NCBI GenBank assembly: GCA_965223325.1
Contig: CBDCWI010000002.1
Span: forward strand, 2,240,001 to 2,304,000
Direction: 5' to 3'
Source: Candidatus Multivoradales bacterium
GTDB lineage: Bacteria; Acidobacteriota; Thermoanaerobaculia; Multivoradales; Multivoraceae
DNA length: 64,000 nt
Shown here: piece by piece, positions 1-64,000 of the stretch
How the letters are laid out: each line of letters opens with the position of its first letter
Position numbering within the stretch: position 1 is the first letter of the stretch
Translations under genes and position numbers: made by a program
Notes under the pieces: model-generated
Seen by the model: only the letters and a program-made list of their open reading frames with translations
Told to the model about the DNA's origin: nothing
Databases searched by the model: none

Positions 1-1839
1 CAGACGTACCGAGATCTCCCCCTGCTCGGCCGCCTCGGCCTCCCTGCCGACGATGACGAAGCTGTTGGTGAAGCCCGGAGCGAGTGGGTGATCCGTGGTT
101 AGCGCTGCCGAAACCACCGACGGCAGAGCTTCTGCACCGGCAACCAGCCTCCGATCGAAGCGCTCGATCTCCTGCCAGTTCGGGTAGTTCGAGAAGTCGG
201 AGGGATAGCGTGAACTCGGCAGCCTGAAGCTGGCTCGCAGAACCGAGTCGGCCGAGAAACCGGCATCGACACCAGCGACGTTGGCCAGCGAACTTCCCAA
301 CAAGGCGGCCGACGTCGCCAGAACCAGGGCCATGGCCACCTGGGCGGCGACCAGCAGTCGACGAGTCCGCAGGCCACTCCGGGCGCTGCCCGCACGGCGC
401 TGGCCCGAACGAAGAACGCCGGCCAGGCTGCCAGGCTCGTAGCGCACCGCGGGAAGGGCGGCACACAGAACCATCAATGCGAAACCAACACCCAACGCCG
501 GCAGGAAGGCGCTGAGCCGTGGCTCGCTCAGCTGCCCTCCGGAGACCTCGAGCAGATCGGGCGCTAGAGCCCCGAAGCCACGCAGGAGAAGGTGAGTCAT
601 TCCGATCGCTACCAGGCTAGCGATCGAGGCAAGGAGTAAGGCCTCGATGAAGAAGCGCCTGAAGACACCGAAGCGCCCGGCTCCGAGCGCTGCCGTTACC
701 GCCAACTCATGACGGCGGCTCGAAGAGCGCGCCATCGTCAGGTTGGCAATGTTCACGCACGCGGTCGCCAGCAGAATCAGGACCGCCAGGGCGAGGAATC
801 GCAACGGCTGCTTCAAATCGCCGCGCACGACCTCGTCGACCGGTTCCACCATGAAGCCCCGGCCAGCGTTCTCGCGGGGATACTCGCGCTCGAGATCGGT
901 GCCGATCTGCCCCAACTCAGCCCGCGCCTCCGCGAGGGCGACCCCCTCTTTCAGGCGTGCGATCACCCAGGTCGAGTGGCTCCATCGCGGCGACGTCGAG
1001 GCATCTTCCTGGAGAGGCAGCCAGATGTCCGGCTGCCTCAAAGGTCGCGCAAGACTGCTGCGGCTCACACCAACGACCAGGTGCGGATCCCCTTCGATCG
1101 AGACAGACTGGCCCACGATGTTCGGATCTGAGCCGAAAGCGCGGCGCCAGAATCGCTCACCGAGAACGACGACCGCGGGGCCACCCGGGCGCGCCTCGCT
1201 ATCGGTAAAGAAGCGGCCAGCTACGACCCGTGGACCGAGGATGACCTCGTAGTTTGCGGTAGCCGATGCAACCTCGACGTGCATCGCCTCACCTCTGGGC
1301 GGTAAGAGATTGGCATCGCTCGCCGACCAGGCCGCCACACCCGACAGGGTTCTGGTTCGCTCCTGGAGATCGAGGTAGTCCGGCACCGACGACGGCTCAC
1401 GTTGGGTTCCCGTCAAGCGGTCGGCTTGCCAGACAACAACCACCTCCCGGTGACGATCCATCGGAAGCGGTTGCAGCAAGAGCGACTGCACCGCACTCGA
1501 CACCGCAGCGGCCGCTCCGACCGCGACCGCCAGCGTCACGATCACCAGCCAGGAATAGCCGGGTTCGCGCACCAGCGTACGCCCGGCCGCCCGCAGGTCG
1601 AGACGCCACGACGAAAACAAAAGGCGCCTTTCTTCTCTCCGGCGGCGCGCCTGGGTCAAGGCGACGCATTCGCGCTCGACTTCTCTCCGGTTGCCGAAGG
1701 CCTCTGAGACCATACGGCGGGCGGCCTCCGGATCCATGCCCTGTTCCACCAACTCTTCGACCCGCTGATCGAAATGGAACTGAAGCTCGTCCTTGACTTC
1801 TTCCTCGGCTTTGCGGCCGAACGGCCGGGGCCGCCTCAC
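1..1839 (-). CDS. ADOP-type duplicated MacB/FtsX ABC permease (5' part; runs off the left edge; absent from the ORF track)
   Basis: GTG start overlaps the PadR stop (GTGA, 1836-1839). Segments translated by hand give EEEVKDELQFHFDQRVEELVEQGMDPEAARR (permease prefix), DLRAAGRTLVREPGYSWLVIVTLAVAVG...LLLQPLP and ACVNIANLTMARSSSRRHELAVTAALGAGR, all hallmark ADOP motifs in one frame. Confidence 0.9.
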   Translation of the reverse strand, partial: MRRPRPFGRKAEEEVKDELQFHFDQRVEELVEQGMDPEAARRMVSEAFGNRREVERECVALTQARRRREERRLLFSSWRLDLRAAGRTLVREPGYSWLVIVTLAVAVGAAAAVSSAVQSLLLQPLPMDRHREVVVVWQADRLTGTQREPSSVPDYLDLQERTRTLSGVAAWSASDANLLPPRGEAMHVEVASATANYEVILGPRVVAGRFFTDSEARPGGPAVVVLGERFWRRAFGSDPNIVGQSVSIEGDPHLVVGVSRSSLARPLRQPDIWLPLQEDASTSPRWSHSTWVIARLKEGVALAEARAELGQIGTDLEREYPRENAGRGFMVEPVDEVVRGDLKQPLRFLALAVLILLATACVNIANLTMARSSSRRHELAVTAALGAGRFGVFRRFFIEALLLASIASLVAIGMTHLLLRGFGALAPDLLEVSGGQLSEPRLSAFLPALGVGFALMVLCAALPAVRYEPGSLAGVLRSGQRRAGSARSGLRTRRLLVAAQVAMALVLATSAALLGSSLANVAGVDAGFSADSVLRASFRLPSSRYPSDFSNYPNWQEIERFDRRLVAGAEALPSVVSAALTTDHPLAPGFTNSFVIVGREAEAAEQGEISVRL

Positions 1840-2216
1840 GGGATCACCGCCACGGTCTCGTCGCCGCCGACCTCTGGCAGGACCACGCCGAGCACCCGGG
1901 CGACGGCTTGCACGTGGCGCAGCCAGTGGGCCGACTCCTGATCGAGGCGCGACTGACCCTTGGGGGTCAAGCGATAGAACTTCGCCCGCCGTCCTTCATC
2001 TGTAGTGCCCCATTCGCCGAGGAGCATTCCATCGCGCTCCAGCCGATGAAGAGCGGGATATAGAGCGCCCTCCTCGATGATCAGGGCGTCCCGCGCCGCT
2101 TCTGTGATCGATTTCAGAATGCCGAGACCGTGAGCTCGACCCTCGCTGGAGTCCGCCAGCGTCCTGAGGATCAGCAGGTTCAGGGTGCCGTACAGAGTGT
2201 GGCCGGCGCGTTTCAT
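1836..2216 (-). CDS. PadR family transcriptional regulator (acidobacterial type)
   Basis: GTLNLLILRTL...HGLGI...IEEGALYPALHRLE..G.L..EWG...RRAKFYRLT. AAGGAG RBS precedes the ATG at 2216. Confidence 0.92.
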   Translation of the reverse strand: MKRAGHTLYGTLNLLILRTLADSSEGRAHGLGILKSITEAARDALIIEEGALYPALHRLERDGMLLGEWGTTDEGRRAKFYRLTPKGQSRLDQESAHWLRHVQAVARVLGVVLPEVGGDETVAVIP

Positions 2217-2333
2217 GGTCGCGACTCCTTCTGGTCGGGGAATCGTCGGGATCGATGGCCACATCCTAACCTAATCTTCTTAGGCTATCCCCCGACCCGG
2301 CCCGCGACTCGCGTTTCGCCCGACACAAGCCCC

Positions 2334-2732
2334 TCAGGCCACGTCAAGGGCGTGGGCGATGAGATCGTCCAGCGACAGGATCTCGAGCGCTGACTCATCG
2401 GTCGCCGCGAGCACCACCTGCGGCGCGTAGCCGGCGTCGAGTGCCTCCTGCCAGCGCGAGGCGCACAGGCACCAGCGATCTCCGGGCTGCAGGCCGGCGA
2501 AAGCGTACTCAGGCCGCGGCGTCGAGAGGTCGTTGCCGACTGCTTGGCTAAAAGCCAGGAACTCGGCCGTCATGCGCACGCATACGACGTGCCGACCGAC
2601 GTCCTCTGGCCCGGTGTGACAGCAGCCGTCACGAAAGAAGCCAGTCATCGGGTCGGTGCTGCAGAACTCGAGGGCACCACCGAGAACGTTGCGGGAGGCG
2701 TCGCGAGATGCGGGAAAGTCTTCTTCGGTCAT
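2334..2732 (-). CDS. DUF2237 family protein
   Basis: NVLGGALEFCSTDPMTGFFRDGCC.TGPED.G.H.VC...FL.FS...GNDLSTPRPE..F.GL.PGDRWCLCA.RW signature. Confidence 0.9.
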   Translation of the reverse strand: MTEEDFPASRDASRNVLGGALEFCSTDPMTGFFRDGCCHTGPEDVGRHVVCVRMTAEFLAFSQAVGNDLSTPRPEYAFAGLQPGDRWCLCASRWQEALDAGYAPQVVLAATDESALEILSLDDLIAHALDVA

Positions 2733-2797
2733 GCGATTCGTTCCCAGCCCGAGAGCAGCTCCGCCCGTTCTGGCGCCGCAGTTCGGGCTCCGCTCCC

Positions 2798-3169
2798 TCA
2801 GCTCCAGTAGCTGTCAGCGAGACCGAAGGCCAGGGCCGCCAGGCCACCCAGGAGAGGAAAGGCGAGGACCGCGAGCATGGCACGAAAGGCAAGACCACGG
2901 GTACGCCCCGAAAAGGCGACGATGGCCTGGCCGACAACCACCCCAGCGAAGGGCAGCGCACCCAGAACACCGTGGGCACACCATGGGCAGTCGCGACTTC
3001 CAGCGTCGTGAACGTTGCAAGCGGCGGCACCTCCGGCCCACAACGCCCGACAGCCACAGTCAAACAACAGGTCGCAGAACTGCAGAAAGAACAAGGCCGC
3101 AAGGACTACGCTGCCTAGAAAGACGAAGACATTCGGCCAACGAAACTGCCAGGTCAGTTGTGTAACCAC
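2798..3169 (-). CDS. Small Cys-rich membrane protein of unknown function (start uncertain)
   Basis: Three hydrophobic segments around a FCDLLFDCGC...CNVH...CPWCAH loop. Proposed GTG start overlaps the end of the upstream ABC ATPase gene. Confidence 0.65.
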   Translation of the reverse strand: MVTQLTWQFRWPNVFVFLGSVVLAALFFLQFCDLLFDCGCRALWAGGAAACNVHDAGSRDCPWCAHGVLGALPFAGVVVGQAIVAFSGRTRGLAFRAMLAVLAFPLLGGLAALAFGLADSYWS

Positions 3170-3816
3170 CCGTCGCGTAGCCGCACGATGCGGTTGCCAA
3201 ACGCAGCGCACTCCTCAGAGTGCGTCACCTGAACGATGGTGGTGCCCTCGTCGTTGAGCCCCTTGAAGAGTTGCATGATCTCGAGACCCTGCTCGCTGTG
3301 CAGGTTGCCGGTCGGTTCGTCAGCCAGAATGACACGGGGACCGGTTATCACCGCTCGCGCTACCCCAACCAACTGTTGCTGCCCGCCCGAGAGCTGATTG
3401 GGATAGAGGTCCTTCTTGCCGACGATCTGGAAACGGTCGAGGGTATCGGCCACCAGCGCCTGACGTTCGCCACGCTTGATCTTGCGGTAGGACAGCGGCA
3501 CCTCGAGGTTCTCTGCCACCGTCAAATGATCGAGCAGGTGGTAGCTCTGAAAGACGAAGCCGATGTTCTCTTTGTGAAGCTGGTTGCGATGCTTGGGCTT
3601 GAGCGCGTGCACGGGTTGGTCCGCAAACCAGTACTCACCCTGCCAGTCCCCGTCGAGCATGCCGAAGATATGCAGCAGAGTGGACTTCCCTGCTCCCGAC
3701 GGCCCCATGATGGTGACGAACTCACCCTCCTCGATCGACAGCGTGAGCTGTCTCAAGACCCAGGTGCGACCGGCGCCTGAGTCATAGAACTTCTCGAGGT
3801 TCTCTGTTCGAATCAT
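3154..3816 (-). CDS. ABC transporter ATP-binding protein (LolD/MacB-like)
   Basis: Walker A GPSGAGKST, signature LSGGQQQL, Walker B ILADEPTGNL, H-loop VTHS. Confidence 0.93.
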   Translation of the reverse strand: MIRTENLEKFYDSGAGRTWVLRQLTLSIEEGEFVTIMGPSGAGKSTLLHIFGMLDGDWQGEYWFADQPVHALKPKHRNQLHKENIGFVFQSYHLLDHLTVAENLEVPLSYRKIKRGERQALVADTLDRFQIVGKKDLYPNQLSGGQQQLVGVARAVITGPRVILADEPTGNLHSEQGLEIMQLFKGLNDEGTTIVQVTHSEECAAFGNRIVRLRDGWLHN

Positions 3817-4069
3817 GTGGGGTCTCGGATGGCGAGCTGTCGGGCAAGCAAGGGTGAGGGTTCAAGACAGCGCCGAGGTTACCGCGACTCCGCACGCGCC
3901 AGAAGAGGAGCCTCGCGCACAGAAAAGCCACTCACGGCACGCCGCCATGGATGCCAGGGCCTCTGGGGTGCCTGGGCTATCGCTGCATGGACCGGGGCAT
4001 GGGGCGCCATTGCGGCACCGGTCCCCCGACGACCCCACACGACCGAGCAGAGTTCGGTTGCTCGGTTGC

Positions 4070-4816
4070 TCAGGTGACTCCGGAATGCTCAGCAACCTCG
4101 ACCACCCCCTCTTCGACGATACGACCGTCGAACAAGTGGACCGAACGCTCAGCATGCGCGGCGTAGCGGGGATCATGGGTGACCATGCAGATCGTCGCAC
4201 CGCCTGAGTGCAACTCCTGCATCAGGTTCATCACTGCTTCACCGTTGGTGGAGTCGAGGTTACCGGTCGGCTCATCGGCAAGCAGAATCGACGGGTCACC
4301 AACCACAGCCCGGGCAACCGCAACACGCTGCTGTTGACCACCAGAGAGCTGCGACGGGTAATGCTTCATACGATGGGACATTCCGACGCGCTCGAGGGAG
4401 TGCTGGACGCGCTCGCGGCGCTCTGCCGACGGCATGCCGCGATAGGTCAACGGTAGCTCGACGTTCTCGTAGACATTGAGATCGCCGATCAGGTTGAAGG
4501 CCTGGAAGATGAAGCCGACCTCGCGGTTTCTTATGCGCGCGCGCTGCGACATGTTGAGGTCGGCAACCTCCTGCTTGTTGAGCGTGTAGCGACCGTCTGT
4601 GGGCGTGTCGAGGAGGCCGAGAATCGACAGCAAGGTCGACTTTCCGCAACCTGAGGGACCGGCAATCGCAACGTAGTCACCCTTCAAAATGTCGAGGTGA
4701 ATGCCGTTCAGGGCATGGGTCTCGACCTCGTCGGTATAGAAGACCTTGTTGACGTCGCGGAGCTCGATGAGTGGCTCGCGGCCGCTGGTTTCGCTGGTTC
4801 TGGACTCTTCGCTCAT
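4070..4816 (-). CDS. ABC transporter ATP-binding protein (LolD/MacB-like)
   Basis: GPSGCGKST, LSGGQQQRVAVARA, LLADEPTGNLD, VTHD. GGAGG RBS precedes the ATG at 4816. Confidence 0.93.
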   Translation of the reverse strand: MSEESRTSETSGREPLIELRDVNKVFYTDEVETHALNGIHLDILKGDYVAIAGPSGCGKSTLLSILGLLDTPTDGRYTLNKQEVADLNMSQRARIRNREVGFIFQAFNLIGDLNVYENVELPLTYRGMPSAERRERVQHSLERVGMSHRMKHYPSQLSGGQQQRVAVARAVVGDPSILLADEPTGNLDSTNGEAVMNLMQELHSGGATICMVTHDPRYAAHAERSVHLFDGRIVEEGVVEVAEHSGVT

Positions 4817-5056
4817 AGGGGGTACTCCTCCGGTTCCCATGGCTCTACTGCCGAGAGATCTTGACTGAGAGGTCACCTCTGAGGCGTTCTTCTGGGACGA
4901 ATGTGCCAAAGACGCGTTTCAGGCGGTGCTTCAAAGGGTGATTCACTCTTAAGACGTACGGGACGCGAAATCGTTTCGTTCGAGGGGCATTTCGTTTCCA
5001 GGGAGTTTCAGCCATAGGGGTCCAAAGACCCTCCAAGTAACTGAAACAAAAGGCGC

Positions 5057-6310
5057 TTAGTCCAACCGGACCCGGTCGTATTCATCCCAGTTCGAGGTGT
5101 CGGACAGAATCACCTCGTCGCCGACCGCAAGCCCCTCGACAACCTGGACCGTGGTGACCGAGGTCTTGCCCAGCCGCACCTGGACCCGGCGGGCCATCGA
5201 GCCGTCCGCATCCAGCTTGTACAGCCCGACGGTGCTGTCGGCCTGGCCGTAGATCGGTCGGCCGACGTGCAGAACGTCCTCGAGACGCTCGATCTCGATC
5301 GTCCCGTCGACTGAGAGGTCAGGTCGCGCGCCGCGCGGCAACTCACCCGTCAAACGAACGTCGACGGTGACCGTGCCGTTCTGGACTGCCGGATCGATAC
5401 GCATCACTTCGCCTTCGACGATTCCGTTGCGGGTGTCGATGCGCGCCAGCTGCCCGATCCCAACGTCCTTGGCCTGCGTCTCATTGATCCGCAGCTCGGC
5501 CTTGAGGTTCTTGGGCTCGGCAACCCGCGCCAGGTTGAGGCCCGGGGTGACCTGCTGACCCACCTCGACGGGTACCTGTTGCAAGACGCCCGAGATACCG
5601 GCCCGTACGAATAACCCGTCTAGCTGTGAACGCCGTAGCTGGTACAACGCCCGCGCCTGGTCGAGCTGGGCGCGCGCCGAGAGAATCTGTGCCTCGACCG
5701 AACGCTTACTGATCGCGAGGCGCTCCTGCTCGAGTTCGTAGCGCTTGGCGAGTTCATCGGCGACCAGGGTTGACTTCTTGGCCTCGAGCTCTGAGATCAG
5801 GCCATCGATCAGAAGCTGCGCATCGGCCTCGGCCTGCAGCTGAGCCTGCTTGAACTCGGACTCGATGGCGGCAAAGCTGGCGCGCTCGTTGAGAAGGCGA
5901 CTTTCCGCAGCCACCCGCGCATCGGCAAACTCAGCTTCGGCACGGTTGAGCGCCAGGAGAGCATCCTGGGTCTGTTGCTCGAGCTCGGGGTTCGAGAGCT
6001 CGAGCACCACCGTGTCGGGCTCGACCTGAGCACCGGGGAGAATCACGCGGCGCTCAACGCGTCCCTGGGTGCGGGCGGAAACCCAGCGGATCTCCTCCGG
6101 CACCAGAGTGCCCGGCCCGCGCACTTCGCGTAACATTTCGCCACGTTTCACCGTGTCGGTGTACACCGTTGACCGCTCCACCTTGTAGGCCGCCGGCTCG
6201 AGGTTGATCAACCACAGGGTCAGGGCGCCCAGTGCCACGGCGCCAATGACGCCCCAGATGATCTGCTTCTTTCGGCGCGCTTCGGCTACGCCTTCTCGCT
6301 TGACATCCAC
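5057..6310 (-). CDS. Membrane fusion protein / periplasmic adaptor (HlyD/MacA-like)
   Basis: N-terminal TM helix, lipoyl-like halves (SARTQGRVER...; VRAGISGVL...VEVGQQV), long alpha-hairpin, C-terminal VRLGKTS...VVEGL..GD.VILSD. Confidence 0.9.
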   Translation of the reverse strand: MDVKREGVAEARRKKQIIWGVIGAVALGALTLWLINLEPAAYKVERSTVYTDTVKRGEMLREVRGPGTLVPEEIRWVSARTQGRVERRVILPGAQVEPDTVVLELSNPELEQQTQDALLALNRAEAEFADARVAAESRLLNERASFAAIESEFKQAQLQAEADAQLLIDGLISELEAKKSTLVADELAKRYELEQERLAISKRSVEAQILSARAQLDQARALYQLRRSQLDGLFVRAGISGVLQQVPVEVGQQVTPGLNLARVAEPKNLKAELRINETQAKDVGIGQLARIDTRNGIVEGEVMRIDPAVQNGTVTVDVRLTGELPRGARPDLSVDGTIEIERLEDVLHVGRPIYGQADSTVGLYKLDADGSMARRVQVRLGKTSVTTVQVVEGLAVGDEVILSDTSNWDEYDRVRLD

Positions 6311-6419
6311 GCTCTACATCTCGCAGTGAAGGAAGTTGTTGGGGGGTTTTGAACCCAGATACGACCGACTGGTCCAGAGGTTGCAGCCGAGCCCTGGCAT
6401 CCCACGAATCCAGGCCCGA

Positions 6420-7439
6420 CTAGCCCACCTGCCAGGTGTCGCCGCCCCGCAGCAGGTCCTCGAGTTTTCCCGGACCACGGTCTTCAGCCGCCTTGATCTG
6501 CGCCAGGACGCCTGATTCATAGCTCGGGCGCTCGACCTGGCGGAAAATCCCGATCGGGACTGGGTGGGTCGGTGCCTCGAACTGCGCCATCTGAAAGGCC
6601 AGGTTGGGATTCTCGCGGCTGGTATCCCAGATCAAGAGCTCCTCCGCGCTTCTGCCACCCTCACCCACCGCGGTGACCGCGAGATCTCCATCCGGACCGA
6701 GGTGGACGCCGCGGTCGCCTTCGGCTCCGACCACCACGGGCTTCTTGTCTTCGAGATAGATGACGTTCGCCTGACGGTTCTCCTTGTCGGTGACGTTGGC
6801 AAAAGCCTTGTCGTTGAAGATGTTGCAGTTCTGGAAGATCTCGACGAACGCGGTACCTTCATGGGCCGCTGCCGCTTTCAGCACCGACTTGAGGTGAGGC
6901 TGGAAGATGTCGACCGACCGTGCAACAAACGTCGCGCCCGCACCAATTGCCAGCGAGAGTGGGTTGAAGGGATAGTCGACCGACCCCATCGGGGTTGACT
7001 TGGTGCGTTTACCGGGCTCGCTGGTCGGCGAGTACTGACCCTTCGTCAGGCCGTAGATGCGGTTGTTGAACATCAGGATCTTGAGGCCAACGTTGCGCCG
7101 CAAGGCGTGAATGAAGTGGTTGCCGCCAATCGACATCGAATCGCCGTCGCCGGTGACCACCCATACCGAAAGCTCGGGCCGCGTCATCTTGAGGCCGGTG
7201 GCGACGGCAGGTGCACGCCCGTGGATGGTATGGAAGCCGTACGTGTTCATGTAGTACGGAAAGCGGCTCGAGCACCCGATCCCCGAGATCACGACGATGT
7301 TCTCCTTCGGAATGCCGAGCTCCGGGAACACCGACTGCACCGCCGAGAGAATGGCGTAGTCACCACACCCGGGGCACCAGCGCACCTCCTGGTCCGACTG
7401 GAAGTCCTTCTTGGTGAGGGCGGGGGCTTCAGTACTCAT
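6420..7439 (-). CDS. korB: 2-oxoacid:ferredoxin oxidoreductase subunit beta
   Basis: WCPGCGD, SGIGCSSR, HGRA, TPP-binding GDGD...NN..YGLTKGQ.SPT. Confidence 0.93.
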   Translation of the reverse strand: MSTEAPALTKKDFQSDQEVRWCPGCGDYAILSAVQSVFPELGIPKENIVVISGIGCSSRFPYYMNTYGFHTIHGRAPAVATGLKMTRPELSVWVVTGDGDSMSIGGNHFIHALRRNVGLKILMFNNRIYGLTKGQYSPTSEPGKRTKSTPMGSVDYPFNPLSLAIGAGATFVARSVDIFQPHLKSVLKAAAAHEGTAFVEIFQNCNIFNDKAFANVTDKENRQANVIYLEDKKPVVVGAEGDRGVHLGPDGDLAVTAVGEGGRSAEELLIWDTSRENPNLAFQMAQFEAPTHPVPIGIFRQVERPSYESGVLAQIKAAEDRGPGKLEDLLRGGDTWQVG

Positions 7440-7484
7440 TGCAGGTCTCCGTCGGCTGGCGGCAAAAGGTCTGACGACAAGACA

Positions 7485-9359
7485 TCAGGCGAGCTCCTCG
7501 ATACGAGCAAGGATCTCGCTCTTGAAGAACGGCTTCCCCTGCACCTTCGAGTAGCTCTCGATGTTGGCGTCGAAGTCGGCACGGAGCAAAAAGGCGAGTT
7601 GGCCGAGATTCATCTCCGGCACCAGAACGGTTTCGAAGTTGCTGAGCACTTCACCGAGGTTGGTCGGGAACGGGTTGAGGTGCCGGAGATGTGCTCGGCT
7701 GACCGACAGCCCCTTCTCCTGAGCCGAGGCGACCGCCCCAGTGATGGCACCGAGCGTACTGCCCCAGCCCAGCACCAGAACCTTCCCCTTGGCCTCGCCG
7801 AACACCTCGACTTCCGGAATGTCGACCTCAATCCCCGCCACCTTGTCGGCGCGCAGTTTGACCATGTGCTCATGGTTGGCGGGATCGTAGGAGACATTGC
7901 CGGTGATGTCCTGTTTCTCGAGCCCGCCAACCCGATGCTCCAGCCCGGGAGTGCCCGGAACTGCCCAGTCGCGCGCCAGGGTCTCGGGGTTGCGACGGTA
8001 CGGCTGAAACGTTCCGTCGACGCACTCGAAGCCTGAGTGGTACTCCCGCGCCAGGTCCGGCAGGTCTTCGACCTCTGGCAGGCGCCAGGGTTCGGCGCCA
8101 TTAGCGATGTAGCCATCGGCCAGGAGCACCACCGGAACCATGTACTTGGTGGCGATCCGAGCCGCCTCGATCGCGGCGAAGAAACAATCCGAGGGTGTCG
8201 CCGCCGCCACCACCGGCAACGGCGAATCGCTGTTGCGGCCGAACATGACCTGCAGCAAGTCGGCCTGTTCGGTCTTGGTTGGCAGGCCGGTCGAAGGGCC
8301 ACCGCGTTGCATATCGATGACGATCAGAGGCAGCTCGACGATCATGCCGAGACCCATCGCCTCCCCCTTGAGCGCGATGCCGGGCCCACTCGAACAGGTC
8401 ACGCCGAGGGCGCCACCGTAGGAGGCACCGATCGCCGCACAAACCGCCGCGATCTCGTCTTCTGCTTGGAAGGTGGTGACACCGAAGTCCTTGTGCGGCG
8501 CCAGGTTGTGAAGCACCTCACTGGCTGGAGTGATCGGGTAGGCACCCAGGAAGAGCGGCAACCCGCTGCGACGGGAAGCAGCGATCAGACCCATCGCCAG
8601 CGCCTGACTGCCGTTGACGTTGCGGTAGGTACCTGCCGGCAGCTCGGCGGCTTCGATCTCGTAGCGGTTCTGGAAGACCTCGGTGATGTCGCAGAAGTTG
8701 TAGCCCGCCCTCATGACGTTGGCGTTGGCCTTGGCCAACTCTGGACGCTTCTTGAACTTGTCGTCGAGCCAGGTAATGGTCGGCTCGAGGGGGCGCTGGT
8801 ACATCCAGTAGACCATCCCGAGGGCAAAGAAGTTCTTGCAACGATCCTGCGAACGCACGTCGAGGCCGCTGTCTTCGAGCGTCCGCCGCGTCATCGTGGT
8901 CAGCTCGACTTCGTAGACGCGGTAACCGTCGAGTGAACTGCCTTCGAGAGGACTGGCCTCGTAGCCCGCCTTCATCAGGTTGCGATCGGTGAACTCGTCG
9001 GTGTTGGTGATGATGATGCCGCCCGGCTCGAGATCGGCCAGGTTGGCCTTGAGCGCAGCCGGATTCATGGCGACCAGGACCGACGGCCGGTCTCCGGGGG
9101 TGTGGATGTCATGGTCGGCAATGCGCACCTGGAACGCCGATACGCCAGGCAGCGTTCCCGCCGGGGCGCGGATCTCAGCCGGGAAGTCGGGCAGCGTAGA
9201 CAGGTCGTTGCCAATGAGCGCCGAGGTGTTGCTGAACTGAGTCCCGGTCAACTGCATGCCGTCGCCGGAGTCGCCAGCGAAGCGAATCACGACCTCGGGA
9301 AGCCGCTCGTCAGTGGTGTTACGCGACCCTTTGCCGGAACCCGCGATCGGAAGCGTCAT
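7485..9359 (-). CDS. korA: 2-oxoacid:ferredoxin oxidoreductase subunit alpha (gamma-alpha fusion)
   Basis: FAGDSGDGMQ, YPITPAS, QAEDEIAA, SSGPG, QRGGPSTGLPTK.EQ.DL, PEMNLGQL. Confidence 0.93.
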   Translation of the reverse strand: MTLPIAGSGKGSRNTTDERLPEVVIRFAGDSGDGMQLTGTQFSNTSALIGNDLSTLPDFPAEIRAPAGTLPGVSAFQVRIADHDIHTPGDRPSVLVAMNPAALKANLADLEPGGIIITNTDEFTDRNLMKAGYEASPLEGSSLDGYRVYEVELTTMTRRTLEDSGLDVRSQDRCKNFFALGMVYWMYQRPLEPTITWLDDKFKKRPELAKANANVMRAGYNFCDITEVFQNRYEIEAAELPAGTYRNVNGSQALAMGLIAASRRSGLPLFLGAYPITPASEVLHNLAPHKDFGVTTFQAEDEIAAVCAAIGASYGGALGVTCSSGPGIALKGEAMGLGMIVELPLIVIDMQRGGPSTGLPTKTEQADLLQVMFGRNSDSPLPVVAAATPSDCFFAAIEAARIATKYMVPVVLLADGYIANGAEPWRLPEVEDLPDLAREYHSGFECVDGTFQPYRRNPETLARDWAVPGTPGLEHRVGGLEKQDITGNVSYDPANHEHMVKLRADKVAGIEVDIPEVEVFGEAKGKVLVLGWGSTLGAITGAVASAQEKGLSVSRAHLRHLNPFPTNLGEVLSNFETVLVPEMNLGQLAFLLRADFDANIESYSKVQGKPFFKSEILARIEELA

Positions 9360-9644
9360 GACTGGAACCCTTTCAACCTAGCAACGGATGGAGCGCCCTG
9401 GCAGGAACCGCGGGCCCTGGCGTACAAACGCCCTCGCCCCTGTCGGTCGAAGCGAGAGGCGCAAGCAACCACCCTCTGACTGAATCGTGGCTTCAGCCTA
9501 CGTCGCGACGCGATCTGAGGGAAGGGCCTTGACAGAAAAGGCGCAGGCCAGCCAAAAGCTCGAAAAACCCCACTCAGTCGAGCATCGACTCGCGCCGTTC
9601 CCCCCCTCAGGCCGACCGACCAGAAGAGATAGGCTGATAGCCCC

Positions 9645-11669
9645 ATGAAGCGTCGGCTCTCTCGTACGGCCTGGTTGATCCTCGCCGGAAGCACTGTCGC
9701 CGCCCTCTTGGCAACCGCAACGGGGGTCGATTCTCTCGCGAGCTTCGGCACGTTTCTCCTCGCTGTCATCGGTGGCAGCGCCGTCGTTCTGGGAACCGGC
9801 GCCGTCCTGCAGTGGATCCTCTGGCGAGTCGGCAGGCGGCTGGCGTTTTCCTACCTGCTGCTCGGCATGCTGCCGCTCTTGCTCATCGGGGTGATGCTGG
9901 CGGTGACTGGCTACCTGCTCTCGGGTTTCTACCTCGGGCACCTGTTTCGCGGCGCGCTCGACGGGATCGAAAACGAGCTCGCCGTCGCGACCCAGGTGGT
10001 CGCAGAGCACGGCGACTCCCTTGGCCGCGCAACCGATGACTCGAGCCTCGGTGCCGAGGCCCGCTTGCCGATGCGCTTCGTCGAATACCAAAACGGCGTG
10101 CGGAAAGGCGACGACCCCGGCGCGCCCGAGCTCTGGCCCAGCTGGCTCCTCGACCAGCGACCGTTCGAGACGTCGGTCTTGGATGAGAGCGGCAATCACC
10201 ACTTACCGGCTCTGGTCGCGCTTTCGGCCGACGACGACCCCGTTCTGGCGGCCGCTGCAAGCTCCGGGGACCGCCAGGTTCTCGGCCTGCTCGACGCAGA
10301 CCTCGAAGTCGTGTTGCGTAGTCGCTCGGGGGTCTGGACGGAGCTCTTTACCGACCCCAAGCAAAACACCCGGCTGACCCGTCTCGATCTCTTCGGCGAG
10401 ACCTTCTACGTTCTGCCACGTGAACGCAGCACCGGCACCGAAGAGCAGTGGCAGTTCCTCGAGAGCCAGGGTGGCAGTAAGCCGTGGCTCATCGGCTTCG
10501 AACTCACTGGTCCGATCCGCGATCTCAGAACCGGTGAGTCGCTCGGCGCCAATGTTTCCGCCAGCCTCACCGCCGACCGCGGGGTGATCTATCGCAGCCT
10601 CTTCTCGCGCGCGCCCGAGCTCGACGCCTTCGGCTGGGTCGCCTTCCTGTTGCCGGCGTTTCTCCTGTTCGACCTCTACCTCCTGGCGGCGCTGATGGCG
10701 ATCTACATGATCATCACCCTCAGTCGCGCCGTGAACCACCTCAGCACCGCGACCCAGTCCGTCCAGTCGGGCGACTTCGGCACTCGCATCCCGGTGACTC
10801 GAAAAGATCAGCTCGGTGCACTGCAGACCAGTTTCAACGACATGACCGCCAATCTCGAACACCTGGTTTCGGCAGCCGCCGAGAAGGAAGTGCTCGAGCG
10901 TGAGCTCGGCATCGCCCAGGACGTTCAAGAGAGCCTCCTACCCTCCCAGGTGACCGCGAGCGAACGCTACGCCCTGGCGGCCCATTTCGAGCCCAGCGCC
11001 GCTATTGCCGGCGACTACTGGGACATCGTCGAGCTGCCGGCAGAAGAAGAAGGGGATCTTCCACGACTGGCCCTGGTGGTCGCCGACGTCGCCGGTCACG
11101 GCATCGCAGCCGGCTTGCGCATGGCGATGCTCAAAGCCGGCATGCAGACCCTGGTCCAGGAGGGAAAGCCGCCCGAAGAGATCATGAGTGCCCTCGACGA
11201 TCTCGTGCGTTCGAGCGCCGGCCCGCGATCTTTCGTCACCGCGACACTGGCGCTCCTCGACTTCGACACCGCCACGCTCACTCTCACCAACGCCGGCCAC
11301 CCGCCGACCTACCTGATTAGAAGCGGCGAGCCGCGCGAGATCCTGCTGCCCGGCACGCCGCTCGGCGCCTTTGGCCACGACTTTGGTCAGGACAGTATTG
11401 ATGTTCTGCCCGACGACATCATCGTCATGCTTTCCGACGGCATCATCGAAGCGACGAACGGCGACGACGAGGCATTCGGCTATGAGCGCGTCCTCGAATC
11501 ACTGCGGGCCAGTGCACCACCGGACCAGAGCGAAAGCGGGAACAAAGCGCACAGAAAAGATGAGTTCGTCGAGATCGTGCGCGACGGTCTACTTGGCGCC
11601 GTCCACCGGCACACCGGCAACCGACCACCTGAGGACGACCGCACGCTGGTCGTCTTGCGCCTACGCTAG
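9645..11669 (+). CDS. Membrane PP2C/SpoIIE (RsbU-like) phosphatase with HAMP domain
   Basis: Several TM helices, HAMP (V..L...T..V..GDF..RI.V...DQLG.L...FN.M), PP2C motifs GDYWD, DVAGHG, NAGHPP, SDGIIE, DDRT. Confidence 0.88.
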   Translation: MKRRLSRTAWLILAGSTVAALLATATGVDSLASFGTFLLAVIGGSAVVLGTGAVLQWILWRVGRRLAFSYLLLGMLPLLLIGVMLAVTGYLLSGFYLGHLFRGALDGIENELAVATQVVAEHGDSLGRATDDSSLGAEARLPMRFVEYQNGVRKGDDPGAPELWPSWLLDQRPFETSVLDESGNHHLPALVALSADDDPVLAAAASSGDRQVLGLLDADLEVVLRSRSGVWTELFTDPKQNTRLTRLDLFGETFYVLPRERSTGTEEQWQFLESQGGSKPWLIGFELTGPIRDLRTGESLGANVSASLTADRGVIYRSLFSRAPELDAFGWVAFLLPAFLLFDLYLLAALMAIYMIITLSRAVNHLSTATQSVQSGDFGTRIPVTRKDQLGALQTSFNDMTANLEHLVSAAAEKEVLERELGIAQDVQESLLPSQVTASERYALAAHFEPSAAIAGDYWDIVELPAEEEGDLPRLALVVADVAGHGIAAGLRMAMLKAGMQTLVQEGKPPEEIMSALDDLVRSSAGPRSFVTATLALLDFDTATLTLTNAGHPPTYLIRSGEPREILLPGTPLGAFGHDFGQDSIDVLPDDIIVMLSDGIIEATNGDDEAFGYERVLESLRASAPPDQSESGNKAHRKDEFVEIVRDGLLGAVHRHTGNRPPEDDRTLVVLRLR

Positions 11670-12430
11670 CCCGAGGAAGCGGGTGCGCCCACCGCCGGCT
11701 CGAAACCGAGGTAGCCGAGAATACGCGCGACGTAACCTTGCGTCTCTCGGTACGGTGGGATGCCGTCGTAGCGATCGACTGCACCCTCGCCGGCGTTGTA
11801 CCCGGCCAACACCAGCGGCAAGTCGCCGTCGAAACGACCGATGAGCCACTTGACGTAGCTGGCGCCCGCCTCGAGGTTACGCGCCGGCTCGAAGAGTTCA
11901 CTCTGGTCGACACCGAAGCGCGCCGCCGTTGCCGGCATCAACTGCATCAGCCCGCGCGCCCCTTTAACCGACACGGCCTCCTTGTCCCAGGCTGACTCCG
12001 CGCGAGTCATCGCGGCAATCAGCTCCGGGTTGAGGCCATGGCGCTTCGCGGTCTCGTAGATCAACTCGCCGTAGGGAACCGGAGGTACCGGATGTTCGTC
12101 CCGGAAGGCGAGGTCGAGCGAAAAGCTGCCCTGGACCTGCTCCGGGGGTCGTACGATCTCGTCGTCGACGATTCGCTCGATGCGCCCCAGCGGTAGCGTC
12201 AGGCGACCGCCACCGCGCAGATCGAGGCGCATGCGCTCGCCGTCGAGCGCAAAGGAGTCGATGTGCAAGACGTCGCCGGTCACCAAAACGGCGATCTCGG
12301 CCGACAGCGGTGCCATCGCCAACACGACGAGGGCAACCATGGCCGACACAGCCAACATGAGAAACGAACCACGGGACCGGGTGGCCGGGCGTGATCTACG
12401 GTAGGAGTTGACGTTCAAGGCGCGAGTCAC
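11666..12430 (-). CDS. Lytic transglycosylase (SLT domain), exported; start may lie further downstream
   Basis: AES catalytic Glu, AVS.KGARGLMQLMPATA, AGYNAGEGAV, PPYRETQ.YV. Confidence 0.88.
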   Translation of the reverse strand: MTRALNVNSYRRSRPATRSRGSFLMLAVSAMVALVVLAMAPLSAEIAVLVTGDVLHIDSFALDGERMRLDLRGGGRLTLPLGRIERIVDDEIVRPPEQVQGSFSLDLAFRDEHPVPPVPYGELIYETAKRHGLNPELIAAMTRAESAWDKEAVSVKGARGLMQLMPATAARFGVDQSELFEPARNLEAGASYVKWLIGRFDGDLPLVLAGYNAGEGAVDRYDGIPPYRETQGYVARILGYLGFEPAVGAPASSG

Positions 12431-12470
12431 TGGCGGATCTGCGAGGCCCCCCGCGAGGGATTGCCTACGA

Positions 12471-13340
12471 CTACTGTGTACGGGCGCCGATAGCCTGCCG
12501 TCTATATTCGGCCGGCGCCTCGAAATCGCCGGCGGAGAAGGTCGCCTCCTCGAACGACTCGACGAGGTCTTCGCTCTTGATCGAACCCTCGTCGTAGCGC
12601 CGGGTCATGACCGGGAAACCGCTGACCTCGTCGGTCGCCAGGGGCCCGAACGAGCCAGAATCGAAAAGTGACTCGGCCAGCCCTGCAAAGGGACCGCTGG
12701 CGCTGGCCTGGAACGCCTCCATCATCTGGCTTGCAAACTCGCGCATCTCCGCGAAGGCGGTGCGCAAATCGCCGCCGCGATCTATGGCGTCGAACTCCAC
12801 CGTGCAGGTTTCGGTGCGATCACCGTCCGAGGAGGTGATCTCAAAGAGCTGGCAATCGTAGCCGCCGAATTCGGCGGAACCCTTCCTGGCCACCGTGCGC
12901 TCGGCGCCGTCCTGCTGTACTCCCGCCTTCTCCATTTGCTTCTTGAGCATCTCTTCCATCATCGCGCGCTGACTCTCGGGCACATTGGCCAGTGCCGCCT
13001 CCATCTGCTTCATCGCGGCAGAGATCTGCCCAGTGAGCTCGGCAATCGACTCATCGTCGAGAACCATGACGGTTCGGTCCTGGTGGTCGATGACCAGCAT
13101 CTCGTCGGTGTCGCCGTAGAAGATGACGTCTCTGGTGCCCGAAGCATCTCCCAGCTTCATGCGCAGGCGCGTTCCCTCGATCATCATCTCTTGCGTGGTG
13201 ACCTCGGGTTCACTGCCGGAGCCATGCCAGGTACTTTTCATCTTGACGCGGGTTCCGGCACTCGCCGGTAACGCCAGAACGACCAGCAACACGAGGGCCA
13301 GGAGCGATACGGAAAGTCTGGGGAAAGTCGATGGGCGCAT
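12471..13340 (-). CDS. Exported protein, DUF4412-like
   Basis: Signal peptide MRPSTF...ALPASA, helical insert QMEAALANVPESQRAMMEEM, G..EFGGYDCQ.F, GFPV, C-terminal FEAPAEY. Confidence 0.65.
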   Translation of the reverse strand: MRPSTFPRLSVSLLALVLLVVLALPASAGTRVKMKSTWHGSGSEPEVTTQEMMIEGTRLRMKLGDASGTRDVIFYGDTDEMLVIDHQDRTVMVLDDESIAELTGQISAAMKQMEAALANVPESQRAMMEEMLKKQMEKAGVQQDGAERTVARKGSAEFGGYDCQLFEITSSDGDRTETCTVEFDAIDRGGDLRTAFAEMREFASQMMEAFQASASGPFAGLAESLFDSGSFGPLATDEVSGFPVMTRRYDEGSIKSEDLVESFEEATFSAGDFEAPAEYRRQAIGARTQ

Positions 13341-13475
13341 GAGCAGTACTCCAGCGATGTTGGTGGGAGGGAGAAGGTGCCCGAGCGGGCGAACTGGGGG
13401 GAGCGCACAGGTCCAGCAGGGGGCCGCTGGTCGCCTGGGTTGGCCACCTCTACGATAGCAAGGCGCCGACGGCAT

Positions 13476-14405
<930 letters not shown>

Positions 14406-14474
14406 GCGCAATAAGGATAGTCCGCAGAGCGAAACCGTACTGCTCGTCGCACCTGAAGCGCTAGCCTCGGACCG

Positions 14475-16403
14475 ATGGGGATCGACGCCACACCCTCCGA
14501 CCAACCGAGGCGCCCTACGACCGAGGCCGTCTTCGTTGGCCTCGCTCTCGTGGGCATGGTGCTTGGCCTCCTCGGAGATCACCTCGGCTTGCCTTGGCTG
14601 CGCTGGGCAGGCTACGGCACCTCCTACATTCTTGGGGGGTGGTTCGGGCTGCGCGCCGGCCTCTCTTCGCTCTTCTCGTTGCACGTCGACATCGACCTGT
14701 TGATGATTCTCGCTGCGCTCGGGGCGCTCATCATCGGTGCTCCCTTCGAAGGTGCGATGCTGCTCTTTCTGTTCTCGCTCTCGAACGTGCTCCAGGATCT
14801 TGCGATCGGAAAGTCGCGCTCTGCGATCCAGGCGCTCTTGAAGCTGCGGCCGGAGACGGCGCGAGTCCAAGTCGGCGGTACCTGGCAGGACACCCCGATC
14901 GCCGGCATCGAGAAGGGGGCGGTGTTTCTGGTCACCCCGGGCGACCGTCTACCCCTCGACGGTGACATCAGGCGCGGAACCAGCAAGGTAGATCAGGCGT
15001 CCCTCACCGGGGAGTCGGCCCCGGTTGCAAAGGCCGTCGGGGATCCGGTGTTCGCCGGCACCATCAACCTCGACGGCGCTCTCGAGGTCGAGGTGACGAA
15101 ACGAGCCGACGAGTCGGCACTGGCGCGCATGATCGACCTGGTTGAAGAGGCCCAGGGCGAGAAGGCCGCGACCCAACGCCTGATCGACCGCTTCGAACAA
15201 CCGTATGCTCTGGGGGTCATCGCCATGACGGCCCTCGCAATCACCGTTCCTGTTCTGTTTTGGGGAGAGGCTTTCAACGTCGCGTTCTATCGCGCCATGA
15301 CCCTGATGGTCGCGGCCAGCCCCTGCGCCCTGGTGATTTCAACTCCCGCAGCGGTTTTGAGTGCGATCGCGGCGGCAGCGGCGAGTGGCGTGCTCTGGAA
15401 GGGCGGCGTGCACGTCGAAGAGGCGGCCACAATCCAAGCGATCGCCTTCGACAAGACGGGAACGCTGACCGCTGGCCGCTCACAGCTGCAAGGCCTGGAA
15501 GCTCTGGCGGGCGCTTCCGAGGACGAGGTTCTCGGGTTGGCGGCGGCGGTTCAAGCGCGCAGCGAGCATCACCTCGCGCACGCCACCCTGGAGGCGGCCA
15601 GCGAGCGCGGTCTCGAAGTCGCCACCGCCACCGCATTCCACGCCGAGGTCGGCCGCGGAGTGCGCGCCCGGGTCGACGGCGCGACGGTTCACGTGGGCAA
15701 CCCGCGCTACTTTGCTGATCTCGCGACAGAAGGACTCGAAAGAGCCCAGCGACGGGTCGATGAGCTTCAACAGTCAGGCAAGACAGCCATCATGGTGGCG
15801 CGTGAGGACGACGCTACGGCCAAGGCGCCTGTCCTGGTCATCGGGGTCATGGCCTTCGCCGACACCTTGCGTCCCGAAGCGCCGGCGGTGATCTCTCGCC
15901 TACGGGAGATCGGAATCCAACACATCGTAATGTTGACCGGCGACAACGCGGGCGTCGGAGAAGCGATCGGCAACCAGGCCGGGGTCGACGAGGTCAGAGC
16001 CGAACTGATGCCGCAAGACAAGGTCACCCTGGTTCGCGATCTCGAACAGCGCTACGGCGCCGTCGCCATGGTGGGCGACGGGGTCAACGACGCACCGGCC
16101 CTGGCGACTGCGACCCTTGGGATCGCCATGGGCGGTGCCGGCACCGACGTCGCGCTCGAGACCGCCGACGTGGTCCTCATGTCTGACGACCTCCGCAAGA
16201 TCCCCTATGCCCTCAGCCTGGGACGCCGAGCTCGCCGGACGTTGATCGCTAACCTCTTGATTTCACTGGGGATGATCGTGGTCATGGTGACCTCGATCGT
16301 GACCGTCGGGCTGGCGTTGCCGCTGGCGGTCGTTGGCCATGAGGGCAGCACCGTCCTGGTGTCGCTGAACGGTCTGAGGCTCCTGGCCGCCCGTGACCGG
16401 TAG
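14475..16403 (+). CDS. Heavy-metal translocating P1B-type ATPase, P1B-4-like (Co/Zn/Fe)
   Basis: TGES, SPC in TM6 (ASPCALVIS), DKTGT, GDGVNDAP, HEGST in the last TM. No N-terminal metal-binding domain. Confidence 0.92.
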   Translation: MGIDATPSDQPRRPTTEAVFVGLALVGMVLGLLGDHLGLPWLRWAGYGTSYILGGWFGLRAGLSSLFSLHVDIDLLMILAALGALIIGAPFEGAMLLFLFSLSNVLQDLAIGKSRSAIQALLKLRPETARVQVGGTWQDTPIAGIEKGAVFLVTPGDRLPLDGDIRRGTSKVDQASLTGESAPVAKAVGDPVFAGTINLDGALEVEVTKRADESALARMIDLVEEAQGEKAATQRLIDRFEQPYALGVIAMTALAITVPVLFWGEAFNVAFYRAMTLMVAASPCALVISTPAAVLSAIAAAAASGVLWKGGVHVEEAATIQAIAFDKTGTLTAGRSQLQGLEALAGASEDEVLGLAAAVQARSEHHLAHATLEAASERGLEVATATAFHAEVGRGVRARVDGATVHVGNPRYFADLATEGLERAQRRVDELQQSGKTAIMVAREDDATAKAPVLVIGVMAFADTLRPEAPAVISRLREIGIQHIVMLTGDNAGVGEAIGNQAGVDEVRAELMPQDKVTLVRDLEQRYGAVAMVGDGVNDAPALATATLGIAMGGAGTDVALETADVVLMSDDLRKIPYALSLGRRARRTLIANLLISLGMIVVMVTSIVTVGLALPLAVVGHEGSTVLVSLNGLRLLAARDR

Positions 16404-16521
16404 GAGCCCGTGGTGCAACACAGCATATCCACATGTCTATTCGCGACCGCAACCGGGCGTGCGCTAGAGTCAGGGGTCCTCGCAGAGCCCTTTTTATGGA
16501 ATTGATTCCTGAGGTCCGTTG

Positions 16522-17304
16522 ATGCAACTCGCCCTGGTGAGCGCCAAGGGAGGCGTCGGAAAAACAACGACCGCCGTGAACCTGGCCGCCGCTCTCGCAG
16601 CCAAGGGTCGCCGATCTCTCGTCATCGATCTCGACCCACAGGGGTCGGCCTCGCTTCACCTGGGTGTCAAGCGCTCCGACTTCGCACCTTCGATCGCTGA
16701 TGTGCTGCTTGCTCGCCGCGAGATTCGCGATGTCATCCGTTCGACTGGCAACGAGATGCTCGACATCGCCACTTCCTCGGTCGACCTGCTCGACGCCGCC
16801 GAAGACGGCAAGAACTGGCGCCAACCCGACCGTCGCCTGTCGGTGGCCATCGAGGGTATTCGGTCGCTCTACGACTACATCATGATCGACTGCCCGTCGG
16901 GGTTCAACGCCCTGAGCCGCAACGCCATCGTCGCCGCGAGCCACTTCTTGATTCCGACCCCGCCGCAGTACCTGTGTTGGGAGGGCGTGCGAAACGTCAT
17001 CCAGCGCTGTCACCGCGTGGCGCACCGCTCCGGCCACCGCAACGAGCTGCTCGGGGTGCTCTTGTCGATGGTCGACGGCCGCGCTGGCTACCTGCGTGAC
17101 AACGCCGCCAACCTACGCCAGATTTTCGGCCAGGACCTGCTCGACAGCGAGGTGCGTACCAACGTCAAGCTCACCCAGGCAGCCGAGCTCGGGCGCCCTG
17201 TTCTAGCCACCGCTCCGTGGTCGACCGGCTCGCTCGCCTTCCGGGCGCTGGCCGAGGAAGTCGTTCTCCGCCAGGAAATGACCGAGGCCTACCCCGCCGC
17301 CTAG
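16522..17304 (+). CDS. ParA/Soj family ATPase (orphan, no parB adjacent)
   Basis: Deviant Walker A KGGVGKTT, IDLDPQGS, YDYIMIDCP, EVR.NVKL..A...G.P. Confidence 0.9.
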   Translation: MQLALVSAKGGVGKTTTAVNLAAALAAKGRRSLVIDLDPQGSASLHLGVKRSDFAPSIADVLLARREIRDVIRSTGNEMLDIATSSVDLLDAAEDGKNWRQPDRRLSVAIEGIRSLYDYIMIDCPSGFNALSRNAIVAASHFLIPTPPQYLCWEGVRNVIQRCHRVAHRSGHRNELLGVLLSMVDGRAGYLRDNAANLRQIFGQDLLDSEVRTNVKLTQAAELGRPVLATAPWSTGSLAFRALAEEVVLRQEMTEAYPAA

Positions 17305-17343
17305 CGGAGCCAGAGAGTGCCTGCCACGACTCGAGTCGAGTTC

Positions 17344-17368
17344 GGAGCCTCGAGAGGCCTTTTTGTTT
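17344..17368 (+). terminator. Possible intrinsic terminator after the parA-like gene
   Basis: GCCT-CGAG-AGGC hairpin followed by CTTTTTGTTT. The stem is short. Confidence 0.4.
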
Positions 17369-17600
17369 CGAATGAAGAAGGGTTGGCAGACGTACACCTG
17401 AGCCTATGGACGAGGCGCCGGAAACAGCGGTGAAACGAGGGCCTCATGCTATCGTCAGTTTCTATTATTTCTGCACCCTTCCACCCGTTTCGGCCTGCAG
17501 GTTCACCTCCATGCGACGCCGTTGTCGCCCTGCCGCATTCCACAACCTGGTCGAAGAAGAGCCGGCTGCGAGCCTGGCTGAACTCGAGGAGTAGTCGCTG

Positions 17601-18365
17601 ATGTTTCGTCGCTTGGGCAATCTAGTGAGGGGTTTCCTCGGTCTGTTCATTTCCGGTATCGAAAAGGCCAACCCGCGAGCGCTGATCGAGGCCGAGAAAG
17701 AGAATCTCCGTAAACAAATCGCCCGCTTCAACGACAGTCTGGCCCAGCACGCCGGCTTCGTCGAAAGCCTGATGCGCCAGATCAAGGCGCAGGAGAAAGC
17801 CGAGGCCGACCTCGCCGCCAAGACGGCCGCGCACTTGAAGCTCGGTCACCAGAAGGTCGCGGGTCAGTACGCCCTACGACTCAAGGACATCAAGGCGCAG
17901 CTCGAGGAGAACCGCAAACAGCTCGAGATGGCCGAACAGACCTACGAGAAGCTGATCAAGTCGCGCGACGTTTCGGTGCGCGACGCACAAGAGAAGATCG
18001 AGTCGCTCCGTCGCATGATCTCCGAGACCGAGATGCTCGAGGCGCAGGCCGAACTGCAGGAAATGGCGACCGGCATGATCACCTCGATCGGCGGTTCGGG
18101 CGACACCCTCAAGCGCGTCGAGGAATACCTGCACGAACGGCGCGACAAGGCTGCCGGGCGCGCCCGCGTCGCCTCCGATTCGGTCGACACCTCTGAGATC
18201 GACCTCATGGAGGCCGAGCAGGAGGCCCTGGGCGACCAGGCACTCGCCGAGTTCGCCGCCGCCTACGGCCTCGACGTGCCGGCACCCGAGGCCGCTGCAC
18301 CAGCGGAAGAGACATCGGCCGCCCCGGTGCGCGACATGGGCCCGACAGAAACAGAATCCAACTAA
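17601..18365 (+). CDS. PspA/IM30 (Vipp1, ESCRT-III superfamily) protein
   Basis: N-terminal amphipathic helix MFRRLGNLVRGFLGLFISGIE, then the NP kink, a long coiled-coil hairpin (LIEAEKENLRKQI...A..HLK.G....A..YA), TLKRVEE...ER...A.GRARVA and an acidic/Pro C-terminal extension. Confidence 0.85.
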   Translation: MFRRLGNLVRGFLGLFISGIEKANPRALIEAEKENLRKQIARFNDSLAQHAGFVESLMRQIKAQEKAEADLAAKTAAHLKLGHQKVAGQYALRLKDIKAQLEENRKQLEMAEQTYEKLIKSRDVSVRDAQEKIESLRRMISETEMLEAQAELQEMATGMITSIGGSGDTLKRVEEYLHERRDKAAGRARVASDSVDTSEIDLMEAEQEALGDQALAEFAAAYGLDVPAPEAAAPAEETSAAPVRDMGPTETESN

Positions 18366-18444
18366 GGATCGGCATTCCGGCCGACCATTCGGCTCGCTAC
18401 GAGTCAGCCTTAGATAGAACGCCAGAAAAACAGAGGACCCAGAC

Positions 18445-20166
18445 ATGTCGGACAACGTAGGACCTACCGTACTGGGGAAGATCGTCATCTTCCTCTTCGT
18501 TCTCGCGCTCCTCGCGGGCGCCGGCTACTTCTTCCGCGAGCAGATCTTCCCCTCAGGCCAGGAAACCGGCGACGTCGACCTCGACGAGTTCCGCGACCAG
18601 GCGGGGACCGTCGAAGCGCCCGACACGGCCGGCATCACGACGGTCAACGAGTACAGCTACGTGCCGTCTGAGAAGCTGCCGCCGGTCTCAGGCGTTTCCA
18701 ACTACAAGTGGGACGCCAACGAGAAGGTCGTCGAGTTTCCGATCAACGTGTGGATCGGCTGGCTCCCGATTGTCGCGGCCAATCACGGTTTCGCCGCCAA
18801 CGAAGACTCGATCTTCTACCGCGACTATGGCTTCAAGGTGAACCTTCGCCTGATCGACGACCCCGTCGTAGCACGCGACGCCTTCGCCGCCGGTGAGAGT
18901 CATGTGCTTTGGGGCACCCTCGACATGATGGTGCTGTTCGCGCCCGAGCTCATGAAGGACTCGCGCACCGCACCGCGCATCTTCCAGCAGATCGATTGGT
19001 CCAACGGCGGCGACGGCATCATCGTGCGCGGCGGCATCGACTCGGTCAAGGACCTCAGGGGCAAGACCGTGGTCTACGCCCAGAACAGCCCATCGCAGTA
19101 CTTCTTGAACAACCTGCTGCTCAACGCCGGCATCCAGCCGAGCGATGTCAAGCACCGCTACACCGGCGACGCCTTCCAGGCCGCGGCCGCCTTCGTTTCA
19201 GACAAGAGCATCGACGCCTGTGTGACCTGGGCTCCCGACATCTACAACATCCCCGATCGTGTCAAGGGAACGAAGATCCTCACGACAACCGTCGAGGCCA
19301 ACAAGCTCATCGCCGACGTCTGGGCGGCGCGTGCCGACTTCGCCAAGGACCACCCGGAGATCATTCAGGGTCTGGTCGACGGCATCTTCAAGGGCATGGA
19401 CCAACTCAAGTCGGACACCTTCAAGTCACAGGCCTTCGCCTGGATGGCCGACGGCTACGGCTTCGCGGTCGACGAGGTCGCTGCGATGGAGGCCGACGCC
19501 CACTCGACCAACTTCGCCGAGAACAAGAACTTCTTCCTCAACCAGAACAACCCCGCCAACTTCGAGCGTACCTGGAAGAACATCACCTTCGTCTACCGCG
19601 AGCTCGGTCTGCTTGGCACGCCCGTGCGTTTCGACGAGGTCATGGATTTCTCGGTGATCCAGAAGACCGACGCTTCGGGGATCTTCAAGAACCAGCGAGA
19701 CGAGTACCGCACCACCTTCGCGCCCACCTCGTACTCGCGGATCAACGCCGAAACCCCGATCCTCACCCAGACGATCCGGATCAACTTCTATCCCAACTCG
19801 GCGAACCTCTACGAACCCAGGCGCGACGAGCTCGGCAACCTGATTCAGGACTCACTCTACGATCCGAACGTCAACAGCACGATCGAGAAGGTCGGGCGGC
19901 TCGCCGGCCAGTATGAGCGCGCAGTGATCGCCGTGGTTGGGCACACCGATGCGTCAATGAAGGGGCGCGGAACGCCTGAAGAGGCTGTTCAGCGCCTATC
20001 GCTCGACCGCGCTCAGGCAGTGCGCGACGCGTTGATCAAGGAGTACAGCTTCGAGCCCGGCAAGTTCGTCGTTGAAGGCATGGGCTGGGACCAGCCCGTC
20101 TCTGGGGACAACCACGCCCTCAATCGCCGAGTTGAGATCTCGGTCTACCCACCCGAAGGTGGCTAG
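18445..20166 (+). CDS. Membrane-anchored ABC solute-binding protein (NMT1/SsuA-like PBP fold) fused to an OmpA-like peptidoglycan-binding domain
   Basis: N-terminal TM helix. SBP motifs INVWIGWLP, DWSNGGDGI, KDLRGK.V, DACVTWAP, IADV. C-terminal VVGHTD...LS..RA.AV...L...GMG.DQP...NRRVEI. Confidence 0.85.
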   Translation: MSDNVGPTVLGKIVIFLFVLALLAGAGYFFREQIFPSGQETGDVDLDEFRDQAGTVEAPDTAGITTVNEYSYVPSEKLPPVSGVSNYKWDANEKVVEFPINVWIGWLPIVAANHGFAANEDSIFYRDYGFKVNLRLIDDPVVARDAFAAGESHVLWGTLDMMVLFAPELMKDSRTAPRIFQQIDWSNGGDGIIVRGGIDSVKDLRGKTVVYAQNSPSQYFLNNLLLNAGIQPSDVKHRYTGDAFQAAAAFVSDKSIDACVTWAPDIYNIPDRVKGTKILTTTVEANKLIADVWAARADFAKDHPEIIQGLVDGIFKGMDQLKSDTFKSQAFAWMADGYGFAVDEVAAMEADAHSTNFAENKNFFLNQNNPANFERTWKNITFVYRELGLLGTPVRFDEVMDFSVIQKTDASGIFKNQRDEYRTTFAPTSYSRINAETPILTQTIRINFYPNSANLYEPRRDELGNLIQDSLYDPNVNSTIEKVGRLAGQYERAVIAVVGHTDASMKGRGTPEEAVQRLSLDRAQAVRDALIKEYSFEPGKFVVEGMGWDQPVSGDNHALNRRVEISVYPPEGG

Positions 20167-20195
20167 GCCATAGCCGACACGCCAGGAACCAAGAG

Positions 20196-21182
20196 TTGAC
20201 CACAGAGCAAGACCCACTCGCGTCGGAGGCTAAAGCTGCACGCGACGGAATCGGGGCGCACCTCGGCGACCCCGATGTGGTCGAAGCCGAAGCAGCTGAA
20301 CTCGCCGCCGAGGCCCCAGAAACATCTGGCGACGACGCCAACGACGGAGAAGAAACTGCCGGCACATCGGAAGGTCACGGCTTCCTGGTCGTTCGCGAGC
20401 ACATCCCGATGTGGATGTATTGGGTCCTCGGGATCATTCCGATCCTCCTCCTGTTTCTCGGCTGGTGGCTGCTGACTGGCAGCGGACCGGCCGAAGAGCG
20501 CATCATCTCTCCCACCATCCTGCCCAGCCCGCTAGAGGTCGCGCAGTCGTTCAAGCAGCTGTGGTTCGAGCGTGCGCTGACCCGCAATACCTTGATCTCC
20601 TTGCGGCGCGTCGCGCTCGGCTTCGCCGTCGGTACGGCGATCGCCTTTCCGCTCGGTCTCTTCATGGGTTCGTTCACCAAGATCAGGGCGCTCTTCAACC
20701 CGCTTGCCACCCTCGGTGCCTATCTGCCGATCCCAGCGCTCGTTCCGCTCACTCTTTCTCTCCTGGGAACAGGAGAGCGGCAGAAGGTCGGTTTTCTGGC
20801 GCTCGCCTTCCTGATCTACTTGTTGCCACTGATCGTCGCGGCGGTCGACAAGGTCGACGACGTGTTCGTCAAAACGGCACTCACCCTCGGCGCTAGCAAG
20901 TGGCAAGTAGTGAGCAGGGTGTTGTTCGGCGTTTCGTGGGCCGACATCTACCAGTCACTGCGCCTGGGCTTCGGTATCGGCTGGAGCTACATTCTGCTGG
21001 CCGAGATGGTCGACATTGGCCAGGGTCTGGGCGGCATCATCATGACCTCGCAACGCCGTGGACCCCGTGAGCACATCTACCTGGTGTTGCTGGTGATCAT
21101 CGCCATCGCCTTCGTCACCGATCGCATCTGGGCCGCTATCGGTGAGTACCTGTTCCCCTATCGCCGGCGGAGAAAAGCGTGA
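20196..21182 (+). CDS. ABC transporter permease, NitT/TauT family
   Basis: ILPSPLEV...SL.RV.LGF...PLGL.MG, P.PALVPL....G.GE..K, EAA-like A.TLGAS..Q, LR...GIGW.Y..LAEM...GLG. Confidence 0.9.
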   Translation: MTTEQDPLASEAKAARDGIGAHLGDPDVVEAEAAELAAEAPETSGDDANDGEETAGTSEGHGFLVVREHIPMWMYWVLGIIPILLLFLGWWLLTGSGPAEERIISPTILPSPLEVAQSFKQLWFERALTRNTLISLRRVALGFAVGTAIAFPLGLFMGSFTKIRALFNPLATLGAYLPIPALVPLTLSLLGTGERQKVGFLALAFLIYLLPLIVAAVDKVDDVFVKTALTLGASKWQVVSRVLFGVSWADIYQSLRLGFGIGWSYILLAEMVDIGQGLGGIIMTSQRRGPREHIYLVLLVIIAIAFVTDRIWAAIGEYLFPYRRRRKA

Positions 21183-22057
21183 GCCTCACCAGCAACGAAG
21201 GTAGCGCCCCGACCAGCGCACAGTCTACCGAGGTTTCCGAACCGCCGGTCGTCGAGTTCAGGGGTGTCGAGAAGACCTTCAACCCCGGGACCAGAAAGGC
21301 CTTCACCGCCATCAAGAACGTCGACTTCACAGTCGAAGATCGGCCCGGTGAGGGTGAGTTCATCGCCCTCGTGGGCCCCTCGGGGTGCGGCAAGTCGACC
21401 ATTCTCAATCTGATTCAGGGCTTCGACGACGTCTACCCGCCAACCAAGGGCGAGGTGCTGGTGCGCGGCAAGAAGGTCTTAGGGCCCGGCCGCGACCGCG
21501 GCATGATCTTTCAGCGCTACAGCTCCTTCCCCCATCTCACCGTGCTGCAGAACGTTACCTTTGGTCTCGAGATCGCACCCGAGAGCGACCTTTCGAAGAC
21601 GGCCATGCGCAACATGGCCCGCGAGTGGATTCGAAAGGTCGGCCTCGAAGGGCACGAGAGCAAGTATCCGCACCAACTCTCGGGCGGGCAGCAGCAGCGA
21701 GTTGCCATCGCGCGTAGCCTGGTAGTCAAGCCACGCATCATCTTGATGGACGAACCCTTCTCGGCACTCGATGAACCAACTCGCTACGACATGCAACAAC
21801 TCGTCACCCACCTCTGGCACGAGATCGAGGCGACGGTCTTCCTCGTCACCCACTCCTTGTCTGAGGCGGTCTACCTGGGCGATAGAGTGTGGATCATGTC
21901 GCGCCACCCCGGCACCATCGCCTATCGCTTCCGCGACATTATTCCCCCTCGCATCGACCGCGACCCCGTCGAGGTTCAAACCTCCGACGACTTCAAGTCG
22001 GCGGTGCGAGAGGTCGCCTCTGTCTTCCGCGAGATCGAAGCCGGGCGCACTCCCTAA
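21179..22057 (+). CDS. ABC transporter ATP-binding protein, NitT/TauT family
   Basis: GPSGCGKST, MIFQ.Y, LSGGQQQRVAIAR, LMDEPFSALD, VTHS. GTGA overlap with the permease stop. Confidence 0.93.
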   Translation: MSLTSNEGSAPTSAQSTEVSEPPVVEFRGVEKTFNPGTRKAFTAIKNVDFTVEDRPGEGEFIALVGPSGCGKSTILNLIQGFDDVYPPTKGEVLVRGKKVLGPGRDRGMIFQRYSSFPHLTVLQNVTFGLEIAPESDLSKTAMRNMAREWIRKVGLEGHESKYPHQLSGGQQQRVAIARSLVVKPRIILMDEPFSALDEPTRYDMQQLVTHLWHEIEATVFLVTHSLSEAVYLGDRVWIMSRHPGTIAYRFRDIIPPRIDRDPVEVQTSDDFKSAVREVASVFREIEAGRTP

Positions 22058-22070
22058 GGTCCAAAGCCAG

Positions 22071-22961
22071 ATGTCTGCTCCACCCATCGGTTTCTTTGGC
22101 TACGTCAAAGAAGCATTCTTCTGGCGCACCCCGACACCAGGGCTCGGTCATCTGCCGCTCAACCTCGGCGCCCTGGCGGTCTTTGGAGTGCTCGGCATCG
22201 CCAATCCGGGGTTCTGGCTGCTCGGTGGCGCCCTCGAACTCGCCTACCTGACCGGCATGGCGTCCAGTAGGCGCTTCCAGCGCGTCGTCCAGGGGCGCCG
22301 CTCCCTGGCACGCCAACGCCAGGAGGAGACCAAGCTCGGCGCCGCGATCACCCGCCTCACACTCGAGAGCCAGCGCCGCTACCACTCGCTCCTCGCCCAG
22401 TGCCGCGACATCGCCGGCATCTCGGCAACCCTCGACGACGGTGCGGGCATGACTTCGCTGCGCAAGCTACGCACTGGCGGCCTGAACCAGATGCTGTGGA
22501 TTTATCTACGGCTTCTGACCTCGCGCGAGGTCCTCGTGCAAACCCTCGAGCACACCGACCGCGAGTCGGTCGAGCGTGAGATCCAGGGCCTCACCGAACG
22601 CCTCGACGCGACCGATCCAGAAACCACGCTCGCTCGTTCGCTTACCGCATCGCTAGACATACAGCAGAAGCGGTTGGCCAACCTCGACCGGTCGACCGAA
22701 AGTCTCCACGTCCTCGAAGCCGAGCTCGTCCGCATCGAGTCGCAGGTCGCTTTGATTCGCGAAGAAATGGCAGTCTCCGGCAAGGCCGAAGCGCTTTCAG
22801 GTCGCGTCGACAGTGTCGCTGAGGCACTGGACGAGACCAACCGCTGGATGGAACAGAACGCCGACATCTTCTCGGGCCTGGAAGGCCTCGAAGAACCGCG
22901 TCTGGAGGACCTGCCGTCGACGACGCCACCGGTTCCACGCTACGAGGGCGAACGTTCATGA
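22071..22961 (+). CDS. 2-TM membrane protein with long cytoplasmic coiled-coil, unknown function
   Basis: ATG lies 13 nt after the ABC ATPase stop. Hydrophobic hairpin LNLGALAVFGVLGIANPGFWLLGGALELAYL, heptad-rich C-terminal region, ATGA overlap with the AAA gene. Confidence 0.75.
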   Translation: MSAPPIGFFGYVKEAFFWRTPTPGLGHLPLNLGALAVFGVLGIANPGFWLLGGALELAYLTGMASSRRFQRVVQGRRSLARQRQEETKLGAAITRLTLESQRRYHSLLAQCRDIAGISATLDDGAGMTSLRKLRTGGLNQMLWIYLRLLTSREVLVQTLEHTDRESVEREIQGLTERLDATDPETTLARSLTASLDIQQKRLANLDRSTESLHVLEAELVRIESQVALIREEMAVSGKAEALSGRVDSVAEALDETNRWMEQNADIFSGLEGLEEPRLEDLPSTTPPVPRYEGERS

Positions 22962-24787
22962 TGGAGAAGGGCGAGAAGTCGTCTCTGGAGCTTCCTGGGT
23001 GGGCCGAAGAGATGCGACGCCTCTTCCGCTCTGGGACCTGCTCACAGTTCGTTCTCTATGGCTCGGTGCACGATCTGGTGGCGCTCGAGACCAGAGGCGG
23101 GAAAGCCGGCCAACGACAGTACGTCGCTCTGCGGACCTTCCTCACCGAGCGCATGTTTCAGCCTTTCGACGTGGTCATTCACTACGATCGCGGTCGCGGC
23201 ATTCGAGTCAAGAAGGGAGCTGGCCACTTCCATCGGTTCCTGGAGGCGTTCGACGCTTTTCAAGGCACCAATTGGGCGAAACTCCCCAGCGAAGCGGTCG
23301 GCGAATCACTCAACCTGGCCAATACCTTGCCGCGCGACCCGCCGCGGGCACTCGAGCTCCTCAACCGTTTCCTGCGTGGCAGCCAGTCCCTGACCGACGC
23401 CGACGAAGACGGCGCTCGACACCCGGCGCCGTTGTCGGTCGCCCTGGTGATCGACCATGCCGAGTACATCGCACCGCGGGCCGATGCGCTCCAGATGTCC
23501 TCGGAACACAGCCAGGCCCTCATTCAGCTGCTCGACTGGGCCAGTGACCCGGACCTCACCAAAGCCGTGGTGTCGACGGTTCTGATCACTGACACGCTCG
23601 GCGACCTGACGCAGGACCTGGTCGAGAACCCCTACAACTCCAAGCTCGAGGTCGAGCTTCCGAACACCGAAGAGATCGAGCGCTACGTCGAAGACCTGGT
23701 TGCCGACGAACCCGAATTCGAGCGCCTCTCTGAACTCGCCCCGCCAGCGCTGGCGGCCAAGCTCCTCGGCCTCACCAGGGTCAACGTGCGCAGTTTGATC
23801 CTGCGTGCCCTGCGCAACGACGAGCCGCTCGACTCGAAGTACCTCTCCGAACTGCGCAAGGAGCTGATCGAAAAGCAGGCCTCGGGACTGATCGAGTTCA
23901 TCGAGTCGAAGCGCACCTTGGACGACGTCGCCGGTCACGTCGAAGCCAAGGCCTGGCTTCGGCAAGACGCCGAGCTCTTGCGTCGCGGTCGCATTCGGGC
24001 CCTCCCGATGGGCTACCTGCTTGCCGGCCGCATCGGCACAGGAAAGACCTACCTGGTCACCTGCCTGGCAGGCGAAGTCGGTGTCCCGGTCGTCGAGCTC
24101 AAGAACTTTCGCGACAAGTGGGTAGGCGCTACCGAAGGCAACCTGGAGAAGATCTTCGCGATCCTGGAAGCCCTCGGTCAAGTGATCGTCTTCGTCGACG
24201 AGGCCGACCAGGCGACTGGGAAACGCAGCGGTGGCGGCGGGGGCGACGGCGGGCTCTCCGGGCGCATCTACGGCATGCTCGCCAAGAAGATGAGTGACAC
24301 CGCCAACCGCGGCAAGATCGTCTGGATCTTCGCCACCAGCCGGCCAGATCTTCTCGAGGTCGACCTCAAGCGGCAGGGCCGCCTCGACGTCCACATCCCG
24401 CTCTTTCCACCGCAGGATCCCGAGAGTCGCCAGGAGCTGTTTGCCGCGATGGCACGAAAGGTCGGAGTGGACTTCGGCGGTGAGCTACCCGAACTGCCCG
24501 ACAACCCTCAGATCGGCGGCAACGAAATGGAAGGCATCCTGGTGCGGACGCTGCGGCTCTGGGAGACTCGAACAGACGACGAGAAGCGCACCCTTTCCGA
24601 GATCGCCAGCGAAGTGATCGCCGAGTTCCGGCCGTCGGCACACGTCGAGCGGTTGAAGATGATGGATCTCCTAGCGGTCAAGGAGTGCACCGACGACCGC
24701 TTCCTGCCGCCGCGCTTCCGCGAAATGGATCTCGGCGAGGTCAATCGCCGCATCCAGGAGCTCAAGTTCTCGATCGGAGAGGACTAG
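22958..24787 (+). CDS. AAA+ ATPase, classic clade (degenerate N-terminal AAA-like domain plus intact C-terminal AAA domain)
   Basis: Walker A GRIGTGKT, pore loop KWVG.TE, Walker B IVFVDEAD, SRH ATSRPDLLE.DLKRQGRLD. The N-half has a vestigial VALVIDHAE. Confidence 0.88.
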   Translation: MMEKGEKSSLELPGWAEEMRRLFRSGTCSQFVLYGSVHDLVALETRGGKAGQRQYVALRTFLTERMFQPFDVVIHYDRGRGIRVKKGAGHFHRFLEAFDAFQGTNWAKLPSEAVGESLNLANTLPRDPPRALELLNRFLRGSQSLTDADEDGARHPAPLSVALVIDHAEYIAPRADALQMSSEHSQALIQLLDWASDPDLTKAVVSTVLITDTLGDLTQDLVENPYNSKLEVELPNTEEIERYVEDLVADEPEFERLSELAPPALAAKLLGLTRVNVRSLILRALRNDEPLDSKYLSELRKELIEKQASGLIEFIESKRTLDDVAGHVEAKAWLRQDAELLRRGRIRALPMGYLLAGRIGTGKTYLVTCLAGEVGVPVVELKNFRDKWVGATEGNLEKIFAILEALGQVIVFVDEADQATGKRSGGGGGDGGLSGRIYGMLAKKMSDTANRGKIVWIFATSRPDLLEVDLKRQGRLDVHIPLFPPQDPESRQELFAAMARKVGVDFGGELPELPDNPQIGGNEMEGILVRTLRLWETRTDDEKRTLSEIASEVIAEFRPSAHVERLKMMDLLAVKECTDDRFLPPRFREMDLGEVNRRIQELKFSIGED

Positions 24788-24900
24788 CAGCCTCCCAGAC
24801 CCCGGGACCGATCCGGTAGGCTTCCCTGTCGAATTTGTCCACGTCTTAGAGGAATGGCACGCGAGACTGCCTGCCAGCCTCATGTGTTTCAGGAGAAGTC

Positions 24901-26643
24901 ATGCTCACCAAGACGACCCGCTTCGGGTCCTTTGGCCTTCTTGCCGTCGCCGCTGTCGCCGCATCCACCTGGCTCGTAGCCGGTTGCACGCCAGATGAAA
25001 GTGAAAGCCCCCTGGCCACGACCGACACAGAGTCGGCCGGCACCCTCGACACCACCCTGCCGGCTGCAATCGGCGACGCCGAGGCTCTTGTCACCGCCGA
25101 GCTTCTACGAACACATGTCGCCGCCCTCGCCGACGACGCAATGGCGGGCCGTGCGCCGGGGACCGAAGGCGACCGGATGGCGCAGCACTATCTGATTCGG
25201 GAGATGCAGGGCATCGGCCTCGAACCGGCAGGGCCAGGAGGAGAATGGCTGCAACCGTTCGACATCGTCGGCATCACGGCAGAGGTTCCGAAGACCTGGA
25301 GTTTCGCCACCAAGAATGGCGAAATGACCATGGTCAGGAACGACGAGTTCGTCGTCTTCAGCGGCTCGCAGAGCGACCGCGCCGCGATCGAGAACGCCGA
25401 GCTGGTGTTCGTGGGCTACGGGATCGAAGCGCCAGAGTACGGCTGGGACGATTTCGGCGATGCCGACCTCTCCGGCAAGGTGTTGGTGATGATGAACAAC
25501 GACCCCGACTGGGATGACGATCTCTTCGCCGGTGACCGCCGCCTGTTCTACGGCCGCTGGGTCTACAAGTACGAAAGCGCCGCCCGCCAGGGCGCCGTGG
25601 GCGCCATCGTCATCCACACCACGCCTTCAGCCGGCTACCCGTGGCAGGTCGTCACCAGCTCCTGGACCGGCGAACAGGTCGAACTGCCAGCCGGCCAGGA
25701 GCCGCGCCTCGCCATCGGCGCCTGGACGACCGAAGACGCGACCCGTCGCCTCTTCAAGCAGGCCGGTTTCGACCTCGACACCCTGCGCGAAGAGGCGCGA
25801 AGCGCTGACTTTTCCCCAGTCCCCCTGGGAATTACCACCTCTCTGGCGATCGAGAATTCGATCAACCGCACCGAAACCGCCAACGTCCTTGGTTTGCTGC
25901 CCGCTAGCGACGCCGATCTGAGTGACCAATACGTCGTCTACAGCGCGCACTACGACCATCTCGGAAACTCCGGCGAAGGCTCCGATTCGATCTACAACGG
26001 TGCCCTCGACAACGCTGCCGGGACCTCCACCGTTCTCGCCATCGCCCGGGCCATGGCGGCTCTCCCCGAGCGCCCGCGCCGCTCCACCATCTTCGCCTTC
26101 GTCGGCGCCGAAGAGTCGGGCCTCCTGGGCTCGAGGTTCTATGCCGAGAACCCCACCGTGCCGCCCGGCAGAATGGTCGCTAATCTCAACTTCGACGGCG
26201 GCAACATCTGGGGCCGCACCGAAGACGTCACCTTCATCGGTTACGGAAAGTCCTCTCTAGATGCCGTCGTCGAAGCCTTTGCCGCTCAACAGGGCCGCAC
26301 CGTGCAAGGCGACCAGTTCCCCGACCGCGGCTTCTTCTACCGCTCCGACCAGTTCAATTTCGCCAAGATCGGCGTCCCCGCCATCTACCTCGACACCGGC
26401 ACCCGCTTCCGCGATCGCGACGAGAACTGGGGCCGAGAGCAAATCGAGGCCTGGGAGGCCCAGCACTACCACCAGCCCAGCGACGAACTCGTCGACTCCT
26501 GGAACTGGGAGGGCATGGTCGAAGACACCGTCCTCGGCCTACGCGCCGGAGTCTGGATCGCCAACCAGGAGAGCCAACCAACCTGGAACCCAGGCGACGA
26601 GTTCGAAGCCGCCAGACAAGAAGCCCTGGCCGCCATTCAGTAG
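24901..26643 (+). CDS. M28 family metallopeptidase with PA domain, lipoprotein
   Basis: Lipobox LVAGC, GR.PGT.G, SAHYDH, GALDNAAG, AEESGLLGS, RSDQ, YHQPSD. Confidence 0.92.
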   Translation: MLTKTTRFGSFGLLAVAAVAASTWLVAGCTPDESESPLATTDTESAGTLDTTLPAAIGDAEALVTAELLRTHVAALADDAMAGRAPGTEGDRMAQHYLIREMQGIGLEPAGPGGEWLQPFDIVGITAEVPKTWSFATKNGEMTMVRNDEFVVFSGSQSDRAAIENAELVFVGYGIEAPEYGWDDFGDADLSGKVLVMMNNDPDWDDDLFAGDRRLFYGRWVYKYESAARQGAVGAIVIHTTPSAGYPWQVVTSSWTGEQVELPAGQEPRLAIGAWTTEDATRRLFKQAGFDLDTLREEARSADFSPVPLGITTSLAIENSINRTETANVLGLLPASDADLSDQYVVYSAHYDHLGNSGEGSDSIYNGALDNAAGTSTVLAIARAMAALPERPRRSTIFAFVGAEESGLLGSRFYAENPTVPPGRMVANLNFDGGNIWGRTEDVTFIGYGKSSLDAVVEAFAAQQGRTVQGDQFPDRGFFYRSDQFNFAKIGVPAIYLDTGTRFRDRDENWGREQIEAWEAQHYHQPSDELVDSWNWEGMVEDTVLGLRAGVWIANQESQPTWNPGDEFEAARQEALAAIQ

Positions 26644-26926
26644 GCGCACCGCAAGGTCAGCCCACCGGCTACTCGAGAGGCGAAGAGTAGTAGCGCGAGA
26701 AGTGTGAACGCACGAGGCCGCACTCGAGCAAGAAAGTCTCGGAGATCGAGCGCGTCCTCGAGGAGTTTTCAGAACCCGCGGAGCTTCATCGCGGTGCCGC
26801 TCCAAGCTGGCCACGAGCGGTACAACCACTCCTCGAGCTCTCCGGAACGAATCATCTCCGTGGGGTCTTTGACCGCCAGCGCAGCCAAGACGCTCCTCGC
26901 ACTCTTTGAAGCGGTTTCGGGTAGAG

Positions 26927-27658
26927 CTACAGCTTGCAGTCTAGAGGGGAGCTGCCCACCTCGCACCAGAGCATCCAGGTCCGTCGCGCGCGGTTGAAGG
27001 AGTACCGACTGAGCCGTTCCAGCCACAGGTCGTGGCGTGAGGCGAGTCTCTTCATCACCTCCGCGTCATGACGTTGTATGCGCTGGAAGTCGTAGCGAGT
27101 GGACGCGAGCTGGCGCCCCTGAGACAAAACCTCGGTGACGGTCGCGGGGTGGGCAAAGAGCGCTCCCAACACATCGAGATAGCGGTTGGGATGCGGCACC
27201 TCGGCGATCATCACCCCCAGTGACTGGCGCGAAAGAAGCCTACAGAGGCCCCCCACCGTCCGGTCGAGCTCCTCTTCACTCATGTATTGGACGACGCCAT
27301 GCATCACAACGAGATCAATCGAACCTTCTCCCAGTTCCTCGACCGAAGCCACCGAACGCACCTTGAACAGACCGTTGGCGCATTCCTTCACGACTTCGGC
27401 AATCGACTCGGCGAAAACCGGAGACGGGTCGTAGAGCACCCGCTCGGAACAGGGCAAGAGGTCGAGGAAGCACCCATTTCCGCAGCCGAAGTCGAGCACC
27501 CGGCAGGAGTCCAGGCTCCCGAAGGTGGCCGAGAGGGTTCGCTTGAAGTTGCGTCTGGTCAGGCTCTGGATGCGACCCTGCACCATGATGCCGTGTGCGG
27601 TCGTCTCATCAGCCCAGAGCTTTCGCCAGTACGACAAGTCACTTAGCCCCTTTGCCAC
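26927..27658 (-). CDS. Class I SAM-dependent methyltransferase
   Basis: Motif I VLDFGCGNG, then YDPS and IDLVVMHGVVQYM. GGAGG RBS precedes the GTG at 27658, which overlaps the upstream stop. Confidence 0.78.
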   Translation of the reverse strand: MAKGLSDLSYWRKLWADETTAHGIMVQGRIQSLTRRNFKRTLSATFGSLDSCRVLDFGCGNGCFLDLLPCSERVLYDPSPVFAESIAEVVKECANGLFKVRSVASVEELGEGSIDLVVMHGVVQYMSEEELDRTVGGLCRLLSRQSLGVMIAEVPHPNRYLDVLGALFAHPATVTEVLSQGRQLASTRYDFQRIQRHDAEVMKRLASRHDLWLERLSRYSFNRARRTWMLWCEVGSSPLDCKL

Positions 27659-29093
27659 GCATGAACCTCCCATGCGTTGGATTGGCTTCCAACCGCTCCA
27701 GAGCCGAAGGCCCCTCGAGAAGGTCGCCTCCCCAACCCTCGGGATGGACCTCGATCTGCGCATGCTCGAGGACACCGAGCTCGGCTGCCATGTCCGGCAT
27801 CACCCGGACCTCTGTCACAATCGCCTCGCGACCGCCCTGCCGGTACATGGGTGCAGCTACTGACATCGCCAGACTGAGCAGGAGCAAAATCACTCCGTAG
27901 GCTTTCAGAGCCACGCCCGGCAACTTCCAACGGCTTGAAGGCAGGGCGCTGCGCTCCAGGTAGAGCACGACGGGCAGGATCGCTGCATGAAGCGCAATGA
28001 AGCCGCGCCAGCTCGTCATTCCGGAGGCACCGACGCTGTTGTCGATGGCCGGACTGGCAGCGATCACCATCATCAGCGCAACGAACACGAGTCCGGAGTA
28101 CCCGAGCAGCCAGTGCGCAAGACCGCTGGATCTCTCACCGAGAAGCCGCTTCGTACTCGCGACGTTTGCCAGTACGACCACAAGCAGCGTGATCGCTGCA
28201 CAGAGCGGAAAGAGAACCGAGAACGCCGGCGCCAGGATGGCGTCCCACCACTCCCCCAGTACCGGCGTGAAGTCAAGCGTGGTCATCCGACTGGTGTAGG
28301 CCGCGGAAGGGAACCGCAGCCAGTAGAGAGCGACTTCCAGAACCGGTTCCACCTGAAGCAGGCCGCCACCAAGCATGCCCTCACTGAGCGGCCGAATTTG
28401 TGGATACTCAAGAGCCGCTTGCACCCAGTCCCAGAGCGATAGGGCTAGAAGCAACCCGCCTGCGATCACGCCGCCCCAGTGCACACGGATGAGACGGCGA
28501 AGCAGGAGCAGAGCCGACGCCACGACGAGAACCAGGAAGGAGGCGTGAAGGTGAAACGCCGCACCGATCGCCAGCACATGCCAAAGAGTCGCCCAGAACC
28601 TTCCTCGCTCGCGAAGAGCTGCCGCGGTCGCGAGGTGCACGGATGCAGGGAGGAACAGGAGGTTGGGGTTCCAGATGTGCGCGGAGTGAAAGAGGCGCCA
28701 GGGGTTGAGCCAGTAGAGAACGCACAAGGCCAACCGTCCCTTCGGGCTGAGCACGGGCTGCAGGGACCGGTCCAGCAGGAGGTACGCCAGGAGATGGAGC
28801 ACGACCGTGAAACCGCCAATGGCGCGATAGTCCTGCCACACAAACAGTGGCAGTCCCATCGCAAGCGACGTCAGAGAACCGGGTTGATAGCCGCCGGCGG
28901 CCGTCAGGGCCCCGAACGGAACGAGGAAGCCCTCCTTCGCCAGGAGCCAGCCATGAATCGTCAGCCTGAAGGCATCCCCTTCGAACTGAGCGCGCAGAAC
29001 CATGAGAAGGGAAACGCCCAAGCCAAAGCCAAGAAACAGCCGGCGCCAGACTCCGAAGGATTGAACGGCTTCATGTTCTTCAGGCCTGGTCAT
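27639..29093 (-). CDS. Multi-TM GT-C/ArnT-like glycosyltransferase
   Basis: About 11-12 hydrophobic segments, first-loop GD, PG.L, YWLNPW, WNPN, H.S. ATGA overlap with the deacetylase gene. Confidence 0.65.
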   Translation of the reverse strand: MTRPEEHEAVQSFGVWRRLFLGFGLGVSLLMVLRAQFEGDAFRLTIHGWLLAKEGFLVPFGALTAAGGYQPGSLTSLAMGLPLFVWQDYRAIGGFTVVLHLLAYLLLDRSLQPVLSPKGRLALCVLYWLNPWRLFHSAHIWNPNLLFLPASVHLATAAALRERGRFWATLWHVLAIGAAFHLHASFLVLVVASALLLLRRLIRVHWGGVIAGGLLLALSLWDWVQAALEYPQIRPLSEGMLGGGLLQVEPVLEVALYWLRFPSAAYTSRMTTLDFTPVLGEWWDAILAPAFSVLFPLCAAITLLVVVLANVASTKRLLGERSSGLAHWLLGYSGLVFVALMMVIAASPAIDNSVGASGMTSWRGFIALHAAILPVVLYLERSALPSSRWKLPGVALKAYGVILLLLSLAMSVAAPMYRQGGREAIVTEVRVMPDMAAELGVLEHAQIEVHPEGWGGDLLEGPSALERLEANPTHGRFMRGKGAK

Positions 29094-29866
29094 GCCGCCT
29101 CCGGTCCGTTCAGGAGGTGACCTCCGTCGGAAGCGCCGAGGTCCATGAGGGCGCGGTACTCCACAACTCTCTGGAACCGGAGAGAGTCGGGAAACCGGGT
29201 CGCGTGCAGGTCGTCGAAGGCCGCGGGATGGGTGATGACTTCGGTGTCGGTGCGGCGGTTCAACAACCATCGCAACCGGGACTTGCAGAGGTAATCCCCG
29301 GGAAGTGGGTAGAGACATGGCAGATGACTGAGCGACAAGGAGCGAGCCGTGCGCTTCGCTGCGAGCGCCAACAGGAAGACCGGAAAGCGGCGCGATCCTA
29401 AGAGCCTCGGATCGAGCGGGAGGCGAACCTGTTTCAGACCGTAGTGCTCGAGCAGCGGTGCAATCGCTCGCAAGACTCCGGGAACGAGGTGGACATGGTG
29501 ATGGCTGTCGAGGTAGCGAGGTTCGACACCCAGAGACGCGAGGCGTCGCATCTGGGACGTGAATTCAGAGCGCAAGATCTCCGGACCGTGTTCCTGGTTC
29601 AGGAGCCACCGCCCTGCGAAACCCCCGCCGCCCGAGTGGCGAAGCAGTCGACGATGTCGGTGCTCAAACCAACCATGGGTGAGATTCCAATGCAGTCCCA
29701 CGATAACGTCGAGGGTCAGGAGCTCGTCAAGCAGGTAGTCACAGAACGGCGACCTCGCCATCAGTGAAATCCGTCGCACGACTCCACGTCTGGCGAGTTC
29801 CAGGATTCCCTGGTTGATTCCAGGGGTCAGGCCCCAATCGTCTGCGGTGATCAGTGCCCGAGACAA
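29090..29866 (-). CDS. ChbG/HpnK (YdjC/NaxD-like) carbohydrate deacetylase
   Basis: ITADDWG...NQGI, GLHWNLT, LDSHHHVH..P, EVITHP. Confidence 0.88.
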   Translation of the reverse strand: MSRALITADDWGLTPGINQGILELARRGVVRRISLMARSPFCDYLLDELLTLDVIVGLHWNLTHGWFEHRHRRLLRHSGGGGFAGRWLLNQEHGPEILRSEFTSQMRRLASLGVEPRYLDSHHHVHLVPGVLRAIAPLLEHYGLKQVRLPLDPRLLGSRRFPVFLLALAAKRTARSLSLSHLPCLYPLPGDYLCKSRLRWLLNRRTDTEVITHPAAFDDLHATRFPDSLRFQRVVEYRALMDLGASDGGHLLNGPEAA

Positions 29867-29876
29867 AGACGCGTCC

Positions 29877-30740
29877 TCATGGTTCCTCGGCTTTCGGTAT
29901 ACCGGAGGGGAGCAACACGACTCGGTTTCGCCGGTAGAAACCCGCCTGGTGCCGGAGCACGATCAGTGGCAACCACGACGCCACGTGGAACAACTCCCGC
30001 GTGATGGAAACCGTGCTCGGGGCATCGGACTTGCGCAACCTTACGGGGATCTCCACCACCGAAGATCCGTTCGCACTCGCGTAGAGCAGCAGTTCGAGAT
30101 CGAAGAGGAACCCCGGGCAACACAGAGACCCAAAGGCGGCTCTCGCAAACGAGCGGGTCATCGCCTTGAGCCCGGCCTGCGAGTCGCAGGTGGTGATGGG
30201 CAACACCCTCTGCACGAGTGCATTGAAGGCCATCCCCAGACGTTCACGATTCACCAATCCCACGGGTGGGTCCTGCCGGTCGCAGTCCTCGAGCCGACAG
30301 GTAGCATCCCTTCGATTCGCGCAGACCAGATCGGCCCCCGTTTCCGTCAAACGAATCGCACGCTCGAGCGCGGCATCGCCAAACGGCAGGTCGGCATCCG
30401 TAAAGGCGATGGTTCGCCCACGAGCCATGGAAACTCCCGCCGACAGTGCACGACCCTTGCCGGGTGGTCCACTGAGATCGACCATCCCGACCACTGGGTA
30501 GCACTCAGCCAACCGGGTGGCGACCCTGTGGGTTTCGCGACTCCCATATCGCGAGCGATTGCAGAGAACGAGCACCTCGAAAGACCTTCCGCTGCGCGCG
30601 AACCGGGACACGACCGCTTCACAAGTCGCCTCGAGCACCGACGCCGCATTGCGCGCCGGGATCAAGATCGAGAGATCGAGGAGGGCGTCGGCTCGAGGCG
30701 CCTCGAACAACTCGTGGACGTCGTTACTGAGAGCGCTCAT
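29877..30740 (-). CDS. GT2 polyprenyl-phosphate glycosyltransferase (DPG/DPM synthase-like)
   Basis: LSILIPARN, GKGRAL..G, FTDADL (DxD), DSQAGLKA, GFLFDLELL, VVEIPV. Confidence 0.85.
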   Translation of the reverse strand: MSALSNDVHELFEAPRADALLDLSILIPARNAASVLEATCEAVVSRFARSGRSFEVLVLCNRSRYGSRETHRVATRLAECYPVVGMVDLSGPPGKGRALSAGVSMARGRTIAFTDADLPFGDAALERAIRLTETGADLVCANRRDATCRLEDCDRQDPPVGLVNRERLGMAFNALVQRVLPITTCDSQAGLKAMTRSFARAAFGSLCCPGFLFDLELLLYASANGSSVVEIPVRLRKSDAPSTVSITRELFHVASWLPLIVLRHQAGFYRRNRVVLLPSGIPKAEEP

Positions 30741-30957
30741 GTCTCAGAAGGATGCAGAGACCCGGAGAATCCTTCCGCGCCCCCGAAGGATGCGCCAGGA
30801 ACCGGCATCCAAGTGACCAGCACCCACGCTCCACTACGCTCGTCGCCGGCGACAACCGGTGGCGCGTATCCGGCTCGAGGGACACGCTCTGGCGACGAGC
30901 TTCGCTCTCGTGACCGGGCCAGTTCTCGATGCCGCGGTCAGCGCTGCGGCTCCGCGG

Positions 30958-30977
30958 CTGGTGACTCGAGTCACCAG
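30958..30977. repeat. Perfect 20-bp palindrome CTGGTGACTCGAGTCACCAG in the intergenic region upstream of the GT2 operon
   Basis: Read directly from the sequence; each half is the reverse complement of the other. Confidence 0.8.
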
Positions 30978-31302
30978 GCTCTACTGCGCTGTCGCGAAGT
31001 CGCTATGCGAGACCATCCGGGCGCGGTGGCAGCACCCGGCTACGCGATCCTCTTCGGCTGGCAACTCAGGCTTCTGCCCGTTCCTGGAAGAGGTCGACGA
31101 CCAGGTCGTGCCACAACCAACCGACGCCAGCCTCGCCGGCGCAGATTCGAGCCGGGTCGCATGCGAGCATTGAAAGCCGCCGCACACGATCGCAGTCTCC
31201 AGCGCAACGACATCGCGAATGCCGAACGAACGAGGCATCCGCGACGGACCGCTTGCTCCCGCCCCTCCGGGGGGAGGGGGAAAAGGCGCGGCGACTAGAG
31301 GC

Positions 31303-31341
31303 GTTGGTTGCGACCTCGCGTTAGCACGAGGTCGCACCAAC
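31303..31341 (-). terminator. Strong hairpin downstream of the TonB-dependent receptor (terminator or mRNA stabiliser)
   Basis: GTTGG(T)TGCGACCTCG / CGAGGTCGCACCAAC stem of about 15 bp with one bulge. No clear U-tract. Confidence 0.5.
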
Positions 31342-31393
31342 ACCGAAAACGGTACCCAAAACGAAGCGCGCTACAAACGCGCCCAGAACGCCT

Positions 31394-33943
31394 CTAGTTG
31401 ACGTTCCAGTTGAAGCTGTACTTCAACCGCGTGTACCAGAACGCACCGTTGAAACCGAACGGCGAGAACTGACTGTACAGATTGCCAACACCAGAGCGGG
31501 CACCCTGGTTCTCATCGGGCGTCTCGTCGAAGATGTTCTGGCCGCCAATGATGATGCCCAGGTCCTCGGTGATGTTGTAGCCGAGTTCGAGATCGAAGAG
31601 GGTCTTGCCGCTGTAGACGGCGCCATCTTCGGAGTCGAACCAGGAGTCGTAGTAGCTCGACCGTGCCAGGAGGCGCAGCCGGTTTTCCATGAAGCGGTGG
31701 TTGTAGGTGAGGCTCGCCCGGTTCTCGGGAAGCGCTTCCTGCAGCTCACGGATACGAGTGGCGTCGAGGGTGGCCGGGTTGAACTTCGTCACGTCCGTGT
31801 TCGTGTGGTTGAACAGGAGGGCAAAGTCACCGTTGCCGCCGATGGCAGCCGGTGCCCAGGTCGCGACGATGTCGATACCGCTGGTCTCGGTGTCGAAATC
31901 GTTGGCGAAGAAGCGGAAGTTCTGCAGGTTACCGGCGCTGGTGATGCCCTCGGCAATCAAGGAATCCACCTCAGCGGGAGACAAGGAGAACAGCTGCGTC
32001 ACTGCCAGGCGATCCGAAACATCGATCTGGAAGAGGTCGACGGTGAGACCGAAGTTCCCATTCTCGTAGACGCCACCAAGGGCGTAGTTGACCGACTCTT
32101 CCGGCTCGAGCGGCTGACCACCACGAAGTTGGGCGACGCGCGACGACGACGGGATGGTGCCGTTGTTGACCAGCTCCATGAGCTGGAGATCGAACTCGGT
32201 CGACACGTTGAAGGCGTTCGACTGACCGGGCGTCGGAGCACGGAAGCCGGTCGAGACCGAGGCGCGCATCTGGAAGTTGTCGTTGAAGCGATAGCGCCCC
32301 GACACCTTGCCGTTGGTGGTCGTACCGAAGTCTTCGAAGTCCTCGAACCGGAGCGCGAAGCCGAGCGTCCAGAGGCCGTCTTCGGTGCTGTTGTACTCGA
32401 GATCGCCGTAGAGCGCCCAGTTGGCGCGCGCCCAGCTACCGGCTGCGATCGGACCGAAGCCCGGGAAACCGTTCGAGGCGGCGCTGAAGCCCTGATCAGC
32501 CAGCGGACCGATCTGGTACGACTCGAGCTGGCCGATGCCGATGGTGAACTCTTCCTCGCGCCACTCGAGGCCGCCAGCAAGGTTCGTGCGATCGTTGAGC
32601 GGGTAGGTGACGTCGAAGTTGGCGCTCACTTCTTCCTGCTCGTAGAGACCCGGGTCGAACGTCGTCGGGGTGTTGGGGCCGAGCGAGGCGTTGACCGTGT
32701 TGTTGATGAAGAAATCCACCTCACTGTTGCCGTAAGTCACGCTCGCGTCCCAACCCATGCCGAAGCTGGTCGAACCACGCACACCGGCTACCACCGACTT
32801 ATCGACACTGTCGCCGCCGAAGTTCGGAGTAAAGCCACCGGGAAAGATCTCCTGGAAGGAGAAGCAGTTCGGGTCATTGAATACCTGCGCGAGGGCGCTC
32901 GGATCCGGAACGTTGTTGGTGATGTTGACAGTCGGGCAACCGCCGCCCGTCAGATCACCGATCAACAGGGTCTGGCCACCGTCATCGGAGAACACCGCGC
33001 TGCGGGTGTTCGGGTTGCGGAAGTAGAAACCGCCAGTGACCGTCTTCGAGGCGTAGTTGGTGTGCGCATAGAGCTGCTGCCCACCGCCGGTGACGTAGCC
33101 GAAGTTGCCAAAGAACTTGAAGTCGTCGTCGATCTCGGGCGAACCCCAGATCTGGGCAGGATCTCTGACAGCGGTGTTGCCAGCTGCGATCAGGCCGGCA
33201 GCATCGTTGCGCTGGACGCTACGACTGGTCGGATCGGAGCTGCCGTACTCCATGCTGAAGTTGGCGAAGCCAGTCTCCCCGAGAGGCACGCCGATGTTGG
33301 CAGCGACCGAGGTGGTGTCGCCGTCGCCTTCAGAGAAGCTGCCGGTGCGGACCTCGAACGAGCCGCCGCTCGAGGCGTCCTTGAGAAGGAAGTTCATCAC
33401 GCCGGCGATGGCGTCGGAACCGTACTGCGCCGAAGCACCGTCACGCAGGATTTCGACCTGGCGCAGCGCGATGGCTGGAATCACCGAGATGTCGGGGCCC
33501 TGCGCACCGTCCGCGACACCGTTGCCGAGCCAGTAGATGACCGCGGCACGATGGCGGCGCTTGCCATTGACCAACACGAGCGTGTGGTCGGGGGCGAGAT
33601 TTCGAAGGTTCGCGGGGCGCACGATGGTCGAAGCATCGCTGATGGGCTGGGTGTTGACGGCGTAGGAAGGAGCCAGGGTTCGCAGCAAGTTGCTGACGTC
33701 GGTATCGCCCTGGTTGAGGAAATCGTCCGAGGAGATCACGTCAACGGGCACCATCGACTCGGCGACCGAGCGGCCTTCGGTACGACTGCCGGTCACGACG
33801 ATTACGTCTTCGAACTCCTGGTCCTCGGTTGCGGGCTGGTCGCCCTCGTCGTCCTGGGCCACTGCCGCCGGGGCATTGAGCCCGAGGAGGGCCATCATCA
33901 TCGCCATGGAAAGGATCCACGGAAGAGTACTCTTGGTTCTCAA
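31394..33943 (-). CDS. TonB-dependent outer membrane receptor
   Basis: Signal peptide, TonB box EDVIVVTGSR, plug LVLVNGKRR...IP..A...VEILRDGASAQYGSDAIAGV.N, barrel STGFRAP, L.PEES, N.FD..P. Confidence 0.93.
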   Translation of the reverse strand: MRTKSTLPWILSMAMMMALLGLNAPAAVAQDDEGDQPATEDQEFEDVIVVTGSRTEGRSVAESMVPVDVISSDDFLNQGDTDVSNLLRTLAPSYAVNTQPISDASTIVRPANLRNLAPDHTLVLVNGKRRHRAAVIYWLGNGVADGAQGPDISVIPAIALRQVEILRDGASAQYGSDAIAGVMNFLLKDASSGGSFEVRTGSFSEGDGDTTSVAANIGVPLGETGFANFSMEYGSSDPTSRSVQRNDAAGLIAAGNTAVRDPAQIWGSPEIDDDFKFFGNFGYVTGGGQQLYAHTNYASKTVTGGFYFRNPNTRSAVFSDDGGQTLLIGDLTGGGCPTVNITNNVPDPSALAQVFNDPNCFSFQEIFPGGFTPNFGGDSVDKSVVAGVRGSTSFGMGWDASVTYGNSEVDFFINNTVNASLGPNTPTTFDPGLYEQEEVSANFDVTYPLNDRTNLAGGLEWREEEFTIGIGQLESYQIGPLADQGFSAASNGFPGFGPIAAGSWARANWALYGDLEYNSTEDGLWTLGFALRFEDFEDFGTTTNGKVSGRYRFNDNFQMRASVSTGFRAPTPGQSNAFNVSTEFDLQLMELVNNGTIPSSSRVAQLRGGQPLEPEESVNYALGGVYENGNFGLTVDLFQIDVSDRLAVTQLFSLSPAEVDSLIAEGITSAGNLQNFRFFANDFDTETSGIDIVATWAPAAIGGNGDFALLFNHTNTDVTKFNPATLDATRIRELQEALPENRASLTYNHRFMENRLRLLARSSYYDSWFDSEDGAVYSGKTLFDLELGYNITEDLGIIIGGQNIFDETPDENQGARSGVGNLYSQFSPFGFNGAFWYTRLKYSFNWNVN

Positions 33944-33988
33944 ATCGAGACCTCCTTGTCCTCGCTCAATGTGAATAAGCCCTAAGAC

Positions 33989-34009
33989 CCAACTCGACAG
34001 TCGAGTTGG
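33989..34009. promoter_or_regulatory. Inverted repeat CCAACTCGAC-A-GTCGAGTTGG upstream of the TonB receptor (candidate operator)
   Basis: Perfect 10-bp arms with a 1-nt spacer, about 45 bp upstream of the start codon. Confidence 0.5.
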
Positions 34010-34114
34010 ACTTGGGCCCTTTGAAGGAAGCGAGGTTGAACAGAGAATGAACCCTTGAACGTTACCAGTGTGCGAAGGTTCAGTCCCAGTTTGGCCCCAG
34101 CCTCGCGGAACGGC

Positions 34115-34792
34115 TTAGGGCTTTCTTGCCACAACGACCGCCATCGGGACTTTCCGCCACGGGCAGTCGACGGCTAGACCGGCCGCGCAGAGGGCGCTCA
34201 TTTCCTCGTCGAGCGAGAAGTAGCGGTCTTCTTCGGCCCATTCTTCGAAGTGTTGCTGCGCACGCGGAGGGCTGATCCCGCCCTGCCCCATGTGTTCGGT
34301 CCAGCGCGCGTAGGCGAGCTTTGACAATTCAGGGTCTGTGTTCACTACGGCGTCTGCGTTGACCAGCAGACCACCCGGTGAGAGCGCTTTGGCAATGCGC
34401 TGGTAGAGACGCTTCTTAGCGTCGTACTCGCGGACATGGTGGAGCGCCAACGCCGCCATCATGCCGTCGACTCGACCGAAGTCGTCATCGAAGGAGGCGT
34501 TCCGAAACACCGCGCGCTCGCCATAGCTCGCGAGCCGCTCCCGTGCGACGTCGAGCATCTCCGAGTCGATGTCCCAGAGCTCGACCACCACACCCGGGTG
34601 GCGTTCGAGCAGCCTGCCCGCCAGCGAGCCGGTGCCCGAACCGAGATCGACGACGCGCTCTAAGCGCGGCTTCGCGAGCAGCACCGAAATCGCCTCGTCG
34701 CACATCTCGTCATAGGCGGGTATGTAGCGACGAATCGTCTCGTCGTAATCATCGATCGCCAGCCGCAAATGGCGCGAAACCGAATGACTCAT
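34115..34792 (-). CDS. Class I SAM-dependent methyltransferase (CmoA-like)
   Basis: YD..IR..IP.YDEM, VVDLGSGTG, DID.EML, LALHH, L.PGG.LVNAD. Confidence 0.85.
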   Translation of the reverse strand: MSHSVSRHLRLAIDDYDETIRRYIPAYDEMCDEAISVLLAKPRLERVVDLGSGTGSLAGRLLERHPGVVVELWDIDSEMLDVARERLASYGERAVFRNASFDDDFGRVDGMMAALALHHVREYDAKKRLYQRIAKALSPGGLLVNADAVVNTDPELSKLAYARWTEHMGQGGISPPRAQQHFEEWAEEDRYFSLDEEMSALCAAGLAVDCPWRKVPMAVVVARKP

Positions 34793-34805
34793 GGGCTGGA
34801 AGTTC

Positions 34806-35054
34806 TCAGGGCCCTTCCTCGAGACGGGCGTGCGAGCCGTCACAGAGCGGAGCCTTGTCGGTGCGCTTGCAGGTGCACAGCGCTACCCGCTTGTCTTCCT
34901 CGAGCTTCCACTTCATCGGACCGAACTCCGTTCCCGCATGGGAGCCATCACAGAATGGCTGGTTGGCCGACCGTCCGCAAGCACACCAGTAGTAGGTGCC
35001 CTCGGCAAGTTCAATCACGATCGGCTTGCTACCGCCGACTTCAGATTCCGTCAT
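34806..35054 (-). CDS. CDGSH iron-sulfur (NEET) protein with two CDGSH domains
   Basis: WCACGRSANQPFCDGSH and LCTCKRTDKAPLCDGSH. Confidence 0.92.
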   Translation of the reverse strand: MTESEVGGSKPIVIELAEGTYYWCACGRSANQPFCDGSHAGTEFGPMKWKLEEDKRVALCTCKRTDKAPLCDGSHARLEEGP

Positions 35055-35084
35055 GTCATGACTCCTCGCCCGCCGCCGTCGTCA

Positions 35085-35591
35085 TCATGAGCTCGGTCCG
35101 AGGCGCTCTTCGAGCCGTCGTGCCACCGACCCGGGCACCACGTCAGCGAGCTGACCACCCAACTTGACGACTTCTTTGATCAGGGTGCTCGAGATGTCAG
35201 CCGTCTCCAGGCTCGGCAGTAGGAAGATCGTCTCGACGTTGGGATTCATCCGCCGGTTCATCATCGTCATCGGCAGCTCGTAGTCGAGGTCGGTTCCCGA
35301 GCGCAAGCCACGAACGATGGCAGCGGCACCACACTCGGCGGCGAAATCGACCAAGAGCCCTTTGAAGCGTTGCGGCCGACAGTTGTGCAGCCGACGGTCC
35401 GCCAGGATCTCGGCGATCATCTCGAGGCGTTCAGCCTCTTCGAAGACCGGCGCCTTGTGCTCGTTGATGAGCACCGCGACGATCAGCTCGTCGAACAGCG
35501 GCGCCGCACGCTCGATGAGATCGACGTGGCCGTTGTGAATCGGATCGAACGACCCAGGGAAAATCGCGGTTCTGCCTCCGCTCGTCTGCAT
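35085..35591 (-). CDS. coaD: Pantetheine-phosphate adenylyltransferase
   Basis: AIFPGSFDPIHNGH, IVRGLR...D..YE, N......ETIFL, ISSTLIKEV. Confidence 0.94.
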   Translation of the reverse strand: MQTSGGRTAIFPGSFDPIHNGHVDLIERAAPLFDELIVAVLINEHKAPVFEEAERLEMIAEILADRRLHNCRPQRFKGLLVDFAAECGAAAIVRGLRSGTDLDYELPMTMMNRRMNPNVETIFLLPSLETADISSTLIKEVVKLGGQLADVVPGSVARRLEERLGPSS

Positions 35592-35658
35592 GGCTGCAGC
35601 TTACCCGACGACCGGCACTTCAAGCCTGCCGAGGGCCGACACACCCGGCCGCCTACCC

Positions 35659-37890
35659 TCAGTGCGAAGTGAGGTCGAGAGTCACGACGTTGAGTGCCGC
35701 GTCGGTTACCCGCAGAAGAACGAGGGCCCCAGGCGGGGCGTCGATCGAGAAGCTCTCACGACGACCGTCGAGCAGTCCGTCCGCTGCGGGCACCTCTGTC
35801 CAGACCTCGGCATCGACCGAAACTTCGACCCGTCGCAGGGGGCTCAACCGATCCACGACGGTCGCCTCGATTCCGTCGCCGCGACGGGTCGCCTCCTCGA
35901 GTTCAGGCGGTGAGTTGTCGACCGTCACAAGAGCGCTGGTCCGTTCGCCCTCGAGCGCCTCATCTTCGGGGTTGCCACGCCGGTCACTGGCGGTGACCTG
36001 GAAGCGATAGAGCCCATCGGGCAGGGCTGTTGAATCGAACGACCAGTACGACGTCTCGAGATCTTCCGCTATCTCGAGCCATTCTGACTCGCCGCTGGCT
36101 TCGCCTTCGGGCCGGAACGCCAGTGCGAAGCGCAGCTCATCGGAGTTAGGGTCTTCGGCTTTCCAGCGCAGGGTCCGGAAGCCCTTCTTCCAAAGCGTCT
36201 TGGTGCGCTTGGCCGGTTCTTTCTTGCCCGGGTCGATGGTGGTGAAAATGCCGTCTTTGTTCGGCGTGGCGGGCTCGAAGACCTGGCTCGTGGGGTTGAA
36301 GCCCTGTGGCACCAGAATCTCACCCGGGTCGAGCACCTCGACGGACGACACCAGCGGCGCCTGGTTGGCCTGCAGATACGAGATCTCGACACTGTCGATC
36401 CGCGGGCTTACACCCCGCGCTCCGCGTAGCGCCGCTCGCCACTGCAGGTAGCGGCCACGCGGGACGTCTCCCAAGGAGACCTCACGCTCGCGGTCAGAGC
36501 GAGCGGCGACACCTTGCCACTCAGACCACGTCGCATCTGGTTTGGCGCTCATGCCGGAGCGAACCTGCCACTCGAGAGTCGCGCCCGCGGGTACCCTCCC
36601 ACGCCAATGCAGGGTGCCGAATCGCGACGGTTGCTCGGCGTCGAGCGCCTGGCTGGTGTAGCGCCCCTCGCGCTCGCTGGCCTCGGAAAAGCGATAGACC
36701 GCCGCGCCGTTGGTCGTCGCCACGATCGGGCCGGGGCCGTCCGCGGCGCTTCTCGGCGCCAGGAGGGCGATCACCTGTCGCTCCTCGAAGTCTCTCTCGA
36801 GCAGGCGCTGGCCCGCCTGCCAGGAGTACAGCTTGCCCTCGAGGCCGGTGCCGATCCACAAACGACCGCGCTCATAGAGCAACGAATGGACGGTTTCGTC
36901 CTTCCAGCTCGTTACGTTGCGAGCGACCAACCCCGGCGCGATGCGAAGCACCAGACTGCGGGCGCCCTCGAAGCTCGCCGGACGACTGCCGGCCGAAACG
37001 GCTCCTTCGGTCACCGATACCTTGCCGTCCTCGCCCTTCTCCTCGGATTCGTCTTTGCCGTTACTCTTGGCAGCCCCGCTACCGAGCGTCAGGAAGCTGG
37101 CTTCGGAAGCCAGGGCGGCAACGTAGATGTCGCCATCCGGCGCGAAGGCGAACGCGGTCACCTCGGGCTGCGCCGCGTCGTAGAGCGTGCTCAGTTTGCC
37201 GGCACGGTCGAGAAGCAAAACCAGGCCGTTGCCCGCCGTTCCGATCAGGATCTCCCCGCGCGGAGCGACCGCAAGGGTTCTAATGTGCGGATCAGTGTGA
37301 TCGAGCACGACCTCGCCGGTTCCGTCTTCGGCGACCCGCAGTAGCCGGCCTTCTGTCCCGGTCGCCACCAACAAGTGACCGTGCGCGTCACGTTCGAGGT
37401 CCCAGATGTAGCGCTCTCCAGGGTCGAAGATCGCCTCTGGATCGGTAGCGCCCGGCGCGAGGCGATACACCTTGCCGTTAGGGGACGAACCGGCGAGAAC
37501 CGAACCATCGTCATCGACATGAACGGCAAACACTTCGGGTTCCGGTAGCGAGAACAGCACCTGGGCGGTGCCGTCACGACGGGCCAGGACCACCCGCCCA
37601 CTGTTACCGGTGCCCAGCACCGCGCCCTCGGGGTGACTGGCAGCCGCAAACACGAAGGGCTCCTCGACGGGCGCAACCTTCTCGACGCGATCGGCAAGGC
37701 GCAAGGTTCCGAGTCGATCGACACCGACCCCTTCGAACTTGCCTTCGAGGAAGGCCTCTTGCGTCTGCATCTCGAAAATTCGCACCGTGCCTGCCCCCAG
37801 GGTACTGGCAACGGTCGAGAGAAACACCGCAATTGCTATGGACAAGACGTTGAGCCGCCAAAGCGTGCGCTGTGACATCGCGCCTCTCAT
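35659..37890 (-). CDS. Exported beta-propeller protein with C-terminal Ig/FN3-like domains
   Basis: Signal peptide, repeated LGTGNSG.V / AGSSPNGKVY / VATGTEGRL / IGTAGNGLV blades, W.A.DPN.D.L, LPDG.YRF.VTASD. ATGA coupling to the S55 gene. Confidence 0.75.
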   Translation of the reverse strand: MRGAMSQRTLWRLNVLSIAIAVFLSTVASTLGAGTVRIFEMQTQEAFLEGKFEGVGVDRLGTLRLADRVEKVAPVEEPFVFAAASHPEGAVLGTGNSGRVVLARRDGTAQVLFSLPEPEVFAVHVDDDGSVLAGSSPNGKVYRLAPGATDPEAIFDPGERYIWDLERDAHGHLLVATGTEGRLLRVAEDGTGEVVLDHTDPHIRTLAVAPRGEILIGTAGNGLVLLLDRAGKLSTLYDAAQPEVTAFAFAPDGDIYVAALASEASFLTLGSGAAKSNGKDESEEKGEDGKVSVTEGAVSAGSRPASFEGARSLVLRIAPGLVARNVTSWKDETVHSLLYERGRLWIGTGLEGKLYSWQAGQRLLERDFEERQVIALLAPRSAADGPGPIVATTNGAAVYRFSEASEREGRYTSQALDAEQPSRFGTLHWRGRVPAGATLEWQVRSGMSAKPDATWSEWQGVAARSDREREVSLGDVPRGRYLQWRAALRGARGVSPRIDSVEISYLQANQAPLVSSVEVLDPGEILVPQGFNPTSQVFEPATPNKDGIFTTIDPGKKEPAKRTKTLWKKGFRTLRWKAEDPNSDELRFALAFRPEGEASGESEWLEIAEDLETSYWSFDSTALPDGLYRFQVTASDRRGNPEDEALEGERTSALVTVDNSPPELEEATRRGDGIEATVVDRLSPLRRVEVSVDAEVWTEVPAADGLLDGRRESFSIDAPPGALVLLRVTDAALNVVTLDLTSH

Positions 37891-39830
37891 TGCCCGTCAC
37901 CTTTGACTTTCAGGTCAAGCCGCACCAGGCCATCGAAAGGCCGATCGAGCGCAAACACCTCGCGCTGCGTAATCGCGAGGGGCAACCGTCGCGCACCAAA
38001 GGTCGACGACGCCTGAAAGATCGACGCCACCGAGCCCGGAAGCTCGGGAAGCGACTCGGCCCCGGCAAGCACGCCGCTTGCTCGGGCTGCTCCGAGAACC
38101 ACAATACGGTCGCGCGCTTCGAAGGAGCTCACGAAGTCGAGGGCGCCTTCGAGACCGAGTTGACCGGGCGGCTCGATTTGAATACGAGTCGAGCCGACCG
38201 ACTGGCCGTCGCCAACGAACAGATAGTAGAGACCTGGGACGGCGTCGTCGGGAATGATGACCTCTACGCGCTCCTGAAAGCGCTGGCCCTGGAAGGCTTC
38301 GAGATCGAGCACGATGCCGACGCGATCGCCGGGCGTGACATCGGAACGCTCGGCGTGAGCACCCAGGAGGCTGGCCGAGCGCTGACCCGCCTGTTGATGA
38401 AAGTCGAACTCAATCGCCTCGACGACGATCGTCTCCCACGGGTTGTTGACTAGAAAACCGGTCATTTGCAGCAGGTAGACGGCACTCTCAATCGACGCTC
38501 CGAGCCCATCCCAGACACCACGCAGCTCGAGGTCACGGTGACCTGCGAGCTGGAAGCGTGCCTGTGCGGTGACGGTTTGCGCACCCGAGATGTAGCTCGA
38601 CACATTCATCGCCTCGATCGCCGACATCGCGACCAGACTGGGCGCGACCTGTGGCAAGTCAGCCAGAGTCATCGAGTAGTCGCGTTCCGCCAGGCCGTGC
38701 ACCGAAATGCCAAGCGGCACCGTGCGGGCCTCGGCACCGATGCGCCCGCGCAGGCCCGGCTCACGGTCCTGTTCGAACGCGCCGACAACCGGGCCGGTAT
38801 TCGAAATCTTGAAGGAGTTGACCTGGCTCGAAAGAACCGTCACCACTTCGGCCGATGCCATCGGAATGCTGACGGGCCCCAGGCCGAGGTAGGGATGGCC
38901 GAAGCCCAGGACCTCATCGCCAGTCCGGTCGGTGACCGTTCCGGTCACCGAAACCTGAAGGTCACCACCAACCAGCACCCCGGCAACCGCCGACCCGGGG
39001 ACGAGGTCACTGACCAATGATGGGTTGCTTCCCGACTGGACGACGGGCACCGCGGCACTGAACAACCCATGCGAGACATCAGAAAACCCGCCGATCCCGA
39101 GCACCAGACCGCTCGATGCCCGCGCCCGACCACCAGCACCGTCGAGGGCTTGCGCGGGCATCAGGGAGGCCAGGGATGCGCCGAGAATCTCACGTGCACG
39201 CGCGAGACCGGGGCGCTCGACCAGCGCGCTCAGATCAAAGTCAGAGTTGGCGGCCGGCACTGGGTTGCTGTCACTCGGCAGAACCGAAGCCCACGACTGA
39301 GCAGCGGAGTCGCTAGTGGTTGAAAGCTCACGCATGAATTCAATCGGCGTGATGCCGGCGACCGCATCATTGCTGAAACCCCAGCCGAATGCGACGGCGC
39401 CGGCGAGACGACCGTCGATGTAGACGGGACTCCCGCTCATTCCAGCGATCACTCCGTCGCGCTCGAGACCCTGACCGGTCAGCTTGCCGAGAATGAAACT
39501 GGTGCCCGGAGCTAGATCACGCATCACGCCGAGGACCTCGACTTCAAAGCGCTCCGCTTCGGCGCCCCGGAAGACCGAGAGCCCGTAGCCACGCTGACCA
39601 GCCTCGACCTCGGCAACCGGGATGGCTGGCATGCGCTCGGCAGCCGGGGCTCTGACCACCTCCACCTGGGCCGCGAGCATCGGCGGGACCAGGCCTAGAG
39701 ATGCAACGAACACGACGCGCATCGCGGTCGTTCTGGCTACGCTGTTGACGGATCGATTCATGCGGAGAGTGGCCACCTGAGAGATGTAGAGGGACACCGA
39801 GGCCGAGGACGTCGCCGATCGGCCGATCAC
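37887..39830 (-). CDS. SpoIVB peptidase S55 domain protein (start uncertain)
   Basis: G..GYG.SVF.G...ERF.VEVLG, GVIAGMSGSPVY.DGRL.GAVA, GITPI..M, FGHP. Confidence 0.85.
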   Translation of the reverse strand: MIGRSATSSASVSLYISQVATLRMNRSVNSVARTTAMRVVFVASLGLVPPMLAAQVEVVRAPAAERMPAIPVAEVEAGQRGYGLSVFRGAEAERFEVEVLGVMRDLAPGTSFILGKLTGQGLERDGVIAGMSGSPVYIDGRLAGAVAFGWGFSNDAVAGITPIEFMRELSTTSDSAAQSWASVLPSDSNPVPAANSDFDLSALVERPGLARAREILGASLASLMPAQALDGAGGRARASSGLVLGIGGFSDVSHGLFSAAVPVVQSGSNPSLVSDLVPGSAVAGVLVGGDLQVSVTGTVTDRTGDEVLGFGHPYLGLGPVSIPMASAEVVTVLSSQVNSFKISNTGPVVGAFEQDREPGLRGRIGAEARTVPLGISVHGLAERDYSMTLADLPQVAPSLVAMSAIEAMNVSSYISGAQTVTAQARFQLAGHRDLELRGVWDGLGASIESAVYLLQMTGFLVNNPWETIVVEAIEFDFHQQAGQRSASLLGAHAERSDVTPGDRVGIVLDLEAFQGQRFQERVEVIIPDDAVPGLYYLFVGDGQSVGSTRIQIEPPGQLGLEGALDFVSSFEARDRIVVLGAARASGVLAGAESLPELPGSVASIFQASSTFGARRLPLAITQREVFALDRPFDGLVRLDLKVKGDGQ

Positions 39831-39873
39831 GCGTTGCTACGTACCAGACAGGAACGCGGATCATCCCAAGTGA

Positions 39874-40527
39874 CTAGCATTCGGGCTCGCTGGGACGATT
39901 GACCGCAGCCAGTTCGACGCGACCCCGGCGTAAGACGACTGGCCGCCCGGCTCGCGAAACTACCACGGTCGAGGGCAAACCACCCGCCAGCACACCCCCG
40001 TCGACGACCAGAATCCGCGGCCTGTTCTCGATGCCTCTGAACCAATCGAGCAGCTGCTGGGGCTCGAGCATCGCGGGCTGTCCCGCAGGATTGGCGCTCG
40101 TGGCCGTGAGCGGGCAATCGATCCCTGAAATCAAGCGACAGAGCCCTGAGTGATCGGGAACCCGAAGGGCGAGGCTCCCGGTTCCCGCCGCGGCGGGAAC
40201 AGCGGGAGCATCACAAGCCAGCGGCAGGACCACCGAAAGAGCCGCCGGCCACTGTTCTTTGGCCCACAGAAAGAGCGGCGTCGTGAGGTCGACTCCGAGG
40301 ATGCCGGCCTGTTCCGGCTCCGCCAGGACCACCGGCAGCGGCTTTCCACGCTCGCGCGCTTTGAGCTGATAGATCGCGTCAACCCCCCTGCCACTTCGCG
40401 GGTCGACAGCCAGGCCGTAGCTCGACTCGGTCGGAATGGCGAGCACACCACCACCATCCAGCACGTCCCGGGCGTGGTCTCCGAGACCTGGGGCGCCGAG
40501 CGCAACTCGATCGAGTGCAGCCACCAC
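39874..40527 (-). CDS. tsaC: L-threonylcarbamoyladenylate synthase (YrdC domain)
   Basis: AIPTESSYGL, IYQLK.R...KP, ALRVP, ATSAN..G, PSTVV. Confidence 0.88.
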   Translation of the reverse strand: MVAALDRVALGAPGLGDHARDVLDGGGVLAIPTESSYGLAVDPRSGRGVDAIYQLKARERGKPLPVVLAEPEQAGILGVDLTTPLFLWAKEQWPAALSVVLPLACDAPAVPAAAGTGSLALRVPDHSGLCRLISGIDCPLTATSANPAGQPAMLEPQQLLDWFRGIENRPRILVVDGGVLAGGLPSTVVVSRAGRPVVLRRGRVELAAVNRPSEPEC

Positions 40528-40532
40528 GATGG

Positions 40533-42311
40533 TCAGGAGGCCTCGGCGACTGCCGCGCCCTCGATCAGCTCCTCGGCATGCTCGAGCGACACCTCTGTGA
40601 TCTCTTCACCCGCCAGCATGCGTGCCACTTCCTCAACGCGTGCTCTAGAACGCAACTCAACGACGGCAGTCATCGTGCGACCCTTGCCCTCGCCACCGCC
40701 GTTCACCTCCTTCTTGACCTGAAAGTGTGAGTCGCCGAAGCTCGCGACCTGCGGCAGGTGGGTGACGGCGAGAATCTGCCCGCCGACGGCCAGGCGCTTG
40801 AGCTTGCGACCGACGGCCGCCGCCTCCTGGCCGCCAATGCCGGAATCGACTTCGTCGAAGACCAGCGTTGCCGCACTGCTGGTCGAAGACATCTGGCTCT
40901 TGGTTTTCGCCTCCCCGTGAACTTTCCGGTGCACAGCCACCTGGAGCGCCAGGTAGACGCGCGCCAGTTCGCCGCCCGAAGCAACCCGGGCGAGCGCCCG
41001 CAGCTCCTCGCCGGGGTTGGGAGCAAATCGAAAGACCACCTGGTCGAACCCTGAAGGCCCGAAGTCGACTCCCGCACCGGCAACACGAAGAGCGCTCCCC
41101 GAACGCGCCCGAGTGGCCAGTTCGATGTCGAAGACCGCGTGCTCGAGTGCCAGATCAGCGAGCTCAGACTGAACGTCGGCAGCCAGTGCCTTCGCCCACC
41201 GAGCGCGCGCCTTCGAAAGATCAGACGCCGCCTTCTGGTAGGCATCGAGTGCCTTCTGCGCCTCGCGCTCGAGCTGCTCGTGCTGGTCGGCGTCACCTTC
41301 GAGATCGCCGAGCTCGGTGGTGATGGTTTCGAGATGGGCCAGCACTTCCGCACTCGAGGCACCGTACTTGCGAAACAGACGCTCGAGCGTCGCCAGGCGA
41401 TCCTCGAGGGCATCCAGGCTTGACGCATTGGCTTCGACCCGATCGAGACGGGCACGCAAAGTGCTGCCGAGCTCGCCCGTACGAATCGCGAGCTCCTCGA
41501 GTTCGGCCAGCCAACTCTCTGCTTCGCTTTCCCAATTCGACAGTTCGCGAAGCGCCGCACGCGCCCGCCCCAGCTGCGCCTCGGCAGAGTCGTCGTCATC
41601 GACGAGCGAAGTCACCCCGGTCCCGAGAGCCTGAGAAATGCTCTCGGCGTTGCGCAACAGATCGCGCTCACGACGATGTTCGTCCTCTTCGCCGGCAACG
41701 ACATGCGCGGCTTCGATCTCACTCTGCTGAAAGCGCAGGAGGTCGGTGCGCTCGTGGCGCAGGCGATCGTCGCCGCGCAGGCGTTCGAGACGCCCCGCGA
41801 CGTCTGCCCAGGCTAGATAGAGCGACTTCAGAAGGCCAGTGAGCTCGCGACCACGTGCGCCACCGTAGCTGTCGAGCCACGAACGTTGAAGATCGGGCGC
41901 CACCAACCCAAGCTCGTCGCGTTGACCGTGAATGCGAATCAGGAGTGGCGCCACCCCGGCCAATAGCCGCAGCGTAGCCGGCTGGTCGTTCAGAAAGACG
42001 CGGTTGCGACCACTAGTGGCGATCTCACGCCGGATCACCAGCTCACTGCCGGCGGAATCGATCCCGGCTGCCTCGAGCGGTTCACGCCAGCTCTCTCCTG
42101 GCGGCTCGAAAACCCCGGTGACCGTGCACGAGTCTGCCTCCGAGCGCACCAGGTCGGTCGAGGCTCGCGCGCCGGCCAGAAGAGCCAGCGAATCGACCAC
42201 CAGCGACTTGCCCGCGCCGGTCTCGCCGGTCATCACATTGAGCCCCGGGCCCAGCTCGACGGCGGCTTCGGCGATCACGGCCAGGTTACGTACATGGAGG
42301 TGTCTGAGCAC
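40533..42311 (-). CDS. recN: DNA repair protein RecN
   Basis: MTGETGAGKS, IHGQ, coiled coil, NPGE...L.RVASGGEL.R, FDEVD.GIGG, VTHLPQVA, R..E.ARML.G. Confidence 0.95.
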   Translation of the reverse strand: MLRHLHVRNLAVIAEAAVELGPGLNVMTGETGAGKSLVVDSLALLAGARASTDLVRSEADSCTVTGVFEPPGESWREPLEAAGIDSAGSELVIRREIATSGRNRVFLNDQPATLRLLAGVAPLLIRIHGQRDELGLVAPDLQRSWLDSYGGARGRELTGLLKSLYLAWADVAGRLERLRGDDRLRHERTDLLRFQQSEIEAAHVVAGEEDEHRRERDLLRNAESISQALGTGVTSLVDDDDSAEAQLGRARAALRELSNWESEAESWLAELEELAIRTGELGSTLRARLDRVEANASSLDALEDRLATLERLFRKYGASSAEVLAHLETITTELGDLEGDADQHEQLEREAQKALDAYQKAASDLSKARARWAKALAADVQSELADLALEHAVFDIELATRARSGSALRVAGAGVDFGPSGFDQVVFRFAPNPGEELRALARVASGGELARVYLALQVAVHRKVHGEAKTKSQMSSTSSAATLVFDEVDSGIGGQEAAAVGRKLKRLAVGGQILAVTHLPQVASFGDSHFQVKKEVNGGGEGKGRTMTAVVELRSRARVEEVARMLAGEEITEVSLEHAEELIEGAAVAEAS

Positions 42312-42455
42312 TGGATCTCGGGCCCTTGGAGGTTCGCGAACTTTTGTAGCTGGTCTCGAAACAGGTCTTCAAAGAGGGTCTCGGGCCGTTGTGCCCGTGG
42401 CCTCTCTACCAATAGAGGACGCAGTGGCGAAACAGAAGCTTACTGGCGCCTCGGT

Positions 42456-43271
42456 TCACTCTTCGACCAACTCGGCAGCACGCCGTTTGGCCTCGACGAT
42501 CGCCTTGATCAGGGTCACCCGCAGCCCCCCATCCTCGAGCTCGAGAATGCCGTCGACGGTACAGCCCGCCGGCGTCGTGACCTCGTCTTTGAGCAAAGCC
42601 GGATGCTTGCCGGTCTCGAGCACCATGCGCGCCGCGCCGAGGCAGGTCTGGGCCGCCAGCTCGATGGCCTGCGAGCGCGGTAGCCCGACCTTGACGCCGC
42701 CATCGGCCAGGGCCTCGATGACGATGTAGAGAAAGGCCGGGCCGCTGGCAGAAAGCCCGGTTACCGCGTCCATGTTCTTCTCGTCGACGGCGATCGTGCG
42801 CCCCAACGGCTCGAAGAGGCTGCGCACATCTTCGACCACTTCGTCGTCGGCGTGGGTCCCAGCACACAGCGCGGTCATGCCGGCTGAAATCAGCGTTGGC
42901 GTATTGGGCATCGCCCGCACCACCGGCACCCGCTCGCTCAGCCGGCGTTCAATGTAGCCGGTGGTCACCGACGCCAGAATCGACACCAGAACCTGGTCTT
43001 CGTGCAGCTCGTCGCGCAACTCAGACAAGACTCCGTCGGCCACCTGCGGTTTGACACATAACAGCACCAGGTCGGCACCAGCAACTGCCTCGATGTTGGT
43101 GTCGCAGATCTCGACGCCAAGCTCCTCGTGCACGGTCTGCCGGCGAACGTCGCGCCGCGCGGTGGCCACGATCTGCCCGGCAGACATCTCCGAACGCGCC
43201 AGGAGCCCGCGGATCAACGTCTCCCCCATCTTGCCGGCGCCGATAACAGCGATTCGCTGAAAGTCACTCAT
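42456..43271 (-). CDS. proC: Pyrroline-5-carboxylate reductase
   Basis: IGAGKMG, LCVKPQ, RAMPNTP, TGLSASGPA, L..EVTTPAG.T. Confidence 0.94.
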   Translation of the reverse strand: MSDFQRIAVIGAGKMGETLIRGLLARSEMSAGQIVATARRDVRRQTVHEELGVEICDTNIEAVAGADLVLLCVKPQVADGVLSELRDELHEDQVLVSILASVTTGYIERRLSERVPVVRAMPNTPTLISAGMTALCAGTHADDEVVEDVRSLFEPLGRTIAVDEKNMDAVTGLSASGPAFLYIVIEALADGGVKVGLPRSQAIELAAQTCLGAARMVLETGKHPALLKDEVTTPAGCTVDGILELEDGGLRVTLIKAIVEAKRRAAELVEE

Positions 43272-43366
43272 GATCTCGAGATGCTAGCCGACGGCGCTCC
43301 AAAGGGCCCCGGCGCTACCATGACGGGAACCAAACAACTCGTGACTCCGGGAGGGCACCAACTGAC

Positions 43367-43840
43367 ATGACCGACCTCAAAGACATCGCGCCCGACTTCG
43401 TCGACATGGCACACCGCATCGTGTGGTGCACTGCTGCAACCGTCGATACCGCCGGGAAGCCCCGCACCAGGGTCCTCCACCCGATCTGGGAGTGGGACGG
43501 TGAGGACCTGGTCGGCTGGATCGCCACCAGCCCGCAGTCGCTCAAGGCACGCCATCTGGCGGAAACGCCGCAGCTCTCCTGCACCTATTGGGTGCCGGAG
43601 CAGGACACCTGCAGCGCCGACTGCGATGTCACCTGGCAGAACAGTGCCGAGGAGCGCCAAGCGGGCTGGGACCGCTTCAAGAACGCGGCGGCGCCGGTGG
43701 GCTACGACCCCGGCATGATCCCCGGCTGGGCACCAGACGCCGAGAGCTTCGGCATTCTGAAGCTCCAGCCCTATCGGCTGCGTCTGATGCCGGGATCGGG
43801 ACTCTTGACTGGCGAAGGCGTGCTGACCTGGGCGCGCTAG
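43367..43840 (+). CDS. Pyridoxamine 5'-phosphate oxidase-like (split beta-barrel flavin-binding) protein
   Basis: ATVD..G.PRTRVLHP.W, AT...S.K.RHL...P..S..YW. GGAGG RBS. Confidence 0.82.
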   Translation: MTDLKDIAPDFVDMAHRIVWCTAATVDTAGKPRTRVLHPIWEWDGEDLVGWIATSPQSLKARHLAETPQLSCTYWVPEQDTCSADCDVTWQNSAEERQAGWDRFKNAAAPVGYDPGMIPGWAPDAESFGILKLQPYRLRLMPGSGLLTGEGVLTWAR

Positions 43841-43874
43841 CGGCCTGACCCTGACTCCGTGGAAGGAGCGCGGA

Positions 43875-46442
43875 TTGAAGAGCATCACTTCGGGCCCCGC
43901 GGCATGGGCCCAGACTGCGTGCTCACCCGTCTTGCCCCGGGCGACGTTCTTCCAGGCGCTCGCCACCCTGCTCCTGCCCCTTCTCCTGCCGCTGACTCTG
44001 GCGGCGCACGGCCAGCTTACCCAGGTGGCGATCCCACCGAGCTACGACCAGGTGTGGCTCGACGAGCTCGGACCCTTCATCCAGGACGACGAGCGCACTC
44101 TCTATCTTTCCCTCGGGAGCAGCAAGCTACGCCAGGAGTTCAGGCGCCAATACCTGGTCGCTCGCGACCCAACACCCTCAATCTTCATCAACCCGGCCAA
44201 GCTCGAGCTCGATCACCATCTGTTTACCGCCCGAAAGCGCGGTCTGCCGCCAACCGACCTGCGCAGCCAACTCCTCCTGCTTCACGGTCCACCACAACGC
44301 CTCTATCGGCACGGCGGCTGCGGAGTTCGACTGCCTGAAGAGAAGGCCGCTGAGTCGCAATGCGTTGTCGCGTCGACCTTCGAGCTCTACGACTTCGGGG
44401 CCAACATGCCCCCGGGTAAGCCAGTCCTTTTTGTCAGCACCGAGGACGGCTGCCAGCTGTACGGAAACACCATCCGACCTCCCTTCCACTTCCGCGCTCT
44501 CTCGCGGGTCACCTGCCAGAAGGACGGCTACCACCTGCTCGACGGTCAGCTGCGGTCGGCGACCCGCGGCGCGCTGGAGTGGCAGGACATCGAAAAGACC
44601 GGTCTGCGCCTGCCTGCCCATCCAGAGTGGCCCGCATCCTTTTCGCCTGACGCAAACGATGTCAACCGTTCGGCTCTGGCTCTCGAGGTCGCCGAAATCC
44701 AAGCGCCCGAGGAGCCGCCGACAAACTCATCGACCTGGCACCTGAAGGCGGTCCTGCGGGTCCGGCCGCCCCGAGCCTGGCGTGACGTGGGGCAGCCCTG
44801 GCACCACCTGTTGGTTCGAACCTACGCTTTTTCCGGGTCGCGGCTCGTGGGTCGCTTCGACCAGGATGGAACTTTCTTCCCGCGTCACGAAGCGCACGGC
44901 GACAGTACACCGCTTGCCCTCGGGCTCACGCTCTCGCTCCCACCGGGAGATCTGACCCTGGTGACCCACGTTGAAGACGAAGGCGCGATGCTCTTTGAAA
45001 CCGCCGCCTTCGCATTCAACGCCGAGGTGGGCGAACCCGGAGGAGCGACCGCCGAGGCGTTACACCGTTCTTCCATTTTCGGCGACCGATCGGCACGCGC
45101 CGCCATGCAAGAACCCGCCCTGGCGATCGCTCCCGTCCCCGGCCCAGTACGTGGAGTGCGACCGGTCTCGCTCGCAGAATCGACGGGGATCGAACGCGTC
45201 GTGTACTCGCTCGACGGAATCGACGTCGCCAGGTCGGACACAGCGCCCTTCGAGGCGCTGGTCGACTTCGGCTCCCTGCCGCGCCCGATGGAACTCGCGG
45301 CACGTGGCTACCGAGAGAGCACCCTGGTCGCCCGACAGCAGCTGACCGTCAACCAGGGGCTGCACCACTTCGACCTCGACCTCAGTCTGCAGCCCGGCGA
45401 CGACGGGGTGCTGGTCGCGGGTCGCACGGCGCTTCCAGCCGGCGCGTCGTTCGAAGGCATCGAGCTTGACGTCAACGGTGAACCTACGCGGAGCTTCGAC
45501 ACTCCTACTTTCACCTTTCGGCCAGAGCTCGACCTCAGCCGTCACGAGACCTCGTTCGTGCGTGCGACAGCAAGGCTCGCGGACGGTCGCACCGTCGAGG
45601 ACACGGTCCTTTTGTCCGAGCTCGAGCACGACGAGGTCGATGTCGAACTGGTCGAGGTGTTCGTCAAGGCAACGCGCGGTCGAGGCACTGCCGTCGCCGA
45701 CCTCACAGCGGCCGATCTCGACATCTTCGAGCTGGGGGTCAAGCAGGAGATCCACAGCTTCGAACGCGTCCAGGACGTGCCCATCCATGTCGTCTTGCTT
45801 CTCGACACCTCGCACACCATGAGGGACAACCTCGAGCGGCTTCGGGAAACCGGCGTCGCATTTCTCAGGGACCTCATCCAGGAGGACGACCAGGCGGCAA
45901 TCATCACTTTCAACCATCGGGCCCGCGTGGCGACACCGTTCACAGGCGATCTCGAGACCCTCGAAATCGCCAGCCAGTCGCTGCGTAGCTGGGGCGGCAC
46001 GGCTCTCTTCGACAGCGCCGTGATGGCGCTCTACTACCTGCGAGGGCTCGAAGGAAAGAAGGCTCTCCTCCTGGTGAGCGACGGTGTCGAAGAAAGCTCG
46101 GACCTCGAGTTCTCGCAACTCATCGAGTACGCCGAGCGCGTCGACACCTCGGTCTACACCCTCGGCGTCGGAACCAACGACGGCTTTGAGCAGACGACTT
46201 CCAGCCGCGCCCGCCGCCATCTCAAACAACTCGCTGCGCGCACGGGCGGCGTATCGTTTCGCATCAAGCGCGCGAGTGAACTCGAGCGCGCCTTCCAGCG
46301 CATCGCAAGCGACCTCAGGACGCAGTACATCGTCACCTACCAGAGTCAGGCGGGGAACGGTGACCGGGAGTACCGAACCATTGAAGTGCGTCCGAAGAAG
46401 CCCGGCATCAAGATTGAAGCCCGCCCCGGCTACTATCCATGA
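43875..46442 (+). CDS. Exported GWxTD-like + Ig-like + VWA (acidobacterial VWFA-related) multidomain protein
   Basis: Signal peptide, WL...I...ER..YL.L....R.EF...RDPTP...N and TD.R....HGPP. C-terminal V.LVEV...DL...D..I.E.G..Q.I..F, LLDTSHTM, GGTALFD, LVSDG, LA..TGG, LR.QY..TY, R.GYY. Confidence 0.8.
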   Translation: MKSITSGPAAWAQTACSPVLPRATFFQALATLLLPLLLPLTLAAHGQLTQVAIPPSYDQVWLDELGPFIQDDERTLYLSLGSSKLRQEFRRQYLVARDPTPSIFINPAKLELDHHLFTARKRGLPPTDLRSQLLLLHGPPQRLYRHGGCGVRLPEEKAAESQCVVASTFELYDFGANMPPGKPVLFVSTEDGCQLYGNTIRPPFHFRALSRVTCQKDGYHLLDGQLRSATRGALEWQDIEKTGLRLPAHPEWPASFSPDANDVNRSALALEVAEIQAPEEPPTNSSTWHLKAVLRVRPPRAWRDVGQPWHHLLVRTYAFSGSRLVGRFDQDGTFFPRHEAHGDSTPLALGLTLSLPPGDLTLVTHVEDEGAMLFETAAFAFNAEVGEPGGATAEALHRSSIFGDRSARAAMQEPALAIAPVPGPVRGVRPVSLAESTGIERVVYSLDGIDVARSDTAPFEALVDFGSLPRPMELAARGYRESTLVARQQLTVNQGLHHFDLDLSLQPGDDGVLVAGRTALPAGASFEGIELDVNGEPTRSFDTPTFTFRPELDLSRHETSFVRATARLADGRTVEDTVLLSELEHDEVDVELVEVFVKATRGRGTAVADLTAADLDIFELGVKQEIHSFERVQDVPIHVVLLLDTSHTMRDNLERLRETGVAFLRDLIQEDDQAAIITFNHRARVATPFTGDLETLEIASQSLRSWGGTALFDSAVMALYYLRGLEGKKALLLVSDGVEESSDLEFSQLIEYAERVDTSVYTLGVGTNDGFEQTTSSRARRHLKQLAARTGGVSFRIKRASELERAFQRIASDLRTQYIVTYQSQAGNGDREYRTIEVRPKKPGIKIEARPGYYP

Positions 46443-46492
46443 GACAACAGATCCCATGAGACACAGACCCCACCGATCTCTGGAGCCAACTC

Positions 46493-48451
46493 ATGCACGA
46501 GCATTCTCATGTCGCAAGCCCCCACAGCCCGCGGCAGGCCCGAATCGTCCTCTCCGCCTTCGTCCTCTTTGCGTTGGCGGCGACCGCTTCGGTGGCGCAG
46601 ATTCACGAAGTCACCGATGAGGTGCGGCGCGCGCGCCTGACGGAGGCCGCTGCTCACCAGCGCATGGTGATGGTGCCGATGCGCGACGGCGTCCATCTTG
46701 CCAGCGAGATCTACACTCCGAAGAACAGCGACGGCCCGTTCCCGGTGATCTTCTGGCGCACGCCCTACAACTTCTCACCACTCGCCGGCTCCAACCCCAG
46801 TCGCCCCAACGCGCTGCTCAAGTTCGCCCTCGATGCCGTCGAGCGCGGCTACGCCTTCGTGGTGCAGAACGAGCGCGGCAAGTTCTTCTCCGAAGGGGAG
46901 TGGGAGATCCTCGGCTTTCCGCGCACCGACGGCTACGACGCTCTGACCTGGCTGGCCGACCAACCCTGGTCGACCGGCAAGGTTGCCACCCTCGGTTGCT
47001 CCTCGACCGCCGAGTGGCAAATGGCGCTCGCCGCCATGAACCACCCCGCCCATGCCGCAGCAGTTCCCATGGCACAGGGCGCCGGCATCGGCCGCATGGG
47101 GCCGTTCTTCGAGCAGGGCAACTTCTTTCGCGGTGGCGCGATCCAGATGCCAATGGCCTCATGGCTCTACGGCACCCAGAACACGCAGCGCCCGACATTC
47201 CCCGACGACACAACGCGCGAAGACCTGATCCGGCTGGCAACCTACTTCGATCTCGCCCCCCGCATGCCGCCGGTGGATTGGAAAAAGGCCTTCTTTCACC
47301 TACCGGTCATCGAGCTCATGGAAGCAATCGGTGGCCCCAAGGGCACCTTCGCCGAGTTCGGCAAGCGCCTGCCGGACGACCCGGCCTGGTACGACGGCGG
47401 GCTCTACCACGACAACGAAGACTTCGGCGTGCCGGCCTTATGGATGAACTCCTGGTACGACCTTTCGGTCGGTCCGAACCTGGCACTGTTTCATCACGCG
47501 CACACCAAAGCCAGCGACGAAGCGGTCCGGAACGGGCAGTACATGGTGATCGCCCCGACCCTGCACTGTGCGATGTACCGCCTCGAGGACCCCACAATGG
47601 TCGGCGACCGCGACATGGGAACCGTCGACTTCGGCCTCGACGAGATGCTGTTCTCGTTTCTCGACCGTTACATGAAAGACGAAGACACCGGCTTCGAGAC
47701 CACCTACGACCGCGTGCGCTACTACGCGATGGGTGAGAACGAGTGGCGCGGCACCAGCGACTGGCCGCCGCCAGAAGCCACCGAGCTGGTGATGTATCTC
47801 GACAGCCAGGGTTCTGCCAACAGCCTGGGAGGCGACGGCGTGCTCACCGGCAACGCTCCCGGCAAGGCGCCCGGGAAAGCCGCCCCGACTGACAGCTTCC
47901 GCTACGACCCGATGAACCCGGTTCCAACCCGCGGCGGCAACTTCTGCTGCCTCGGCGGCGAACCCGAAGGCCCCTTCGACCAGCGGTCGGTCGAAGCGCG
48001 CCACGATGTCCTGGTCTACACCAGCGAGCCGCTCGAAGAACCGCTCGACGTCGCCGGCAACATCCCCGTGACGCTCTATGTGTCCTCCGACGCGCCGGAC
48101 ACCGACTTCACCGTCAAACTGCTCGACGTCTACCCCGATGGGCGGGCGTTCAATCTCGACGACAGCATCCTGCGGGTGCGCTACCGCGAAGGCTTCGACA
48201 AGAAGGTCTTGATGACTGAGGGTGAGGTCTATGAGATCGAGCTCGGGCCTCTCGCCACGGCCAACGTCTTCGGAGTCGGCCACCGCGTACGCGTCGAAGT
48301 GTCGAGCAGCAACTTCCCGCGCTACGACCGCAATCTCAACACCGGCGGCAACAACTATGACGAAGTCGCCGCTAGGACGGCACACAACACCGTCCATCAC
48401 TCGGCGAAGTACCCCTCACGGATCGTTCTGCCGGTGCGCCCGTCGCCGTAG
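46493..48451 (+). CDS. CocE/NonD family serine hydrolase (peptidase S15/PepX_C)
   Basis: VPMRDGV.L...Y.P, RTPYN, RG.F.SEG, DGYD...W...QPWS.GKV...GCSS, WYD, DTDF.VKL.DV.PDG, SSSNFP.Y.RN.N.G. Confidence 0.92.
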   Translation: MHEHSHVASPHSPRQARIVLSAFVLFALAATASVAQIHEVTDEVRRARLTEAAAHQRMVMVPMRDGVHLASEIYTPKNSDGPFPVIFWRTPYNFSPLAGSNPSRPNALLKFALDAVERGYAFVVQNERGKFFSEGEWEILGFPRTDGYDALTWLADQPWSTGKVATLGCSSTAEWQMALAAMNHPAHAAAVPMAQGAGIGRMGPFFEQGNFFRGGAIQMPMASWLYGTQNTQRPTFPDDTTREDLIRLATYFDLAPRMPPVDWKKAFFHLPVIELMEAIGGPKGTFAEFGKRLPDDPAWYDGGLYHDNEDFGVPALWMNSWYDLSVGPNLALFHHAHTKASDEAVRNGQYMVIAPTLHCAMYRLEDPTMVGDRDMGTVDFGLDEMLFSFLDRYMKDEDTGFETTYDRVRYYAMGENEWRGTSDWPPPEATELVMYLDSQGSANSLGGDGVLTGNAPGKAPGKAAPTDSFRYDPMNPVPTRGGNFCCLGGEPEGPFDQRSVEARHDVLVYTSEPLEEPLDVAGNIPVTLYVSSDAPDTDFTVKLLDVYPDGRAFNLDDSILRVRYREGFDKKVLMTEGEVYEIELGPLATANVFGVGHRVRVEVSSSNFPRYDRNLNTGGNNYDEVAARTAHNTVHHSAKYPSRIVLPVRPSP

Positions 48452-48458
48452 CTGAGCA

Positions 48459-49364
48459 CTAGCCAGACGCCACGGGTGCGACTTCGAGTACTTCGGCGGG
48501 AGTTTCTCGACCTGGCAGGCGATCGATGAGGTGGGCGGTGACGACGAGGACCGGCGAGAGTTCCTTGCCGTCGTCTTCCTTCATTTCACCCTTCTCGAAC
48601 GACCGCTTCTTGCCCTTGAGCCTGAGCGCCGCGGTTTGAAGGCAGCCTTGACACTTCCAGGTGTCGACGCTGACGCACCCCGGTGCCGCAGCCGGCATCG
48701 GTAGAGCGGCGAGCAATGCCTCTTCGTTGCCCTGCGCCATCGCCACGAGCTCCTCGCCAGTCTCAGGAACCGCCCAGCGGGCAAAGGATTCGTTGTAGTC
48801 ACACCAAGACGAACAACGCTCACAGAATACGTCGTCGTCGAGCGATGAGCCTGCGACGGCCATGGTGCCGAGAATGATGACCACTGCCTCGATCCCCCAG
48901 ATCGCCCACAGGAACCATCCGCTCGGCGTGAAGCCCCTGATCGAGTACCAGCCCTCGGTCGCGAGACTCGCCCCGAGTTCCCACATCACGACTGGTGACA
49001 GGGCCAGGCCCAGAAGCGTGACCTCGGAGTCTTCTACCGAACGCGAGATCAGCAGGTAGAGAAAGATCGTCCAGGAGACGTAGAAGGCCAGCAATCCAGC
49101 GAGCAGACCCCAGGCGCCGAGTAGGCCGGGCTTGCGGCATCTGGCCGCCTTGCCAGCGCGCCCGATCGCCGAACCGAGAAAGCCGGCGAGCGCCAGCACC
49201 GCGATCACCGAGATCAGGCCGACGATTGGCGAGTAGACGACGAGGTAGGAGTACATGACCGCCAGGATGATGGCGCCGACGATCGCGGTCGGCGGCACCA
49301 GGAGCCACGCCGAACCAGCGTTGCCAGAATGCTCATGGCGTCTCATGGTGTCTTCAGTTTGCAT
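48459..49364 (-). CDS. Membrane protein with C-terminal CxxC...CxxC (possible Zn ribbon), unknown function
   Basis: 4-5 TM segments followed by FCERC and CQGC. Confidence 0.7.
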   Translation of the reverse strand: MQTEDTMRRHEHSGNAGSAWLLVPPTAIVGAIILAVMYSYLVVYSPIVGLISVIAVLALAGFLGSAIGRAGKAARCRKPGLLGAWGLLAGLLAFYVSWTIFLYLLISRSVEDSEVTLLGLALSPVVMWELGASLATEGWYSIRGFTPSGWFLWAIWGIEAVVIILGTMAVAGSSLDDDVFCERCSSWCDYNESFARWAVPETGEELVAMAQGNEEALLAALPMPAAAPGCVSVDTWKCQGCLQTAALRLKGKKRSFEKGEMKEDDGKELSPVLVVTAHLIDRLPGRETPAEVLEVAPVASG

Positions 49365-49429
49365 CGGTGATTCCTCGTTTCATCGCGGGGTTCGCATTGT
49401 ATTGCTATTTTATCTAGATTTTCTCTTAT

Positions 49430-49476
49430 TTGACCCCCCCCCGCTAGTTCGTACAGTTTGTTCAGTCTTGACAAAA
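49430..49476 (+). promoter_or_regulatory. Putative sigma70 promoter of the GbsR-RND operon with a C9 tract and downstream inverted repeat
   Basis: AT-rich upstream stretch, TTGACC (49430-35), 16-nt spacer, TACAGT (49452-57), then the imperfect inverted repeat TTTGTTCA-GTCT-TGACAAA. Confidence 0.5.
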
Positions 49477-49503
49477 CATTCTGACCGTGGGACCGTATCC
49501 ACC

Positions 49504-50022
49504 ATGGCCATGCAAGACCTCGATCCCCTCTCTGAATTCGTCGAGAGCCTCGGTCTCTCCGCCGAGGCCGACGGCCTTCCCCGCATCGCCGGCCGCATTC
49601 TCGGGCTGTTGATCGTCGAGGAGGGCCCCTTCCACTTCGACGACCTCGCCGAACGACTGCAGGTGAGCCGCGGCAGTATCAGCACCAACACGCGCTTGCT
49701 CGAAGAACGCGGCCTGCTCGAGCGTTTCACCGTGCCGGGCGACCGGCGCGACCTTTTCCGGCTGCGGGACGACACCTACACCCGGCTGCTCGAACGCAGC
49801 CTGGAGCGCCTGGAACACATGCACGCGATCATCGATCGCTGTCGCGACCGCATCGACGAGTCGCAGGAACCGGCGTGGGCACGGCTCGGCGCCATGAAGC
49901 GCTTCTATTCGATGGCGATCGAGAACACCAAAGAGATCATCCATCGCTGGCAGGCGAGCCAGGAAGGCGCCGTCCAGGAAAGCACCGCCACCACAGAGAA
50001 CGCTGCAACCGCAGCGCACTGA
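49504..50022 (+). CDS. GbsR/MarR family transcriptional regulator
   Basis: FVE..G......GLPRIAGRI.GLL...LAE.LQVSRGSISTNTRLLE..G..ER...PGDRRD.F. Confidence 0.88.
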   Translation: MAMQDLDPLSEFVESLGLSAEADGLPRIAGRILGLLIVEEGPFHFDDLAERLQVSRGSISTNTRLLEERGLLERFTVPGDRRDLFRLRDDTYTRLLERSLERLEHMHAIIDRCRDRIDESQEPAWARLGAMKRFYSMAIENTKEIIHRWQASQEGAVQESTATTENAATAAH

Positions 50023-50091
50023 TCGTGGTTTGAAGCGAGAGCCCCTTCGCACTCCGATCGATCCCTGACTTCTGGCACCACGAGAACCGTC

Positions 50092-51507
50092 ATGAATGAC
50101 AAGAACGAAACCGAAGCCACTCCCACCGGCAGTAGCTCAAGCCCCCGACCCGCCTGGCGGCGGTACTGGTGGATCTTGCCGATCGCAGCCGCTCTCATCG
50201 TGCTCTTCGTGCGCGCCTTGGGAACGCCCGGCGGCGACGGTCCAACAAGGACCCAGCGCGCCACTCCGGTGCGCGCGGCCGAGATCCAGCGCGGCGGGCT
50301 CAACGTTTTGTCGTCCTATGCCGGCGAACTGACCGGCGAGATCTCTGACATTGCTGCGCAGGTGCCGGGGCTCTTGAAGAGTATTCCAGCGCGCATTGGT
50401 GACCAGGTCAGGCGTGGAGACGTGCTGGCCGTCATCGACGATGTCGACCTGCGCAACCAGTACCTCGAGGCCGAGGGTCAGGTGGGAGTCGCCGAGGCCA
50501 ACGAGCTGCGCTCCGAGGCCGAGCTCGAAAGCGCCGAGGCGGAGCACTACCGCGCTACCGATCTCTACGAGCAAGACCTCTTGAGTGTTCAGGACTACGA
50601 CCGCGTCACGGCGCAACTGGCGAGCAACAAGGCGAATCTGGCGGCAGCGAAAGCACAGAGTGCACAGGCCCGCGCCCGCCTGGCTCTTCTGCGGCGGCAA
50701 CTCGAAGACTCGCGAGTGCTCGCTCCTTTCAACGGTACGGTTGCCGAGCGCTACCTCGACCGTGGCGTTCTGGTACAGCCCGGAACCCCGATTCTGCGCC
50801 TCGCCGAAGATGACTCGCTGCGCTTGCAGTTTCGGGTTCCCGAGCGCGATCTCGGCATTGTCCGGCCTGGAGTCACCTTCACCGCCACCACTGTCGCCAC
50901 CGGCGAGAGCACGTTTACCGGCACGGTACGGCGCGTTGCCGGCGAGGTCTCACGCTCTGATCGCACCGCCCTCGTCGAAGGCGAGCTCACCTCCAGCTCC
51001 GAGATCCTGAAGCCCGGCATGTACGCCCAGGTCGAGGTGCGACTGCGCGAGATTCGCGACGAACTCATCGTGCCCGACTCCTCGGTTCTCGACCGGGTAG
51101 CCGTCGACGGCACCCAGTCGACCGGCATCTTCATCGCTGATCCGAACCCCGAGACGGGCGACGGCGAGCCGGCCGAGAACGACTCGCGACTGGCAATCGC
51201 CAAATGGGTGCCGATCTCGGTCCTCGGAACGGCAGCGGGGAAGACTGCGATTCGCGGCGAGGTCGCCCCTGGGGCACTGGTTCTCACCCTCGGTCACGGA
51301 GACCTGCGCGATGAGGCTGGGGTGAGCATCGTCCAGATCGAGACCTTCGAGCTCGATATCGAGCCGGTCCATTCCGTGCCGATAGGAATCGTGCCGACCA
51401 GCGTTTCGTCTGACCGCTCGCACGACACCGACACCGAGGCCCGAACGACGCGCCGGCCCCTCTACGCAACGGCAGCTCCCGCTGGGTCGATGGCGGTGTC
51501 GCGATGA
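50092..51507 (+). CDS. RND efflux periplasmic adaptor subunit
   Basis: TM helix, I..QV.G......GD.V..G..LA.ID, alpha-hairpin, APF.G.V, LKPGMYA.V. Confidence 0.92.
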   Translation: MNDKNETEATPTGSSSSPRPAWRRYWWILPIAAALIVLFVRALGTPGGDGPTRTQRATPVRAAEIQRGGLNVLSSYAGELTGEISDIAAQVPGLLKSIPARIGDQVRRGDVLAVIDDVDLRNQYLEAEGQVGVAEANELRSEAELESAEAEHYRATDLYEQDLLSVQDYDRVTAQLASNKANLAAAKAQSAQARARLALLRRQLEDSRVLAPFNGTVAERYLDRGVLVQPGTPILRLAEDDSLRLQFRVPERDLGIVRPGVTFTATTVATGESTFTGTVRRVAGEVSRSDRTALVEGELTSSSEILKPGMYAQVEVRLREIRDELIVPDSSVLDRVAVDGTQSTGIFIADPNPETGDGEPAENDSRLAIAKWVPISVLGTAAGKTAIRGEVAPGALVLTLGHGDLRDEAGVSIVQIETFELDIEPVHSVPIGIVPTSVSSDRSHDTDTEARTTRRPLYATAAPAGSMAVSR

Positions 51508-54500
51508 GTGTCTCGAGCGTTGCCGCCAGGCGCCCGGTCGGCACGGCCATGCTCTTTCTGTGCGTGGCGGTTCTCGGAATCGTTGCCTCATCGAAGCTTG
51601 CCGTCGATTTGATGCCCGAGGTCGACATGCCGAGCGTTTCGGTCACCACCAGCTACGACGGCGTTTCACCCGAAGAGATCGAGAGCCTCATCACCCGGCC
51701 GGTCGAACAGGCCTTGTCGACCATCGAAGGGCTCGACGAACTCACCTCGACCTCCTCCGAAGGGACCTCTCGCGTTCAGGCGCGCTTCGCCTGGGGCAAG
51801 GACCTCGAGGCAGCCGTCAACGACATTCGCGAAGCGCTCGACCGGGTGCGCAACGTGCTGCCCGAAGACGCCGACGCTCCGTCGATCTGGAAGTTCAACC
51901 TCTCTGACATGCCGGTGGCCTTTCTCGGCCTGTCCTCCGATGGCGACGTGCGACGAATCCGCTATCTCGCCGACGAGGTTCTCAGCCGGCGCATCGAGCG
52001 CGTCCCAGGTGTCGCCAGTGTCGATGTGCGCGGTGGGCGGGAGCGTGAAGTGCAGGTACTGCTCGACCAGAGCCGGCTCTCGGCGCTTGGCATCACGCCG
52101 CGCGAAGTCGCTTCCGCCCTCGGGCGCGAGAACCGCAACGTCTCGGCCGGCGACATGCTCGAAACCGGACGCGAGGTCTTGATCCGCACGGTCGGCGAGT
52201 ACGAGTCGGTCGAAGAGATCGGTGACGTAGTCGTTGCTACGCGAGAGAACCGCTCGATCTTCGTCCACGACGTGGGCGAGGTACGCGACGCCTTTCGCGA
52301 GATCCAGAATGAGCTGTGGATCGACGGCAAGACCGGCATGCGCATGTTCGTTCGCAAGCAGTCGGGCTCGAACACCGTCAAGGTGGTCGACGAGCTCAAG
52401 AAGGAACTGGCCTCGATCGAACGAGACTACGCCGGCCAGTTCGAGCTCAAGGTGCTCTACGACGGTTCCGAGTTCATTCGCAAGTCGGTCAGAAACGTCG
52501 AGATGGGGGCTCTCTTCGGGGCGCTCCTGGCGGTGATCGTGCTGCTCGTTTTTCTGCGCGACTTCCGTGCCACCGCAGTGATAGCAACCGCCATTCCGAT
52601 CAGCATCCTGGCGACTGTTGCCCTCATGTACTTCAACGGTTTTACCCTGAACGTCGTGTCGCTGGGTGGCATCGCCCTCGGCGTCGGCATGCTGGTCGAC
52701 TCAGCCATCGTGGTGCTCGAGAACATCTATCGCAAGCGTCGCGAGGGACTGGCTGCCCTCTCCGCCGCCATCGAAGGTAGCCGCGAGGTGGGCACGGCCA
52801 TCGTCGCCGGAACCTTGACGACGATTTCGGTCTTCATTCCGGTGGTCTTCATCCAGGGTTTCGCAGGGGTCTTCTTCAAGGAAATGGCCGTGGTAGTCAG
52901 TTTCGCTTTGGTGTGTGCCCTGATCGTCGCCATGACCCTCATCCCGGCCGCCGCCGCCCGGTGGCTCGGGGGTCGCGGCGTCGCGATGGAGAACAGCCGG
53001 TTCTTCGGCAGAATCACTGCCGCGCTGCGCCGCCTCGACCGCTGGTATGGCGAGAAGTTGGCCGTCGTTCTGCGTCAACCCGGCCGCGTTCTCGCCGCCA
53101 GCCTCCTGCTGCTCGCCCTGTCGTTTGCCCTCTTGCCGCTCATCGGTTTCGAGCTCATGCCGGAGAGCGACGAGGGCCGCTTCAGTGTCAACGTCGAGTT
53201 GCCCATTGGAACGCCGGTCGAAACGACGATCCCAGCGATGCAGGAGCTCGAGATGGCCCTCCAGGCGACCCTCGAGCCGGGTGAACTCAGCCACGTCATC
53301 ACCACCGCTGGTCCGGAAAGCTCCTGGCGCCCCGCCTCGGGCAATCAGGGATCGATGGATGTCATGCTGGTTCCGGTCACCGAGCGCGAGCGCGGCCTCG
53401 AGGAAGTTCTCGCCGACGCCCGCGAAGCGACGTCGCAGTACCCGGGCGCCAACGTTCGCATCTACCCCTCGAGCAGCAACATGATGATGCGCATGATGCG
53501 AGGTGGCGGCGAGCGCCTGACGGTCGAGATTCGCGGGCACGACCTCGAGACCGGCAGTCGCCTCGCCGAACGGGTCATGCGCGAGATGAAAGCCATTCCA
53601 GGCGTTCAGCACCCGCGCGTCGACCGCGAGGAAGGCAAGCTCGAGCGCACGCTGCATGTCGACCGTCGTCGGCTGGCCGAGCTTGGCCTCACCGGGGCCG
53701 ACGTCGCCGATACCGTCGAGACCTACGTGCTCGGCCGGGTTGCTACGCGCTACCGCATCGCCGGCGACGAGTACGACGTGCGCCTGCAGCTGCGCCATGA
53801 AGACCGCGCAATGGTCGAGCAGCTTCCGCAGCTACCGATCGTGACACCCTCGGGCCAGGTCGTTCCCCTCGGTGCATTGGCACGAACCGACGAACGCACC
53901 AGCCCCACCTCGATTGCGCGCGAGAACCAGCAACGCATTCTGCGCATCACCGCCGGCATGGGTGAGAGACCCTTCGGTGACGTCGCAGCCGATCTCGAAG
54001 CCGCCCTTCTGCGCATGGAAGTCCCCGACGGCTTCAGTGTCTCGCTCGGTGGCGAGCGCGAAGAGCAGCGCAAGGTCTTCCTCGACCTCTTGATCGGGAT
54101 CGCGTTGGCGCTGTTTCTGGTCTACACCGTGATGGCGGTGCAGTTCGAGTCGCTGCTTCAGCCGTTCATCATCATGACTGCGGTTCCGTTCAGTTTGATT
54201 GGCGTTTTCGCGACCCTGGCGCTCACTGGCACAACCCTCAATATGAACTCGTTCCTGGGTCTCATCGTGCTGGTGGGCATTGTGGTCAACAACGCCATCG
54301 TGCTGGTCGACTACATCAACGTCCTGCGGCGAGAAGAGGGCCTCGAGCTGGTCGACGCCATCACCCGCGCTGGCCGACGTCGCCTGCGCCCGATTTTGAT
54401 GACCACGCTCACCACGGCCCTCGGCCTCTTGCCGATGGCGCTTGGAATCGGCGAAGGCAGCGAGCTCCAGGCACCCCTGGCGCGGGTTGTCGTGGGGGGT

Positions 54501-54638
54501 CTTTTGACCTCGACGGCGCTGACCCTGGTCTTCGTGCCCTGCCTCTATCTGATGATCGAACGGAGGCTCGCATCGCGTCGCGCCCGCACCGAGGTCGATC
54601 TCCGGGGTTTGGCCGGTGGCCAGGTCGCGAGCTCCTGA
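51504..54638 (+). CDS. RND efflux permease (AcrB/MdtB/SwrC-like)
   Basis: [52 protein letters not shown]. 1044 aa. Confidence 0.95.
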
Positions 54639-54657
54639 TCATGAAGCGGCAGAAGAC

Positions 54658-55476
54658 CTAACGACCCCTGAACACCGGCCTGCGCTTCTCGAGAAACGCC
54701 GTTCTCCCCTCACGATAGTCGTCGCTCTCGAAACAGCGAGTGATGAGCGCTTGAACCTCGTCACCGCTCGGAGCCCGCAGAACTCCCGATGCAGCACGGA
54801 TTGCGGCCTTTGCTGCGCGCACCGTGAGCGGTGCGTTATCGGCGATCTGGGATGCCAGCTCGGTCGTCGCGTCGACAAGGCCCGCCTTTGGAACGACGCG
54901 ATCGACCAGACCCATGTGCAGTGCTTTCGCTGCATCGAACGAACGGCCGCTGAAAAGGATCTCGCGCGCCGCCGAGGGGCTTACCTGGCGCAGCAGCCTC
55001 TCGACTCCATCGTAACCGTAGGCCAGACCGAGGCGCGCAGCGGGGATCGAAAAACGGGCGTCATCGGAGGCGATCCGAATGTCAGCGTGTAGCGCCGTGG
55101 CCAGACCGCCGCCGAAACAGATCCCGGCAATCATCGCCAGCACCGGCTTCTCGAAGACATCGAAGGCCGCCGTCGCAAGACCCCAACTCTGGTCAAAGTC
55201 AGCACGCGGCGCCGGCCCGTTTCGATGGTCCTCGAACTCGGAGATATCGGCACCCGAAGCAAAGGCCTCGTCCCCGGCTCCTCGCATCACGACCACGCGT
55301 ACCGCGTCGCTCTCGGCGAACGCATCGAGCACGCCGGGCAGCGCCGCCTGCATGCCGACCGAAAGGGCGTTCTTCTTCTCCGGCTGGTCGAAGATGATCC
55401 AGCCGACGCCCTCGTGAACGAGAGCCCGCAGCCGGGCGCACCCGGTCTGCAGTTCGGCTGGCGTTCTTTCGACCAT
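54658..55476 (-). CDS. Enoyl-CoA hydratase/isomerase (crotonase) family protein
   Basis: P.KKNAL, AFASGADISEF, KP.LA.I.G.CFGGG, D.RIA, P.ARLG, S.DY.EG..AFLEKR.P.F.G. Confidence 0.9.
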   Translation of the reverse strand: MVERTPAELQTGCARLRALVHEGVGWIIFDQPEKKNALSVGMQAALPGVLDAFAESDAVRVVVMRGAGDEAFASGADISEFEDHRNGPAPRADFDQSWGLATAAFDVFEKPVLAMIAGICFGGGLATALHADIRIASDDARFSIPAARLGLAYGYDGVERLLRQVSPSAAREILFSGRSFDAAKALHMGLVDRVVPKAGLVDATTELASQIADNAPLTVRAAKAAIRAASGVLRAPSGDEVQALITRCFESDDYREGRTAFLEKRRPVFRGR

Positions 55477-55567
55477 AGATCTAGAGCCTACCGCTGGCGT
55501 TGGACCGGCCGCACCGGCCCTCCGGGTGGGCAGGGCCGCGACGGTGCCTGCGCTATTCTTGCCGCGC

Positions 55568-56134
55568 ATGGCCGAGATCACGCAGCTTCTACATGAATGG
55601 GCAGACGGCGACGCCGAGGCCTTTGACCAGGTGATCCCGCTGGTCTATGAAGAGCTCCGCAAGATCGCCCGCAGGCAGCTGCGCGGACGCGGCGGAAGCC
55701 TTGACACGACAGGGCTGGTGCACGAGCTTTACCTGAAGATCGCCGCGCAGGCACCCAACCTCAACAACAGCGAGCACCTGATGGCCCTGTCGTCTCGGGC
55801 AATGCGCCACCTCCTGGTCAGCCGGGCGCGTAAGCGCACGGCCGACAAACGCGGCGGCCAGGCCAGGCCCGTTTCCCTGGACGAGATCCACGCCACGGTG
55901 GAGGCCCAGGCTGAATGGATGGTTGACCTCGACCGAGCGCTCGAAGGACTTCGCGAGCACGACGAACGCCTGGTGCAAACCTTCGAATGCCGCTACTTCG
56001 GTGGCCTCAGTGAAGCAGAAACGGCCAAGGCTCTTGGTACCTCGCTGCGCACCAGCCAACGCGACTGGCACCGTGCACGTGCCTGGCTGCGCGCCGCACT
56101 CGCGAGCGACGAAAAAGGCGGCAAGAAGACCTAG
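55568..56134 (+). CDS. ECF sigma factor of the kinase-associated (TIGR02999-like) type
   Basis: ITQLL..W..GD..A...IPLVY.ELR.IAR, LDTTGLVHE.YL, AMR..LV..AR...A.KRGG, LD.AL..L, CRYF.GL...ETA..LG.S.RT..RDW..ARAWL. Confidence 0.9.
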   Translation: MAEITQLLHEWADGDAEAFDQVIPLVYEELRKIARRQLRGRGGSLDTTGLVHELYLKIAAQAPNLNNSEHLMALSSRAMRHLLVSRARKRTADKRGGQARPVSLDEIHATVEAQAEWMVDLDRALEGLREHDERLVQTFECRYFGGLSEAETAKALGTSLRTSQRDWHRARAWLRAALASDEKGGKKT

Positions 56135-56157
56135 GCGAACGTCGTCCGCCGCCAAAC

Positions 56158-59100
56158 ATGAAGAACACCATCCCCAGGCTGGCGCTCCTCGACCGATGGC
56201 TGCAGCAGGCGCTCGAGCAAGAGCCCGATGAGCGGCGCCACTGGTTGCGCGCCAACTGCCCTGACGCTGAGGTTCGGGTGCTCGCTGAACAGAGCCTCGA
56301 CCACATCGAGGAGGACGAAGGAGGGCACGCGACTTCTCGTCCCGTCGATGCTCTGGAGCCCGGCAGTGCCTTCGCCGGACCGCTATGGATCGACCTCGAG
56401 CAGGAGCTCTCGAGCGTCGAAACCATGGCTCGAGAACGACTCGGCGCCTATGAGGTCATCAGCACCGAAGGCGACGACGAACTGGGCAAGGTCCTGATCG
56501 CTCGCCATCTCGAGTCGGGCCGGCGGGTGGTGATCAAGGCTCTCTCACCACCGCTCGGCCTCGACGACGACCAGCTGACCAACCTCCAACAGGAGGTCGA
56601 GACGCTCGCCCAGCTCGATCATCCCAACCTCGCACGCGTGTACGAGATGCTCATCGCCGAAGACAACGCCTTTCTGGTCAGTGAGCTCGTGTCCGGCGAG
56701 ACACTCGCGCTTCGCCTGGAACGTCGGGGTGCGTTCGGCCACGCCGAAGCGACTATTCTTGCCCGTCAACTGGTGGCCGCTCTCGAAGCGGGCCACCATC
56801 AGGGGTTCCGCCACCAGCGGCTGTCGCCACAGGCGCTGGTCGTTTCCGCGACCGGCGAGCTCAAACTTCTCGACCTCGGCCTGGCGACGCTTCGCGAATC
56901 GTCCGAAGTCGACGGCTCGACCGCTGCTGCCGGAGCACCCACGACTGCCTATACCAGCCCGGAACGCGCCAGCGGCAAGGCGGACGACAGTCGAGCCGAT
57001 ATATGGGCCTTTGGCTGCATCCTCTATGAGCTCCTCACCGGGGTGAGCCCGTTCGAGCGCGAGACGGCCTCGGGGACACTTGCCGCCATTCTGCGCGACG
57101 AGCCAGACTGGAGCCAACTGCCGAACGGAACGCCGGCCTCCCTGGCTGCTCTCCTTGCCCGTTGCCTGCGCAAGGATCCGTCACGCCGCTTGCGCGACAT
57201 CAGTCTGGCGTCGATGGTTCTGGGCGGCGTTACCGTTCCAGATTCACCGTCGAGTGAAGACAGCGCCAGGACCACCTCACCAGCCAACAGCCACAGCGGA
57301 ACCGCCACCGCGGCACCTTCCCCTTCTGCGCGGCATCCGCGTGCGGCGTCTGCTCGAGACGAATCGGAGGGGCGAGGCGGTTGGATCGCGGCGGTACTCG
57401 CCTCCCTGGTGGCGGCACTGATGGGCTTCTTCGTGTGGATGAACCCAGCCAAGGAAGCAAGCGCCTCTCGCCCGTCAACCGAGATGCCGGCTAGTTCGTC
57501 GCTGCGGATTCTCGAGGTCAACATGCCGCCTGGCGTCGAACTTCCGCGCGACTACCCGGCGCCGCTCGACATCTCGCCAGACGGAAGGCGGATCGTCTTC
57601 GTGGGCCAGGTCGACGAGAACACGCGTGCACTCTTTCTGCGCCGCCTCGGGCACCTCGAAGCCGAGCGGCTGCCGGACACAGAAGGCGCGCTCTCGCCAG
57701 CCTTCTCACCCGACGGACAGTCGGTCGCGTTTCTCGCCGGTCGTACTCTCAGGAAGCTCAGGATCGGCGAGCGACGCGCCATCGACATCGCCAGCCCCGG
57801 CTCAGCCCTTCGCGGTCTCGACTGGCTCGAGGACGGAGGCATCGTCTTCACGCCGAGCCAGAACTCAGGACTGACGACGGTCAACGCACTGGGACGTGAC
57901 GAGCGTGCGCTCACCACTCTCGACGCGAGCCGTGACGAGCGCAGCCATCGTTGGCCGCAAACCCTCGCCGACGGCCGCCACGTGCTGTACACGGTGGACT
58001 ACGAGGGAGCCGCCTTCGACGAGGCTTCGCTGTTTGTCGTCGACATCGATACCGGCGCGACTCAGCACGTGCTGTCCAACGCCTCGCATGGGCGCATGGC
58101 AGCAAATGGCCACCTCATCTACGCCAACGGCGGGCGCCTCCTGGGCGCAACGGTCGATCCGGAAACGTTCGCGCTGCGCGGGCAACCCACGGAGGCCCTC
58201 GGTGGTGTCGCCTATGACATTCGCAACGGGGGCACTCACCTGTCCCTCTCGGACACTGGCACCCTCGTCTGGGTTCCCCAACCGCCTCGAACCAGCAATC
58301 GCGAGCCCGTCTGGCTCAGCCCCGACGGAACACGCGAGACTCTCGTCCACGAAGAGCGCCGCTACCGCATGCTGGCGCTCTCGCATTCCGGGGAACGGCT
58401 TGCGATCGGGCTCGGAGGCGCGCTCGACGCCGATCTCTGGGCGATCGATCTCGAGGGTGGAATCAACACCCAGCTGACCAGTGACCTCAACATTGCCAGC
58501 GTCACCTGGGACCATGACGATCGTCGCCTGATTGCCAGCAGTCGCCAATCCGGGGGCGCTGTCAGCGGAGAAAACCGATGGCAGATTCACGCCGTCTCGA
58601 CCGTCGAGGCCTTCGACACCGAGGCGCTCTACGCCAGCGACCGACCGATGTTCGTGAACTCCGTACTCTCGGACGGGCGCATCGTCTTCGAGCACCTTCA
58701 CCCGACGAACGGCTGGGACCTCATGGCCCTCGACCCCGAAACCAGAGCTGTCGAAGCCCTGGTGGCAACCCCATCGAACGAGGTGCGGCTCGCGGTTTCG
58801 CCTGACGGTCGTTGGGTGGCCTTCGAGTCCGACGCCTTCGAGGGCTTCTACGAGATCTACGTCCAGCCCACTGCTGGCGGCGACCGGCTTCGGGTCTCGA
58901 ACGGTGGCGCTCGCGCCCCGACGTTTCAGCGCGACGGTCGCCTCTTCTACTTCGCCACCGAAGGCGAAAACAGCGCCATCTGGCGGGTGGACTTCGATGC
59001 AGCAGCGGAGGACTTCAGGGTCTTGCGCAACGAACGGGTCGTAGGAACCCATGTCCGCGGCGAGTTCTTTCTGATCACTCCCAACTGGGGCGGCTTCGAA

Positions 59101-59214
59101 GTCGACCGTTCCGAAGACCGCTTTCTGTTGCTGCGCCAGCGCTACACCGACGACCCTGGACCGCGGCGTCTGATGGTAGCCGAAGGATGGCGGGCAGACG
59201 GCCAGGGGCGCTGA
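56158..59214 (+). CDS. Receptor-type Ser/Thr pseudokinase with TM helix and TolB/PD40 beta-propellers
   Basis: Kinase fold is present (VVIK, LDHPNLA, DLG, YTSPE, DIWAFGC) but the Gly loop reads EGDDELG and the catalytic loop HQRLSPQA lacks the Asp. TM GWIAAVLASLVAALMGFFVW, SPDG repeats. Confidence 0.85.
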   Translation: MKNTIPRLALLDRWLQQALEQEPDERRHWLRANCPDAEVRVLAEQSLDHIEEDEGGHATSRPVDALEPGSAFAGPLWIDLEQELSSVETMARERLGAYEVISTEGDDELGKVLIARHLESGRRVVIKALSPPLGLDDDQLTNLQQEVETLAQLDHPNLARVYEMLIAEDNAFLVSELVSGETLALRLERRGAFGHAEATILARQLVAALEAGHHQGFRHQRLSPQALVVSATGELKLLDLGLATLRESSEVDGSTAAAGAPTTAYTSPERASGKADDSRADIWAFGCILYELLTGVSPFERETASGTLAAILRDEPDWSQLPNGTPASLAALLARCLRKDPSRRLRDISLASMVLGGVTVPDSPSSEDSARTTSPANSHSGTATAAPSPSARHPRAASARDESEGRGGWIAAVLASLVAALMGFFVWMNPAKEASASRPSTEMPASSSLRILEVNMPPGVELPRDYPAPLDISPDGRRIVFVGQVDENTRALFLRRLGHLEAERLPDTEGALSPAFSPDGQSVAFLAGRTLRKLRIGERRAIDIASPGSALRGLDWLEDGGIVFTPSQNSGLTTVNALGRDERALTTLDASRDERSHRWPQTLADGRHVLYTVDYEGAAFDEASLFVVDIDTGATQHVLSNASHGRMAANGHLIYANGGRLLGATVDPETFALRGQPTEALGGVAYDIRNGGTHLSLSDTGTLVWVPQPPRTSNREPVWLSPDGTRETLVHEERRYRMLALSHSGERLAIGLGGALDADLWAIDLEGGINTQLTSDLNIASVTWDHDDRRLIASSRQSGGAVSGENRWQIHAVSTVEAFDTEALYASDRPMFVNSVLSDGRIVFEHLHPTNGWDLMALDPETRAVEALVATPSNEVRLAVSPDGRWVAFESDAFEGFYEIYVQPTAGGDRLRVSNGGARAPTFQRDGRLFYFATEGENSAIWRVDFDAAAEDFRVLRNERVVGTHVRGEFFLITPNWGGFEVDRSEDRFLLLRQRYTDDPGPRRLMVAEGWRADGQGR

Positions 59215-59260
59215 TCAACCGCGACCGCTCCAGCTGTACCCCACTCGAAGAACCAACGAC

Positions 59261-62200
59261 ATGTCCAGTGCAACCGATCGACTGAAAGTTCTCGACCGCT
59301 GGTTGAGCGAAGCCCTCGAGCAACCCACAGGGAGGCGCTCGAGCTGGCTGGCCGAGAACTGTCAGGACAGAGAAGTTGCAACCGAGGTCGAGCGCATGCT
59401 GGTGGAGCTGGAGTCTCCGACGCCGGGCGACTTTCTCGATCCGGCTGGCGCATTTGCAGGTCCGTTCTGGGCCGAGGTGGAGGAGGACCTGGGGGTCGCC
59501 GACGCCACCGCAAACGGCCTGGCGAGCGGCAAGCGGCTCGGCAACTATGTGATCCGTGAGGCGATCGGCGCGGGCGGAATGGGTCAGGTCTATCGAGCAC
59601 ACCATGCCGAGCTCGATCGCGAGGTGGCCATCAAGGCTCTTCCACAGGCCTTTGCTCTGGTTCCCGAACGCATCAAGCGCTTCCGCCAGGAAGCACGGGT
59701 GCTGGCGCGCTTGAACCACCCCAACATTGCAACGCTGCACGAACTCGTCACCGTTGGCGAGAACCCCTACCTGGTTCTCGAACTGGTGCCGGGTGAGACC
59801 CTGGGAGACCGCATCAAGCGCTCTGGCGCGTTGCGCACCGACGAGGTTCTGCGCATCGCGCACCAGCTCGCCAGCGCTCTCGAAGACGCTCACCTCCAAG
59901 GCATCGTGCATCGCGACCTCAAGCCGGCCAACGTCATGGTGACCCCCGAGGGTGGCCTCAAGGTGCTCGATTTCGGCCTCGCCAAACCCCTGCAGGAGAA
60001 GACGGATCACTCCACTCGTGGGCACGCGACCGAGACGGAAGCGACACAGATCACCCGTTCGGGAACCATCCTCGGAACGACCGCCTACATGAGTCCCGAG
60101 CAGGCGGCGGGCGATGCCGTCGACCACACCAGCGACATCTGGGCCTTCGGGTGCATTCTCTTCGAGATGCTGACCGGCAGGAGTCCCTTCCTGCGCCCTG
60201 AGGCAGCCGACACCCTCGGCGCCATTCTGCGTGACGAACCCAACTGGGCCGAGCTCCCAGAGGCAACCCCACTCGAACTGGTTGAGCTCATCAAGCGGTG
60301 CCTGGTGAAAGAGCCGAGCGTGCGGCTCCGCGACATCAGTCTGGCGAGCATCAAACTGGTCGACATCGGCGATGGCGGCTCCCCCGATCTCGAGCGGCTG
60401 CGCGTCGGAGGCCCGGCCGAAGCCGCGGGTCGGTTGAGAGGAAACCAGCTTGGCTGGACGGTCGCCGCGGCCGCCAGCGCCCTCGCCATCTTGCTGGCTG
60501 CGGTGAGCCTGAGTCGTACCGTCACCCCACGCAAGAGCTCGGAAGCGGCCCTGCCTGGCGATGCCAACACCGCCACCACCAGCTCTTCGGAAGCTACGGT
60601 TCTGGCGGTCAACCTGCCGGCCGAACTCGAACTCTCGCGCATCCTCGGAATGACCCTCGCCCTCTCGCCCGGCGGCGACGAGCTCGTCTTCGTCGGCTAC
60701 CAGGGCGACCGGTCATGGCTCTACCATCGTCCGCTCGACCGCCTCGATGCCCGACCCATTCCCGGTACCGAGGGTGCGATCTATCCTGCCTTGTCTCCAG
60801 GTGGTCAGTCCCTCGCCTTCTTCGCCAACGGAGTGATCCGACGCACGAGCTTTGGGGGCAACTCTCCTGCGCAAGCCGAGGCCTTCGATGTCGCACGCGT
60901 CGGCGGAGGCGTGCGCGGCCTCGACTGGCTGCACGACGGCCGAATCGTCTATGCCCCCCTGACCGGTGGCCTCAAAGCCGTCGATTCGCACACTGGCGAT
61001 GAGCAAAGTCTCACCCTTCTCTCCCAGGGGAGCACAGAACGGAGTCATCGCTGGCCGCAGGCCCTGCCCGACGGTCGTCATGTTCTGTTTACCGTCGACT
61101 ACGACGGCGCAACGTTCGACGAAGCTGCGCTTCATCTTCTCGACCTCGAGAGCGGCACCACTCGCGAACTGGTCTCCGACGCGGCCTACGGTAGAGCGGC
61201 GAGGGACGGCCGGCTGGTGTATGCCAACGGCGGCCGGCTGTACCGCGCGCAGTTCGATCTCGCGAGCGACGCGCCGTCCTCCACACCGACCCCGCTGGTC
61301 AACGGCGTCCTCTACGATCCACGCAACGGCGGCAGCCATTTCGCCGTCGGGGACACCGGAACGCTTGCGTGGGTCCCGTCACCACCACGCCGTCAAGGCC
61401 GCCAGCTCGTCTGGCTGTCGACAGATGGTGCTGTCGAAGCGTTCGACCTTCCCGCTCGCAGATACCGGCTGTTTTCTTTGTCGCAAGACGGAGAGCGCTT
61501 GGCAATCGGTATTGGCGGCGCTCTCGACACCGACTTGTGGCTGGTTGACCTCGCCAGCGGTACGGTCGAGCAGTTGACGAGCAACCTTTCGGTGGCGAGT
61601 GTCGCGTGGGGAGAAGCTGACCGGGAGTTACTGCTGACCGCCGGCGGTCGGGCCGACACGGCCGGCGACCGTACCTGGCAGCTGCTCGCGATCGACCCCA
61701 GCAGTCGCGAACAACGGACACTGATCGAGGACTTCAGTCGACCGATTCGTGTGCAGGCACACCTGGACGACGGGCGCGCGGTCATAGCGGCACTCGACCA
61801 GACGAGCGGCTGGGACCTCCTGGCGATCGACGGCGAACGATCCGAACCAGAGGCCCTCGTGTCGACGCCAGCAAACGAAACCCGCGCCGCCGTCTCGCCC
61901 GACGGCCGCTGGTTGGCCTTCGAGTCCGACGCCTTCAGCGACTACATCGAGGTCTACATACAGTCCCTGGTGAGCGGGCGCCGCACCCGCGTCTCTGGCA
62001 CCGTCGCCCGCGCACCGCGCTTCGACCGTCAGGGTCGCCTCATCTACTGGCAGCCGGCGGGGGAAGACAGTGCCTTCCGGCGGGTGACCTTCGACAGCTT
62101 GGCCGAAAACTTCACGCCAGAGGGCGACCTGGAGATCCTCCGGCCTCGAGATCCCGAATGGCGCCACCTCGTGCCGCCTTCCTGGGGGGGCTTCGAAGTC

Positions 62201-62302
62201 GACCCAACCGGGGAGCGTTTCCTGGTGCTCCGCGAGCACCGCGAAGCGCCGTCGAGCGAGCCGCTGCGGATCTTGATTGGCGAAGGGTTGCTTTCGCCCT
62301 AG
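59261..62302 (+). CDS. Receptor-type Hanks Ser/Thr kinase with TM helix and TolB/PD40 beta-propellers
   Basis: [41 protein letters not shown] helix, SPGG/SPDG repeats. Confidence 0.93.
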
Positions 62303-63462
62303 CAACCGGCCCGACGGCGAACGTGCCGGGTGCCGACCTGATCGATCGCCGTGCAGCCCAGAAGCGCGAGGTCCCGTTCGACCTCCAAGCGGAGCAATTC
62401 GAGCGCTCGCTCGACCCCCGCCTGGCCTCCGGCAGCCAGCCCGTAGAGGTACGCACGGCCAACGGAACAGGCATCGGCACCGAGGGCCAGCGCCTTGAGA
62501 ACATGTGTCCCGCGGCGGATGCCACCGTCGACAATCAGCTCGAGCCCGTCGCCGGTCGCGTCTCGAACGGGCGCTATGCAATCGACAGGCGCCGGCACAC
62601 CATCAAGCTGGCGGCCGCCATGATTCGAGAGCATCACCGCGGTCGCACCTGCATCCTTGGCGCGCACGGCGTCCTCAGCAGTGAGCAGGCCCTTGACGAC
62701 GAACGGCCCGCCCCACTCTTCACGCAACCATGCCACGTCGTCCCACGTGAGCGTGCGATCGAACTGGCTGTTGACGTATTCGATCAGCGAAACCGTCGAC
62801 TTCGACAACACGTCGACTCGATGAACGACGTTGGCGAGCTGAAAGTCGGGGTTCTTGAGTAGGTGAAACGCCCAGTATGGGTGGGTGGCAAAGCTCCACA
62901 AGCTGCGCAGGCCAAAACGCGGCGGCATGATCATGCCGGTGCGTTTGTCACGCTCGCGGTTCCCCGCCAGGGCCGTGTCGACGGTGATGCAGAGCGCTTC
63001 GTAGTCGCTGGCACGACAGCGCTCGACGAACTCCCGGGTCAGCTCGCGGTCTTTGAGCACATAGACCTGGTACATCTTCGGGCTCGAAATGGCCGCTCCA
63101 ATGTCTTCGATGCGGGTCGTCCCCATCGTCGACAACGAGTAGAGGGTGCCGAAGCGTTCAGCCGCCCTGGCCACTGCCGGTTCCGCATCGTGGTGAAACA
63201 GGCGCGACATACCGGTAGGTGCCAAGAAGAACGGCAACGCTAGCTCCTGCCCCAGCACTCGGGTCGTGAGATCGACGTTCTCGATGTCGACCAGGTAGTT
63301 CGGCAACAGCTCCCAGTCATCGAACGCCGACGTGTTGCGGCGCAACGTGACTTCGTCATCGGAACCGCCGTCGATGTAGTGGAACATCGGCGCGGGCAGC
63401 CGACGCTTGGCGAGACTGCGCAGGTCGCAGACGTTGTGGCAACGCTCGAGGCGTTTCTTCAT
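62299..63462 (-). CDS. FMN-dependent alpha-hydroxy acid oxidase/dehydrogenase (LldD-like)
   Basis: YIDGG..DE.T...N, APTG, QVY, TVD...GNRERD, VKG, SNHGGRQLD, DGG.RRG. Confidence 0.92.
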   Translation of the reverse strand: MKKRLERCHNVCDLRSLAKRRLPAPMFHYIDGGSDDEVTLRRNTSAFDDWELLPNYLVDIENVDLTTRVLGQELALPFFLAPTGMSRLFHHDAEPAVARAAERFGTLYSLSTMGTTRIEDIGAAISSPKMYQVYVLKDRELTREFVERCRASDYEALCITVDTALAGNRERDKRTGMIMPPRFGLRSLWSFATHPYWAFHLLKNPDFQLANVVHRVDVLSKSTVSLIEYVNSQFDRTLTWDDVAWLREEWGGPFVVKGLLTAEDAVRAKDAGATAVMLSNHGGRQLDGVPAPVDCIAPVRDATGDGLELIVDGGIRRGTHVLKALALGADACSVGRAYLYGLAAGGQAGVERALELLRLEVERDLALLGCTAIDQVGTRHVRRRAGC

Positions 63463-63498
63463 GGCTTCGCCGCGGCCCTGGAGGGCTTCGCTACCTAC

Positions 63499-63996
63499 CT
63501 ACTTGCCGTAGTCTGGCCGGTAGTGCAGGTGGCACACGACGCAGGACTGATACATCTGATCGCTCAGGGCAACAAGAGCCTCGACGTCCTTTTCCATCGC
63601 TGCCTTGTACGCCGCACGTCCGGCATCGAGCATCAGCTTCGAATCGCGCATCCAGCGGTCTTTGTCATAGGCCCGCCGGGGCATCATGATCAGATTCGCC
63701 GACTCGGCCACCACCAGCGCCTGACCCTGCAGGGTCGCCCACTCGGCGTCGGTCTCGGGGGTACGCGATGAGATGTAGAAGATCGCATCCGAGGCGGGGT
63801 AGATGATCTTGACCATCAACTCGCTCATCGACCCCACCCGCTCGGGCCCAGGGATCGCACCCTCGTAGTGGCCAGGTGGCTCATAGTCTTCGACTGGCGG
63901 TTGAGCGATTAGAGGCACAGCAGCCAGAGCTGTCCAAACGAAAGAACCAAGGGTCCATCGAATGGCGGAGAGGAGGTGTCGTCTTGTCGTCTTCAT
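63499..63996 (-). CDS. Class II (c'-like four-helix) c-type cytochrome, exported
   Basis: Signal peptide, M.ELM near the N-terminus, helical body, single C-terminal CVVCH. Confidence 0.75.
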   Translation of the reverse strand: MKTTRRHLLSAIRWTLGSFVWTALAAVPLIAQPPVEDYEPPGHYEGAIPGPERVGSMSELMVKIIYPASDAIFYISSRTPETDAEWATLQGQALVVAESANLIMMPRRAYDKDRWMRDSKLMLDAGRAAYKAAMEKDVEALVALSDQMYQSCVVCHLHYRPDYGK

Positions 63997-64000
63997 TTGT

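Follow-up and report, generated by a model that had tools for sequence, protein, structure and literature searches.

How polymers of PspA and Vipp1 come apart in bacteria is an open question. Proteins of this family, which belongs to the ESCRT-III superfamily, polymerize on membranes, and to our knowledge recent reviews describe bacteria as having no Vps4-like disassembly ATPase. A testable candidate was encountered in a stretch of 64,000 nucleotides from a Candidatus Multivoradales bacterium (hereafter the window), in which a gene for PspA and a gene for a tandem AAA+ protein open and close a run of six genes. The locus is a member of a widely conserved bacterial PspA-plus-tandem-AAA+ envelope cassette; whether it works by the remodelling mechanism set out below is, in our judgement, an evenly balanced matter.

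All six open reading frames named in an earlier sequence-only reading were recovered on the forward strand, with the identities, gaps, and overlaps given there. The first is pspA (17601–18365, 254 aa, Pfam PF04012). It is followed by genes for a fusion of a transmembrane (TM) segment, an NMT1/SsuA/TauA-type solute-binding domain, and an OmpA domain by Pfam (18445–20166, 573 aa); an ABC importer permease of TauC/SsuC/NtrB type (20196–21182, 328 aa, TTG start, Pfam BPD_transp_1); an ABC transporter ATPase of TauB/SaoA/NtrCD type (21179–22057, 292 aa, GTG start, Pfam ABC_tran); a two-helix-hairpin membrane protein, TMcc, described from an AF2 model and with no Pfam family (22071–22961, 296 aa); and a tandem (type II) AAA+ protein recognized by Pfam AAA (PF00004), AF2, and Foldseek (22958–24787, 609 aa). 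The genes are translationally coupled or closely spaced, the junctions being, in order, 79 bp, 29 bp, a 4-bp overlap of the permease stop with the ABC ATPase start (GTGA at 21179), 13 bp, and a 4-bp overlap of the TMcc stop with the AAA+ gene start (ATGA at 22958); this spacing suggests that all six are co-transcribed. The start codon of the permease is uncertain, with orthologue alignments starting at residues 5–63 of the window reading frame. For TMcc, a longer reading frame from 21771 would overlap the ABC ATPase gene, and the start was taken at the methionine of 22071, in agreement with orthologue starts.

A GAGGAG ribosome-binding site lies about 8 nt 5′ of the pspA ATG, and the 296 bp before the gene (17305–17600 of the forward strand, read from the sequence) are likely the promoter region of the cassette. 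A weak stem and then a T-run are present at about 17344–17370, just 3′ of a ParA-like gene; from this layout we infer a terminator 5′ of pspA as well as the cassette promoter. A sigma-70 consensus scan of 16400–26800 returned no promoter-like site, and no clear terminator bounding the six-gene unit was seen. Screening of the six proteins with PADLOC gave no defence-system-specific match: the matches were generic, to ABC (mad3) and AAA (IetA, 35.9 bits) models, and none was obtained for PspA, the binding-protein fusion, the permease, or TMcc.

Conservation of the gene neighbourhood had been proposed as a check, and it was examined in 12 related loci, 9 of them with complete flanks. All six genes, ordered as in the window, were found in 9 of the 12, which are all 9 of those with complete flanks; of the remaining three, two run into a contig end, the third being a PspA–AAA dyad. 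The flanks themselves differ, and neither the ParA-like gene nor the M28 gene that flanks the window unit is conserved with the cassette. An arrangement that recurs in this way is more than chance, and the six genes are inherited as one unit. At the level of whole genomes, an AAA orthologue was found in 13 of 41 related genomes, 12 of which also have a PspA match; the AAA-positive genome lacking such a match is 84% complete, and its contig ends inside the operon. Neither gene was present in 24 of the 41, and 4 had a canonical PspA only.

A wider survey was then based on 80 loci around the AAA gene, 49 with complete context, from Acidobacteriota, Eisenbacteria, Riflebacteria, Planctomycetota, Gemmatimonadota, Omnitrophota, and Bacteroidota. 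Counting genes close to the AAA gene and on its strand, PspA was seen in 64 of the 80 loci (42 of 49 with complete context), TMcc in 66 (42 of 49), the OmpA protein in 44 (27 of 49), the permease in 34 (22 of 49), and the ABC ATPase in 35 (22 of 49); all six genes were together in 20 of the 49. Linkage is kept in at least three gene orders, namely that of the window, permease–ABC–TMcc–AAA–PspA–binding protein, and TMcc–AAA–PspA–binding protein–permease–ABC. Of the 65 loci that hold both TMcc and the AAA gene, 45 have TMcc directly 5′ of the latter and 18 have the two genes overlapping, making this the tightest gene pair of the cassette. The tight TMcc–AAA+ pairing and the core that the survey defines, PspA with TMcc and the AAA+ protein, are both new here. 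The OmpA-tethered binding protein is common in the cassette, and the permease and ABC ATPase are an accessory module. The proposal of a self-contained six-part machine thus stands as regards a conserved unit and falls as regards the ABC module as an invariant part of it. PspA–AAA dyads with neither TMcc nor transporter were found at five loci (L041, L043, L078, L079, and G027). In the profile search, PspA alone was unseen near the AAA gene in 7 of the 49 complete-context loci, and all five partners were unseen in 7 of the 80 (4 with complete context), mainly from Rhodothermales. Divergent partners may have escaped the profiles.

The AAA+ protein is, as modelled, a tandem AAA+ with a dead D1. 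D1 (residues ~14–310) has a degenerate AAA fold with neither P-loop nor catalytic Glu; residues 1–318 were modelled by AF2 as an AAA-like domain at a pLDDT of 89.6, and of at least 500 Foldseek matches at E ≤ 0.001 the best were to p97 ND1 (5.8e-9) and proteasome Rpt subunits. D2 (residues ~320–609), which matches Pfam AAA (PF00004) at 354–481 and has Cdc48/VAT D2 as its best sequence match (6e-34), is by its sequence an intact classical-clade AAA domain. It carries what we take to be a Walker A motif (GRIGTGKT), a pore loop (KWVG), a Walker B motif (DEAD), and an SRH (RQGRLD), each of them invariant or almost invariant among 33 orthologues; Trp-388, Gly-390, Asp-414, Glu-415, Arg-472, and Arg-475 are invariant in all 33. 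The intact Walker motifs, aromatic pore loop, and arginine fingers are those expected of a substrate-threading unfoldase, which bears out the type of enzyme first suggested for this gene.

The suggested likeness to Vps4, however, fails at the family level. No MIT domain or other known ESCRT-III-binding module was found in the protein, residues 1–318 of which fold AAA-like, and the NCBIfam score for CdvC (39.9 bits, where the cut-off is 650) is below those for CDC48 (TIGR01243, 71.1 bits) and FtsH (68). With no MIT domain, tandem AAA domains, and this CdvC score, membership of the Vps4/CdvC family was rejected. The Cdc48/p97/VAT subfamily was rejected as well, since TIGR01243 scores under its cut-off of 802.65 and the N-terminal double-psi barrel is missing; there is no room for one because the AAA-like fold begins at about residue 14.

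The window PspA is the sole PspA_IM30 match above cut-off in its genome and, judged by sequence profiles, a member of a divergent subfamily within the PspA/Vipp1 family. It scores 38.9 bits with PF04012 (cut-off 33.9), residues 2–220 aligning with profile positions 3–216 of 220. A profile built from 33 operon PspAs matched Vipp1 structures 7o3w (1.8e-10, positions 1–215 on chain residues 2–212) and 6zvr (5.7e-9), and E. coli PspA 4whe at 0.0068. AAA-linked PspAs end in a conserved C-terminal K-[DE]-M-G-P. This end had at first seemed a candidate recruitment motif. An LKxxMG end was also found in the 5 canonical PspA paralogues that were matched (8 stretches fetched), whose genes lie elsewhere than in the AAA-linked cassette; the end is therefore not diagnostic of AAA-linked PspAs.

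TMcc is predicted to begin with an amphipathic helix, followed by a hydrophobic helical hairpin at residues ~30–65 and about 230 aa of long, presumably cytoplasmic helices. The hairpin turn is an NPGF motif that is invariant in the orthologue alignment (Asn-45, Pro-46, Gly-47, and Phe-48), and the AF2 model (mean pLDDT 80.2) has helices at 30–44 and 46–65 and then six long helices. Profile searches returned 2266 cluster representatives at E ≤ 0.001 and 1474 at E ≤ 1e-10, so that TMcc appears to belong to a large family for which Pfam has no model. Across 31 members no Pfam family recurred at E ≤ 1, the most frequent being found in 4 of the 31, and Snf7, PspA_IM30, and Rv2743c were absent among the best 25 of the 86 Pfam families obtained. 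An assignment of TMcc to Snf7 could not be reproduced here: the Snf7 HMM (PF03357), in an insensitive test where no control genome reached cut-off, had no TMcc match in the window's genome; a PDB search with the TMcc profile at E ≤ 10 brought up no chain of ESCRT-III type; the model, searched with the cytoplasmic domain as part of the whole, gave no Foldseek match at E ≤ 0.001; and VIA-align gave no support for a relationship to Snf7/ESCRT-III. Comparison of TMcc with PspA by hhalign gave probabilities of 0.15% and 4%, the latter for an alignment of a TMcc helix-turn-helix (165–213) with the PspA hairpin tip (62–116).

In the fusion protein, a hydrophobic stretch near residues 10–30 would serve as a TM anchor, the Pfam families NMT1, Phosphonate-bd, and NMT1_2 match residues 102–333, and OmpA matches residues 478–559, where the C-terminal domain is predicted to bind peptidoglycan. 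None of the NCBIfam models matched by this protein (SsuA_fam, urea-SBP, and OmpA-type) reaches its cut-off, and the same holds for SaoP, TauC, and ntrB with the permease. The ABC ATPase matches Pfam ABC_tran at 2.7e-30, and its NCBIfam TauB and SaoA scores (~190 bits) are likewise under the cut-offs.

It had been suspected that this architecture was already catalogued, and the account of such operons in Ravi et al. 2024 (PMC11237479) does describe the type in silico, with PspA, an inactive AAA plus a classical AAA, a TM protein, an ABC ATPase, a permease, and a PBPB–OmpA protein. That account also draws the ESCRT-III/Vps4 analogy and suggests an ATP-dependent membrane remodelling comparable to that of Snf7/Vps4. 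The window agrees with the described type in its PspA and two-AAA+ protein with an inactive N-terminal AAA, and in its ABC_tran, BPD_transp_1, and NMT1/Phosphonate-bd plus OmpA parts; measured against that description it is a further instance, with no difference in kind. No functional study of the cassette was found in a literature search.

Envelope remodelling is a plausible interpretation of the cassette, and not a new one. In the mechanism that we propose, PspA would polymerize on the stressed inner membrane, like other PspA/Vipp1 proteins, and TMcc would sit in the membrane, recruit or activate the AAA+ ATPase there, and perhaps nucleate PspA as well. The AAA+ protein would form a two-tier hexamer, in which an inactive D1 ring is structural and an active D2 ring threads PspA (or TMcc) by its aromatic pore loops, leading to disassembly or recycling of the polymer; in function it would be a counterpart of Vps4, though derived from a Cdc48-like lineage. 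The binding protein, anchored in the membrane and bound to peptidoglycan, might, together with the NitT/TauT-type importer where present, link remodelling to a signal from the wall or from a periplasmic solute, or else to solute uptake. A broader form, in which many phyla possess a complete ESCRT-III-like machine of a TMcc-anchored PspA polymer and a Cdc48-derived AAA+ independent of Vps4, gated by a peptidoglycan-tethered sensor or importer, is put forward tentatively, as something short of an even prospect.

PspA might instead be a regulator that holds the tandem AAA+ protein inactive until membrane stress, whereupon the ATPase would work like Cdc48, Msp1, or FtsH and pull different membrane proteins out or unfold them, for instance TMcc, damaged transporters, or the anchored binding protein. 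The closeness of D2 to Cdc48/VAT D2 is consistent with such a role, as are the CDC48 and FtsH scores (71 and 68 bits) that exceed that of CdvC (40) and the tightest coupling of the ATPase gene to TMcc and not to pspA; the review PMC7619361 has E. coli PspA binding and inhibiting the AAA+ domain of PspF. We nevertheless think this unlikely, for the cassette conserves neither a protease nor any other effector that would act downstream, the M28 peptidase gene that follows the window unit occurs in none of the related loci, and the minimal dyads described above leave PspA as the only obvious client. A doubtful but somewhat better prospect is that TMcc, too, is a subunit of ESCRT-III/Snf7-like type, anchored in the membrane, with a PspA–TMcc copolymer served by one AAA+ protein, which would refine the disassembly mechanism and not exclude it. 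The long paired helices of the AF2 model (128–180 and 186–236, followed by shorter ones) have a topology compatible with an ESCRT-III hairpin, and the 4% hhalign alignment falls on the PspA hairpin tip; the Snf7, PDB, and Foldseek searches of TMcc reported above give this no further backing and do not tell against it.

That the locus is an ordinary solute importer whose neighbours are functionally uncoupled, unrelated stress genes we regard as very improbable. Its permease, ATPase, and binding domain are of the usual NitT/TauT importer type, but the PspA–TMcc–AAA linkage is kept in loci that lack the ABC genes (27 of the 49 with complete context lack them) and survives permuted gene orders across several phyla, and this reading is for these reasons largely refuted. 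The binding protein, moreover, is unusual in its TM anchor and OmpA domain, and it keeps company with PspA and the AAA gene where permease and ATPase are missing (e.g. L057).

Returning to the disassembly mechanism, the cassette resembles ESCRT-III/Vps4 (CdvB/CdvC) systems in that an ESCRT-III-superfamily polymer-forming protein is encoded beside a classical-clade AAA+ with an aromatic pore loop, and a membrane-binding partner in the unit is loosely comparable to CdvA. It differs in that the ATPase has two AAA tiers, no MIT domain, and a CdvC score under those of Cdc48 and FtsH, and in that the polymer subunit is of PspA and not Snf7 type. The OmpA-tethered periplasmic protein and ABC importer have no ESCRT counterpart; some archaeal loci contain a ProX binding protein, as noted in a passage of Makarova et al. 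2024 (PMC10936438). With Cdc48/p97/VAT, the AAA+ protein shares two stacked AAA folds, its best D2 sequence match, and its best D1 fold match, whereas it has no N-terminal double-psi barrel and its D1 has lost both Walker A and Walker B. The enterobacterial Psp system (pspF–pspABC) likewise pairs PspA with an AAA+ protein and small membrane partners. PspF is an NtrC-type sigma-54 activator that is inhibited by PspA, whereas the window AAA+ protein is a Cdc48-like tandem with no DNA-binding domain. The reported lack of pspF, pspB, and pspC nearby held as far as it was tested: the genome's single PspC match (PF04024) is on the other contig, a search of the genome (98.2% complete) for PspB (PF06667) was negative, and none of 13 flanking reading frames of at least 200 aa between about 7.5 and 34 kb has a sigma-54 activator domain. 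The mycobacterial PspA–PspM (Rv2743c) pair also combines PspA with a two-TM membrane protein, and in a protein-atlas search Rv2743c was the named cluster nearest to TMcc, at a score of 0.88 that serves as a lead only. The Rv2743c Pfam model (PF25587) gave no match to TMcc in the own-genome search, and the passages on PspM in Ravi et al. 2024 (PMC11237479) report no homologues outside Actinobacteria; PspA with TMcc is at most an analogy to this pair.

With architecture and idea already in print, the value of the present instance is modest. The three-gene core is small enough for in vitro reconstitution, and the cassette occurs in cultured organisms, carriers of a looser version including Gracilimonas and Fodinibius strains. 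In Balneolaceae-type loci two unrelated genes, one for an enoyl-CoA hydratase and the other for a CNNM/CorC transporter, lie between TMcc and the AAA gene, which counts against the disassembly mechanism.

The cassette was found in the ORF list of the window as six co-oriented genes on the + strand between 17601 and 24787, at the coordinates proposed by an earlier sequence-only reading, and families were assigned with Pfam. The first gene (17601–18365) encodes a PspA, matched by the PspA_IM30 model at 38.9 bits against a cut-off of 33.9; it is followed by a solute-binding protein–OmpA fusion (18445–20166; NMT1/Phosphonate-bd and OmpA), an ABC permease (20196–21182; BPD_transp_1) whose start codon is uncertain, an ABC ATPase (21179–22057; ABC_tran), a helical membrane protein of 296 aa termed TMcc (22071–22961), which falls in no Pfam family, and an AAA+ protein of 609 aa (22958–24787; AAA, PF00004, residues 354–481). 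The mechanical ORF for TMcc opens at 21771, overlapping the ABC ATPase gene; the methionine at 22071 was chosen, in agreement with all orthologues. The close packing described earlier was also reproduced: gaps of 79 and 29 bp separate the first three genes, the permease and ABC ATPase genes overlap in GTGA at 21179, a gap of 13 bp precedes TMcc, and the TMcc and AAA+ genes overlap in ATGA at 22958. Scans of the region for promoter (sigma-70) and terminator consensus sequences returned nothing usable. That pspF, pspB, and pspC are missing from the vicinity was likewise borne out as far as scanned: the single PspC domain match in the whole genome (6.69 Mb, two contigs) lies on the other contig, PspB was not found in the genome, and no sigma-54 activator domain was present in the 13 flanking ORFs scanned (at least 200 aa, ~7.5–34 kb).

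Conservation of the neighbourhood, which the sequence-only reading had proposed as a check, was examined in 41 related genomes. A full-length AAA+ orthologue is present in 13 of these, with 56–100% identity in 11 (the window's own genome included) and 37–38% in 2. Of 25 genomes from the window's own family only 3 carry it, and its congener among them does not; of 16 from other families of the order, 10 have it. The distribution of the cassette is therefore patchy. All six genes occur in the window's order in 9 of 12 fetched related loci; two of the remainder (L014 and L024) are cut by contig ends, and the third (L021) is a bare PspA–AAA pair. The Pfam PspA model has matches in 16 of the 41 genomes, among them 12 of the 13 that bear the ATPase, so that this PspA subfamily and the ATPase co-occur nearly one to one among relatives; the single exception is a genome 84% complete in which the contig ends inside the operon. 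A canonical, high-scoring PspA is found alone in 4 genomes, and neither PspA nor AAA in 24. In the window's genome the cassette PspA is the sole PspA above the cut-off. Two loci, L019 (genome G036) and L034, have ~1.3 kb and ~6.3 kb of extra DNA, respectively, between the TMcc and AAA+ genes, which may represent insertions.

To follow the cassette beyond the order, a pattern scan based on the AAA alignment was carried out with one genome per species, in which at least 600 stretches matched and 596 were confirmed; the best 80 were kept, a best-scoring rather than a random sample, 49 of them with complete context. These 80 loci come from Acidobacteriota (including Thermoanaerobaculia, Holophagales, and Vicinamibacterales), Eisenbacteria, Riflebacteria, Planctomycetota, Gemmatimonadota, Omnitrophota, and Bacteroidota (Balneolaceae, Rhodothermales). 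Partners were counted by running profiles made from close orthologues against six-frame ORFs and accepting same-strand matches near the AAA gene. PspA was detected at 64 of 80 loci (42 of the 49 with complete context) and TMcc at 66 (42 of 49), followed by the OmpA/binding protein at 44 (27 of 49), the ABC ATPase at 35 (22 of 49), and the permease at 34 (22 of 49); all six genes stand together in 20 of the 49. At 7 of the 80 (4 with complete context), mainly Rhodothermales, the search detected no partner gene near AAA; divergent partners may have been missed. From these best 80 loci, the core of the system is PspA, TMcc, and the AAA+ protein; the wall-tethered periplasmic protein often joins them as a fourth component, and the permease and ABC ATPase form an accessory module.

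Gene order also varies. Besides the window's order, the arrangements permease–ABC ATPase–TMcc–AAA–PspA–binding protein and TMcc–AAA–PspA–binding protein–permease–ABC ATPase were seen, as were TMcc–AAA–PspA–OmpA protein lacking the ABC genes and PspA–AAA alone. Of the 65 loci with both a TMcc and an AAA gene, 45 have TMcc immediately upstream of AAA, and in 18 the two genes overlap. Balneolaceae loci have a looser form with 2.1–2.9 kb between TMcc and AAA; in L085 (4615–10698) and others of this type, PspA, a 154-aa ORF with no Pfam family, TMcc, an enoyl-CoA hydratase, a CNNM/CorC-CBS transporter, and the AAA+ protein follow one another. Riflebacteria-type loci (L039, L040, L045, L046, and L080) have two binding protein–OmpA genes, the extra one immediately upstream of PspA and the other downstream. 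Coincidental adjacency, under which the genes would share a neighbourhood and no function, is effectively excluded by the partner linkage across the 80 loci and the varied gene orders. The cassette is real and strongly conserved, and it travels as one unit.

The C-terminal AAA half (D2) of the ATPase finds its best match in D2 of Cdc48/VAT (6e-34), and its Walker A, K-W-V-G pore loop, Walker B DE, and R-x-G-R arginine-finger region are invariant in 33 orthologues. The N-terminal half (D1, residues 1–318) was modelled with AF2 at pLDDT 89.6, and the model matches AAA+ domains such as p97 D1 (5.8e-9) and Rpt subunits (at least 500 matches at E ≤ 0.001). Its sequence has neither P-loop nor catalytic Glu, which makes the protein a tandem AAA+ whose D1 is dead. 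NCBIfam scores (CDC48, 71 bits; FtsH, 68; PAN, 54; CdvC, 40) are all far below the cut-offs; the protein therefore forms its own family in the classical clade and is not a Vps4. Its relatives in a large protein collection bear generic names only.

For PspA, a profile of 33 operon-type sequences matched the Vipp1 structure 7o3w (1.8e-10, full length) as well as PspA structures. Conserved parts include the N-terminus (MFRRLGNLVRGF...) and a C-terminal helix; the proteins end in K-[DE]-M-G-P, and G247 is invariant in all 33. This helix and ending were considered as an AAA-recruitment motif and rejected as specific evidence, because five canonical PspA paralogues encoded away from the cassette (L105–L109; genomes G025, G013, G007, G040, and G030) and unlinked to the ATPase share a similar end, ...L-K-x-x-M-G-[IL]. 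To our knowledge, the L-K-x-x-M-G-type end is a general C-terminal motif of PspA that has been little discussed. Complex prediction of PspA with the full-length AAA+ protein gave no answer, scoring 0.00 in both of two runs made without controls.

The AF2 model of TMcc (pLDDT 80.2) consists of a short amphipathic helix, a hydrophobic helix-turn-helix (30–44/46–65) that forms a membrane hairpin with an invariant N-P-G-F turn, and six long helices. A TMcc profile recovered 2266 cluster representatives at E ≤ 0.001 among 1.84 billion, and nearly all of those listed are ~270–300 aa in length. A match that would identify the family was found neither in Pfam or the PDB nor by fold comparison. A less likely alternative is that TMcc is a second ESCRT-III-like subunit, co-assembling beside PspA. 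Homology with Snf7/ESCRT-III or PspM was supported by none of several sequence and structure comparisons. Pfam searches with the single protein and with 31 members gave no Snf7- or PspM-type family among those listed, and a PDB profile search and hhalign against PspA gave no support. Foldseek returned nothing at E ≤ 0.001; VIA-align wide returned generic helical bundles, with no ESCRT-III chain among the matches listed. Own-genome searches with PF03357 (an insensitive control) and PF25587 were equally unsupportive, and a protein-atlas link between TMcc and Rv2743c reached 0.88, under the atlas's own mark of 0.9.

The ABC parts belong with the taurine/sulfonate/nitrate (NitT/TauT) importers but score below every NCBIfam equivalog cut-off, and the binding protein combines a TM anchor with an OmpA domain. 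At L057 (11465–13201) and similar loci lacking ABC genes, the protein 3' of PspA keeps the OmpA domain, and Pfam detects no solute-binding domain in it. The wall-tethered protein may be a sensor or anchor rather than an importer subunit.

Taken as a remodelling system, PspA would polymerise on stressed membrane, and TMcc would recruit or activate the ATPase there, as is suggested by the tight and often overlapping TMcc–AAA gene pair. The D2 ring would then thread PspA (or TMcc) and recycle the polymer, and the tethered binding protein, with the importer where present, could couple remodelling to solute uptake or to a signal from the periplasm or wall. By analogy with PspF, PspA might instead be an inhibitor or adaptor of an ATPase that extracts other membrane proteins, which we consider unlikely. 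The remodelling interpretation is reasonable, unproven, and already in print as a prediction: as the sequence-only reading had suspected, both architecture and idea are catalogued, and passages of Ravi et al. 2024 (mSystems, PMC11237479) give the inactive D1 with a classical AAA and propose that membranes are remodelled in an ATP-dependent way, much as by Snf7/Vps4. A passage of a 2025 review (PMC7619361) states that a Vps4-like ATPase "appears absent in bacteria." Full-text literature searches found Ravi et al. 2024, reviews, PspA structures, and Makarova et al. 2024, and no experimental study of this ATPase; nor is an experiment on it reported in the available portions of PMC11237479, PMC7619361, and PMC10936438. 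The locus is a further member of a catalogued, experimentally untouched system, to which are added here the core/accessory breakdown, the TMcc–AAA coupling, the PspA–ATPase co-occurrence, and an estimate of how large the unnamed TMcc family is; the Snf7 assignment for TMcc was not reproduced with the tools used. Counts and labels may overlap those in Table S3 and Text S2.2 of Ravi et al. 2024.

The cassette is flanked upstream by genes for a ParA/MinD-like and a P-type ATPase and downstream by one for an M28 peptidase; neither the ParA-like nor the M28 gene occurs in any of the 12 fetched related loci. The peptidase (24901–26643, + strand, with a PA domain) begins 113 bp 3' of the AAA+ gene, no terminator being evident in the gap; as it is missing from those loci, it probably does not belong to the system. 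Membership in a defence system was rejected, the only matches being a generic ABC (mad3) and a generic AAA (IetA, 35.9 bits). A tyrosine recombinase ORF (13476–14870, − strand; Phage_integrase and a SAM-like N-terminal domain) lies ~2.7 kb upstream and overlaps the start of the P-type ATPase ORF; together with the patchy distribution it could indicate a mobile region, though base composition shows no island (GC 0.61–0.64 in the cassette, 0.62–0.66 in the flanks). Further upstream, a HAMP and SpoIIE (PP2C-type phosphatase) membrane signalling protein (9645–11669, + strand) adjoins an SLT lytic transglycosylase gene in the opposite orientation (11666–12430); both are envelope-related neighbours that are not conserved with the cassette.
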